Below the pieces are notes generated by a model. The model was not told the origin of the DNA. It was given only the letters and a program-made list of their open reading frames with translations, and made no database searches. Shown here in pieces: positions 1-64,000 of a stretch of DNA of 64,000 nucleotides. How positions within the stretch are numbered: position 1 is the stretch's first letter; each line of letters starts with the position of its first letter. Source of the DNA: Pocillopora damicornis (Eukaryota); assembly GCF_003704095.1 (NCBI RefSeq), contig NW_020845410.1, forward strand, positions 496,001 through 560,000, in the 5' to 3' direction. A program made the translations under genes and the position numbers.

Positions 1-60
1 TCTATAGCTTTGTAGTGTTCTTTGCACCCTGGTGAAAACATTATGAGAGTTGTTGAGTCA

Positions 61-480
61 AGCCCTGTTCAAAGGGTCATGATAGTTTCAACCATCATTA
101 AAACACAAACTATCATGTGCTATCATCGACTATGCTCAAATTCATCATGATAGTTGATGATAGTTTTTGCAGTTTGAATGAGCAGATGATAGTGAATGAT
201 AGTTTTTGGGTAAACAGTTTAGCCAAAACCAGGCTCAAACTGAAATGGCAAATGGTAAAATGACTAAAATAGCTGTAAAAATTTTTCAGAATGTCTCATG
301 GTTTATTCTCATCATATCATGGTAGGCTTCAGTATCTTCAACTTGCAACTTTTTGAGTAAAATTTCAAATGCCACAGAATAGTCTGACTTCAGTGCACAT
401 TGTATTTGTTTACAATAATGCAATCTCGTTGCATGATCTAGTCATCTAGCATCAACTACCATGACTGTCTGAATGGGGCT
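61..480. mobile_element. Degenerate non-autonomous DNA transposon (MITE) with imperfect terminal inverted repeats
   Basis: Left end AGCCCTGTTCAAAGGGTCATGATAGTT resembles the reverse complement of the right end (AGCCCCATTCAGACAGTCATGGTAGTT). Internal GATGATAGTT sub-repeats; no ORF. Confidence 0.55.
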
Positions 481-493
481 TTTGTGTTATTAT

Positions 494-689
494 TCCTTTC
501 ACACCAGGATCTCAATATCAATTCTCCTTTTTGTCTGGCATACATTTCCTACAATCTAGGCTCTGAGGATATGAGGTTAAATCATACTTTAAGTTTATTT
601 TTTGCCCTCTTCTCATAACGTATTTTCTTGGCTGTATATAGATATGTTTTAGGGAGAAATTATTCATTGGTTACTCTTGATTGAAAGGG
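494..689. mobile_element. Degenerate copy of the ~200-bp CCCTTT...AAAGGG MITE family
   Basis: Starts CCTTTCACACCAGGATCTC...AATTCTCC and ends GAAAGGG-TTAA; internal similarity to the copies at 37949, 46139, 51908 and 63218. Confidence 0.55.
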
Positions 690-1934
690 TTAACCCTCTA
701 GAAGAGGGCAGGAATTCTTTAGCCTCTTCAGCTTTGAGAATATCTCTAAGTGACTTGGTCAAAATAGATTCGACATTGTTGCTGACTATCTTGTTTGTAT
801 TTGTTGCAGAATAAATTTTTTCAAGAGGGATTCTGCATTTCCATTTTCTCCACATCTCTGGCAGGCTTTCATAAGCAGTCTTTCACATCAGTGCACCATA
901 CAGATATCTGCACTCAAATCTTGTTGTACCTTTGTCACTCTCAACAACATAGAACAAATAAATCTGGTATCCCTGTAGATGTATTTATATTTTAGAATAT
1001 TTAGTGGTGCTTCATGGATTAGCATTTAATATGTTTTGTACAAAAAAAATTTGTATCTCTCTGTACAGAATGATATGCATACATTTTTCCACTTTGCACT
1101 CTGTTTGGTGCATTTATTTTCTTATTTATTTATTGAAATGGTGGCCACCCAAGTTGTTTTTGTCGTTCATTTTGTAGCCAACCTATGATTTCTGTGTTTT
1201 CAACAACTTTGAAGAATGTCACTCCAAGTGATAGCCAAACCTTACCACTTATTCCAGTATTTTCCATATGCTTCAAGATGACACCAATTCCGGATGTAAA
1301 AGATGAAGCAAGTTGCAATGTGTAATTTGTTAGAAAAACTTTAAGGTAGTGACATGAAATCACTGTATACAAGCATAAGATTTGACCTTTTCAGCCTGTA
1401 GGGATTCAACTGTAAATGCATTCAGAGTGTAAATCACTAACTGGTATTTTGGATTTTTTAAAAAATGCAGTCATTTCTTCTCCATTTTGACTTCACAACT
1501 TGTTCACTTGAACTAATGCAGAGAGAAAGGCTGAGTTAGCACCCTCCTCTGTAGAAGATCAACAAATTCTCAGTTAAGAATGAATATCTTATTTATTGAT
1601 CACCTTTTAAGATAGAGAAAAAACGTTTTAGAAAGTTTTCATGAGCTGTAACTTAGTGTACATAAATTATGGAAATATTATGGTTACAGTCAAACTATTT
1701 ATTTGTGATTCTAATTACTAGTGTTGTTAATAGTTAGTTGATTACAGAAGAACTTCATCAGTCAAGAATATAAAGTAATTGGATGGTGACTGCAAACCTT
1801 ATTTAAGACTTGAATTGATGGAAGATTAATTGACTTAGAATTTATTGATTCAGAAATAAACAATCCACTTGCAACACAATAAAACTTCTCTTAAATTTTT
1901 ATTTTGTGGAAGATCCAAGATGCCTAAATGCCTT

Positions 1935-2200
1935 TGCACAGGACTTCATATCAAGAAGTGCAGGTTTGAAACTCTAATTGGAAGGGTCATTGTTCTGTTC
2001 TTGGGCAAGATACTTTATTCTCACAGTGCCTCTCTCTACACCCAGGAGTATTCATGGTTACTGCCAAAGTGTAAGCAAATACTGAGGAAATAGGAGGGGG
2101 TGGGGGGGGGGTATTTTGAGATGGACTACCCTCCCATCCATGGGGGAGAAGAAATACTTTGTTACTTTGGGTTATTGAAAGCACAAAATTCTGCTGTACT
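1935..2200 (+). mobile_element. Degenerate tRNA-derived SINE
   Basis: Contains GTTCTTGGGCAAGATACTTTATTCTCACAGTGCCTCTCTC...CCCAGGAGTA and GATGGACTACCCTCCCATCCA, recognised from memory as the central blocks of a common anthozoan SINE; B-box-like GGTTTGAAAC upstream. Confidence 0.55.
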
Positions 2201-3348
2201 TATGGACAGCTTTGGTTCGAGGGCTGATTAGTTTTAAATTTGTATTTTGCAACCAATTTCTCCTGATATCACCTCCTCTATTCCCTTTCCAAAACTGTGA
2301 ATGGCCACAGAGGTGGAACAGACAACATGATGATCCCTCCCCCTTACTATCAGCAGTATATTTAGTTCAATGACAAGTTAGCCAGGTTCATGGCAACAGG
2401 CTCAGCTTCAGATTTATTCTACTACTCTGCATTTGCTGCAGTTTGCAGCAGTTGTTTTTTGGGGGCTTTCTCATCCACCCTTTTTGTTTTTCTTTCCATT
2501 GGCAATTGTTTACAAGTGCCTGGACTAGAGGACCCTAGCCTTGTAATTCTAAGTAATAATAACCCATGTAAAGGCAAGGAGCAGTGCAATTTTCATTGAT
2601 ACTGTTTACTTTAGGTAATGGTGTAAAGCTAAGTATCACCATCAGTTACCCACTACTGAATTTTATTTGAAGTACTCTGATGATTTTTTTTTACAAGTTC
2701 TCTCTTGTCATCATTTTAGTAAAAAATTTGACCCTAATGAAATCACACACTGGTTTAAATGTCACCATTAGGCGATATACTATTGTTACTTACAGTATCA
2801 TTATACACAGATTTGTACATTAATACAATTCAATTCAAAAAAACTTTTCCCTCTAGCCTAAAAAGAAAAAAATTGATTACAAAAAAGAAAAGGTTCTACT
2901 GCTATTTTGAAGCATCTTTTAAATCTTTGTGTTGAGTATAACATCTAAATACTCCAGATAACAGCTTCAAAATTACTCAACTACTGAAACTTCACACAAT
3001 AGTGAACATTTTACTTCATAATGAAACCTTGTATAACAGGAATCAACCACTACTGTGTGGTACAGCTGTTAAATGAGAATTCCACAACATACATGTAGTT
3101 TCCCAGGCCAGAAAGTATGTAATTTGCATGAAGGTCATGTTGTTTACAATCATGCACACCAAATTTGTAGACCACACATGCATAATTATTATCTTAGGTT
3201 AACTAAAGTTATATGCCACACTTCAGCAATTTAAAGAGCTGATCACCTACTAATCATTTGATTATTATTATTCTATAAATAAATTATTTTGCTGTTTAGC
3301 AGCTGAAAGCTAAAGCTGTAAAAAGCTAGAAATTCACTCAATTACAAT

Positions 3349-6300
3349 TCAACTTTCTGCTAAAGGAGGTGTCATCTCCAGGCTTGCTGCAAGTCGTGTG
3401 CTGAGAGCATTAATCTCCTCAGCTTTGTAAGCAAGCTCTTGCTGCAATTCAGTTAGCTCTTTTACACGTGTTTCATTCAAAGCTGTCTCATTCAAGCGTG
3501 AGCTCATCTCTGCTGTTTTTAACTGCAGTCTTTCATTATCAAGCTGCACTGTCTAAAAGAGAAAAAAACAAGTTATTTAGAAATGAATGCTCTTGACTCA
3601 AAGATGAAATATAAGGATTCAATTTTGGAGGCCTCCTGGTGTGCAACTGCCCCAGCTTCCAATTGCCACATGGAACAATAAAATCTACTTGCTACTGAAC
3701 ATATAGCTGGGATACTCTGCCACTAATAGCTTGCAATTAGTCCCCTGTTTGGGTCACCTTCACCCCTAAGGATGACTAGTATCTAATTTCTCTCCAAGTT
3801 ATCACTACTAAATTGAACATAAGGCTCATCAGAATTGTTAGGAAATGGTCGCAAACTTGAAAAGCTCTTGATCTCTCACAAAATTCTAATTTTCAGTGCC
3901 ATTGGGAAAGGATGAAGAACAGAATGGATAATAAACATGCTGGCGTTAAAGTTAAGATTGAAAATGAAACGTCTCAGATGGAAGAAAAGTGTGTGAGGAG
4001 GTTGAGCCATGAGCTGATTGAGGATTAAGGTGTGAGTAGCTCATCACATGCTACACATCATTTCATCCAGGGAGTAGTCCATTTCATTGATTTCATAACC
4101 AACCTGGTTCTGGTTTGTGAGTTCTGCATTTGCTTGTCTCAGAGAGGTGATTTCCTGCAGAGTAAAGAAACAAAATTGGTATAAATAGCCTTGTTGAACT
4201 GCAAAAGGTCACTTCATGGTTAGGTTTGACAGAAACAGAACATGCTTCATTGTACTACATCTGGATAACCATGCTTGAGTAAACAGGCAGCATGCTGTAT
4301 TCTGACAACATGCAGCGTCTTGCTTCTCTCACCTCGTCCTTCTGTCTGATCATGCTCTCAAGTTGAATCACACGGCCATCCAGGGTGAGTTTCTCTTGTG
4401 TCAGGGAATTATATTTCTCACTTACTTGGTCAGAAGATTCTAATTCATGGACCTTTCAAAAAAGGAAATACATGTGAGCTAGCACTTAAAAATGTCTCAG
4501 CTATTAGACATCAAGTTATATAAGTTTTCTTGTGAGAATATGGAAAATATACTGATAAAAATACCTCAATAGTGATATCTGCACTATATTAGTTAATAAT
4601 TAATAATAATAAAACTTAAATTAAAATTTCTTTCTATTTCATAAAAAAACAACAATAGAAACAACTCTGATACTTGGTAAATCACTTAGGACTAAACTGT
4701 ACATTTAAGTCCAAGATAGATGATGCTGAAACCTGAGACATAAAACAGACATTGTTATCACTTTGCTGGTCAGTGGAGCATTTTATAGCCTAAAATATAG
4801 ATTTTGGCTGACTAAAATGAATTTTAGCCCCCTTGCATGCATGGGCATCATTGTTCAGACTGTTTTGTTGTCATTTTTTTTCAGTTCTTATTTCCTTGAA
4901 GCCCTCTCAAGTGATAATTATAGTAGTAATGCAGTTTACACTCTTCTTGGGCTCTTCTCAGGATCACCTCGCAGCTCAGGCTAAAATGACTCTGATTCCG
5001 GCCCAAACCATATTTGTGCCCACGAAGTTTTGTCAGAAAAAATTGATAACATGAAAACTTAAAATGTTCTTAACATATTTTGAATAGCTCACCTTTTTCC
5101 TGAGTTTACCATTTTCTTCCTTGTAGGCATTCAGCTGCTTTTTCCACTCTTCAACATTAGTTGTGCTTTCCTGAAGTGCTGCTGTTAACCTTGCATTGTT
5201 ATTCTTCAATGTTGTCAGCTCTGTCTCCCATTTTTTAGCATTGGTTGAACTGCAGTAATATTTGTGGAGTTAGATTCATACACAGACAACCAGACTCCTT
5301 CATCAGAGCAATAAATGTGTTGCATAAAAAGGTTGTTTGTTTCACTTGATCAAAGTTTTGAAGTTTGATGGTGACCAAAATTTATAAATTTTTACTGTTC
5401 AGTTTTCATGTTACACTGCATTAAGTGTGTGAAAAATGCCCAACTTTCATTTCACCTACCTCTGAGCAAGGGCCATCTTCAATCTATCATTTTCATATTT
5501 CAATTGAGATTCGGTATTTCCAATCAGTTTATGACTGATCCCAGATGATTCTTTTGATTCATCCTAAAATGTAAAAACGTTTAAGATCATCTAAATCAAC
5601 TCAGCTGGACAAGAATGCTCTGTCATTACTTACAAGTTTACCTGGCCACAATGAACAACTTATCATATCTAGCAAGGGAAAGTTTTGTTTTCAACTTTAC
5701 AGGAAGCAAGATAAAGCTACATGTATACATAAGAACTTATTTTATATGGTGTACTTAGATCATTTCTGGGCACAAACAGAACAAACTTGAAAAGGCGACT
5801 AAATATGTAACATATCCACTATCCAAGAAAGTTAGACCTCTGTAAACTTCTGGCAAAATTTAGCAAGCACTTTGACATGCACCTCCAATCAAAAATTGAC
5901 TATACATCAAAATGAATAGAAAAGGAATCCTTTGACAAAACTTTCAGTAATACAAACTATGCCTTACTCAAATGGCTTCAATGTATCTTTCATGAAAACA
6001 ACCAAAATTTGCACAGTCATGCATCCTGCTTGGTGTATTAAAAAAGTGAGGAACGTAATTTAGAATTTGTAAATGTACCTTTACAGGAATATTCAGCTTC
6101 AATGATGCTGGCAAAGATACTTTTCTTTTAACAAACTTTTCCATTTTGTTCTTTCTCAATTGAACAGATGCATTAGGTAAGTTGAAGTGATTCAGAAAAA
6201 AAACCCGTATTTAAGATATGTGGCTTGCATGATGATATAGCTACTGAAATTTTTTATTATTTTTAGTAGTCTTGCAAAGGATCCATACAAAGCCTTTTGT

Positions 6301-9300
6301 TAAATCACCTATTATAACCAGTCATCTGTCAAAAATGACAACAATTACTGGCCTGCTGTTATTTACACAATATTGATATCAGAACATATACAAAGGTGTA
6401 TAAACCAACAGTTTTAACATACAGCTTATAAACTCTTAAAGTTTAGCACAGAAGTGTTACCCACAACAATCATGACTCGATCAGTAATAAGCTTAAATTT
6501 GTCTTTTTAAAATTATTATAATCTCTCATGACTTTTTTTAAACATATGCAGTGAAATCATGTTAAAGACTCAAGTAATTTATTAACAAAAATTTGCCACA
6601 TTGTATTTTTAAGTGAAAATAGTCACTGGTTTTATTATTACAACTGAGGGGGGTAAGCAAAGTTTTGCACTTGATATTAGCTTGGAGTCCAAGTAAGTAA
6701 ACTTTATTGTAAAAATATGGTTGTTATTCTAACAAAAATATGTCAAAACAATGACAGGTTAATAATTCATAAAACGTTATAGTAGTCAAAATGCTTTGAA
6801 GAATCACACTTAAATGAAAACAGCTTTCAGATCTTCTGTTTAGTAGTTTTCATTAGCACTTTGATGTTAATTAAGAAAACAGTCATTCAACCATGACTTT
6901 TAATCTGGCCAATATTTGATTCATTGGATGATAAAGTAAATCTCTGATTGAAAAGGATTCAGCTCCCTCAAAAGAAATGTTCAAAAATTCTATATCTGTA
7001 AGCAACCATCAACCTGCATTTGCAAGATAAAGAAAGTTCTTTAACATCTAAAACAGGTAAGAACCTTTTAAAAAGCACAAACAAGCCCTCCAGGTTAAAA
7101 AACAAAGAGATCACATCAGAATAGCACAAAAAATTGAATAAATCATTACATCTTAAAATATATTAACATTCAAATTTTAACATTGATGGAATCCCCTTTT
7201 AAAACTCTGGAATTCTCAATTCTTCAAGCACTCAAAAACAATTCAATCCTGGTGCCCAAAATTTGATTCAAGCTGTGCATACAATGGCCAACTTCTTACA
7301 GAAAGCATACAATTTAAAGCAGATTAACATACCAGTGTTTTTAGACATAACCTGAAAGTCACAAAAGAAGCCTAGGTGATTTAGATACTGCTGATCAGAA
7401 ATTAATCTCATTTTTCCATTATTTAAGTATCATTTAAATCAGTTTTCAAACAATGGGACATCAAAGAAAAATTGCTATTATCAAATTTCAGGACCCTTAA
7501 TACAAATTTGGCAATGAGTTCATGGCAAACTTAACAAAAGGAAAAGGAGTGAATTTGGAATTCTTTTTGGTTAAAAGTTTCTGTAACCCCACATATTTTT
7601 GCCAGATTATCTGATCACTATTTGGCAAGATTGATAAATATATTACAAACAGAAGCTTTCTGATAAAAATATTATCCAAAAAATTAAATTGAAGGGCATC
7701 TTTTAAGTTACAGTGACCACCTAGCAAGGAGGCAAATGGTTTACCAACAAGGTGAATTATGCCTAAAAATAATACATTACATATAAATTTTACAGAAAAG
7801 AAGGGTAAAGAGAGATTAAAAGTTTTTTTTTTTTAAATTTGTAATGCACAAAATACTATTTAAAGTAGATGTGATGTGCGAATGTTCCAAAAATTTGGAT
7901 GTGAAATGGGTTCAAGATCCTGCTTTGCTGCCTCTTCTAACACAAAAATATTTGTACCTACCTCACCACTGCTCGCAGATGAGTTACTTTTTAGTGATGG
8001 AGATTTGTGACCAGCGCCAGGTGTACTGTGAGGGGACTCAGTTGTTCCATTTACTGATCCACTTGAAGTGCCATTAGTAGTAACGGCGTTAACAGGTGCT
8101 GCAGGAGAATTGGAGTTTCCACTGTTGTTGCTCACAACTGTTTTTGTGCCACCCTTAGCTTCTTTAAACTTCTCTGCAAACTAATTGTTACAAAAGGTAA
8201 AAGTTAAGACTTAATATGAGAGCTGCAGCTGAAAGCTTTAATGAACAGTATTACAGCCCTTTGCTTCAAAGCATGATTGGGCAATCTATAGTCAGAGTTT
8301 AAACTTTCATTCCTGACTTCATTCAGTTTGTTGAATGACTTGGTACCCCCATGGTTCCAATACGGGACTTTTCACTCCTAGGAGTGATCACTAAGAAATT
8401 TCTCCTTACAATCACTGCATGTTGTCAAGAGTAAAAGAGATGAGAAGAAAGAAAACTGACTGCAATAAAATACCATCCTGCACAGAAGTAATAGCTTTAT
8501 TCCAAGCCACTTCTTGCTAAAGAAACCAGAAAAAGATTCAGAACTTCTGCAGCATTGTATGCCGAGTTGACCTTCCAAAGTGGCAGTTGTGAAAACTCAA
8601 ACACATATAATAGTAAATTACACTATGGCTTTTACTTAGAAATCTAAAGCCAAAAAAAATGGGAAGCAGACTTAGTTTCCCTAACCTTGTTGAGTTCAGC
8701 TTCTGATGGAAATCCTAATCCAAACACAGTGTTTGCCCTGGGATCTGACCACTGACCAAACTTCTGTGATGTCTTAGTAAATGTCATGTTTGCTAATACA
8801 GTACTGTTGATAATTGCCTGAAAAGGAATAACAAAAACCTTTTATTATCTTGGCACACCAAAGTAAAACCTGAAACAGAATATTGATACTCTATGTCACA
8901 TACAAATCTACTTTCCTATAAAATCTCCCTGAATTCTCTCACCAGGAAGGAACATTTGATAAAATTTGCCTTTGATGGGTTACGACATGACACATAACCT
9001 TTCTTCAAGAAATTCATCAGTTTGAGCATTTGGAAGAAAAATATATAATAAGGTAGTTAAAGGTGCTTAAATTAGGATCATAACACCTGTGAGGTTTGGG
9101 AGGGGGGCCTATCATGTATTTGTGTCCTATGGGTTGAGGAGGTGGAAATTTTCCTCGTTTGTTTTTACTTGAAGATATGTATAAAAATATCCATTGAAAC
9201 TAAATCTAGCCAGGTTGTCATGACACACAAACATTTTCAAATGAGCCCTCAGGTTATGCTATTTGGAGTGTCATGTGAGTAAATTTCATCAACTATCACA

Positions 9301-10644
9301 CGAAAAAATACCAAATAAATCATTACTTCAAAGGAGACAGTTTGATTCAGTTTCCAGTTTCCAGTAATGACCAAAAGCAGCTCAATCAATACAGTATTCA
9401 CACATTCATAGTTGAAAACATATTTGACTTCAATTTTGTTAACATCATAAAAGTGCAAAAACGATGACAATTTACAAATAACTGGCTTCATCGTTATCCT
9501 CGTCAAACATTAATTTACAAATTTGAGTTCACATGGAACGTTGTACCTTGTAAAATCAATACGCACATACATTAAAAATAACCAAAAAGTCCATTGTGAA
9601 GTAAATTAGTGGAAAAAAAATGAAGCCTAACGCACAATTAATTTTAAAGCAATAAGCTCAACTTTTCGTTTCCGTTTTTTAAAAATTTTCAATTCAAAAT
9701 CGTGAAACCGTAACGTAATAAAATGTTTACATGCCGAATTTTATTGTTCCATTCATCATCAAGGCTTCAAATGAGTTGATAAATTACCTTAACTCCCAAT
9801 TTTTAATTACGCTGTTTTCTCAAACGGAGAGATGAGAGAAAAATTTATGCAAGCATTAATTCATAGACACACGACGTCTACATGCAAAATAGGCAAAAAA
9901 AAAAAACAAACTAGCCTTTGACAAGGCTTCTTGTTACGCATTACATTTGCTGCACTTCAGGAATGCATAAAATTTATTTCCTTGTCGAGTGATTACACTA
10001 AATTTACAAGATTACAACTTCAAAAAGCTACTCCAAAGCGCTTGTTGACTAGCAATCAAAACTTCTGTATTTTTTCTGAAAATATATAGTTTCAGTCGGG
10101 AGACAATTAATTGTGGGACACTTCAGTTCTGGCTAGTTGCCATATTGTTCGAAGCGACTAAACTGACTTCCTTCATAACAGGAAAATACAACAAAACTTC
10201 AACCAAAGAAACTTCCTTTGTGAAAACTTCGCACCAAACAGTCTCCAGCAATAATTGTCCATGATTAGTGAACAAGAAATGACTGGGATTAACAAGATAT
10301 CACAACGCAGTTGTTTCTAAGAATAGCGAATAAATAAAGATTCACTTGATAAACACAAGGCGACCTATCTCGCGAGAAACGCTATTTTCTCACCTTCGCG
10401 CCATCAACAGAAATGATTCGGTGTGTTCCTTGGTTAGGATCATAGTAAAATGATACAGTTACCGCCTGCTTGGAACACGGTAGCCAGCTCTTTTTCGTTG
10501 CAGGATCAATCTGGAATACATGGGCCCGTGTCGAAAATACCGGTTGCTCCCTGAGGAGGAAATACATCGATACGAAATCAAAATATACTCCCGTTTAAAT
10601 TATGACCACTTTCTGAAGTAAAAAAAAAGACCAGTTTACCCCAT
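3349..10644 (-). CDS. HOMER: Homer (N-terminal class II EVH1 domain, C-terminal coiled coil), 382 aa, 9 coding exons
   Basis: Exons 10640-10644 (ATGGG), 10394-10550, 8686-8817, 7962-8180, 5460-5563, 5093-5249, 4333-4452, 4104-4154, 3349-3552. All introns GT-AG; total 1149 nt in frame. Translation [24 protein letters not shown]...[24 protein letters not shown]...[26 protein letters not shown] is diagnostic of Homer. Confidence 0.96.
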
Positions 10645-10742
10645 GGATAAATAAGCTATTTTCTCGCGGCAATATCCTATCGAAGCTCAGTTTACTGCAA
10701 GATGTTCTTCATATTCATGTCAACTGATCTTATTCACACTCT

Positions 10743-10755
10743 GTGTCTAGGTAAC
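10743..10755. promoter_or_regulatory. RFX X-box-like element upstream of the proximal Homer start
   Basis: GTGTCTAGGTAAC about 100 bp upstream of the ATG at 10644, followed by a second half-site AGCAAC. Confidence 0.35.
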
Positions 10756-12414
10756 CGCGCCAGCAACTTGGATTCCACTTTAACGGATGTTTATAAATTT
10801 AGGAGTTTCGAAATATTTTAGGAAAAGGACATCAACTTAGCAAAATCAAAAAGAAAATATGCAAATTTAACTAACTTCTAAACTCCCTGCTTTTAATTTT
10901 TCTCATAAAAGCGAAAATTTTTTTATTACAAATGCAAAAGATTTAACCTGTGATAATATTTATTTTTCCAACTTTGCAGCCAAATTTTATATTATTTATA
11001 TTGTGTGTAAGCAAAGGAACAAAACACAAAAGCTTTGTAAGAAGACCGACAACAAGTCAGAGATAAAAAATAGCCTCACACGAGAAAAATGACGAAGTTA
11101 TTCCTAATAAAAATGAGTGCTTTCCTCTCTTTTTTCGCAGCTCTTGGTCATAAAATATGATTTTCTCGAAATTCACACGAGGGAAGGAAATTACTCGTTG
11201 ATATATATTGGAATTAGTTTCAACATTTTTCAATCAATGTCTGTCAGGAGAACACTATAGAAAAGGAAATAAAGAACTTATGACCATTGAAAATAGACGA
11301 GAATAGAAAATGATTTTTTAAAAATGATAAAATTCCCGATTTAGTTTTATATAACGTAGCCAAGATTTTTTTGGTTTCGACAGTATATTTATCTACTGTG
11401 ATATTTTTGACAACCTTAATGGCAACACGCAAATATTGCAAAGGCACTGAGAGAGATAATTTAATCTTTACGCTACTATTGTGACCTCCAGCGCTGAAAA
11501 CACTTAATACTTTTTACGTCATTCAACTCGAGTTGTAGATGTCATTATACAAAACTCTGAGCTAATATCTGTGACCAGAAGACCAGTGTTTCTCCTTTTG
11601 AGCTAGTGTCTATAACTAGGAGACTTGTGCTTATCGAATTTGAAGCGTACCTTCGACTGAAAATTGAAGAAAATTCTTGAATTATCAATCGAGTTGAGCT
11701 GATTAATGGTAGAGCTGAGAACTTATTTTAAGGCGGCACGGAATTCTTTTGAATTTATAATCATTTTAATCGTTCCCTAATCAATCCGTATTTATCTGAG
11801 GATCAATTATACTTATCAAATATAATATTCAGATCGGTATCTCTACGAATTAAGTAATGCGATCTCAACCGCTGCATGTTTAAAGCTATATTTTAAAAAC
11901 AAGGCTATTTTGAGTTTTGACTGAAGTTCGCAGAAACTGCAAGTACCCAACCTAACTCAAAAATAGTACACTTGCACAATTCTAAGGCTAAACTAGCTGT
12001 GTTGCCCGGCAGTCAACCAAGCGGTTGAGAAAGTGTGGAGTACTTCATTTTTATGACTGAACATTATGCAAAATTGGTAATTTAAACAAATAGAAAAACT
12101 TTGAGTTGAGCGTCTGTGTGCAATTTAAAATGGAAATCAATCTGGCTCAACCCCAATCTTTTCTGTTCAGCAAAATAACAGTTCTCCAATAACGCAGCCT
12201 GTTTAACCAAAACAAATCGTAAAGACGTGACCTCAACCATGTATACAGTCGAAAGAAACATTTTACCGTCGATAGAAAGGTGCAAGTTTGCAAGTATGTG
12301 AATTTAACTGACCGGTGCCAAAAAAGCAAACAAAAACTGCTGGAACTCATCGTAAAATACCAAAATTTAGTGGGTAATCCCACCAAACAGGACAAAAACT
12401 TATCTAGTTCTTAC

Positions 12415-12548
12415 TCTGGTCTTGGAAGATTGTGCTGGAAGTCCATGGCTGCCCCATTCAAATCCGTGAATTGGCTGGGAGGGTCGAACACGATTTCCAA
12501 CGGCTCCTTGTGCGAAAGACTCAAACGCGAGCGAACTTGTTTAAACAT
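12415..12548 (-). CDS. HOMER: Putative alternative first coding exon of Homer (44-aa N-terminal extension containing PPSQF)
   Basis: CAAAATG start; 134-nt open frame MFKQVRSRLSLSHKEPLEIVFDPPSQFTDLNGAAMDFQHNLPRP; donor GA|GTAAG in phase 2, the same phase as the canonical ATGGG| exon, so it joins exon 2 (10550) in frame. Confidence 0.65.
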
Positions 12549-13360
12549 TTTGACGTTTTGGCCGGCTTTTTTGTGTAATTCAGATTACTGACGGCGTTCA
12601 AAGCAAACAGTCTTTTTGTATTTGTTTCCTTAAACTGAAATTTTTGTCAATCAATCTCTAATGAGAGTAAATGATACTCTTGTGAGCTTGAGTCAGCTAA
12701 TGCTGTTGTTTAGGAGTTGAAAAAGTTTCGGGCAACTTTTCTCAAATTTTTCAAGCGTCGTCAAGCGACATACCTATCATTATAACTCACTTAGCTCTCT
12801 GTTAAGCATATAAACAACTCAGACGTGCGTTAAACAGTGCATGAAACGGAAGGGTCATTGAGCTGCTGGAATTCTTTTGTTAGATGAATAAAAGAGATTT
12901 CGCAATTCATTCGTTTAATTACCATAACACAAAAAGACTTATCAACAACTCTTTCAATATCAGAAAACAACCCCTAGACGAAGCAGTTCAGGTTTGCATG
13001 CTCGAAAGCTTTCATCTGCCGACGTGTTTAGTGATACAGATAACACGCATTTTTACAGATTATTGCGTCAGGGCATAATTTTCTGTTAATTTCTAATTTT
13101 GTTTTTCTCTAAGCCTGGAAGGAAGTTAGGTAATGGCTTTGGATTTCCTAAGCGACTACCCGCTGGTCAAAAGCCCCGCAGAAACTTTGTCTTCCGTGTT
13201 TTGTTGCTCATGATAAAAAACATTAGTCACAAAAAATGAGAAAAACTGCTTTAGTTTTCTGCTAAAGTTTTTCAGTGTGCAATAAATGCCGTATCAACAT
13301 CCGTTGAAAGTAGAAAATGTTAAAGGGACCCAAACCGTTTCAGACCTCTCTCGTGCATAG

Positions 13361-15383
13361 TCAAAGGACTACAAAGTCTGGGTCAAATCCTTCGTGTGAT
13401 TTATTTACTCGGCTTAATGGTCTGCTGGTTTCCAGGATGGACTCAGGTGGCAAGGTGTTTCCTGTAATAGTCTTGGGAAGTAATTCCGAAGGTAACAGCA
13501 GATACTTCTTGAAAATATGCCGACCACTAAAAAAAAGAAACTATGAAAGATAGTTTTAAAAAAAAGTTATGGATATTGACCTGCGGAGTAATTTTCACAG
13601 AGTTTTCGCAAACTTCGGCAAACCGTCAAGAAACTGTCTAGCGAAGAACAAGTAGAAACGGTCATGGACTCAAGCAGCCAATATACCAAGAAACAGTTGA
13701 AAAAAGAGCAAAATAGAGGCAAGCTGAAATGAGCCAGAAATTGAGAGTAATAAAAATTATCGAGATGAAAGAAAAGCAATTGTAACACTGTAGCTTATGA
13801 ACCTTAACACCGTCAAACCTCAAACATTCAACTATTCATCTCTACCCTTATTTCTATTCAAACCGTCTTTGCATTGATTTGAGCACGGATACAGAGTTCT
13901 GTATTTCTTACAGATTGCTATAGTGTTGGCACCTTGTTCCAGCCCTTTCTTCATTGCAATCGAGTCAGGGCGCTACTTACTGATGCAACCATGCAACGGT
14001 AGCTCGAAAATGCATACAGGACGCACAGGCATCAGCCGGCCACTCACACCACTTAAAAATGGATTCCACGTTGCTGTGCGTCTGTTCAATGATAGATCAC
14101 AGATGACGTCAAACTGAGTTAAGAACCGAAACGTGGCAAACGAGGCGCAGCTAAGTGTGTCAGTAATGTATTTATTGCATTTAGACGTCATCTGTAGTCT
14201 ATTACGTTAGGGAAACATGGAATCTATTTGTTTTAGAAGGTAAAAAAACAAAATGTAGTTAATAAAGACGCCATCTATGCGTTTGACCTCCAATAGATCA
14301 AAGTTAAAGTAATGGGCTCCTGGCAAGAACCAATTAAGAGGCATCGGTGTATAATTCAGCGTATCATATCACGTATAAATCATCATATCTTAACCATGTC
14401 TCTAAGCCTTTAATGTAGAGAATGGAAACTATATTCTTCTTCACTTTGCAATATATTTTGGGGAGGTTCGAACCGCAGGTAAAAATAGCATCGCCTCCCC
14501 TCCCCCCACAGTCATACCTTAGACGCCTTGGAAATTATATTCTTGCCCCCTTTGCAATATATCTCAGAGCACTTCGAACCGTAGGGGAAAATAGCATCGG
14601 CCTCCTCCTCATCCCCCTTCCCCTCCCCCCACGATCATTCCTTAGACCCCTTTTACTCTGCTCTTTTTTCTTAACAGGATCACGCACAGAATCGCGTGAG
14701 AAAGATAATTGATGTCTTCTCCTAATTAATCAGAAGACCTGTTCCACTTCAACTGTGTTTTTAGTCACGTATACTGATGTTTACTAAAGTGAATAATTCC
14801 GGGTCCAAGTTAGAGGCTGACACAATTAAAAAATATATCGAAAATCGTCGAAAAAAAGAAGAATAAAGAGAAAGAACATTTTTTTTTTGTTTTTCAAGAA
14901 TGTATAAGAAAAAGGAGTGCGTTGTAATCGTCAGAAATGACTGATATATATTTGAGGGACGAAAATATAGAGGATATTACGCAGGGGAAGGAGATTTGAA
15001 TTTTATGTTTGAGTGACAAGAACAATATCTCGTGATTGTTCCCGGATGTCGTGGTCGTATTGAAAACACTCGTACCTTGAGTCGTTACGCGTTCATTTAA
15101 ATTTTTTTAACACTGAAAACGTCCCCAGATACGAGAAAAAAAAATGGCAAAAATTACCTAAGCAACCGAATTAAAACTTACTCCACTGCAAACTTTCTTG
15201 GCTAATAGAGCAGTAAATTGCTTTCATTGATCTTATTCCACATCTTTTCAACATGCCCATCAAGACGGCTTCTGTAAGGCTCTCAAATATACACCTGTTT
15301 ATATTTACATGCACTGAATCTTTCTCCTTTGTTAAAGTTACCCTCAAATTAAGAAGAATTACCTCGAGTAAGTGGGTTGATTT
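13361..15383 (-). CDS. Possible unannotated small-exon gene, 5' end not identified
   Basis: Phase-compatible candidate exons 15363-15383, ~15182-15271, 14739-14773 (weak donor), 13981-14081, 13361-13526 read EINPLTREAVLMGMLKRCGIRSMKAIY...SIFKWCEWPADACASCMHFRATVAWLHHGRHIFKKYLLLPSELLP...DPDFVVL*. Most have good pyrimidine tracts and GTAAG/GTAAT donors. No homolog recognised. Confidence 0.35.
14444..14650. repeat. Two-copy imperfect direct repeat (~105-bp period)
   Basis: TTTGCAATATAT...TTCGAACCG...AAAATAGCATCG...C-rich...CCTTAGAC occurs at about 14444-14528 and 14551-14650. Confidence 0.8.
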
Positions 15384-16644
15384 CTGTTTTGTTAGAATTT
15401 TTAAAATAACTGGGCTCAAGGGCCGTTATCAAACACTGGTCCAATTGAGAATTGAATAATTTAGGTGATTACTCAAGAAAAATATTATATCGAACCATAA
15501 AGGAAAGAGATATGTCACCATGTAAATGAAACTGAAAGTCCTGAGACATAAAATTCCGTGGCACACTCAAAATTCTTAAAACATTGCCCTAAAAACATAT
15601 CTGTGTTTTACCTATGTGTTTTCCTACTAACACACGTTAAACAGGTGTTACGGCAGCTGTTGTTTTAAAATAAAGTTTATATATTTCTTTAAAAGTGAAG
15701 AAATATTTTCTTGATATAAAGATCGACAGTGCAGAGCCACACGAATATCTTAAATCAAGAGCCCCGTTCCCCGAATATATTTGAATTGTTTCCTGAGTAT
15801 TCCGATCTCGCTGGTTAATCGATTAATTTTTGCTGACATTTTTTGATAAGACATTATTTCCGCTCTTCATTTTAAATATTGCTCAATTTTTCAATTGACC
15901 TAATTTTCCTTTTTGCTTAATTAATTGGTGGAAGTTTCATCCAGGTTTTTCTGGAACGCCATTTCTAAACTGGCTTTCTTTAATTTCCACTGAGGGATGC
16001 ACAAAAGATATGCAGAAATGACGTAGTGTAGCTATGCTAATATAACGATCTACAGAACATTAACTTGTAATAAATCTGAATGTTAAGGTCTGAATAATCA
16101 ACCTTGTATAATATTAGCCTTTTTTTTCTTTTTTTTTTTTGATAATGGAAGGCCTTTATCTGCATGCTCTTGATCTGTACATTATTGTTTGATCAGCTTT
16201 AAGGTCCCGGGGTCCGTTTGTAGTGATGTGGCAGCAATGTTTTCAATTAAAAATAAAATCTCTACGTCAGTGTGAACTGCCAAAATTAAAAATTGTATCA
16301 GAAAACACATGCACAGATAAGTAACCTGGAGACGATGCAGCCTAAATGAGTTTGTAAAGCAACGAATAATTTATCTCATGAAGAAATTACATGATGAAGT
16401 GGTAGGATGTCTTAGTGATATTTTGAATCTCGAAAAATGCAGAATATTTATTATAATCAAAGCTGTCGACTACAGGGTCGGGTGGGAAGGTAGAATGTGT
16501 GGCTTATTACCCACAGGTCACTTCGATCTATCACTATTGTAAACTGGTCAACACGGCCATATTGGCTAAACAGGAAAGGAGTTAATGGTACTTTTCTCGT
16601 GACCGGCCGTCATCTCTGCTTTTTTAGTTCTTTTTCGGTTGAAA

Positions 16645-18909
<2,265 letters not shown>

Positions 18910-21900
18910 AGGACTCTGGGTAAATGTAGGTAGGATTCATCTGGTGCATAAAATCACTTTTCACAGACATTTGTTGCTTGAAGGAGTTCTGCCATGATAT
19001 TTCAATCTATTATCTCCATCACACAATATTGCCTTCAGTATCAGAGAAGTCACAAAATATCAGTGTGATGAAATAGAAAAATACATATATGGGAAGAGTA
19101 ATGGATCATGAACAAGGATGGTGAAACCAGGTAATCTCCTGTACATGCTCAGCATAAACTTTTGATTGGGCACAAACCATGGCATAACTCCTTGAAGTAA
19201 GCAACTCGGAGAACATGGAAATGTGCTCAAGCCATTCTCTTTTTTTTCTTTCATTTAGGTATTCATTCATTGTTTCAAAATTAGTGTAGGATAACTGGGT
19301 TGCATTATAATTCCTTACCCAAAGCTGAGTACTCTTGAACATGAAAAGCTGTTTGCTCTCTTTGTGTCCTCTGTCAAAGGGCTTATATACACACAAGTAA
19401 TGAACACTTTCTTGTTGGTCTAGGATTAGTCATGTAAGGTAGTTGAAGGTACAGTTGAGGACAGTAATTATGGCCAAAGGAATGGATTTTAAGAAAGGAA
19501 TTGAGTGTTTTTTAGTCTTGTGTTGTTTCTGTTTATTATGAAATTCTAGCATACTTCATGGATGTTTGAAATGATTAATTTGGATATTTCTCAGAAAAAG
19601 TATACACATCAGGGAATTTGTGTAATGTTTCATATATAAGCTGAACAATCATGATTGAAGTATTGTTATTTTTAATACTATTAATTGTAAAAATACATTG
19701 TTCATACTAATTAATACCTAATAAATAGCTGAGTAATATCGTATTTAGCTCTTCCTGTATACATTCAAAGCCAGTGGGGAATAATTTAAAGGGAACATTG
19801 TAATTATTATACCTGAGATCATTAACAAGCAACAGAGTAGCAGCATTTCTGTTTTACCCTGTTGGTGATAGGTATTCAGGATAGCTGGTATGTAGTTTGT
19901 TATTAGAATATGAGGACAGAGAGGAGATTCAGATGGGCTTGTTAAAGGGAAAGCTATGAAATATAGAGTGTATATGTCTGGAAGAGGTTTGATCCATAAG
20001 AGTACAAAGCAATTGCCTTCTAAAAATTCTCCTTCCCCTACAGAAACTCTCTTCTGCCACAGAAATTGTGGAAGAGCACTGTAGAATTGGCATATTTATG
20101 TCTGGAAATTATGACTTGAACTTGATAGAAACCTTCACATTACTGATTTTTTGACAGATGTAAAGACCCAGAGAATGGCTTTTTCGTTTTGCATTCTTAA
20201 ATATCATCGCTTCAAGAAACCGTTGATGTTCTGGCCAAGTTTTTGGAAAACCATAAGAGTTTTCAGTCATTTTGATATCTGTTAGAGAAGAGCTAACCGT
20301 AATCAATAACTACAGTATTGTTAGCTGTCCCTAACTATTAAGCTGTTGAATTGGTGTCTTAGGATTTAAGTCAGCCAAGTACTAACCTTGATAAGAACAA
20401 AAAATATTATAGTAGAATTCTTGCAAAAAATTAAAGACTTTTTGTCTTTGCCAGACTTCTAAAGGTTATTCCTTGTGGATTTATCCAGTAGAAGAAAAAG
20501 TAAATGTTGATTTCTCTTCACCAGTCCTGGGAAGAGTTATGTAACTTTGTAGCCTGTGAAAAGAGATGCATTCCTTCTCTAATAGGTTGGCATGCAGAGC
20601 AGGAGCAGTTTTGGTGAGCAAATGCATGTCACTATCGAGGTGAAGTTGGTAGCTTGCCATCTTATGAAGTTTTACAACGGTAAAAGGCTGTGGAGAGAAA
20701 GAAACTTGTACCAAGGGGGTGAGTGATGGTCAAAAGGAAAGAGAGCAAAGGGGAAGGGCCAAATGCTGGGGGAGCGGGGGTAACCTGGCAAGGGAGATAA
20801 GCTCAAGCTGAATGACAAAGTCTTTTGTCAAGGGAAATTTTTCCCTTGCTTATCCTGGAAGAATCACAGTTAGGATGTCAGGCTTGATCAGCCTCCTAAA
20901 GGAACACAACCATAATCACGAATACAAAATCTAAAAAATTAAATAATTTTATTTACAGCTATTCATTGATAAGATGTACAATATTTGGCACAGATGAAAT
21001 GCTTGTACCCAGCACAAACCATTAGTTGATCATAATATAAATTTCTCTCTCACAGATTATATTATTACTGAAATGACCAATGAAATAACGAGGTAACACT
21101 TTAGTCCGAATAAATTATAACTACATGAATGCTTTGAGAACTAATGTAAAAAGTGCTACCTTTTCTTTCAAAAGCACGTTGACATGTATCCATCTGATTG
21201 CATATGGTTGGGCGCTTCTCTCAGAAAGTATATACAATTGAAATTAGTCCTATCGTGTTGTTAAGACATTTATAAAAATTACGAAGATCTCACATGGTAA
21301 ATTTTTTATTGGAATCAGCGAAAGTCGACATTTAAATTACAGTAAAACAAATAAATTGTTGACTTTGTATCGATTAGATTTTCAGTACTAAATGCAGTAG
21401 AATTTTACCTCTTACTCTAATGTCACGGCAAAACGTTTCACCCAAACAACCTACCAGCAACGACGTGCATATGCACCCACTTAGGCGCGATATAGGTAAG
21501 CTTGGTGATTGGTTAAAAATATCTGAACTGCTGGAATCAATCAAAGCCAGAACGTTTCCCAGCCAATCAGGTTCTGAAATAGATTGCTTTTCAATGGAGT
21601 GTGGTGAACCAAATCATACGCTATCAAAACTACCAATCAGATTAAGGTGAACAGTGCCATAAACCTTGTGGTAGGCATGAAGCACGAATAAAACTCGAGC
21701 AAAACAAGTTGGTTTTCGTTTTGAATCTGATTGTTTGAGAGGTTGGCGGGAGTTTTCTGGACCAAACAGGCAAGCGAGGTGAGGTTAACTTATGGTATTT
21801 CAGATTAATTTTGGTAATCAATTAAATAATGTTGTTGAGTTCAATTGTGAACAAGGATTCTTCTCTTTTCGCGCACTAGGCGCGTCTTGTAATTTCTGAC

Positions 21901-21979
21901 CGTGCGGTTTGTTTGATTCTTTCCCGCATTCGTGCTACGATTGGCCAGCTGTGTAAATAAATAACAGCCACGCCTTGTG

Positions 21980-24900
21980 TTATTTCCGTCTTATCTTCAT
22001 AACTACGGGTCCGTATGGCAATTTTCTAATCAGCTCAAGTACATCCACATTCGCCATGTATGCAACCTTTTGTCCATTCACTTCAATGATTTCGTCCCCA
22101 GGCTTCAGAGCACCACTCCGCCCGGCCACGCTTTCCTTGAACACATACCTCACATGAATCGGAGCATCACCATAGAGCGAATCCTGACCCCCACCCAAAG
22201 AGAACCCTAATCCAGAGGCCCCCTTTTCGAGCGTTAATTCGGTCACAGAGGGCCCATGAGGCACTTTTTGCAGTCTTATCGGTCCACCATTGGAGAAGAA
22301 TCTCTTCTTTAGACGATCGAAGGTGGAGTGTTCTCCATTATGTTTCACCACATCTAATGGAATTTTCTCTAGGGTTGGCGGTGTGGTATTGTTTGAGTTG
22401 GCCATGTTTTTCTTCTTAGTCAATTCTTCCTTCGTAGGCCAAGCATCCGAATCAGAGGTAATTTCTTTGTTAGGACTTTTGTTTCGAAGAAGAGTCATCG
22501 TTTTAGATTGTTGTCTGTGTCCTAATGGCCGGCTTACTACAAGAGTAACCCGCTCAGGAGTGTTTTTGAGAAGAGTTAAGGCTTCTAAATTTGTCAATCC
22601 TTTGAAGGACTTGCCGTTGACAGACAATAGGATATCTCCCTTCTTGATATGTCCATTGTCAGCTGTGACACTGTTGGAGAGAATTTGCCGCACCTAAAAA
22701 AAAAGAGACGGTCGGAAAGAGCTCACGATTTTACTACCACATGGCTTATAGAGCTAACTTAAAGCACTCTAAGGTTCCAAAAAATTTAATTATCTCATTG
22801 ACAGTCCACCGTGTAACAAAGAATGACAACGACAAGGCTTTGTAAGCTCTAGCTCTAGCTCTAGCCGGCGCCCGCCAGCACGTCACTCGCACCGAGACAG
22901 GGAATAACGGAAGAGGGAAGGAATGAATTAAGACGGTAAAGTGTCACACTCTGCAAAAGGAGACATAGAAAAGAGTGGAGTATGGAAAAAGGTCGATAGA
23001 AGGCGGGCGTGAGGAAGGGAACACAGTAACGAGAAAAATAAGGAGATGAGGAGGAAGGAGTGCTGTAGGAAAAGAAGAACCAGAAGAGCCAGGGAAAAAA
23101 GAAGGAGAACGATAAGGCTGTTAGGGAGGAATTAGAAAACCATATGCGAGAATACAGAATTATAATAAACAAGGCGTTCATGAGGAAGCAACGAACAAAG
23201 GTTAACGTGTTATTCAGATTGGCAAACAAAAGTTTGCGAGTAAGAAACAAGAAAGTGCGAGATGAGAGGGGTGATACTGGGAACGACATTGATACTCACC
23301 ATGATGTCATCATGAGGTGTGTCCACTCCCCCAGTGACACTCAGTCCCAAGCCTGCACGGCCATTTTTCAAGAGTTCTACGGTAAACACCTTAGCGTCGT
23401 CACTGCTGACCGCCCAAGTGACGCTCTTAGTGACAGGTTTGACTTCCTCTTCATCCTCGGTTGTCGTGGAGTCATACTCACCAGGAATACCATCAATAAT
23501 AGTCACAGGAACGTCATCCTGACGAAGGGTCAGTGTCGGGCTCTCTGGCTCCAGGTAGGCGGGGATGTAGTCATCAGAATCATCAAACGAACCAGATGGA
23601 GAGGCTGGAGAGGAATCATTATTAAATGACGCCCCAAAGGACGAAAGGCTTATCAATGACTTAGGGCGTTGGCCCCTGTCAAGAGGTGGGCTTAGGGGCA
23701 GATCTGACGCAGTCTTTGAAATTGTGCTCGATTCACGGGCGGAGGATACGATAGGTTCTTCAGCATCTGGTACACGCCTTCCCTCTGCCACTAGTTCAAT
23801 ATTATCACTTCCATTATCCTTCTTTCTTGCCACAGTGAGTTTCACCAGGGGTGGTGTGTTCTTAAGAATGTTCAAAGCCTCACTATGAGTTACTCCCACA
23901 AGACAATTATCGTTGACCTGTAACAGTTGGTCTCCAACTCTGAGTCGGTTGCAGTTGGCGGCTGGAGAGTTGGGCTGAATATTTTTTATATACAGCATGC
24001 CTAGATGGGTGTCCAGACCTCCCACGACCATTAAGCCAATAGATTTCTGTTCTTTAAGAAGCTGTAATCAAGGAAAAATAAATCAATTAGCCATCTTCGC
24101 ATTGCTGATTTAAAAGATTGAACAAAGTTAGTGTCCGTCATTAAACAACGATTTCATTTCCCTAAGGTAATAGTTTTGCTTTATCACACACCAAGCATTT
24201 TCCACGTTCACAACACAAGAAAGAACGTAATTAAACCAATCCCTACTTTAAACTCGGAAGTAGTTAAAAGCCATTTTCGAGTTGTTGTTTCGACCCAAAA
24301 TTCACTCCTTCCATCCATTACCCTGTCACTCCTTCTTCCATTCCTGTTAACTTTTTGAAAATAAGATTTCGATCCACGTAACAGCAAAGATTACTTTTTG
24401 TGACAAATTTAACCTTTACAACAACGATACTCACCTGCACCTCTAGTATTCCTTCCTCAACATCCTCCTCCTGGTTCCTGCTGTCGATAAGCTGCTGAAG
24501 GTTTCCGGTGTGCCAGTAATCCGCCTGCCCAACTTTTCCTTCAGACGCTTGACCTGTGAGTGAGTCGGCAAGAAGCTGAGGTAAAGAGGACGACCTTCTA
24601 CGGAAAAAAGGAGGGGGACGCTTGGTAACAGGAGTTGATCGCTTCGTCTCCTCATCAATAATAGAGGGACGCTGCATAGGAACGTCTCCAGCGGAGAAAC
24701 TAGCACTTCTAGCCACTTTATTACCATGCAAAGGTTGGCCCGAATATTCTTGAGTCGAACTGCAAGTATCTTCCCATTCAGAGGAAACGTCTGAACTATC
24801 GAAGTCGTCGGTACTATGTGCATTCACCTCATGACTGACATTCTGTGTAACAACTGGTTCTGCTCCTTGTGACAATTGTGGATAATCATTGTATTCATTC

Positions 24901-27900
24901 AGGAGAATTTGTGAAGGTGATGGATCAGTGTTTTGTTCCCATATCTCAGGGTTATTCAAATCTTCATTTTTGTCAACTTCCTGAGCGTTCTGTCTTGACA
25001 GTGTAAGCTTGTAGGGGTTACCAGTAGTGTTCAGGTTCAGGTCAGTAGGGACTGGAGGTAACGGTTTGGTTTTTCGAGGCTCTTCATTGTGCAGTGCTGG
25101 CGCAACTACATCATAAGTGTCCTCTGCAGCACCCTGTTCCGCTGGAAATACGTCCTCTCGTTTTTTACTTTTACCGAGAACAGGAATTGGAGGTAAAGGT
25201 TTGGCAGTAGGTGCACCAGTTGTTCTTGGCAGGTCTTCGTTTCCACAATCAATGCTCTTGTTTTGAACAAGCAAATCTATGGGCGGAGGTGCTGGCTTAA
25301 AATTAGGAGGACCCGGGGATACGGGAGAATCTGATGTTTCATCTCCTGTGGTATCATTCTGTACAGTGGCTGGCTTCAAAGATAAAGGCGGTGGGGGAGG
25401 TTTGAATCTAGGAGGACCCGGTGAATTGGGACAATGTGGTGCTGTACTAAAGTCGTCCTTCTCAGCAAGGCTTGAACTGGCTTGTACTGCCAGCGGAGGT
25501 GGTACAGCCTTAAAATTTGGTGGACCAGGCGATGGCAAAACATTACTGTCCTCAATGGCTTTACCTTCAGTGTCAGAGTCAAGATCCTCAGTTATTAATG
25601 GTGACGTTTTCATTCTTTCTTTGCTAATTTTCTGTTTAAGTTCGTCCATAGTTTCTTGTTGTTGTCTACTGTGGGTACCGACAGACTTCAGGAAAGTGGG
25701 CTTTTTTGGAACAGGAGGTTTATAAGGAGATTTCGTTGGCAAGTTATCTTTGACGGCTTTACGCTCCTCATATTCAGCTGTTATCAAGGCGCTAGTGTTC
25801 GGTTGTTTTTCACGTTTCGGGGAAGGTGGCCTGTTTGCAAGGGATGTATCCACACCCGCATAAACATGAGATTCCGTCACATCATCATCGTCAGTGAACA
25901 AACTTACACCTTCAATATCAATTTCATATTCCTTCTCTTCATGATCCAAATCAGCATTCTCACTACAAGATTCATCTTGTTCTATTGAACTGCCATCTTC
26001 AGCTTGTTGAAAATTTATTTCATTTGTCGCCACTTCAGGCCTCATGTCTTCGTCTTTTGTTGTCAACACACCAAATTTGTTGTTGTTGTTCCTTTCTACA
26101 TAGTTTTTCATCTGTGTGGATAGATCACTTGATTTAAAAGTAAATGGCAATGTTTGTGAGAGAAATTTAGTTTCATTGAATATTGGTTTTTCAACGTCTT
26201 CATGAACCGGGTCTTTTACCCCAGCATCTTTCTTTTGTTTACCCAAAGGATCCTTTTTTGTCGTCGGTGGAGGGAGAGGTGGACTGGACCTCCTTGATCT
26301 GGAAAATAATCCTCTTGGAGGTGACACAGATCGACTCCTGTTCTCTCCATCCTTTGGCTTATCTCGGTTCTTGCTTCTACTTCTACTGCGAAAGCCAAAC
26401 AGCTTCTTGGTCCAGGATCGCGATCTTTCACGTCCGACAGGATTGGCGTCAAATGAGGTGTCCGGTGATTGCAGATGGTCGGGATCAGCTTTTTTGTCCT
26501 TACCTTTATGACCTCTTGAGAACAGTTTCTTCGATGTTTTCTCCTTCACTGGAGACGATAGTCTTTCTTGTTCTTTCTTGAGTTTCTGCGTTGATTCTTG
26601 TGGCGGAGAAGTTGCTCTAAGTTTAACATCAGGCTTAGAGGGAAGCACAGGTATACCCCCTGGAAGTGATTTTCGAGGGGCGCCACTCGTCTTACCAGGA
26701 GGTCTTGAAGGGATAGGAGGAGCTGGCCTCCTTTGCTTAGTGAAATTCTCTGCCGAATCTTCACCTTTAGTTGGTTGCTTGAGTAGCCTATCTTTTGGTT
26801 TGAAATGTGTTGCGTTGCTTTCTGTTCGCCCTTTCAAATCAAGTGGAGGATAATGAAGTTCTGACTCTGGATTTGCTTCTGTCGAATTGATCGACGAACT
26901 TAAGTTCATGGGTTCCAAATCAGGTATTCCACCAGAGCCCGTGTCTGAAGATTCCTCTAGTGATGAAAAGGCGATGTTGGTCTGGCCTAGGCCTTCTGTT
27001 GACATCATAGAATAGGTGTGGCCATGTGTCTCTTGTGACGTATTAACTGTTGATCCTTCCTTACTTTGTGAGGATTTTGTGTCCAGATTTGACATTTCCG
27101 TGGACAATGATGGTGGCTTGGAGGATGATGAGCTTCCTCCTTCACTGTCCTGCTCACTGCCAGAGTGTGACAAATCTTCTAAAGTCAATATCTGATCCAA
27201 GAAAGCAAGCTCTGCTTCTGCTGCTCCCGCCTCTGACCAAAGCTCCATTTCTGGAGGCAAAGGGGGTGGGGACATTGCATCAGACGAATCTGTGACCGCA
27301 ACTTCATCTTCACGAGGAGTAACATCTTGCTTCAAGGAACCGTCTGCTGCGTGGTCTGTCTCGTGTACAACAGGGAATTTAACGGACACGCCTCTAAATT
27401 CAGGTATGGATCCTTCAGCCTCCATCTCTATCACATTTCTTCGAAAAGACTTCTTCTTTTTCTTTGGAGAGGATTGAGATGCATTCACAGATGATGATTT
27501 GGCTTTATCTTCTTCAGAGGCTGAAAGCCCTGGACTGGTTTTAACTTTCACAGCTTGTAAACCATCTCCAAAACTTTCCAAACTTTCCATTGTGAGAGGT
27601 GAAATCCTCGGTGGAGGGGGGGCTGGGGGTAAGCTTTCCATGTCATCTTCGGGTGGCTCATCATGCGTCAATGAATGGGCTTGATTATCATCGCTTGAAG
27701 TTATAGGAGCAACAAAATCCACCTGACTTGGGTAAGCTGGCGATTCGTGGAGTTCATCGCCTTTACCAGAGGAACCAGATTGCTCCGATGTTTTGCTTCC
27801 TCTTTTTGATCTGATTGGCAAGGATAATGTCCTTTTCTTGGAATTCTTTCGTTCTGGTTTGACAGGGTGTGGTAGAGGACTGGTGATGTGTGTAAGTTGT

Positions 27901-30900
27901 GTCTCTCCACCTGACGATGGGACCGATTTATCAGATTCAACAGACCAGCTAGATGACATGTTGACTTGAGAGCGAGGTGGTGGAGGTGCAGGAGGAAGAC
28001 TCGACATGTCATCATCTAAATCATCCAGTAGCTGAATAGGCGCGTCACTAAAAGCATCTGGTATACCAAATATGGAAGTATGTTCATGAGAGGGGGAAGA
28101 TAATCCAGATTCTGCCATAAGATTCGTGCTTTCAAGATTTGGTAAATGACTTGATGATTCCCGATCAAACCAACAAGAAAGAAGTGGCGACGAAGAAGTC
28201 GAGGAAACTGTGTCCTGACTAATAACTTGTCTTCTTGGTTTAGGAGGTGGCGGACCTCTAGGTAAGCTTGGGAGACTTTCAAGCTCGTCATCAAACAAAC
28301 TTGGTGGCTTGATTGGACTTTTATCCTGTCCATTCCACGACAAGGACTCCAAAGCAGCTGCATCTTGCACAAAAGAATTGTTCATGAGCTCCAAGGGTTC
28401 TTCTTTATGAATGCTTTCGTTTCCTATATTATCTCCAAACAATCTAGGAGGTTTCATGGGTGCCTGTTGTTTTAAGTTCTCAGTAAGCTGTTTCTGCTTT
28501 TCTTGTGAACCGGATGGTATATCGGAATTGCCATTAAAATACTCCTTCTTCTGAACAGGATATGAGGGGGGTGATTGTGCATCTTGACTGAATAGCTGCG
28601 GAGGCTGTGGTGCTACTGTGTTTGCTTCCTCCACTTCAGAATCGAAAGATAACGCAGATTCAAGATTTTCGTCAACAAAGTCCTCAAAATTGGCTGGTGG
28701 GTTCAAAGATAAGTTTTCTACAATGTCTTCCGTTAACAGTTCAGGTACTTCACCTGAATAATCTTCTTCTTCTTCTGCGTCATCTGTCGGTAATGGTGGA
28801 GGAGGACTAGATGGAGGAAGATCATCAAATTCAGTTCCTTCCAGTTCACTGCCTTCGCAACCTTCTGCTGCAATTAACTCATCAGTAAGCTCTTGGGACA
28901 GAGTTATAGAAGTAACACTTTCTTCAGGATCTGGTATATGATTTGTTGTAGGTAAGTTTGAAACTGGTCCACTAAAAGTTTTTGATGTTTTCAGGGAGAT
29001 AAGCTCACTAGAGATGTCCACCCAAGGTGTGTAGGCTGCCACACTTGACAAAACATCTGGTACAGATTCCCGGTCTGCTGAGCTCATTTTGTCAGGTATC
29101 TCGTCAAGTTCACCCTTTTCCTTCTGAGATGAGACTTTCTCCTCAAGTAATTCTGTCGGTTTCGGTGGTTTAGGTCCGGCTTGGGCCACAATTCTCACAT
29201 CTCCCCTTGGGCAGTTCTTGATCATATTATGGACATCTTCAAAGGCCATTCCTTCTAGGGGGGTCTCGTTAATGGACAAAAGAAAATCTCCAACCCTGAA
29301 ATGAAAAGCAGACAAGACGCTTTCGTAACCTACACGTGCTAGTATATGATATAATGCAGGGGTGAATTTCCGCAGTACAGTGATTTATCGATATCCTAAA
29401 ACTACCTATTTCTACCTTGAGCATTCACAAACCATTTTCACCTATCGCAAGCAAGTAAAGGGATTTATCTTATTTTGCTTTGTTCCTGCTGCAAAAAAAA
29501 ACGTCTTAAGTAAGCAGAGAAAAGCAAGCAGCAAACAGTGCGCCATGTGAAACAAAACAAATTATGATAAACAGTCCTTCTTCGGTTTCTCATTATTCTT
29601 ACCTGATATTCCCATCTTTTCCTACTAGGCCAAATGATGAAACATCTGACACAATGACTTTCCCCTCCTCTGTTAGGTCCACTTTAAAGCCAAGGTTTCT
29701 AAACTTCTTCTGATAGATAATAGCAAATGGAACATTCTCATCTCTTCTACCAGCAACTGGTTTCACATCAACGTCAATTTTGTGTTTAATGATAGATGGT
29801 GTTGTCATTTTCTTCGTATTGGGGCCTTTAACTGGGGAAAGAAGACCTTTATCGACTCCAAATTTAGGTTTAGCTGAAAGTTTTTCCAAATCCAGGTTTT
29901 GTTGTTCGTGGCCACTTTCCTCTGCAGGAGATCCTGTACTCGTCTCCAACAATTTCTCTGAAAAAGTGTCCTTTGTTTTCATAGTCTCTGATGGTAAACT
30001 AGGTTTGCAATTTCCTGACAACGACGTAGCTTCTGTGCTGGTAGTTTGTCCAGATATAAACTCATCATCGTTTTCGTTTGTATTCAAATCGTTGCAAGCA
30101 TCAAGCAAAGACTGAAAATCCCAACCCGTACCCGTTTTATTACCACGGAAACAAGCTTGGTTAAGACTAATACTGGATTCTGGTGAGATCTCGTCGTCTT
30201 GTATGTTGTTGCTTTCATGGCGATCAGCCCTGAAGGGGTCTTGCTCCAGGAATTCCTTCATTCTTGGACTAAGAATAGGCGGTGGAGAAACAACGGGAAT
30301 TGGTGATAAAGGCAAGACATCGTCAATTGGTGGTGGAACTGGTGGAGGAGGGGGAGAAAACGATGGAAGAGCAATAGACAGATCGTTCTCTAAAAGATCG
30401 TCTGCATCCAGTAATGGCGGGGGTGGCGGTGAAGAAGGCAGTTCTGGTATATCCTCTTCAATATTTCTATCTTCATTACTTCTTGAATGAGGTTCATCTC
30501 GACTTTCTAATTTTTTCAATTCCCTGCTCCACTGAGACTTGCTAGGAGATACAGCTTTTTCCGCGCAGGGCAACGTTTTGGCCTCTTCTCTCCTCGACGA
30601 CGATGATAGCTCACCGTGTGTTCCGCTGTCTTGAGCCAAAGTATAATTTTGACCAGATGATAAATCGGACTTCCATTCACTAACAGGACTTGAAACTCTC
30701 TCCTGAGGATCTTCTCCTTCCCGTAATATCACAAACGTGACAAGTTCGGTTGGCTTCTTGAGCAACTGCAATGCCATCGAGTGAGTGACACCCTTCAAGG
30801 ACACGCCATTTACTGAAACAAGTTTATCGCCAGTTTGTAGCTGTCTATCTTGAGCACACACCATACCAGATTGTAGTCTACGAATCTGGAAAAAGGCCAG

Positions 30901-33900
30901 AACATACCTTAAATACCAACCTTAACTCGCGGGGAAAACACTGATCTAACTGGGAGGCTAACTATTTTCGTGAAACACTTTGCTCTGGATTCCTAAATTC
31001 TTCTACATTTTTATAGCTGCAAAACTCGAATTCGAAGCCATTAGCTAACAAAATCATACGCATTTGGTGCTACTTTCTTTTTAAGCCATGGACATGTACG
31101 GGACATAGAACAGGATTCACAGAGAAAATAGTTCGTGCTAAAGGCTTAAAACAGCGGTTAAGCTGCACACGCATAGTTTTTCTGATTGAATATGGGCAGT
31201 GAGAGTACGAAGCATGGTTAGTATCACCTATCTTCCGAAATCATAAACAATCATGTACACTGATTACAGTTCCACTGCTATTACCTGGAAATACCCCTTG
31301 AGATTCCCATAGCTTGGGACCAAAGAAAGACCAAGCGTGGAGTTAGCTTCCTTCTTTATGTTTATTTCCACTTTCCTGTAGCCAGACGGAATTATCAGAT
31401 TGTCCCCCAATTGGTCTTTAACTTTCTCTGAATTCTTATTTGTTAAGTATTTGCTTGTGCTGATGACATCTGCGACTGGTTTAATCTGTTCTTTAAACGG
31501 TGATTTTTTGGTACTTCGTGCTTCTTCTTCTTCGTTCTCCTTACTTCTCTCCTGATCGTCAGAGCTTCTTACATCTTTAATTCCATTATGGTCTTTTTTC
31601 TCTGCAATATATTCTTTATGTGGAGTATCGCTTTCCTTTTTCGCCTTAACACGCCCGGAGGATGGTACTTTATCAGTTTTGTCAGATGACGGTGACCTTT
31701 CTTCCTGTGTCCCAGGTTTAACTTTACCCCTACGGCTCGACCTTCGCTTACTATCCGGAGGTTTGGGAAGAGGCGTAAGGTCTTGTGGGACAGTTTTGTC
31801 TGATGGCTCATTACTCTTGTTTGCTCTTTGATTAGAGTCCATTCCCTGGAGAGTCATCTTGGACCTTCTAATTTTCATTTGTGTTGAACTTGGTAGATCT
31901 CTGAAGATCTTGATCACATCTTCTTGGTCCATTCCTCTGAGGTGGGTGCCATTGACTGCGATAATTTGATCTCCTGCTTAAAAAAATCTTATTATCAGTA
32001 AACTTGTCTACTCACGCTCGAAACGTCAGCTTTAGACACCCTTTACGGTGGATAATTAACATTTTCAATTCAGTTGATAAAACCAAATTACGTATAGGAT
32101 CTGTTTCGGACTGTCTTACAAGTCTTTATCTTAAAGTTATGTTGGAAGCTTTCTTTCCTTTTCCATTTCAAGGTCTCTTTATGACAACTATATTCAAGGG
32201 CTATTTTTATCCTGGGGACCTTCTCCATTCAGGAGTCACAAATATTGATCTAACCGAAGATAATTTCATTTTAGTCCTCTTTACAAGGGACACATCCTAC
32301 CAAAAGTAGAAGCCTTGGTGTATCAATTCTACGTACCAGAGAAATCTGCTCTTAAACTAACGGGCACAAAATTTCATGCCGTGTAGTTTACTGAAGATAG
32401 TTCTCTAAATTTGTAATTTTTGGAATTTGGACAATGAAATCATTGAAAAGAATCATACTTACCGAGTTTTAGCCCCACTCCCCTAGAGCCTCTTGCCAAA
32501 GCAGCAGATCCTCCTTCAGTTACACTTTTAATTGACACGCCCTCAGCTATGGTGTTCCCACGAGACTTGTCGACTGTGACACCCATGCCAAGTCCACCTA
32601 CCAAGAAAAAAACCACAGCGGTGAGTTGAGATTCTCCTTGGGAAGTTTTGATGAGCCTCTCTATTCGAAGTTTATCTGGGGACTTGGCTTACCAGTAGGT
32701 TGCTTTATAATTGTGTAAATGTCTTCCAGAAATTCGGCAGAATCTGTGACAATAAATAATTGAACATGACATGGTCAGAAAAAAGTTCATATAATTAGTA
32801 ATAAACAAATAAATTATTTTGCAACTGGTCTTATGACCTGTTTAGTTGGCATGTAAAGGGAAGGCAAGAGGGAAGATGTAAAGGGAATGCAGGGAACAAC
32901 AGAATTGATACCAATGATCACACTTGGCACTCAATTTGACTATCCCTTCTTTCACCATTTGGTACTCTGGTTATAAATGCTACTGGTCCTATCCCAAGAA
33001 GAGGCTATAACCTCAAATGTGACTTATCTTTATTTCAACAGTTGTTTGTCTCAGTTAATTCTTTTTTTAAGATGAATACTTCAGGTGCCTTCAAAATAAG
33101 TCTTACCAGGTTCATGAGTGAAAACATCGTCGTCTGACTCTTGAACTGTTTGAGACTGATATGAAAATGGAACAGAAATATTAAACTGGAAAACTAGGTT
33201 TCAATACTAAATGTTCATGGTTCCTTTCAGGCTTTTTGTAGTAATATATTGTGAAGTATTTTGGTCCCTGTAAAGAGAAACAATAACTTAAAGGACAGAC
33301 GTCATAATTTACTAATTAGTGACAACAATAAGAGTTCAGAGAGACAATCACCATTCATTAACCATTTACCTTCTTTTTCTTGTTTTGTTCGACAGAATGT
33401 GGAATGAGGAGATCACAAGATGAGGAAAGACTTGTAAAATTGTCTGAGATGTAAAAAACAAATGAAATGCAAAGAAAAAGTAAATTAAGGGAATAACCTA
33501 CAGATAAGCAGGATATGAAAAACATGTGCAGGACCATCAGTTACAAATGTTCTCATTCAAAAGGAGTACCATCTTCTGATGCATGCCTCATGCACATCTG
33601 TGATTATTGGCAAGACTTAGTAGTAACTCTAATGTTCAAAAACGTGGATAACCTTTATAAGTAGACATTCTACAGAGGTTAGATCACAGTATTTTAGGTA
33701 CTGTTGTCCTTCAGCAGTTTACTTGTTTTCACTTTGAGTTTGTACTGCCTCCTTATGTATTTTCGTTCTTTCTGAGTTGTGATTACCTTGTCTTTGGTTC
33801 TCCAACACTCAAATGCAAAGTGCACTATTGTAAATCTGTAGCTAACAGTTGATCAGGGCTTAAATTGTCTAATAATAAACCATCCGCTGATTAAAGCCTC

Positions 33901-36900
33901 CACACCCTAGAACATTAGTATGCAAATTCTCCATACAGTTCTCTATACATTTCCTTGGGTCCTAACAAGGTGAACAAGCTTTACAGGCAAAAGCTGCTTA
34001 GTTGGTGATCCTTTCCTTTATTCTCCTGACCTTAATGTTTGATTCAGGGGTGATATTATAAGGAGAAATATGATGCTGGTCACTCTAGGTGTGAAAGGGT
34101 TCAAACCACTCACCACAAGACTCAGAGCTTTCCGATGCACCAGAGAGTGTTGACGCAGTTCCTGAACTCTTTGATTTCCCTGACATCTTTTTATCCAGGA
34201 ACTGACGCTCACTTTGAAGCTTAGTGAGTTCATCGTTAAGTTGTAGAGGTAACTTGTCAGATGCATTGTTCTGCACAACTTTAAAATATACTTTTCCTGG
34301 AGGAGTTTTATCCAGAATGTTGTATATATTTTCAACTGACAGTCCTTCTAGTTTCTTGTCATTAACTTCAAGGAGTTGATCACCTTTTCTGTAAATGAAA
34401 ATAAAAAATAATTGAGGAAACTTCAAATTGTGAGCACTAAAACTTCCTTTAATTATAAGTTAACACCATCAGGAAATACTCAATTAAGGTGTTATGTTAC
34501 AGTTTTTTCCAAAGTTATTTTCAGCCAGCCATAGGAAAAAAAAATAGTAACCAGCAAAAGGTTGAGATTTGTCGCAGATCAAGACAAATATTTTATTGTT
34601 TTGCCTGATTTAAGTAGCTGACCTTCCACTGATGTCAATGGAGGGTTCAGGTAAAACAAATAAACAATTCACCTCAATCTCCCATCATTATCTGCTGGTG
34701 TTCCTTGAATAATGCATTGAACAAAGATTCCAGGTATCTGAGTTGATGGATGTTGTTCTCCCAGACCAATTCCCAAGCTGCTTCCAGGTTCTGTAAGCCC
34801 AAATAAGATCAACTGATTCACAAGCCTCTGAACAAATAAATGAATTTGGTTCTAGGGGCATTACATGCCTCATTATTATTGGGCGCTACTTCAAAGTAGT
34901 ATGGCCTATGTTCTGCTGATAATTGTAGGGCAGAACAAGTTTACTTCATGAACAAAAATGAAATACAGGGGAATGTCCTCTACATCTGAATCAAACTTTA
35001 TTCAGAGAATTCTTTAGTCTTGATTGCCTAATAATATAATTCTAAGTATATCTTTCAGTTTGTATGTACATTATGATTGGTCAATTTAGTGGGCTGCATT
35101 TCACTGTAAAGCCCTCTAAATTCAGAAATACTGTAAAGTACAGAAATTTGTCTTTTTCTCCCTGATTTATAACCCATGTGCATCTGGCTTGGGCCATAAA
35201 TCCAAGTCGGAACACTTGCGCTGTAACTCAAAGTGCAGACCAAGAAAACAAGCTTAGTGATGGGTACTAATGATAATCTCTAGTGAGGTGAATTCAAAAG
35301 AGACAATTTTTTTGTGTGCTCATAATAAATCATTGTCTTACATACTTATATAATGCCCTGTGAAGTTTGACCTTGCTCTTGAATAATATAATTACCATAA
35401 ACTGAGAAAAATATATCTGTCAATTACCTCTTTAACAGAATATTTTTCCAACAAAATATTTATGAACCAATTATCAGTCCAAATAAAATTTTGCTCTTTC
35501 ATGACCATTTCAATGATTATTTCTGATACAACAAACCATCTGCAGCTAACCTATAATAATATATTACTAAATAAATCTCTCATAGAGCATTTAGACTAAT
35601 ATCCTTCAGAGAAATTATCAACCATGGAATGAAACTTAAATGTGTATAATTTTGGAACTAATTTGTATATGTTTTTTTAAATAATAATTAAAGGTCTAAA
35701 GAATATGTTATTCTTGTTGAAAGTGTTGAGGAAATGAAACACAATAACACAATTATTTTGTGGAAGCGTGGATCACAAATCAAAAGTTATCTTCAACAAA
35801 ACTGTCAGTTCACAAGTACTAAAGGATATGCAGACAAAAACAAAAATTCGTACACACCTTTATAAAGAACAATTTCACTGATCTTGTCTTTCTGGCTTCG
35901 TTTCTGACGCAGCTTTCGAAACATTGTTGGAGATGATGAATTGCTAGAGCTGGTTGACTCTGCTGTCACATCTCTGCTGTTTCGACGAGATCTTCCTGGC
36001 GAATTTCTGGGTGTTGTAAATGTTGATGCACTTGGAGCTCCAGGACTGTTTCTCCGCACTTTCAAAGTTACAATTCCTCGGCGAAGATTCTACAAACCAA
36101 GGATAATATTTACTGCTACAGCGAGTATTGTATAACTTTCACCTGGTGAGTAAACTTTAGTAATGGATAGCACAACAGATTGAGAAGCTTAAAATAGGAA
36201 TTATTTTTAATTATTCTTTTACAATTTGAACTTGAACTGCCAATTGAAAGTCAGAACAAAGTTGCCAAAGATGGTATATTTTTGAAACAAATTCTCAACA
36301 ATGAGGATTTTAAACTGTAACCCTGAATGAATTGAACTGTGTTCAATCTGTGTTAGCAATATTCTTTTGTTTGCTTTGATAAAGCACTTGATCAATAACC
36401 CAGGGGCAGGTGAACATTGTACTGTTTAATATTTAATCATAAATAGAAGCATTTGAAAGCCCACAGTCAGAAAGATGTCTTGTGTCATTGAACATAAAGA
36501 ATAAGTGATTTGTCAAATATTTTAGCTGTGCTCAAATCCCCAGATTTTCACAGTTATTTTTTTAACTTTCTATTTTAATTAAAGAGACAATTTCACACAT
36601 TACCCATTGTAGTAATGTATTCAATTAAGCCATGGAGAATTTATTTTTCTCCAGGAACAAACAAATGATTTTATTTTGTTGGAATTGTGAACAATAGCCA
36701 GCAATTTTCATGTAAATTTATCCCCAAACATAAGAAGATATATCATATCAAATTTGTGAGTAAGCAATACTTACTTGAGTTTATATTACACATGAAAATG
36801 ATTAACTTGGATTCAGTGATCAGAGAATTTGAACAAATCAGTACTTTTTGGGGGGATGATCAGGTTACTTTTCATCAATATAAAGTTTTCCAATTGTAAT

Positions 36901-39900
36901 AAAATAAAGTTGCTTCTTGCTGATTTTCAAACTTACTTTTGGCTATGAAGAACAGATAGCTTAAATTTATTTTTTCCAATATCATGTCAACTTTGAGCTG
37001 ATAAATTTGGAAAATAACAAACTTGGCCTAACATTTTTAAATAAGTGAAATATTTGATAAACACTTAATTTAGTGAATTCAATTCAATAATAAAAGTAAT
37101 CTTCAGAAACTCATAACAATGTTTGAAGTTCAACCATTTATCAGAAACAATTCTAGCGAGTGTTTAGCAAAATAATTCTTGATTTGTCTTTAAATAGACA
37201 AAAAGGTATTATTTTGTCAGCTAGAATTAACAAAAAATTCTCTCAACTTTTCCTAAAGTCAGATAAATCATCTCTCTCAAACAGAACAATATAATATCAA
37301 CTTTTAAGCTATTGATTAACAGAAAAAAATATCATTTTGTTATTTGTAGTTACCTTCATTAACTCAATGTGATGAACTAGCTTAAATCTACTTTTTGTGT
37401 TGCCATAATTACTGGGTATGGGACAAATTAAGTAATCATGTTATAATCTTTTAATTTTTTTATCAAATCTCTCCTGTATTCTGAGAATTCTATCAACTTA
37501 CACTGGTTATACAACCCAAAATAATCACAGATGAGTTCAAGCATTTGAGAGTAACCTTTTAAGCTATTCACTCCAAAGGGCTCAATCTCAATTTCCACAC
37601 TGTCAAGAAAACATTTCTCAAAACCTTAGCTAAAAAAATCTGGTATCAAATCAAACAGTATCCACTAGTTGATAGTTTTTCGTTGTCTGGTCACCTTTCT
37701 GCTTGAAAATGTATTGATATCGAAAGAATTCTGTTTTGGTCACCTCTAGGAGTGAAAGGGTCAAAACTTGCCTGTTTTGACCTCTGAAAGATTTAAACTC
37801 TATTTTATTCTTTACCTTAAAGGTGTCCAGGGCTTGTTGATGAGTGAACCCTTCAAAAGATGTTTCATTGACTGATAACACCTCATCACCTTTGATTTGA
37901 TAGCAATAAACAATAAAGATTAATTTGGTAGGCAGATTATTAATTGAACCCTTTAACTCCCAGATCAAATTTGTAATTTTCCTTACTGTCAGCAAAACAA
38001 TTCTTATAGTTTTAGTTTGGAGAATTTAGTATTGGATCAAATAATTATCTCCAAATTGATATATTTTTTTTATTCTCATCACTTATCTGGTTGATATTGT
38101 ATTGATATTGTAAGGAGAAATTCTGTCTTGGTCACTCATGGGAGTTAAAGGGTGAAATAAAAAACAAAGTTATACTGTAACAGTATTTGAATAACCTTCC
38201 AAAGTTGTTGGGGTGAGAATTTGAAAATTACTTTAAAATCCAATTTTCTAAAAATTGCTCTTTGAGAATGAATAACAAGTTACCTTTTCTCATCCTTCCA
38301 TCAGCTTCTGCTGCTCCACCAGGGAGAATATTCCGTACATGCACAGCCATATCACCATGAGGTGAGCCTTTTCCTCCAACAATAGTGAACCCAAGACCTT
38401 TTCCATTCATTCCCTTTACCAGAACAATGGTAACAACTTCCTCTTTCATGGTTTTACTGGTTCTTCTTGGTGAGGTCTCATTACTCCCTTTTTTCTTTGC
38501 TTGCGGCGAGTCCCGATCATTACTACCCACAAAATTTCGGGGTGTGGGCATAGCTTTAGTCATTACATTAGCAGGGGGATCCCCCAGATATCGTGCAGAG
38601 AAAGCAATTCCCATACCTCCTGGAGACTGAGGTCTTGGCAGGGAAGGTGAAATTTGACCAGGTTCTAGGCGCATTCCGCTTTTTGTTGGTTTTTCTTTAG
38701 GAGGTGAATTATTCAAGAAAAGGTTTGGTGAATTTCTCTTTTTTGAGGCATCTATAATTGGAGGGGATAGAGATGGTAGCTTTCCTAGTAAAGATTTTGT
38801 TGAAGACCCCTTGGAGAGTGGTTTATCCTCTAAAGTAACTGGCTCACTTTCTAAACTTTCTTCTCCTTTTGAAAGCAAGACATCCTTTGTGTCTGACTTT
38901 TCTTGTCCATTAGAACCATCAGATGAGGAAGACCAGTGTCTGCCATTAATCAGCTCTTGTTCATTTCCGTTTAACAGAGCATGATTTCCTTCATTATGTG
39001 ACTTATCCTGCAAGTCAGTTTCTTCAATTTGATTATCTTTCTGTGGATTTAAATTTTCTACTATTTTTGAAGGACTACTTTCCATTGATTGTTGCAAAAC
39101 TTTATCTTGTGACTCTGTGGTCCCTTTTTCAAACTTTTTATCTGCTTCCTTGATTTTCTTTCCCATGTGACCAGAGGACATTTTTCTACCTTTCTGCACT
39201 AAACTTTCTGCAGATTTTGCTTGAGGAAGGCTTTTTGAACCCTGCATTCCAGCTCTATCTGTTACATTATCCAAAGAACTTTTTTTCAATCTTGATGCCA
39301 TTGCCTTCTTCTCCAAAGTAGACCCCCTTACCTTTGAGAAAACAATAAAACAGAAATAAAACTTTAGCACTTGTGATAATGGTTTGCAGTATTCAGATTA
39401 CATTATACTTAATACAGAGTCTCTCTGCCAGGGAACTTTTCCTGAGAATATTGTTTGTTACCTGAGTTGAAATGACTAGTTGAATCAGCTTTGGTGATGC
39501 TCTTAGTAAGTCAACAGCCTCCTGTTGTGTTACTCCTATTAAGCTGTGGCCATTGATCCATAACAGCTCATCACCCTCTTTAAGGCGACCATCCCTATAT
39601 ACAAAGAAATCAATTTTCAGTTAAAATTAAACTTTCTTTGTTAGTAATATCATAAAAGTTGATCATTTACTCAGATTAATATTGTGGATTAAAAAAACAA
39701 TTCCTCTTGGAATTATTTAAAACTAGGTTAATTTTTGTTTTTCTCTATTAAGAATGACTTTAAGAAAATTGATGACACTTAAAAGATTAAAATTTGGTGA
39801 TTAACAGCAGATTTCTCCCATTCAATTCACCATCTTTATCAAGTTAACTTAAAATTTTCCTTGTAATGCACATATTGTTCTGTTTCTGTTGTTTGTTTTG

Positions 39901-42900
39901 TCCAATCAACATTTTGTTATACACTTTAAATTCAACTTAATTTGTACTTTGTATTATTCTGGACTGAAAATGACAGAAGAACTGTTGAAATATGTTTTTT
40001 GTTATCTTAAAAGTGTCATTAATTTTCTTAAAGTCGTTACATATCTGCTTCTATCCAGACCTATTTAAGAATGATAGTAGTTCATCTTGAATAAAAGAAA
40101 AAAAGGAAAATACAAACTACTATCTATAACTATATATAACATCTATAAAATAAGGCATCTATTTTCCTTACTTTACAATAATATATAATTTTAACTATTT
40201 GTATGACTCAAATGCAGCTTGGGTAGTTATCATTTGTATGTAATGCAATGTGTAAATCTCAACTTCTCCCCCTGTTGTTTACTTAAACTTACATTTATGA
40301 GAAGAAATATGATACAAATGATAAATATTAGAGGGTTGATTTTTTAGGGTTAAACTGCTTTAAATCTGGCCTCCATTCTTACCTCAATTATTGGGTTGTA
40401 AGCGCATGCAATATTGAATTTGGTTTTTAGACATTTAGTTTTTAGATATTTAGTTCTTAGTCTATTGAGTTTTTTGTCTTGGCTGTCACTGGTTTGTTTT
40501 CTTGACTCAAAGTTTGAAATATTGCATCTGTAAGAATCCAAGACTGTTTATTTATACTACATAACACTGATTTACATGCAACTAAGTATTCTCTGAAATA
40601 TAAAAATATTGAGTACATCATCATGAAACAATGACGTCTTAACTTTGTGCTTGAACTAGGTCAAGGTCAGGTTTAAATACTTTGCAATCAATTCTTTGAA
40701 AAATGAAGTTGCTGAAATCAAATTCAAAACTCTGAATTCCGGTAAATCTTTAATTATTGGATGGTACATTTACCCCATCATTTTCCAAAACAAGCTCAAC
40801 TAACAGTTACCATACTCAATTTTTATATTAACATGTCAATTGAAGGTTTTTCTGTAAAAAAAAAGGTTGATTTTTTTTGTTAATCTGGTAAATTATAGAA
40901 AAATTGTACTCTCTTAGTGTCAAACCTAAAAATCATGCACAAATGAATGTAAAATTTGAATTACTATAAAAGTTTAAAAAGTCAATTAACATTTGGAATC
41001 TCATGCCACACTTGGTTTAAACTGTAAACCATTACTGACAGTTACATTAATAAATACAAGTGAAATACTGTACCTTGCTGCAGCTCCACCAGGGCTCACA
41101 TCAGACACAAAGACACCCTTCTCTCCTGTTTCATGGTTGAGTTTCATCAATATTTGTACTCCAAGTCCGCGGCTATCCTTTAAAATATGTATCTTCTTTA
41201 CTCTATTTTTCTGCAATAAAATATCAAGTATACAACACTCTTACAGAATTGTCAAAAAATGCATGGCATGAAAACAATATAATAAATTATCTAAAATACA
41301 AACGTTTGTTGTTTTACATAACAATTTCATATCACTTTCAGACATGATAAAGGAAATATGAAATAGTTTTAGGTTTGTGGATGTACCCAATTTTTCTGTA
41401 ATTTTATTGAAGTCTTTAAATATCTGCATACAGTGTATACCATACTTTACACAGCAAAATATGTCTTTGCTTTAACTTCATAAATTATAAGCAATAAGTT
41501 ATTAATGACAGGATGTTGTTTAATTTACTAATATTGTTATTGCTCAGAATATCAATTATTTTCCTGCATGTGCACCAATTGCAAAGTGAGTGTAGTAACA
41601 AGTTATAATGAGTGAAAGTTAAATTCTGTATATAGTACTGAGCTTCACCAGCCTGCAATATCCACATTCTCACTTAATGAGCCAATATCTCATTTTTCTT
41701 GACATAAGTATGACTATATCTAAAAAAAATTACCCCTTGAAGAGACACTAGTCTGTTACAGGTTACATTAATTCCTGCTTTCAGTCAGGGTAAGCAGTAA
41801 CATAGGGATACTTATTACTAACAGTACATGTTTGAAGCTAGCACTCTCCGAATAAATGGTCTAGACCCAGGGGTAACAGTTGATGGTGTAGTCTGCTTGT
41901 CCAGGTGAGTGTAAACAAGAAAAGGCCTCTATTATAGCAGCTAATAAGGTCAAAACAATAGTCACTATTGCTAACAACAATCCCTCTAAGCACCTCTTCC
42001 ACGAGCACAATCAGACAACTTGTTCAACAGTTATTACTTTTATCAAATCTAAAGTTAGGAATCGTATAAAGCTGCAAAGAAGAACACATCTCAAAATTGA
42101 CTGATTAACATATTTAAAATTCTCTGTTTTGAATATCTAAGATCAAGCACTTTCACCAATCTGTTAATTGCAGGTGATAAATGGTAAGTTATTTTTCTGC
42201 TCTTGATCTGCAAAAGAATTTTAAAAATTTCACAGTAGAAAAGAAGGAATTAAAATCCTATTGAAGTTGACTTTTGTATTTCAACCTCAAATCAATCTTT
42301 AGATAATTTTTTTAAAAACAAACCTTTATAACAGTAATGAAACAAAATTACTCTTCTACCCTATTGATAGTAGGGTCAAACTTGAGAATGTCAAAATAAA
42401 AATTTGTTTCATTTAACTTACGGATCCAGAACTCTCAGAAATATTTTCAAGTCTTGGAACAACACCATTCTTTACAGGTGTAATGTTTCTCCCAATAGGA
42501 CCACGGAGAACTTTCATTTTTAATTTTCCACTCCTCAATGCACTTCCTAAGTACCACCTGAAACAAATCACTCAAATTAATATTAAATACGCGTTTATAA
42601 TTCAAATATCAGCTTATCTCAAAACCGAGACGTTTAAAAATATTGTTTGTGAATAGCAAATGAAATACACAACAAAATCATCTTTTCTAATTTTAGCGAC
42701 ACTATTTCAGTGATTTCTCTTATGGAAATTACTATTTAAAGGCTGAATTTGAAAGGAGAAAAGAAATTATTAATTAATGGCTTTCTTTGTAGTCTAGTTC
42801 TTATCACGCGTTGAACGCAAATGCCGAGAACAGAAACACCTTACTCGGTTTGCGATAAAAAACGTAAACAAAGAGGTCACACAATGCAAGCCAATACAAC

Positions 42901-43576
42901 ACAAATAAATGGCGCTAAAACGATCCCTATTTCAAAACAACAGACAATCATCCTCTACACCACCATTGGTACTGATATTCTGGCGTTTAAGTTCAATGAA
43001 TAAATGATTTAATGTCGGACAATTCGCAAGATTGCATTCTGATAAAGCGCAATGGCCCTAAATCGCTGGTTTCAGATTCTAATAGTACACCCAAGGGAGA
43101 AATGGTTATAGATGATACAAACTTTTGAATACAGCTTTGTAAACAAGCCTGACCATGATGGCGTTAATTCATTTACGCTTCCTTACATGAAAAAAGTACC
43201 TGTTGCGGTTTTTTATAAACTTTGATGAACATTACGAGTTTTACCTTGCTCGCTCCAGGCTTGCTTTAGATAGATCGCGTCCATTTATTTCCATTACTCT
43301 ATCTCCAACTTCCAACATTCCATCCCGTTTTGCTCTACTATCCGGCAATAAATCAGCGATTCGTATATTTCCCAAAGCAGTTCTTGCACGGCTTGGGCTG
43401 CAAGGATCTTTATTTTCAAGGACGACTCCAAAATCTCCCGAGCACTCATCAAATTCGAACGTTCTAATGTCGCCTGCTCCATCCATGTCTCCGTTTTGAA
43501 GCGTATCTTCGGCCGCGGAAGCCTTCTTTGATCGCGGAGAAAAAGCATCTGAAGAAGAAACCTTACCTTCAGTCAT
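21980..43576 (-). CDS. PDZD2: Giant multi-PDZ protein of the PDZD2/pro-interleukin-16 family, about 3700 aa, 18 exons, 10 PDZ domains
   Basis: Exons 43245-43576, 42422-42557, 41074-41210, 39462-39594, 38284-39331, 37816-37889, 35858-36089, 34673-34790, 34114-34388, 33370-33443, 33107-33155, 32693-32743, 32463-32597, 31285-31973, 29603-30885, 24435-29295, 23300-24061, 21980-22693. All GT-AG and phase-consistent; total 11103 nt. Ten GLGF-type loops with GD(E/Q)xxxVNG motifs. KGLGFTIVGGKGSPHGD and the last domain LEKGASGLGFSLGGGQDSLYGDAPI resemble PDZD2/IL-16 domains. AATAAA (minus) at 20948-20953. Confidence 0.85.
32012..32090 (+). mobile_element. Penelope-like element terminal fragment (3' half of hammerhead-type motif)
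   Basis: CGCTCGAAACGTCAGCTTT...TTTACGGTGG...TCAGTTGATAAAACCAAATTAC, similar to 44655-44810 and 52519-52610. Confidence 0.5.
33895..34099. mobile_element. Degenerate ~200-bp MITE copy (related subfamily)
   Basis: ACACCCTA...AAATTCTCCATACAGTTCTCTATACATTTCC...AAGGAGAAAT...GTCACTCTAGGTGTGAAAGGG. Confidence 0.55.
37949..38152. mobile_element. ~200-bp MITE, piggyBac-like termini
   Basis: TIRs CCCTTTAACTCCCA / TGGGAGTTAAAGGG, flanked on both sides by TGAA. Confidence 0.85.
39753..40038. mobile_element. MITE-like element with ~35-bp imperfect terminal inverted repeats
   Basis: AATGACTTTAAGAAAATTGATGACACTT matches the reverse complement of AAGTGTCATTAATTTTCTTAAAGTCGTT. Confidence 0.65.
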
Positions 43577-43842
43577 GGTATTCACGGTCAAAACACTAGT
43601 AAAATTGTTCTTCTTGTTTTCCTGCGGTGAACATTCCTTCCATTTTTCCCGTCTTCGCAACCGAATCACAGTAGCCAAGTTTGAGCTCGTCTGCCACAAA
43701 TCTAGGTCACACCAAACTTTTCATCTTTTAAATTCACACCATAAATTTCCCGATGAAAAGCATACTTAAAGGTGAATTTTTTTCTCAATAGGTGTAAGGA
43801 TTCAACGTTTCTATAAACTTCCTTCGTTTCTGTTTGTACCGT

Positions 43843-43886
43843 CTTTTATAAGTTCCACATTTGAATCACATCGTCATGACGTCATG
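43843..43886 (-). promoter_or_regulatory. Promoter of the multi-PDZ gene: CRE, half-CRE, AP-1-like site and TATA box
   Basis: CATGACGTCATG palindrome 43875-43886, CGTCA 43872-43876, TGAATCA 43862-43868, TATAAAAG (minus) 43850-43843, about 270 bp upstream of the ATG. Confidence 0.6.
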
Positions 43887-44654
43887 CATATAAAGCACTC
43901 CTCCCCCGTGAATACGTATTTTTGTTTTGTTTGGCATGTTTCGGTTTTCTGTTTAAAGGATACAACATTGTAATTCCAAGCAATGCGAGCGGTCAACCTT
44001 AAGAAATAATTTCTCTAAAGCAGATATCGCAAAATGATACGTTCGTTTCACTTGATTAAATCATGCAAAAAATCTGCACCCTACTGGGGCAGGGGAGCAT
44101 ATGATGGACCCCTTTGAAGAGGCTCTCTGTCGGGTACTGTCGTCTGGGTCAAGTTTAGCCTCTCGTGAGATACACAAGTTTAGAGATCACGTTTGACCTT
44201 TCAAACTAATTTAAAGTACTTTTTTTCGTAAAACAATTGATTTCAAAATGAAAAGGAGTCCGATTACACCCTGTTGTGTAGCTTCATGACGCGACCTACT
44301 CTCTGTGTGTCGAACTAAATAAGAACGGTAGTAGCAAGAAAAGAAACGCGCGAGTCAGTAGACACATAACCTCCGTCTTTCCCTCGCGCGTGCTGCACTC
44401 GCGCCAAGTCAAGCGCCCGTTACGCATGATATATTAACCATGACGGAACCTTGAGACCGTGTTGAATATGTCTTTACCAACGCCTCGGGTCACGAAAAGG
44501 TATGCGGACCAACAAAAAATTGAGCTTAGCCCTTAGCTAACTAACCTAGACCGGTATTGACGAAATTCCACAATTAAACTGACCAATTAATGGGCAGGTT
44601 TCTAAACAAAACTTTGGTGCTACGTTGGTTAGGGTACCACAAGATCATTTGCCT

Positions 44655-44810
44655 TTGTCAACTGAGTTGATAATCATAGCGAGTTTCTAAGCTGACGTCT
44701 CGAGCGCTAGCCCTTCGTCAGAGAGAAATGACGCCTAACAGCCGAAACGTAACCTTTATAAATTCTTTCCTAACCAATAAACAGTATAAACTCAGTTGAT
44801 AAAACCAACG
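44655..44810. mobile_element. Inverted pair of Penelope-like terminal fragments with degenerate hammerhead ribozyme core
   Basis: Minus strand 44721-44691 reads CTGACGA-AGGGCTAGCGCTC-GAGAC-GTC-AGC. An adjacent plus-strand copy reads GCCGAAACGT...AACTCAGTTGATAAAACC. Confidence 0.55.
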
Positions 44811-45173
44811 TAACCTGCCAATTTAAGACTTAGTCGAACCAAACTGTGACGCTGCCAATTTAACGGCCTAAGTGATTTAGGAAGTGGGTGAACATACCCA
44901 AAACAAAATTAAAAATAATTTAACCTGATAGGTAGTCTAGGAAAGAGAACCCGACAGAAGCTTAGTTGTCCGAGGTAAAATGTCATTTACCGTTGCCTTT
45001 CGCCACCTCCTGTTCCAAAGAGCAGCTGGTTCTGTGAAACAGATATGAGCCTCAAGACTTAGGCCCTGGCAAAGTCAAAACAAGAGACGAAAAGAATTCT
45101 AATCTATCTTGAAACATCAAGAACACACGTTTTCCGAATTGAAATTTTATTTTACAGCTCTCAAAATAGGGCT

Positions 45174-48011
<2,838 letters not shown>

Positions 48012-48413
48012 CTTGAGTAACCTTTACCTGAAAAACACATCGTGCATCGATATTATGGTTTTCATTTTTGTCTATCCTGCAGGGAAATCAAAGGGAAACT
48101 ATGTAAAAAGCTGCTAGGCTTTCAATTGAATATTACATAATCCCCAAGATAAAACAAAAGAATCTGCAAAAAATGCGGGAATACTTAGAGATGTTTCCCA
48201 AAGTTAGCAACTAATTTATTGTAAGGTAACAGCTTTCAGGTAGGATTCACTATCAACGCGATTTTTTTTATTTCCAGCCATATTTCATTTATCTTATTAA
48301 GTAGAAGTAGGCTCTGATATCGAAAGAATAGAAATAAGAAGTCTAATCGAAAATAGAAAAGAGGATTGGGGAGATAATTTGAGATTTCAACCACACATCG
48401 GAACGAATCTCAC

Positions 48414-48438
48414 CTTCGAAGAGGAAGGCTGAAAGAGG
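48414..48438 (-). promoter_or_regulatory. RPL17: RPL17 non-coding first exon with TCT initiator / 5'TOP tract
   Basis: Minus strand CCTCTTTCAGCCTTCCTCTTCGAAG|GTGAG; acceptor TTTTTCAG| at 48028. Confidence 0.85.
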
Positions 48439-48523
48439 ACATATACCCAGAGTTCTTTTCGATAAGACTTCTTCATTGCGCAGGCGCATTCATCAAATTC
48501 AAAATGGCGTCGGATATTTAATC
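48439..48523. promoter_or_regulatory. Compact bidirectional promoter RPL17 / FKBP with NRF1-like and YY1-like sites
   Basis: TGCGCAGGCGCA at 48477-48488. AAAATGGCG at 48501-48509, which also starts a 5-codon uORF (48504-48521). A 46-nt 5'UTR intron follows (48524-48569). Confidence 0.6.
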
Positions 48524-48575
48524 GTAAGTCGTGAAAACTCTTGGTGGTTTCTTTGGCCCTGTCTTACAGTTCGCG

Positions 48576-51500
48576 ATGTTTTGGGGTGAGTAGATTATTT
48601 CATTACTTTCTATAGTTCCTTTGCTATGTAATCAAAACTTAAAAGTGGAGAAATGACTCCACTGAAGTGCAATTTTTCTAACAGTCATAGTTTCGTGCAG
48701 GAGTGAGATAAATTATTTGATGAAATACAAACACAATATTCTTTTAAAAATCCACGTTTATTATACAATAGTTATAAATTTTTATAAAGAATCTATAAAG
48801 AGTTTTATGACTATTGAGTATATTTAAGGCAAATGCTGCTTCCTTATTGCTCAACTGGCATTTTAGAACGGCCATGGCATGTGATATTTTAACGCGTGGA
48901 ACATTAATTTGTGAGCAGAAGAAAACATGTACAAACTACCCAAGGTGAAGTCTAGCACGCTTTTTATTAGATTCGGTTTAGTTAACAAGATTTCCAAAGT
49001 TGTGCTCTTGGAAGGATCATTGAATACCTGAAGGCTCTCTGTTCAGGTATCAAGGGTACTTAGCTCTGAAACCTTCAACTTGTAGGAGTGAGTTGAATCT
49101 AACTTCACCTTGCGACTCCAGTCTGTTATCTTGCAAAGAGGTTATGAAAAAAGACAAACCCATCAGTTAGAAGGTTTATCTTGATATAAAACCAAATTTA
49201 CAAGGAAATGTAAGGGGCTCAGGAGGGGAATTACTAGTTGAATCTTAGAAGTTAAACAGATTGGATCAAAGTACAGTTATTCAAGTTGCATTACATCAAT
49301 AGTTGGTTGGCTGTGGTACCACAACCTTCCCATTAGACAGAGAAATTTATGTTTCATTCCTTAGAGCACACCATGCACCTGTCCATAAAACAGTTTATAG
49401 TTCCATTCCTATTTTATTTCCAGGGGTCACTCTTGATTCTGGGAAGCGTTACACCCAGACAGTGGAAAAGTCATTCCACTTATCAATGGCTGCTCTGGGC
49501 TTTCAGAACTGTTCATCAGTGCCAGTGACAATAATGGTTGAAGTGGATAAAGCTCAGTTTGCATTGTGCACACTGCAGCCTGGCAAAATTCCACAACAGC
49601 CTTTAGACTATTGTTTTACAGAAGGAGAAGAGATAACTTTCTTTACAGAAGGCCCCGGGGATGTACATTTAACAGGTTTGTTTTATTTTGAATTCTTTTT
49701 TTTGATCACCATCATAGTGGCATAATTTGAAATTTTTTAATTTTTTTCTTATGAGATTAAGATCAGGAGACTGATAAAAAGGCAGCTATGATCTTAAAAT
49801 GCCAAATGTAGATAGAAGTGTGAGACTTCTTGCTTTAGATTTTGCTGGCTTCAGGTGGATTAGAAATTTATCGTACCATGCTCTTGGTTATACATTTTGA
49901 GTTTCTGGTTCATATTTAGATGAAGCAAGCATATACTTGTATTTTCTGTCAAGGGAGCAGGGATGGTTCAGCAATGAGAGTGCTTGCCTCCTACTGCAGT
50001 GGCCTATGTTTGATTCCCAAACCTGGTGTCATATGTGGGTTGAGTTTGTGGGTGGTTCTTGTCCTAGCTCCAAAGGGTTTCTTGGGTTACTTCAGGTTAC
50101 CTCCCTCCACAAAAACCAACATTCCAAATTCCAATGCAACCTGGAACCTGTGGACAAGAAGGTAGCCCAAATGTTAACTCAAGTATAAAAGATCTCAACA
50201 TGCAACAAGTTTTCCATTAAATTGTTATATTTGATGGACAGGTTATTTAGTGGATGAACCAAATGCTGTGGAATTTGAAGAATCAGATGAGGAAGTATCG
50301 GCAGGAAGTGAAAAATCTGCAAGCAACTCTGATTCAGCTGAGGATGATGATGAATCATCCAGTGAGGAAGTGACTCTTGGAGACTTATTTCAAAGTGGAG
50401 ATTTGATCAGCAGTGATGATGATGATGAGGATGAAGAGAGTGCAGATTTGGACTGGGATCCATCCAAGGATAATCCAAAGAGGAGAAAACCAAGTAAGAA
50501 AAGGAAGAAGAAAAAACAGGCTGAGAATTTGGATGAAAACAATATTATATCTCTGATGGATGTTGAACAAACTGAAGTAACTTTGTCAAATTATAGTATG
50601 CATGGTGAAAATGAAGGCAGTAATGGAGGGCAAAAAAATACTAAATCTGAAATTGAACTCAGGAAGAAAGAAGGAAACAAGAAAAAGAGGAAAGTGGTTG
50701 AAACAGAAAATCAGACAGTTGAAAATGGACTTAAACCAGCTAAAAAACTGAAGAAGAAAGGAAAAAAATCTCAACTAAACTCACCAAACAGTGATGGCAA
50801 GACAGAAAAGTCAAAAACTCAAGAAAATAGCAGTGAGCAGACTTCATTAGGTAGTAACTTGCTTACAAAAAACAGTGACACTCAAGTTAAACAAGTAACA
50901 CAAATAAAAAGGGGAAAGGAGACACAACCAAGGCCTGGGAAACAGAGTGATCAACCACAAGCCACCTTGGTAAGTGTCTATTGATTTATGTTATGGGAAA
51001 TATTTTGAGAAGCTGTTTTTTCATTATAGTAAACTCACAGGGTCATGGCAGGTCAAAGTAAACATGCAAGGCTGCAAACTTTTGTTTTTCATGTTTTGGA
51101 GGTAATCATGAATACAAATTGTCAGCACTTGTGTTTTGGAAAATATATCTGAATATATAATAAGTAATGAAATTGGTAATTCATAAGAATTTATGAGCTT
51201 CAGAAAGTAAAGAAAGGATTTTAGTCATGTTTGGCGTTGTGTGTTCAGTTTATTATTGATGTTGACATAGGTTCAATAATCATTGTTACATACCCAGACT
51301 TGCACTCAACAGAACGAGCACTGAGATTGGTTGATTCTTGGTCATGTGCCCCTGATCAAATTCAAATGTATCCCAACTGGGATACAATTGCGCAGTTGTA
51401 GCCTGTGCACCAAATACAACAGTACATGATTGTTTTAAGGGAAAGTTTAAATATATAACAAAGCACTTAATGTATGGTCCCAAAGGAAACTAGTTAGTTT

Positions 51501-53205
51501 TGTTTTCCCTTGATTCCTGATGTTTCCCCTGACTTTGTTTTGGGAAATATCAGGACTGTTGGGAAAACAAAACTATCTAGTTTCCCTCGGGAAAGTGTAT
51601 AATAAGTGTATAATATGTAAGGAATATTTTTCTGCTAAATATGGATGATACGATAGTTCTCAAACTTAACATGCAAGGAAATAGTGTAACAAGGAGATCT
51701 TGTATTGTATTATAAGCAGGCAAAGAGGAAAACGCTACCAGGAGGAACTGTGTTTGAAGACATTAAAAAAGGGACAGGACCAATGGCCAAAAGAGGACAG
51801 ATAGTAAGGATGTCCATGAATATTAATGCTTTATGTGCCATGGTCTTTGCTGACTGTATGTGATCTGCTTACAACACAAACTGTCTCATTATACTGAAAT
51901 GTTTTAACCCTTTAACTCCCAAGATCTGATTGTTAATTCTCCCCTCTAGCTGCTACACATTTCCTTTTAAATTGGTAACAAGAATTTGGTGTTAGATCAA
52001 GATCATTTCTACCTGATATATTTGAGTATTCTCATTACTTGTTTGCTAAATAATGCATGAATATAATAGGGAGAAGTTACATGTTAATCACTTCTAGGAG
52101 TTAAAGGGTTAAGCGCAATGTCTATTGATGAAGTTGCAGTAGGTCAGTAGTGATAGTCACAAACACAGAGCAATATGTTGCTGATTCAAGTAAACCACAA
52201 GGGAGCACTTGGATTGATCAAAAGAATATTCCATCTATCAGCTGTCTGTGGTTTTAAATTAAAGTGTCTGTAGATCTTCCTTTTTGGTTTGTCTTGTTCT
52301 TTGTAATTACTATTTTTCATTTCTCAATGGTTCATTTCAACAGGTTCATTTATATTATAAAGGAACTTTAGCAAAGAACAAAAAGCAGTTTGATGCTTGT
52401 CTGAGTGGACAGCCACTTTCATTCAGAGTTGGTGCAGGACAGGTCATACAAGGCTGGGATCAGGGTGTCACTGGTAAGTGTTCTAACATTCATACTACCA
52501 AGGCAATCCTCCTTTCCCTCTGACGAAAGGCTAATGGAGGGAAACATCAGCTTTTAAACTCTTAGCAGTGGTCAATTTATGTTATCAACTCAATTGATAA
52601 TACCAAATCACACAGCCCTCCTTAAATTTGATTTTCGAAGCCTGAAATTTCTTTATGTCAAGTAACTGAGTCAACCAAGGTTGTTCTTTTTTCACACAGG
52701 AATGCAAGTAGGTGGGAAAAGGAGATTGATAGTACCTCCATCACAAGGGTAGGTTATTGTGTTACAGTATCCTAAAGATCATTATACACCTCTTTCACAC
52801 ATAGCTAACCTATTACACTACTTATTTGATCATATGATGTGAAAATACCTCACACATGCTTTTTGTGAAAAGTAACTACCCTATGTCAACTGTACAGCCA
52901 TTTTGTTACCAATCAGGTTTGTCAATAAGGGTACCTTTACAGTTTAGCTAACTTGATGTTAAGAGTGGAAATGATGATTGTTGTCACTTTACATTGGGGC
53001 ACATATCACAATGCTACAAGTGATATCTCCAATGTTACAGCTATTGAAAACTAAGTGACAGCCCTAGCACTGTGTCTTATACAATATTGTGCAGAGCTGA
53101 TGAGTAGATATGATCGTTATTTGCAGATATGGTCATGAAAAGATAGGACCAATTCCACCCAACAGTACGTTGGAGTTTGAAGTTCAACTTGTGAAACTGC
53201 AGTAA
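48576..53205 (+). CDS. Nucleoplasmin-like FK506-binding nuclear protein (NPL-FKBP; FKBP39/FKBP46/Fpr3-4 type), 443 aa, 7 coding exons
   Basis: Exons 48576-48585, 49424-49675, 50242-50969, 51720-51803, 52344-52473, 52700-52748, 53127-53205 (1332 nt). MFWGVTL...FHLSMAAL...VHLTGY NPL domain; acidic then Lys-rich linker; FKBP domain [49 protein letters not shown]. Confidence 0.93.
49952..50146 (+). mobile_element. Degenerate tRNA-derived SINE (second family)
   Basis: GGGAGCAGGGATGGTTCAGCAATG (A-box-like), GTTTGATTCCC (B-box-like), then TCATATGTGGGTTGAGTTTG...CCTCCCTCCACAAAAACCAAC. Confidence 0.6.
51908..52108. mobile_element. ~200-bp MITE with TTAA target-site duplication (piggyBac-like)
   Basis: TTAA-CCCTTTAACTCC...GGAGTTAAAGGG-TTAA with 12-bp perfect TIRs. 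Confidence 0.9.
52519..52610 (+). mobile_element. Penelope-like terminal fragment with degenerate hammerhead core
   Basis: CTCTGACGAAAGGCTAATGGAGGGAAACATCAGC...TATCAACTCAATTGATAATACCAAAT. Confidence 0.5.
52777..53062 (+). ncRNA. Candidate structured RNA in the last FKBP intron
   Basis: Long-range helix 52777-52808 / 52944-52979 and adjacent branched hairpin 52980-53062 (10+9+7 bp). G-U pairs favour the plus strand. Confidence 0.3.
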
Positions 53206-54222
53206 TATAATTAGCCAACTGTGATGTACTACTGTTATGCAAATCTGTCTCCTACATTTGCAAACAGAGACCATTTCCACAAATTAGTACGTTAGAGTTT
53301 GATGGTCTACTCATGAAACCACAATAATATACTATCAGTACTTATAAATTGCCTAAGACATGCTACTGTCAAGTAAAAATGTGCCTACATTTACAAACTA
53401 GTATTGAATAACACTGGCATGTAAAGGATTCTTGTACCAAAATTAACACATCTTGGGTGTGCATAATAATTTCTTCTTGACCTCAAACCATTAACATTCT
53501 GCAAGAGGAGCATCTACACTGGTTACCAGTATTTTAGAATAAGACTGCTTCTTTATCAGTTCAGAGCCAAGCTGCAGAAAGCCGGGGGAAGGACCAGTTC
53601 GTGTCATTAGTTTTAGCTCAATTTAATTTTATCAGATAATTCTATTTTTAAATATTATTCCTGTGCAAGACTCGTGATTGAAAATGTTACCTGTCATATA
53701 TTCTCACAAAAATTAGTTATCATGTCTTCTTTAAAACATTTATTTGAGCTTTGAAACTTCTTATTGCACATGTACTGTTCTAATATTTTTCCTAAATAAA
53801 GAGTATGAGGGACATTTTATTAGTTGATTAAAAAATTTGATAAATGAGTGTCCTAAATTACACAGACAAAATTTTTAGATTTTATGAAGATAATGTCCTT
53901 GGAACATTTTTCCCAAAAGCTTTTTGTTAAACATGATTTCAAAGTACTGTCAAAATAGCTTCCTATTGCCAATCAACTTCTTGACCACAACTTGAGTTGG
54001 TGTTGTATTTGAAACTTATTTAATGTAATTGGCAAAGTTTTCTATCTCTTGGTTCTTATATCCAACCATGGAGAGGTTACTGATGCCATTGTTCAGTAGA
54101 TTCAAATCATCAAAACTGGTGAGGCTTGTTAGCGTAGATTGATGATACTGTCACATTGATGTTGTGATAACTGCTAACAGCTAAAATTAAAAATAACCCT
54201 ATTCTCAACTTTTTTGTTACCA

Positions 54223-57200
54223 TTATAATGTTTTCAATTGCTGTAACAAGCTGAGTCCTTTCCCACTCTCTGAAGTGTTCACTGCCTCGTCATCTGCTAT
54301 TGATGTACACGTAGTGGTGTCTTCTTTCAGCCCACCATCCTTAGCTTCAAGCAACTGCTTCATCAGCTTATCCCTCTTGGACACGCACTTCCTCGTGAGA
54401 GAGTGCACAGCATCAACAAAGTGAGTTTGGAAGTCAGAGAGGGCTGTGATACCTTGAAACAACAAATGATGTTACTTTTGAGAAGGAGCTAGGACTTATG
54501 TTGCAAAATATAACATTTCCTAATTTCAGTGAGTTATGCCATGTTTTTGCCACACAGCAAACTATGCTCGCTTTCTTTTTATGCCAAGAATATCATACAT
54601 CCTTACATGAGAGTTTGAGGTACAAATCTCTAAAACTGAAACCCTAATTTATTTACATGTAAATTAAGGTTTTTGTCTTGCCTGATTGTTCCTTTTCCTT
54701 CCTGGGCTGAAGAAGATCCATAGCATCTGATAACTAGGGAGAAGTAAGCAAACACAGTGAGGTAAAGTGACATTGTCAAATACTCTATGAACCCTCAGAT
54801 TTTTAGATCAGCTCTGCTAGTAATTTCACCCTGTCTCTTTCCTTTTGAATCATTGTTTAAAGGACAAGTGACACAGGAGCAGGAGACACTTTTTACTATT
54901 TTAGACACCATTTGCTGGATTTTAATTAATTTTTCACAGGTTAGCAGGGGATTTAACAAATCCAAACACTTAAGGGTGGAGGTGGGGAAAGTGAAGAGAG
55001 ACAATCTGCAATCATGGGATTCAGAGGCTGGGGTTAACATCATTGGTTCTCTCAAGTAAAAGTTACACTATACCTGTGATTCATGGTCCTTGAATGAGGA
55101 CAGAAAAGTCCGCAAATCATCTTCAGAAGCTGTGTCTTTCAGTTTTTTGTAAGCACCGAGTATATCTGTTCAAAACAGGACATGAAAACCATAAATCAAT
55201 AACTAAAATGGACCCAAAAAAAGGAGAACACAAAAAAAAGTTACCTTCCAAAGGCTTACAAAGCAGTTCCATAAGATTTCCTTCAAATGTCTGGTATGCC
55301 TCTCTGCCAATGACAAAAAAATATAATAAAATATAAATAAATCCATTGTTAGAAGTGTTTAAAACCCTTCTCCAAATCATTATTTTTGCTCTGTCAAATA
55401 CAGTTTCTGAACTCATACACAACAGAGCAATTTTACAGCCCAGGCACAACCTCATAAAATTTACCTAACTGCAGATAGCAGGGACTCTGCATAGTCCACC
55501 TGGCATTGGTAAACTTGCCGATGAAATGACAGTTCCTCCTTAAGTATTTTTATCTAAAGAGAGGAAATAAAATCATGTTTTTATATCATCTTTCACCAAG
55601 AAAAAGGGTTGTATATCACTGCTAGGTGCAGTGCTTCTTCAGTGGTGTTAGCTAATGACACTGGTATAGGTATTTTTGTTTGGGCTGAATGTGGTGTAAA
55701 TTAAAACTGGTTTTCATCAGGCATTGGGGATAAAAGAATTTCATGGATACATAAAATGCTTATAATAAGTTAAATTTCAATGGCCAGAGCCAATTTTTAA
55801 TTCAGACAATGAGAGTATTCTTGTTACTTGACAGTTGTTCTCTGTTATGACATTGCTTGATGAAAACAAGACGAACTATTGTAATGTAGACCATGAGAAC
55901 CCTAGAAACAATGCTATTTTGCACTTGGGGACAAAAATACCAGCCGTTTACTAAACATACCTCTAGTGACAGTATATGCTTTGAATAGCTGATTGATTTC
56001 ATCAAGGCTTGCACAACTGATCTCACCTGTTAACAACACAAAATACATAATCTGCTCATAATAATACAATAAAATACTTACGGTACTTTAGAATTCCCCC
56101 CAGTGTTGTACCTTTTCAGAAATTAAACACCTTTGAATGACAATTAAGGAATCCAGGACTACAACCCAGTCATAGTCAGTCTTTTAGGTAAAATTACTAA
56201 ATGTAAATTTCAGGCTTTAAAAATGAATCTAATAAAAGTATCTTGTCAAAGACTAGATGTACAAGATACACTAGATGGATCAATTTTGATGACTAGATGT
56301 ACCCTTGACATAAATTGACTTACAGAAACACTTGGTATAAGTTAGAAAATTGCATGATGTCAAGAAGAAGTAAAATACCAGTATGTTTAACTTGAAAAGA
56401 GTTAATTCACACTGGTATAAATTAAAATGTAACTGTAGGGTTATTGTTTCATAGTATGATCCTACCTCTTGCTGTTTTTTCCGGCTCAGCTCTGGCATGT
56501 GAGACATGATACTCTCTTCTGTGAGGTCTTCTCGAATAGCCTTCTTTAAGGGAGGCTGCAATGTGCAACAAGAATTGGGATTATTGTAATCCTTATTAAT
56601 TACAATTTTACATGAAATTATCACCTGTGAATACCAAAATATCAGAATCTTGGAATGGGCCCAAATTTTTTACTAGCTACCTCTCCTTTTATCCTTTGAC
56701 TAAGTCACCCACATTCTTCCTTGTTGTTGTGGGTTGCTTGTGATTTGTCTGTGAAAATAGGTTAGGATCACAAACAACTCTCTACAACATGCAAGAATGT
56801 GGGTGTGTTGGTAAAAAAGAAAGTGGGAGGGTAGTGAGACAAGAATTTGGGCCCATTCCACAGTTCAATGACTTTTGAAGTAACTAAGAACAGAAATTAT
56901 ACTTATTGTAACCTCAGGGATGGGGAAGGTGAAAAAAGCTGAAAGTGCTCATGAAATTTTGGCTAACAATTTGCCACTGGGGCCATAAAAACTGCACTTC
57001 TGTCCAGGCATTTCAATATGTAGGAATTATTGGCTGTCCACAGTCAATTACGAGGCCTTCATTGTTGTCTGTTAAGATTCCATTTGTTGCATTTTTAAGG
57101 CCCAACAGTGAGCAATTTCACCTTTGACCAACACTTGAGAAATAAGTTATTAAAACCCTAGCATGTCAGCTATTAAAGGTACATGTGTAGGAAGTGATTG

Positions 57201-60077
57201 TTACTCAACTGGACCTTACCCAGGGCGCAGCAGGATACAGGACAGACAAAGACAACAGGTCCTCATTACAGTCTCTCAGCATGTCTGTCACTGTTGTCAC
57301 ATGACTTGCAAGCCTATCTCTGATTGGCTGTGATATATGTTCACTGATTAAGCTTGCTGGTTGTGAGGATGGCTCAACTGTAAGCATTTCCTTCAGGCAA
57401 ACCATGTTTTTGTAAAGTTTGCAGAGCTTTGATTCAAGCCTGGACTGAAAATGAAAGGGTTTGAATTGACCATGCATATCAGTTTTGTGAATGAAACTAA
57501 TGAAACTTGTTGGCATTATTCTAAGAACCCTGTATTACACTTTTTAGACTATACCCTTCTGACTCACTTCAAAAACCAAAAAATTTCTTTCCCTTCCCCT
57601 GTTAAAAAAAAAAAGGCATAAGAATGTAGATGTTGAACCCAAAAAGGCTTCTGTATTATAATCAAATCCTTTATGATTTCATGAATAGCAAGAAAAATTG
57701 CTATTCTTTAATATTCAGGTAAATGAGCCTTACTGACCTCGACAACATGTTCGATAACAAGAGAATTTCCCTCAAAAGCAAGGCTCAGAAAACTAATTTA
57801 CATGCTCATCAAAGAATAACAAGCATGCTTGCCATCATGAAAGAGGTCCATGTCATCATATTTTTCTATGGAAATACTGGATACAAATCTCTCCTTGTGA
57901 ATTTAACTTGGGTACTGCCACTTAAGCATCTAACATAAAGGGTTTATAAATGATACCTCACCACATGCTTCAAGTTAAGATGTTCAACTTTTCCACTGCA
58001 ACAGTCTAACAGGGTAACAGTTTGATCTTCCACAGATTTTGATTGTTTCAAGAAATCATCCATGTATATGGCAGGCAGACAGAGGTCATCAGCCTCAGCA
58101 CTCTAAGATGACAAACAGTCAACAGAGAATTTTACTTTAACCTTTTAATACAAGGTAGTTGAACTGTCCTCTCCCACTGAGATTCTACTTTCAACTGAAA
58201 AAAAAATCGTACTTTTACCTCTTTGTTCTTGTATAAATCAAGTCTTGTTCCCTCTAATCGATATTCCAAATTCTGTATATATTCACGTGATACTGTTAAA
58301 TAATTTGATGGCTCATCTGGTGAGTAAAGACTCCTACAGAATGGATGAAGAAACAAAATAGTAACACTTTTCAGGTACTGAAGCTGTAAGAAACCAAGAT
58401 CCAATTGTTTTCTATGAAAACAAAAAAATTTTTCCTCAGACATGTTCACTTAATGTCAAATCAAACTATTTGATTTTAAAATCAAGCCAGACAAAGGCTG
58501 ATGGATGAAAAGTTTTCCATACCTCAATGTTTCTTTTAAGTTTAGAAGTTTATTTTCAATTTGTAGGAACAAATTTTTTCTGGCTTGCAAAGCACTAGCC
58601 TGGAGAAGAACCTGTTGACAAAGAATAGGAATAATGTATTTCCACCATAAGAGCCAAATGTTCAAAATTGACAATTTGAGTTCAACTTCACCATTTTAAG
58701 GTAGAAGTACCACAACAACTGATAAAGTTACCTATAGCCAGGGATTGATCAACACTTTCAGAAAAGCAAGTTATTTTTTACAATAAATTAAACCTACTTA
58801 CTTGTCTCTCTAGTTGTATAACCTGAGATTTAAGTAAGTTTACTCTTCGTTCATCAAATCTCTCCTGTGGTACTTCTTCCACAAGCTGTTTGTAGAGAGA
58901 CCTGCAAAAAAACTTTGTTTTACCATAAGACTGATTATGTGAGTGTGTAAAATGCCCCTTCACTATAATTTCCACTGGACCAGCCAATCCAATCTTTATC
59001 ATGTAATTACCTGATGAATTGCAGCTCTGCTTTGAGTTCATTATTTTCTTTCTTCAGATGCTGAAAGAGGAGTAATAGAATTTATTTTGACAACTTACAT
59101 GCATATTCCCCTTGTTCGTTTTAAGAAGGCATCAAATGAAAATAATGAATTCAGTGAAACTTGGAGAACTAAAGAACATGCAAGATTTCTCTATGGAGAA
59201 AATAACAAGACTTGAGAATAATGTACAAATCAGTAAAAGAAGTATTCAGGAAAGGTCTACTAGAAGACCCAGCAAGCAGAGCTGATAGTCATTGAGGGCA
59301 GTCTGAGAAAGAAGAGTTTTCGCTGAGCCATCTCTGTTTTCTTTTGTTTTGGCACTCAGTAGTTTTTCTAACATTCCATGAATAGCATCCAGTACAGAAC
59401 TACTCTGTTACTATAACCAATTGGTCTCAAAACTAAGGATTATAATTCAAGGGTGGACATATTACTGAGGTGGTGGTCTTCCGGTAAATTTCTACTGTAT
59501 CACTGCACAAACTCTGAAAACTACCACATTGCTGGCTTCTGAAACTACTGATATTAACTTCAATCAAGTGTTGTGACTCCTTTTACTGTCTCACCTCTAA
59601 CTGTTGCTGGTATTTTTGTAGTTGTCTGTCTCTTACACTTAATGATGTCTGTGTGTCTAGGAGTGTCTTACCAAAGACACTGTCATTTTTGGATTTCTGC
59701 TGGAAATCTGATGTGGAGCTACTTGAGGACACTAAAGGCCTTGTCTAGGAGCAATCATTTGACAAGATCTCATTTTAAAATTTCTTAAGTTCCAACAGTT
59801 CCTTTGAATCACCACAACAAGACATCAAGCTACAAATGAACACTGCCATATCTTTCCGAAAAAATTTCAGATAAAGTGTTCATCAATTTGACATGGGTAG
59901 TAAAGATCAATTTATTTGGTTTAATCTAAAAGGTAAAGTGAGTATCATATAATTATATTTAAGAAAAAAGGCGATTAGATCTCCAACCTTCGAGGTGGCA
60001 TTCCTTGTTTTGTTTACATCACCTGAGTGGCGAGTACTCGATGGCAAATGGCGATGGGAGATCGGAGTTTTTTTCAT
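54223..60077 (-). CDS. Uncharacterised coiled-coil/helical protein, about 545 aa, 15 exons
   Basis: Exons 59988-60077, 59595-59744, 59011-59060, 58802-58901, 58523-58611, 58219-58333, 57962-58102, 57220-57444, 56466-56555, 55961-56026, 55465-55553, 55245-55303, 55074-55165, 54682-54733, 54223-54452. Total 1638 nt, phase-consistent; the last intron is GC-AG. Contains FDERRVNLLKSQVIQLERQ, EHLNLKHVSRLESKL, DLLSLSVLYPAAPW. Confidence 0.8.
56651..56860. repeat. Foldback (palindromic) element
   Basis: TGGAATGGGCCCAAATT / AATTTGGGCCCATTCCA outer arms with nested ACCCACATTCTT / AAGAATGTGGGT and TTGTGAT / ATCACAA. Confidence 0.8.
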
Positions 60078-60751
60078 CAAAAAAAAATTCGAACTACTCT
60101 GAAAACAGTAAAATGAAAGTTCTACTTTAAATTGTAAACATAATCAACAGCCCTCACACGCCGCCTAAACTATTTTGCCTTTCCACGCTAGTTTTGGCGG
60201 TTCAATCGGCCATGTTGTTAGTTGGGAAGGACTGGAAATTAAATAAGGGCCTAGGAAGACTGGAAACTGGCGAGAGAAGGGAAAAAAAAAATCGGCGAGT
60301 CATACCACTTCCGAAGGCCACGAAAGTCGACTCTTTTTCTTTTTCGGTAGTGCTAGTCGGTGTCTTAACTTTCTTTTTACTGCAAATACATATTGCCTGG
60401 ACGGTGATAGACTCTTAAGGATGTCAAATTGCGAGTAGTCCCTCCATTTTGGCGAAGTCTGTTGCATAAGTCAAGAAGATATCAGTCAGAGTGCGCGAGG
60501 AAATTCACCGAGGAGGGACAGCTCGTTCTATACCCGAAAATCTCTAAAGTACGTTGTTAAAATCGATATTTACGGAAAAAAGGAGCAATGAAGCTTCTGG
60601 AAGCTCTTCTTTTGTGGGAACATGTCAAATCAGACTTTTCCGCGTTTTCACTGAAATCGTTCTTTAACAAAATCAGGGCAAAGAAAAGAATATAAAAATA
60701 AACGTAGAGAAATCATTAGACTATTGGTCATTGACTTTTGATAAATCTGGT

Positions 60752-60767
60752 GGCTCTTATAAGAGCC
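60752..60767 (-). terminator. Histone mRNA 3' stem-loop (SLBP-binding element)
   Basis: AAAC-GGCTCT-TATA-AGAGCC-ACCA on the minus strand, 31 nt after the H3 stop codon. Confidence 0.9.
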
Positions 60768-60798
60768 GTTTTTTTTTTCGCTTTTATGATAAAGCCAC

Positions 60799-62875
<2,077 letters not shown>

Positions 62876-63217
62876 CATTGGTGGAATGATTTCATCTTTC
62901 TTTAATGGTATGTCTTTTATTAGTTATCAAGGAGTTTCACATAATCTAGAAAGCTTAAGGCGTACAGATGGACATTTTGTGGGTTGCTAAGGGGTTCATT
63001 CCATAAGTTCTCAAGAGTGGAGGTATGCTTATTTTAGGAGGCAATCATTGTGGACAAAAATAATGAATTTTGTAATGATTTATCATTACATTGTTTTTTA
63101 TTCTTTATTTTTTTTCATTTCTATTCTCGTTGTTATTCTGAATCAGAGAGATACCCTATTTGGTGTAGATAAGTAATAAAATTATTTCAGTGTTATATGT
63201 AGGTCTCAGGTTTTTAA

Positions 63218-63419
63218 CCCTTAACTCCCAGACCAAGTTTCTAATTCTCCTTACTGTCAACCATTCAATTCTTATAATGTTAGCACAGAGAATTTAGTAG
63301 TGAATCAACTAATTATCCCTTGACTGATATTTTTCTCTATTCTCATTACTTCTCTGGTTGATATTGTATTGATACTGTAAGGAGAAATTCTGTCTTGGTC
63401 ACTCATGGGAGTTAAAGGG
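63218..63419. mobile_element. ~200-bp MITE copy downstream of PFKFB
   Basis: TTAA-CCCTTAACTCCCAG...ATGGGAGTTAAAGGG; near-identical right half to 37949-38152. Confidence 0.85.
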
Positions 63420-63737
63420 TTTAGTGCCTTTCCCTATTCATGAAGCAGGTACAATGTTTGAAATGCCTTGGGTTGTGTAGGGTCAGGGAAGTATTATACT
63501 TGATTTATTTGGACAAAATGTTTTTACATGCAACATATTTTGATACCGACACCTTATTTAATTGTTTAACATGTAGTAAGCATGGTTATTTTGTAAGTTA
63601 CATTGTATTTTACCAAGCCATGTAGGGATAAGAAAAAAGTGAGCGATAAGCAGTAGCTAAATGTGTGTTTGTATTACCATATGTCAAACCATCAATTAAA
63701 GAATAGGTTATTCCTCTATTATTTGATTTCTAATAAT

Positions 63738-63803
63738 TTATCTTGAAGTTTTTAAAACTGCTTCCAAGAGCCTTGTCTGAGCATCGTATTGATTGCATAA
63801 GGC
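63738..63803 (-). CDS. Probable terminal exon of a gene extending beyond the window (frame uncertain)
   Basis: Pyrimidine-rich acceptor TTTTCATCTTTTGCGCAG|. Phase-0 reading is ALCNQYDAQTRLLEAVLKTSR*, but the other two frames are also briefly open. AATAAA (minus) near 63553. Confidence 0.35.
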   Translation of the reverse strand, partial: ALCNQYDAQTRLLEAVLKTSR

Positions 63804-64000
63804 CTGCGCAAAAGATGAAAACAATGCAAACAAATCCATTAAAATTTCCTGTGTGACCAACGAAAAATCTTATGAGCTTAACAGTTTGTTTCTTTGAAAA
63901 TCATGCAGTAATCAAAAAAATCAGTCAAAGTATTGGTGTAATAATAATTAATGATTAATAATATCAGATTTTCTATGTACCCACATATACATGTAGACTG

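Follow-up and report, generated by a model that had tools for sequence, protein, structure and literature searches.

An open frame of 134 nt on the minus strand upstream of the Homer gene of Pocillopora damicornis raises two questions: whether Homer can be started from a second first exon, and whether the residues encoded there provide a ligand for Homer's own EVH1 domain. The locus was analysed in a window of 64,000 nucleotides (contig NW_020845410.1, positions 496,001 to 560,000), and all positions below refer to this window. The preliminary description had reported the 134-nt ORF with an AAAATG start, a phase-2 GA/GTAAG donor (the slash marks the splice boundary) and a frame that fits Homer exon 2, and all of its coordinates and numbers were found to be correct. 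By sequence inspection, the frame at 12548-12415 (-) was initiated by ATG, comprised 44 codons plus GA, and was closed in phase 2 by the donor GA/GTAAGA, of which the GT occupies 12414-12413. The start at 12548 has the context AAAATG, and the A at position -3 was kept in relatives.

The downstream gene was identified as Homer from two exons encoding the EVH1 domain. Both matched Pfam WH1 PF00568 (E = 2e-10 and 7e-7), and their best PDB matches were EVH1 chains of Homer2, Homer1 and Homer3, including 1i7a and 1ddv (E = 1e-22 and 3e-14). Alignment to these chains showed that the coral EVH1 domain keeps the pocket residues F14, I16, W24, F74, Q76 and G89; the ligand pocket of Homer is formed by F14, W24, F74 and G89 (PMC11237882). 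Further downstream, minus-strand ORFs at 5033-5209 and 3349-3549 were rich in E, K, L and Q, and one of them gave no significant match to a Homer coiled coil in a comparison with the PDB.

The canonical Homer start, ATGGG/GTAAAC at 10644-10638, ends in phase 2 as the 134-nt exon does, so that either can read in frame into exon 2, which is preceded by the acceptor ...CCTCCTCAG. In the predicted join, GA and G are combined to read ...PRPE-EQPVF, in frame with Homer exon 2. The ORF occurred a single time in the 234-Mb assembly, and a Pfam search of its peptide returned no match. On its other side a divergent GOLPH3 gene (Pfam GPP34) begins on the plus strand at about 16640, which places the exon in the Homer-GOLPH3 intergenic region and on the strand of Homer. 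The coordinates of all features are collected in Table 1.

Table 1. Features of the Homer 5' region in the window, with the evidence for each
Feature	Position	Strand	Evidence
Coding part of the proposed alternative Homer first exon, 44 codons + GA	12415..12548	-	ORF conserved in other corals; variable sites in codons 1-30 split 6/2/20 over codon positions; dN/dS low
PPSQF codons, PPxxF core of Homer ligands; extended to PPxxFxD by D at 12462-12464	12468..12482	-	P23, P24, F27 and D29 invariant in 16 variants; preference from PMC11237882
Splice donor GTAAGA (relatives: GTAAGT)	12409..12414	-	Kept in relatives; 12414 is the last base of six contigs, two or more of which are RNA
Transcribed leader, directly adjoining the coding part	12549..13526	-	Contigs L003-L008 colinear
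Optional GT-AG intron of the long leader	13527..13932	-	Skipped in L006 and L007; retained in L003-L005
Most upstream transcribed segment seen	13933..14105	-	Contigs
Conserved non-coding block, candidate promoter or 5'UTR element	12809..12968	-	0.67-0.81 identity to four relatives; periodicity absent (16/19/16)
Canonical ATGGG Homer start; donor GT 10639-10638	10640..10644	-	ATGGG/GTAAACTG invariant in five species
Conserved 21-nt box, candidate promoter element	10743..10763	-	Some 100 nt before the canonical ATG
Homer exon 2, encoding the N-terminal half of EVH1; its acceptor fits a phase-2 donor	10394..10550	-	WH1 match; Homer2 residues 3-54; F14, I16 and W24 kept
Exon with C-terminal half of the EVH1 domain, boundaries approximate	8647..8787	-	WH1 match; Homer2 residues 65-101; F74, Q76 and G89 kept

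Conservation of the ORF and its donor in related corals had been set beforehand as a check of the proposal, and the ORF, its ATG, the GTAAG donor, the phase and the synteny were all kept. Orthologues were sought exhaustively at the protein level and by two word searches, and were found in contigs of other coral samples as products of 45 residues, or 44 in one lineage. The alignment of 16 variants (A2) contained 22 invariant columns, namely M1-S7, S10, K14-L17, V20-P24, F27, D29, G32, M35 and E45; the first 30 residues were conserved and the last 15 were variable. One coral lineage carried a clean in-frame deletion of one codon, so the exon measured 134 or 131 nt and its length modulo 3 was kept.

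At the nucleotide level, the variable sites in codons 1-30 among seven species were distributed 6/2/20 over the three codon positions (chi-square p = 7e-5). The dN/dS values in the same codons and species were mostly 0.03-0.15, with a maximum of 0.19, and dS between the window species and the other corals reached about 1 or more. CCT, CCC and CCA were interchangeable at both proline codons of the motif described below. The flanking controls were without periodicity, with 18/14/17 in the 135 nt upstream, 16/19/16 in a conserved upstream block and 19/26/21 in the 135 nt that open the intron. The shortness of the frame and the lack of a Pfam match could raise the suspicion of a chance ORF within promoter DNA, but this possibility is refuted by the codon-position bias, the low dN/dS, the 16 orthologous variants that preserve the frame and the conserved donor, and was rejected. 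We consider it almost certain, on this pattern of substitution, that 12548-12415 is a real, conserved and translated exon. The peptide was kept across corals as deeply diverged as dS of about 1, which argues that it does something.

The donor was conserved together with the coding sequence. GA/GTAAG(T) was found at the same place in the genomic copies of relatives, the one exception being variant P0011, in which GA/GTGGGT has lost the in-frame TAA and retained the GT. Apart from P0011, the seven bases GAGTAAG were invariant inside an otherwise variable peptide tail. This arrangement allows the frame to be read in another way, as a stand-alone micropeptide of 45 residues or an upstream ORF that ends at the TAA within GTAAG and acts as a free decoy ligand of Homer or as a regulator of the transcript. 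The frame indeed ends GAG-TAA in all but one variant, so unspliced RNA would yield just this peptide, gene callers give a product of 45 residues, and unspliced RNA forms exist, as the leader intron is kept in L003-L005. A stop codon alone, however, could drift among TAA, TAG and TGA, and the invariance of GAGTAAG in the variable tail at dS of about 1 is better explained by a donor; P0011, which has no stop and keeps its GT, argues in the same direction.

In the contigs of relatives, the order was GPP34 (divergent), the ORF, and the EVH1 exon 2.0-2.9 kb further, the latter with 90-92% protein identity to that of the window. The GOLPH3 (GPP34) gene of the window, at 16639-18909 (+), is divergent from the Homer upstream region, and this arrangement was likewise kept in the relatives' contigs. 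The canonical start was conserved alongside the 134-nt exon, with ATGGG/GTAAACTG unchanged in five species, which means that both first exons are maintained, as two alternative starts. A choice between two Homer starts is plausible from this comparison. A 21-nt box, CTGGCGCGGTTACCTAGACAC (10743-10763, -), situated some 100 nt before the canonical Homer ATG, was nearly invariant in five species and may be a core promoter element or a binding site for a transcription factor.

Evidence of transcription was obtained from assembled sequencing runs. The exact product of 45 residues was present in six Logan contigs from six runs (L003-L008), with 97.6-98.8% identity to the window over a colinear stretch that reaches up to 14105 and down to 12414. 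L006 and L007 skipped 13932-13527, an interval with GT..AG on the minus strand, and joined its flanks as ...GGAACAAG/TGGTCGGC...; the 406-nt leader intron was retained in L003-L005. The GT-AG splicing of two contigs on the minus strand indicates that they derive from RNA of Homer's strand. All six contigs stopped at 12414, the G that is common to the unspliced continuation (GA/Gtaag) and to exon 2 (GA/Ggagc). In a second species, a JGI contig ended at the homologous base and another contig of the same sample entered the intron, and DNA-derived contigs of relatives passed the homologue of 12414 into the intron. A k-mer assembly breaks only where two continuations diverge at the next base, and the ending of the contigs at 12414 therefore points to a second continuation and to a donor that is apparently used. 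There is thus good indirect evidence that the donor at 12415 is used and that the next exon begins with G, as exon 2 does. The micropeptide explanation has to meet this point too, since the breaks of six contigs, of which two are demonstrably RNA, fall at the base shared by the donor and require a second continuation; on balance it is improbable.

The junction itself was sought in several collections. None of the exon-covering contigs crossed 12415/10550, and word searches found no protein joining the exon peptide to EVH1 among products of 25-79 or 91-290 residues. Among 50%-identity cluster representatives, an exhaustive search for proteins bearing the junction turned up nothing beyond an orthologue of 45 residues and a TPR protein unrelated to the exon, and the word searches and cluster members gave only genomic ORFs or ORFs reading through from upstream. 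A scan of metagenome contigs for the exon found eight loci, zero of them spliced, and a look-up of an intronic ORF for the unspliced branch gave no record.

The exon might instead belong to another transcript, being either spliced to a different acceptor or included in a gene, non-coding or unannotated, that lies upstream and overlaps the 5' region of Homer. The reach of the contigs to 1.5 kb upstream and their many upstream ATGs would suit such a transcript. Yet the interval from 12414 to 10770 contains no further block that is conserved and exon-like, and the next downstream acceptor on the same strand that accepts phase 2 is that of Homer exon 2. The contigs also end at 12414 and not at 12415, which means that the next exon starts with G like exon 2, and a purely non-coding role is incompatible with the coding constraint. 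This explanation was judged very improbable, and the exon very probably joins Homer exon 2. The alternative Homer first exon of the preliminary description was in this way supported as a real exon, transcribed on Homer's strand, under coding constraint, with contigs breaking at its donor.

The leader in the exon-covering contigs was about 1.1 kb long and contained 18 upstream ATGs, which makes it a poor template for translating the ORF. A start site nearer to the ATG than this leader is therefore assumed. Such a site is made likely by the last 222 nt before the ATG, which contain zero upstream ATGs in the window, and by the conserved non-coding block at 12809-12968. This block (-) showed 67-81% identity across five corals and is probably a promoter or UTR element; upstream of about 13000, conservation of the leader was absent in relatives. 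The frame upstream of the ATG was open for about 115 codons in several relatives (P0011, P0017-P0019), and the window species has stops there. These in-frame codons were rejected as coding sequence because codon periodicity was absent. A two-codon mini-ORF, ATG ATC TGA, was located 40 nt before the main ATG in relatives (L002-L029) and was absent in the window species.

The peptide encoded by the exon contains the sequence PPSQFTD at residues 23-29, and most relatives have PPSGF[IV]D. The core P-P-x-x-F was present in 16/16 variants, with SQ, SG or GG at the x positions and T, V or I after F, unless that residue was deleted. D was located two residues after F in 14 of the 16 variants and directly after F in the other two, both of 44 residues. 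The question whether PPxxFxD is selectively kept can therefore be answered in two parts: PP and F were invariant and the D two after F was nearly so, and residues 1-30 were conserved as a whole. The earlier placement of the PPSQF codons at 12482-12468, about 18 residues before the EVH1 domain, was confirmed; 18 residues separate the motif F from the first residue of exon 2, and the first EVH1 strand is about 20 residues away. The core of Homer1 ligands is PPxxF, with a relaxed form [PIALV]Pxx[FWY]; D or N is preferred two after F, and Leu at a distance of 2-3 residues ahead of PP (PMC11237882). In the coral peptide, F and V occupy the positions of the preferred Leu. By chance, PPxxF appeared in 0.5% of 44-residue stretches in the six-frame translation of the window and in 4% of shuffled versions of the peptide.

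On the present evidence it is fairly probable that the PPxxF motif, as predicted, engages a Homer EVH1 domain. A flexible tether of about 20 residues corresponds to a millimolar local concentration. The affinities reported for PPxxF ligands are micromolar, for example 15 uM for one peptide (PMC11237882). At such concentrations relative to the affinity, the pocket would be largely occupied by the tethered motif, geometry allowing.

The peptide of a real alternative Homer exon could also do another job, such as targeting, carrying a modification site in MFKQVRSRLS or binding another partner, in which case the PPxxF would be incidental or would be there for some other proline-recognition domain. 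Conservation spans the whole of residues 1-30, beyond the motif, with the first ten residues under as much constraint as the motif itself, so that the constraint may serve another function; the silence of Pfam on the peptide and the occurrence of PPxxF in 4% of its shuffles are also in keeping with such a role. Against this, the invariant PP and F, the variable x positions and the near-invariant D reproduce precisely the degenerate pattern of the Homer ligand motif, and with the motif tethered beside an intact Homer pocket, some occupancy would be hard to avoid. We regard another job for the peptide as unlikely, although by no means negligible.

PPxxF sequences were also observed elsewhere in the window. 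Two genes from Homer, at 24318-29315 (-), a PDZ-containing protein has an open exon of 1665 codons in which several PPxxF motifs precede acidic residues (PPANFED, PPQLFSQD, PPRLFGD and PPSLFDD). No homology between the Homer exon and this PPxxF-rich PDZ protein was found beyond the motif.

The reading that we prefer, with a probability of about 0.5, is that the locus contains a conserved alternative first exon of Homer whose tethered PPxxF self-caps the EVH1 domain. According to this model, transcripts begun upstream of 12548 would use the GA/GTAAG donor, and the alternative exon would most likely replace the ATGGG exon before exon 2, by which the N-terminal MG is exchanged for 45 residues. 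The first 30 of these would form the conserved part and the last 15 a variable linker. The tethered motif may occupy the pocket of the EVH1 domain in its own chain, or of that in a neighbouring chain of a Homer multimer, and as a competing pseudo-ligand it would be expected to raise the threshold for outside PPxxF partners. The choice of start site, presumably at a separate promoter, would then decide between an open and a self-capped Homer. We tentatively propose, with less confidence than the model of self-capping itself, that the Homer of stony corals is self-capped in cis, or acts as ligand and receptor at once so that multimers are linked without Shank, and that start choice sets the valency of the scaffold. 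The present sequence evidence does not discriminate between autoinhibition in cis and cross-linking in trans.

Homer is, to our knowledge, a core scaffold of animal signalling complexes with one known switch, the truncated Homer1a. If the model is true, self-capping would add to Homer1a another and independent means of tuning Homer, and a postsynaptic-density scaffold of a non-bilaterian animal would have a regulatory logic unlike the Homer1a mechanism. It would also be a natural test case of how short linear motifs turn into built-in regulators. For genome annotation, a 134-nt coding exon missed by ORF-length filters would alter the N-terminus of a well-known protein, if it is joined to Homer exon 2.

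The coral motif can be compared with the ligands of mGluR1/5, Shank, IP3R and drebrin (ELM LIG_EVH1_2), with which it shares the PPxxF core and the D two after F, PPxxFx[DN] (PMC11237882). In those systems the motif lies in the partner, whereas the coral motif is predicted in Homer itself, N-terminal to EVH1, with F/V in place of Leu. The preliminary description had held that no Homer isoform with an N-terminal PPxxF was described; a literature search for such an isoform found none, and this part of the statement stands. Self-ligation as such is less novel, as partial precedent is provided by the SPLTP motif of Homer1 in crystal 1i2h (PMC12954376). In that article, which cites Irie 2002, the internal P-motif SPLTP is described as binding a neighbouring EVH1 in the crystal, with binding in solution unconfirmed, and an intrachain contact with EVH1 is judged sterically possible and discussed as potential self-regulation. 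SPLTP and the coral motif are alike in being Homer's own proline motifs, the EVH1 contact being seen for SPLTP and predicted in coral. They differ in that SPLTP is C-terminal to EVH1, is not a PPxxF and is present in all isoforms, whereas the coral motif is a consensus PPxxF, is N-terminal and would be restricted to one isoform. The crystal contact of SPLTP, as reported there, nevertheless gives Homer self-contact a precedent.

Isoform choice is known to change the bridging of partners in the short isoforms Homer1a and Ania-3, and Homer1a loses the coiled coil by alternative 3' processing. The coral case would be similar in that isoform choice alters partner bridging. It differs from Homer1a in the manner proposed, since there the coiled coil is lost at the 3' side, whereas in coral it would be retained and the pocket capped via an alternative 5' exon. 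Autoinhibition by tethered pseudo-ligands is established for the NHERF1 tail on PDZ2 and for Src SH3 on its linker, and we know of no description of such a pseudo-ligand for the PPxxF pocket of a Homer EVH1. In both known systems a short linear motif of the same chain competes with outside ligands, and the coral case is proposed by analogy with them. The coral Homer would thus unite two known kinds of arrangement, an alternative first exon and a tethered pseudo-ligand.

What the first reader, a model, noticed from the sequence alone, without database searches (positions are those of the whole stretch)
28293..28700. Cluster of PPxxF(xD) Homer-ligand motifs in the giant PDZ protein encoded next to Homer
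Seen: within about 135 aa of the disordered giant exon are PPANFED (28700-28686), PPQLFSQD (28604-28590), PPRLFGD (28451-28437) and PPSLFDD (28307-28293). Elsewhere are PPPFFR (24617-24600, a full PPxxFR) and LPSSP (30441-30427, like the second Homer site described in TRPC1). Three of the four clustered motifs end in FxD, as does the motif in the alternative Homer exon. Inference: a multivalent Homer-binding 10-PDZ scaffold (Shank-like role, potentially condensate-forming) is encoded about 11 kb from Homer itself, i.e. a physically linked scaffold-adaptor pair in an early-branching animal. Caveat: the protein is proline-rich, so some matches are expected by chance.
Basis: partly seen in the sequence, partly recalled or inferred. 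Interest (0 to 1): 0.75.

Follow-up and report, generated by a model that had tools for sequence, protein, structure and literature searches.

The report
Conserved Homer-type motif cluster, coral PDZ scaffold
A giant ten-PDZ scaffold protein of a stony coral carries a small cluster of short proline-phenylalanine motifs, kept in corals and sea anemones, that look exactly like docking sites for the adaptor protein Homer, though binding itself has not been tested.

Summary
All four PPxxF motifs, plus PPPFFR and LPSSP, sit at the stated coordinates in a minus-strand exon (window 24435-29299). RNA contigs from three studies show that exon is transcribed and spliced.

The cluster exceeds chance: a cluster of 4 occurred in 5e-5 of residue shuffles and 8e-4 of shuffles that keep proline runs.

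Conservation is the strongest evidence. All 34 homologues examined carry 2-4 clustered copies. These include named Stylophora, Acropora, Montipora, Nematostella and Actinostola proteins.
- Of 103 motif instances, 99 fit the published extended Homer1 EVH1 motif [PIALV]P..[FWY][^P][DN].
- In both sea-anemone proteins the three clustered copies are the only PPxxF in about 3,400-3,600 residues.
- Motif 2, PPPFFR and LPSSP are not conserved.

Context:
- The window's Homer EVH1 keeps its ligand-pocket residues.
- The host protein is collinear with vertebrate PDZD2 at both ends. Eleven vertebrate PDZD2 proteins lack the motifs.
- Homer lies 9.4-11.4 kb away, but a GOLPH3-like gene lies between the two.
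- Synteny elsewhere, co-expression and binding were not tested.

Multi-PDZ scaffolds that bind Homer are already published (PATJ/MUPP1, and Shank by recall). I file this as a well-supported predicted new member of a known kind. The scan had noted only the neighbouring Homer exon before (s1-777649).

The parts
21980..43576 (-). Whole gene for the PDZD2-like giant multi-PDZ scaffold. The extent comes from homology to the full-length Acropora and Stylophora proteins.
   Evidence: tblastn of P0067 and P0002 against the window. PDZ Pfam hits in the ORFs 29599-30864, 23210-24031 and 21980-22693.
24435..29299 (-). Giant exon, about 1,620 codons with no Pfam domain. It begins with the second half of a PDZ domain and carries all the motifs. 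Its 5' boundary is ambiguous by about 4 nt.
   Evidence: RNA contigs of X1, X2, X5 and X11 cover exactly this range and run on into 24032-24061 and 29607-29636. Frame open, 0 stops. No Pfam family.
28680..28706 (-). Motif 1, LNPPANFED. Across homologues only L(-2), P0, P1, F4 and D6 are conserved.
   Evidence: Per-residue conservation 0.85, 0.81, 0.41, 0.33, 0.96, 0.41, 0.93. Present in most homologues.
28581..28604 (-). Motif 2, PPQLFSQD. A lineage-specific extra copy with Q at +6.
   Evidence: Among the 30 exon homologues it is present only in P0001 and Stylophora P0002. Conservation 0.36, below its flanks.
28431..28457 (-). Motif 3, MKPPRLFGD. The family consensus is PIKPPSLFGDD.
   Evidence: Conservation 0.97 against flanks 0.47, 98.8th percentile of all 7-mers in the exon.
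28287..28313 (-). Motif 4, PIKPPSLFDDE. It is followed directly by LESLPSLPRGPPPP.
   Evidence: Conservation 0.96 against flanks 0.55, 98.2nd percentile. Recognisable in Nematostella, Actinostola and P0084.
27972..28016 (-). DDDMSSLPPAPPPPR, a conserved acidic-flanked LPPxPPPP island that resembles an Ena/VASP-type EVH1 ligand.
   Evidence: Conserved island, 0.92. Invariant columns in A1. Coordinates. Motif definition [FWYL]PxphiP from PMC11237882.
27606..27650 (-). EDDMESLPPAPPPPR, the second copy of that island.
   Evidence: Conserved island, 0.93. Invariant columns in A1. Coordinates.
24579..24617 (-). RPPPFFRRRSSSLP. The conserved part is RRRSSSLP, not the Phe.
   Evidence: Family consensus RPPPPMRRRSSSLPQL. 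RRRSSSLP is present in Nematostella, Actinostola, Montipora and P0084.
30427..30441 (-). LPSSP in the upstream exon. A low-information match that is not conserved in Acropora.
   Evidence: Translation. LPCSP in the four Acropora proteins, LPSSP in Stylophora.
10391..10549 (-). Homer EVH1 exon, residues 3-55 in Homer2 numbering. It includes W24.
   Evidence: WH1 profile hit. Best PDB matches are Homer2 and Homer1 EVH1, E=3e-23.
8656..8817 (-). Homer EVH1 exon, residues about 55-101. It includes F74, Q76, W77 and G89.
   Evidence: WH1 profile hit. Best PDB matches are Homer2 and Homer1 EVH1, E=1e-18.
18442..18909 (+). Exon of a GOLPH3-like gene lying between the PDZ gene and Homer.
   Evidence: Pfam GPP34, E=4.9e-23. 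ORF listed.

Best explanation
The four motifs belong to a conserved cluster of short linear motifs. Family-wide there are 2-4 copies, usually 3, with the consensus [LI]-[KR/N]-P-P-[ST]-L-F-x-D-[DE]. The cluster lies in the long linker, apparently disordered, of a roughly 3,600-residue, ten-PDZ, PDZD2-like scaffold found in stony corals and sea anemones.

Most likely each copy docks into the proline groove and Phe pocket of a Homer EVH1 domain, as a class II EVH1 ligand (PPxxF). Homer is a tetramer carrying four EVH1 domains, and the copies lie 30-80 residues apart. One scaffold could therefore hold several EVH1 domains at once, which would raise avidity and cross-link scaffold and Homer into a network. 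This would resemble what is described for Shank-Homer (recalled) and PATJ/MUPP1-Homer.

Shown here: the motifs, their conservation, their fit to the published Homer preference, the transcribed exon, and an intact Homer EVH1 encoded in the same genome. Inferred: the binding itself, its multivalency, and any network or condensate.
For: **1. The motifs are real and exceed chance**.

**2. Conservation.**
- All 34 homologues examined have a cluster: 2 copies in 4 proteins, 3 copies in 25, and 4 copies in 5.
- Motifs 3 and 4 score 0.97 and 0.96 against flanks of 0.47 and 0.55.
- In motif 1 only P0, P1, F4 and D6 are conserved, while the x positions vary.

**3. Fit to the published Homer preference.**
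- Singer et al. 2024 (PMC11237882; sections 2.1-2.3, 2.5 and 3.1 read) give [fwyl]pp[PIALV]P..[FWY][^p][dn], with a preferred Leu at L(x)1-2PPxxF.
- Of the 103 clustered instances, 99 fit [PIALV]P..[FWY][^P][DN].
- Position +6 is D in 94 and N in 5.
- Position +5 is never Pro.
- Positions -2 or -3 are aliphatic in 93.
- The PSORS1C2 peptide containing APPLFED bound Homer1 EVH1 at 15 uM.

**4. Specificity within the protein.**
- The updated motif picks out only the three clustered sites in full-length Actinostola, Acropora and Montipora.
- In Nematostella all five matches lie within residues 1585-1757.
- PPxxF occurs nowhere else in the two anemone proteins.

**5. The partner exists.**
- The WH1 scan of the genome found four EVH1 loci: one Homer, one Ena/VASP-like and two WASP-like.
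- The Homer EVH1 aligns to Homer2 with W24, F74, Q76, W77 and G89 kept.

**6. Precedent.**
- PATJ binds Homer EVH1 through a PxxF motif in an inter-PDZ linker and reshapes Homer condensates (bioRxiv 10.1101/2025.07.23.666266, abstract and first Results section).
- A Homer-MUPP1/PatJ module is described in PMC12582288 (passages).

**7. Expression.** The exon is transcribed and spliced.
Against: - No binding, co-localisation or co-expression data exist.
- In the human screen about 97% of sequences matching the relaxed core motif did not enrich, even against tetrameric EVH1. A pattern match alone is therefore weak evidence.
- Two of the three copies are constrained beyond what the Homer preference asks. 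Position +2 is S in 79 of 103 instances, position +3 is L in 78 of 103, and position +7 is acidic. This could reflect another reader or an additional one.
- Vertebrate PDZD2 lacks the motifs. PPxxF is absent in 10 of 11 proteins, and the updated motif is absent in all 11.
- The 103 instances share ancestry, so they are not independent events. My rule for assigning an instance to the cluster was set after seeing the data.
- Motif 2, PPPFFR and LPSSP are not conserved.
Confidence: 0.6

Rival explanations
1. The cluster is a genuine conserved motif cluster, but it is read by a domain other than Homer EVH1. An unidentified reader would recognise the hydrophobic-acidic core S-L-F-x-D-[DE]. The resemblance to PPxxF would then be partial coincidence.
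For: Positions the Homer preference leaves free are almost fixed in two of the three copies: S at +2 in 79 of 103 instances, L at +3 in 78 of 103, and an acidic residue at +7. About 97% of core-motif matches do not bind Homer1 in the human screen.
Against: In motif 1 the free positions really do vary while L(-2), P0, P1, F4 and D6 stay. That pattern matches the Homer preference, not an SLFxDD one. From memory I compared the motif with the clathrin box, AP-2 FxDxF/DPF, FFAT, LIR, KLC W-acidic, G3BP FGDF, PP1 RVxF, B56 LxxIxE and PP4 FxxP. None fits, but that comparison is recalled and is not a tool result. A text search for PPSLF, PPxLF and related strings returned 6 papers, none with a title or abstract opening about a binding motif; I read only the listing.
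Confidence: 0.25
2. The conserved islands serve the scaffold itself. They could be intramolecular contacts with its own PDZ domains, or a folding or packing element, rather than docking sites for another protein.
For: The protein has ten PDZ domains. The islands are embedded among many other conserved islands, 26 in the exon.
Against: Copy number varies from 2 to 4 between lineages while the core stays the same. That is typical of repeated docking motifs and not of one structural element. Flanks are poorly conserved, and no domain model matches the exon.
Confidence: 0.1
3. The motifs are chance matches in a proline-rich sequence.
For: Proline makes up 11% of the exon. With proline runs preserved, the total count of 5 is only P=0.037.
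Against: The cluster of 4 has P=8e-4 even with proline runs kept. PP.LF.D is observed 2-3 times against 0.005-0.014 expected in five full-length orthologues. The cluster is kept in all 34 homologues, down to 31% identity and into sea anemones.
Confidence: 0.03

Closest known systems
PATJ / MUPP1-Homer epithelial module (mammals)
   Same: A very large multi-PDZ scaffold binds the Homer EVH1 domain through a PxxF-type motif in a linker between PDZ domains. It recruits Homer and changes Homer network or condensate behaviour.
   Different: PATJ uses one non-canonical PKGF site and carries an L27 domain. The coral protein has 2-4 canonical PPxxFxD sites and no L27. It is collinear with PDZD2, not MPDZ/PATJ, at its ends. 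Binding has not been shown for the coral protein.
Shank-Homer postsynaptic scaffold
   Same: It has a PDZ domain and a long proline-rich region with a Homer-binding PPxxF. By recall it also has a cortactin-SH3 site of the KPPVPPKP type. The coral exon has KPPVPKKP, and Actinostola has KPPVPPKP.
   Different: The coral family has no ankyrin repeats, SH3 or SAM domains. Shank has one Homer site and one PDZ. This protein has about three sites and ten PDZ domains.
Vertebrate PDZD2 / pro-IL-16
   Same: Collinear best hits:
- Acropora residues 148-245 match PDZD2 296-403.
- Acropora residues 527-759 match PDZD2 558-803, 40-41% identity across two PDZ domains.
- Acropora residues 3305-3576 match PDZD2 2504-2726.

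The last PDZ's best single-domain PDB hit is IL-16. One Acropora record is named Pro-interleukin-16.
   Different: The vertebrate proteins are about 2,300-2,700 residues. In the 11 sampled there was no PPxxF cluster and none of the LPPAPPPP, RRRSSSLP (one loose match in 1 of 11), KPPxPxKP or PPxFK islands. No orthology tree was built.
Drebrin and other validated Homer EVH1 ligands (mGluR1/5, PSORS1C2 peptide)
   Same: They share the core and flank rules L-x-PPxxF-x-[DN]. The DBN1 peptide is LPEPPATFCD, and the PSORS1C2 peptide APPLFED binds at 15 uM.
   Different: Those are single or double sites in unrelated proteins. Here an array of three sites is conserved across corals and sea anemones.

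Membership tests
Homer EVH1 (class II) ligand motif | Core PPxxF, or the relaxed form [PIALV]Pxx[FWY] | tested here: met
   Four clustered PPxxF in the window. All 103 clustered instances found in the 34 homologues have the PPxxF core.
Homer EVH1 (class II) ligand motif | Published flank preferences: no Pro at +5, D/N at +6, and Leu 1-2 residues before PP | tested here: met
   Three of the four window motifs meet the +5 and +6 rule, and motif 2 does not. Family-wide, 99 of 103 instances fit, and 93 of 103 have an aliphatic residue at -2 or -3. The rule is from PMC11237882.
Homer EVH1 (class II) ligand motif | Located in an accessible, disordered region | tested here: inconclusive
   No Pfam domain in the exon. 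Composition rich in S, P and E. Poorly conserved flanks.
Homer EVH1 (class II) ligand motif | Conserved above the flanking sequence in orthologues | tested here: met
   Motifs 3 and 4 score 0.97 and 0.96 against flanks of 0.47 and 0.55. Motif 1 is conserved at P0, P1, F4 and D6. Motif 2 is not conserved. The cluster is present in sea anemones.
Homer EVH1 (class II) ligand motif | A cognate Homer with an intact ligand pocket in the same organism | tested here: met
   EVH1 exons in the window align to Homer2 with W24, F74, Q76, W77 and G89 kept.
Homer EVH1 (class II) ligand motif | Physical binding to the EVH1 domain that depends on Pro and Phe of the motif | not testable with these tools
   Needs BLI, ITC or pull-down.
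PDZD2 / IL-16 family | PDZ domains collinear with PDZD2 at the N- and C-terminus | tested here: met
   blastp of Acropora P0067 against a panel of MPDZ, INADL, PDZD2, pro-IL16 and PTPN13 proteins. PDZD2 is the best hit, and collinear, for residues 148-245, 527-759 and 3305-3576.
PDZD2 / IL-16 family | Orthology shown by a phylogeny of PDZ domains | not tested
   No tree was built. The middle PDZ domains hit MPDZ, INADL and PTPN13 about equally.
Shank | Ankyrin repeats, SH3, PDZ and SAM architecture | tested here: not met
   Pfam finds only PDZ families, plus a sub-threshold DUF6288 match, in full-length P0067 and in P0002.
MUPP1 / PATJ | N-terminal L27 domain followed by 10-13 PDZ domains | tested here: not met
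   No L27 in P0067. The MPDZ and INADL hits carry PF09045. The coral ends match PDZD2 best.

The most novel reading that the evidence does not exclude
In hexacorals the PDZD2-like ten-PDZ protein may be a main partner of the single Homer. Its array of three PPxxFxD sites, flanked by Ena/VASP-type LPPAPPPP sites and SH3-type sites, would build a multivalent, condensate-like Homer network at synapses or apical junctions. That would be a Shank- and PATJ-like hub assembled on a different scaffold and lost or never gained in vertebrate PDZD2. The closeness of the two genes would then reflect shared regulation.
Probability: 0.15. Interest if true: 0.7.

Novelty: new member of a known kind. Interest (0 to 1): 0.45.

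Why it matters
Homer is an ancient scaffold whose partners outside vertebrates are largely unknown.

A conserved array of three Homer-type sites in a PDZD2-like protein gives a concrete and cheap hypothesis to test in cnidarians, using peptides and a recombinant EVH1 domain. It bears on how Homer networks are built there.

It would also extend the recently described link between Homer and multi-PDZ scaffolds (PATJ/MUPP1) to a second PDZ family and to early-branching animals.

It gives PDZD2-like proteins, whose long linkers are uncharacterised, a map of candidate docking sites. These are Homer-type, Ena/VASP-type, SH3-type and 14-3-3-like sites.

It remains a sequence-based prediction.

Tried and rejected
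- **Chance.** Rejected by shuffles and by conservation.
- **PPPFFR as a Homer site.** Rejected as a conserved feature, because the family consensus is RPPPPMRRRSSSLP.
- **LPSSP as a second Homer site.** Weak, since it reads LPCSP in Acropora.
- **Wider relatives of the linker.**
  - A word search with the full-length Acropora protein over the linker found only Montipora and Stylophora.
  - A profile search of 1.84 billion representatives found 7 proteins, of which one was new (P0084).
  - The linker is therefore recognisable only in hexacoral-like sequences.
  - Most homologues are unnamed ENA or Logan ORFs whose taxa I could not learn.
- **Vertebrate PDZD2.** It has none of the motifs.
- **MUPP1/PATJ or Shank membership.** Rejected on domain content.
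- **Other motif classes.** I compared clathrin box, AP-2, FFAT, LIR, KLC, FGDF, RVxF, B56 and PP4 FxxP from memory. None fits, but this is recalled and not a tool test.
- **Literature.**
  - 'PDZD2' plus 'Homer' gave 34 papers, of which 12 were listed; none of those has either term in title or abstract.
  - The gene identifiers gave 0 papers.
  - PPSLF-type strings gave 6 papers, judged unrelated from titles and abstract openings.
  - The supplements of Singer et al. (enriched-peptide tables and logos) were not open to me. They could show whether Leu at +3 or acidic +7 is favoured.
- **Tandem repeats.** None at DNA level in 12600-29400.
Full report
**1. The observation**

- PPANFED at 28700-28680
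- PPQLFSQD at 28604-28581
- PPRLFGD at 28451-28431
- PPSLFDD at 28307-28287

PPPFFR lies at 24617-24600 and LPSSP at 30441-30427.

The exon is 11% proline and 3% phenylalanine. Results of 20,000 residue shuffles:
- PPxxF: expected 0.62, observed 5 (P=4e-4).
- PPxxF followed by D within 1-2 residues: expected 0.09, observed 4 (0 of 20,000).
- A cluster of 4 within 140 aa: P=5e-5.
- With proline runs kept intact, the cluster still has P=8e-4. The bare count of 5 is then only P=0.037.
- These tests are post hoc.

**2. The exon and its gene**

Pfam finds nothing in the giant ORF and finds PDZ pieces in the flanking minus-strand ORFs.

RNA evidence:
- Of the 18 runs listed as holding the stretch, 10 are on record as RNA, from 3 studies.
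- I laid four of them (X1, X2, X5, X11; three studies). Each gave one contig of 8.3-12.7 kb.
- Each contig covers exactly 24435-29299 and then continues with letters that match 24032-24061 and 29607-29636.
- The exon is therefore transcribed and spliced.
- The downstream intron has GTGAGT...TTACAG. The upstream junction is ambiguous by about 4 nt.
- These are contigs, so they say nothing about expression level.

By tblastn with the full-length Acropora and Stylophora proteins, the gene runs from 43576 to 21983. The gene was searched exon by exon.

**3. Relatives**

- A word search with the exon gave 30 homologues, 100% to 31% identical. Stylophora pistillata LOC111340749 is among them.
- Cluster look-ups named Acropora proteins of 3,576-3,623 residues (A. 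palmata, A. muricata, A. cervicornis). One of them is labelled Pro-interleukin-16.
- Most other homologues are unnamed ORFs.
- Acropora palmata P0067 has 10 PDZ stretches and no other domain.
- A search with its C-terminal PDZ region added Montipora capricornis, Nematostella vectensis LOC5517610 (3,621 aa) and Actinostola sp. (3,345 aa, partial). After those came generic MPDZ, INADL and PDZD2 hits.
- A profile of the motif region (alignment A1) against 1.84 billion representative proteins found only 7 proteins. One was a new distant relative, P0084. It has the same order of islands.

**4. Conservation of the motifs**

In the 30-sequence alignment:
- Mean weighted column conservation is 0.57.
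- Motif 3 scores 0.97 (flanks 0.47), the 98.8th percentile of all 7-mers.
- Motif 4 scores 0.96 (flanks 0.55), the 98.2nd percentile.
- Motif 1 scores 0.67 overall. Per residue it is 0.85, 0.81, 0.41, 0.33, 0.96, 0.41, 0.93. Only P0, P1, F4 and D6 are held.
- Motif 2 scores 0.36, below its flanks. It occurs only in the window's cluster and in Stylophora.

The PPPFFR site has the consensus RPPPPMRRRSSSLPQL. The conserved element there is RRRSSSLP, not the Phe.

Sea anemones:
- Nematostella has exactly three PPxxF in 3,621 residues, at 1695, 1727 and 1757.
- Actinostola has exactly three in 3,345 residues, at 1967, 2001 and 2036.
- All six are PPxLFxD[DE].

Tally over 34 homologues, namely the 30 plus Montipora, P0084, Nematostella and Actinostola:
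- Copies per protein: 2 in 4 proteins, 3 in 25, and 4 in 5.
- There are 103 clustered instances, and only 13 PPxxF elsewhere in those proteins.
- Position +6 is D in 94 and N in 5.
- Position +5 is never Pro.
- Positions -2 or -3 are aliphatic in 93.
- Position +3 is L in 78, and position +2 is S in 79.
- The instances share ancestry, and my rule for calling an instance 'clustered' was made after seeing the data.

**5. Fit to what Homer reads**

I read these parts of Singer, Ramos and Keating 2024 (PMC11237882): abstract, sections 2.2, 2.3, 2.5 and 3.1, and found passages in 2.1, 2.8, 3.2 and 3.3. They report:
- Homer prefers L(x)1-2PPxxF and PPxxFx[DN], citing Li et al. 2019, which I did not read.
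- Pro at +5 is a negative element.
- The updated motif is [fwyl]pp[PIALV]P..[FWY][^p][dn].

How the coral motifs compare:
- 99 of 103 instances fit the obligate core plus the +5 and +6 rules.
- In full-length Actinostola, Acropora and Montipora that pattern picks out only the three clustered sites.
- In the window's exon it is found 4 times against 0.44 expected, P=9e-4.
- A PSORS1C2 peptide with APPLFED bound Homer1 EVH1 at 15 uM.

Against this, the same paper reports that about 97% of core-motif matches did not enrich.

**6. The partner**

A WH1 profile scan of the whole genome gave four loci. By PDB comparison they are:
- One Homer, in the window at 10391-10549 and 8656-8817 on the minus strand (E=3e-23 and 1e-18 to Homer2/1 EVH1).
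- One Ena/VASP-like locus.
- Two WASP-like loci.

The alignments show W24, F74, Q76, W77 and G89 kept. The mutants W24A and G89N abolish ligand binding in the paper.

**7. Family of the host protein**

In blastp of Acropora P0067 against a small panel, PDZD2 is the best and collinear hit for three regions:
- Residues 148-245 match PDZD2 296-403.
- Residues 527-759 match PDZD2 558-803, at 40-41% identity over two PDZ domains.
- Residues 3305-3576 match PDZD2 2504-2726.

The middle PDZ domains hit MPDZ, INADL and PTPN13 about equally. IL-16 is the best single-domain PDB hit for the last PDZ.

Eleven vertebrate PDZD2 or PDZD2-like proteins were sampled. Ten have no PPxxF and one has a single PPIQF. 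None has the updated motif or the other islands, apart from one loose RLSSLP match. No tree was built.

**8. Linkage**

- The PDZ gene's stop codon is at 21980.
- The first Homer EVH1 exon ends at 10549, which is 11.4 kb away.
- The alternative exon noted earlier (s1-777649) is at 12415-12548, which is 9.4 kb away.
- Both genes are on the minus strand.
- Between them, on the plus strand, lies a GOLPH3-like exon at 18442-18909 (Pfam GPP34, E=4.9e-23).
- The two genes are therefore near each other but not adjacent.

**9. Comparison with what is known**

- PATJ binds the Homer EVH1 domain through PKGF in the PDZ5-6 linker, recruits Homers to junctions, and drives network-like Homer assemblies. 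Source: bioRxiv 10.1101/2025.07.23.666266, abstract and first Results section. The listing shows it also as PNAS 2026, PMC13389695.
- A Homer-MUPP1/PatJ module controlling junctional actin is described in PMC12582288 (passages).
- Shank-Homer is the classical case (recalled; mentioned in abstracts listed).
- A multi-PDZ scaffold docking Homer by a linker motif is therefore a known kind. What is new here:
  - the host family (PDZD2-like)
  - the three canonical sites
  - their conservation across corals and sea anemones
- I found no paper linking PDZD2 to Homer (listing only) and none naming these genes.

**10. Verdict**

- The cluster is almost certainly functional.
- Homer EVH1 is the best-fitting reader, at about 0.6.
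- The main rival is an unidentified reader of the over-constrained SLFxD[DE] core, at about 0.25.

Noticed in passing
window 28016-27972 and 27650-27606 (minus): Two near-identical islands, DDDMSSLPPAPPPPR and EDDMESLPPAPPPPR, are among the best-conserved parts of the exon (0.92 and 0.93). Their core is invariant in alignment A1, and they recur in Nematostella and Actinostola. They fit the Ena/VASP EVH1 motif [FWYL]PxphiP with acidic flanks. The genome has one Ena/VASP-like EVH1 locus (C1318).
   Followed up: partly
window 25721-25698, 26732-26706, 25202-25179, 25067-25044 (minus): Conserved SH3-type proline sites: KPPVPKKP, RRPAPPIPS, KPLPPIPV and KPLPPVPT. Actinostola has KPPVPPKP. By recall KPPVPKKP resembles the cortactin-SH3 site of Shank.
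   Followed up: no
window 25532-25281 (minus): Three copies of SPGPPxFKxxPPP, spaced about 35 residues apart. They are also present in Montipora (3 copies) and, in relaxed form, in P0084 (2 copies). The reader domain is unknown.
   Followed up: no
window 24602-24579 (minus): RRRSSSLP is conserved from corals to sea anemones, just before the last PDZ block. By recall it looks like a basophilic-kinase or 14-3-3 (RSxSxP-type) site.
   Followed up: partly
window 26426-26373 and 27221-27174 (minus): Two further conserved islands with no assigned role. One is the basic-hydrophobic RSRSWTKKLFGFRSRSRS. The other is the helix-like AEAELAFLDQILTLED, which is preceded by MSPPPLPPEMELWSE.
   Followed up: no
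window 18442-18909 (plus): An exon of a GOLPH3-like gene (Pfam GPP34, E=4.9e-23) lies between the PDZ gene and Homer, convergent with the PDZ gene.
   Followed up: partly
window 24100-24435 side of the RNA contigs (run X1, record 1): The X1 contig has 5,352 letters beyond the giant exon on the gene's 3' side. The remaining coding exons account for only about 1.5 kb. This suggests a long 3' UTR reaching toward the GOLPH3-like gene, or a contig that merges neighbouring transcripts.
   Followed up: no
window 28064-28044 (minus): IPDAFSD also fits the relaxed Homer pattern. In close relatives it reads DPF[ST]D, and it is lost in distant ones (alignment A1). By recall DPF is an AP-2 ear motif. Probably not significant.
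   Followed up: partly
G000 C2045:1241915-1242067 and C4004:328497-328849: Two separate WASP-like EVH1 loci in this genome. One of them is on the same contig as the window, about 680 kb away.
   Followed up: partly
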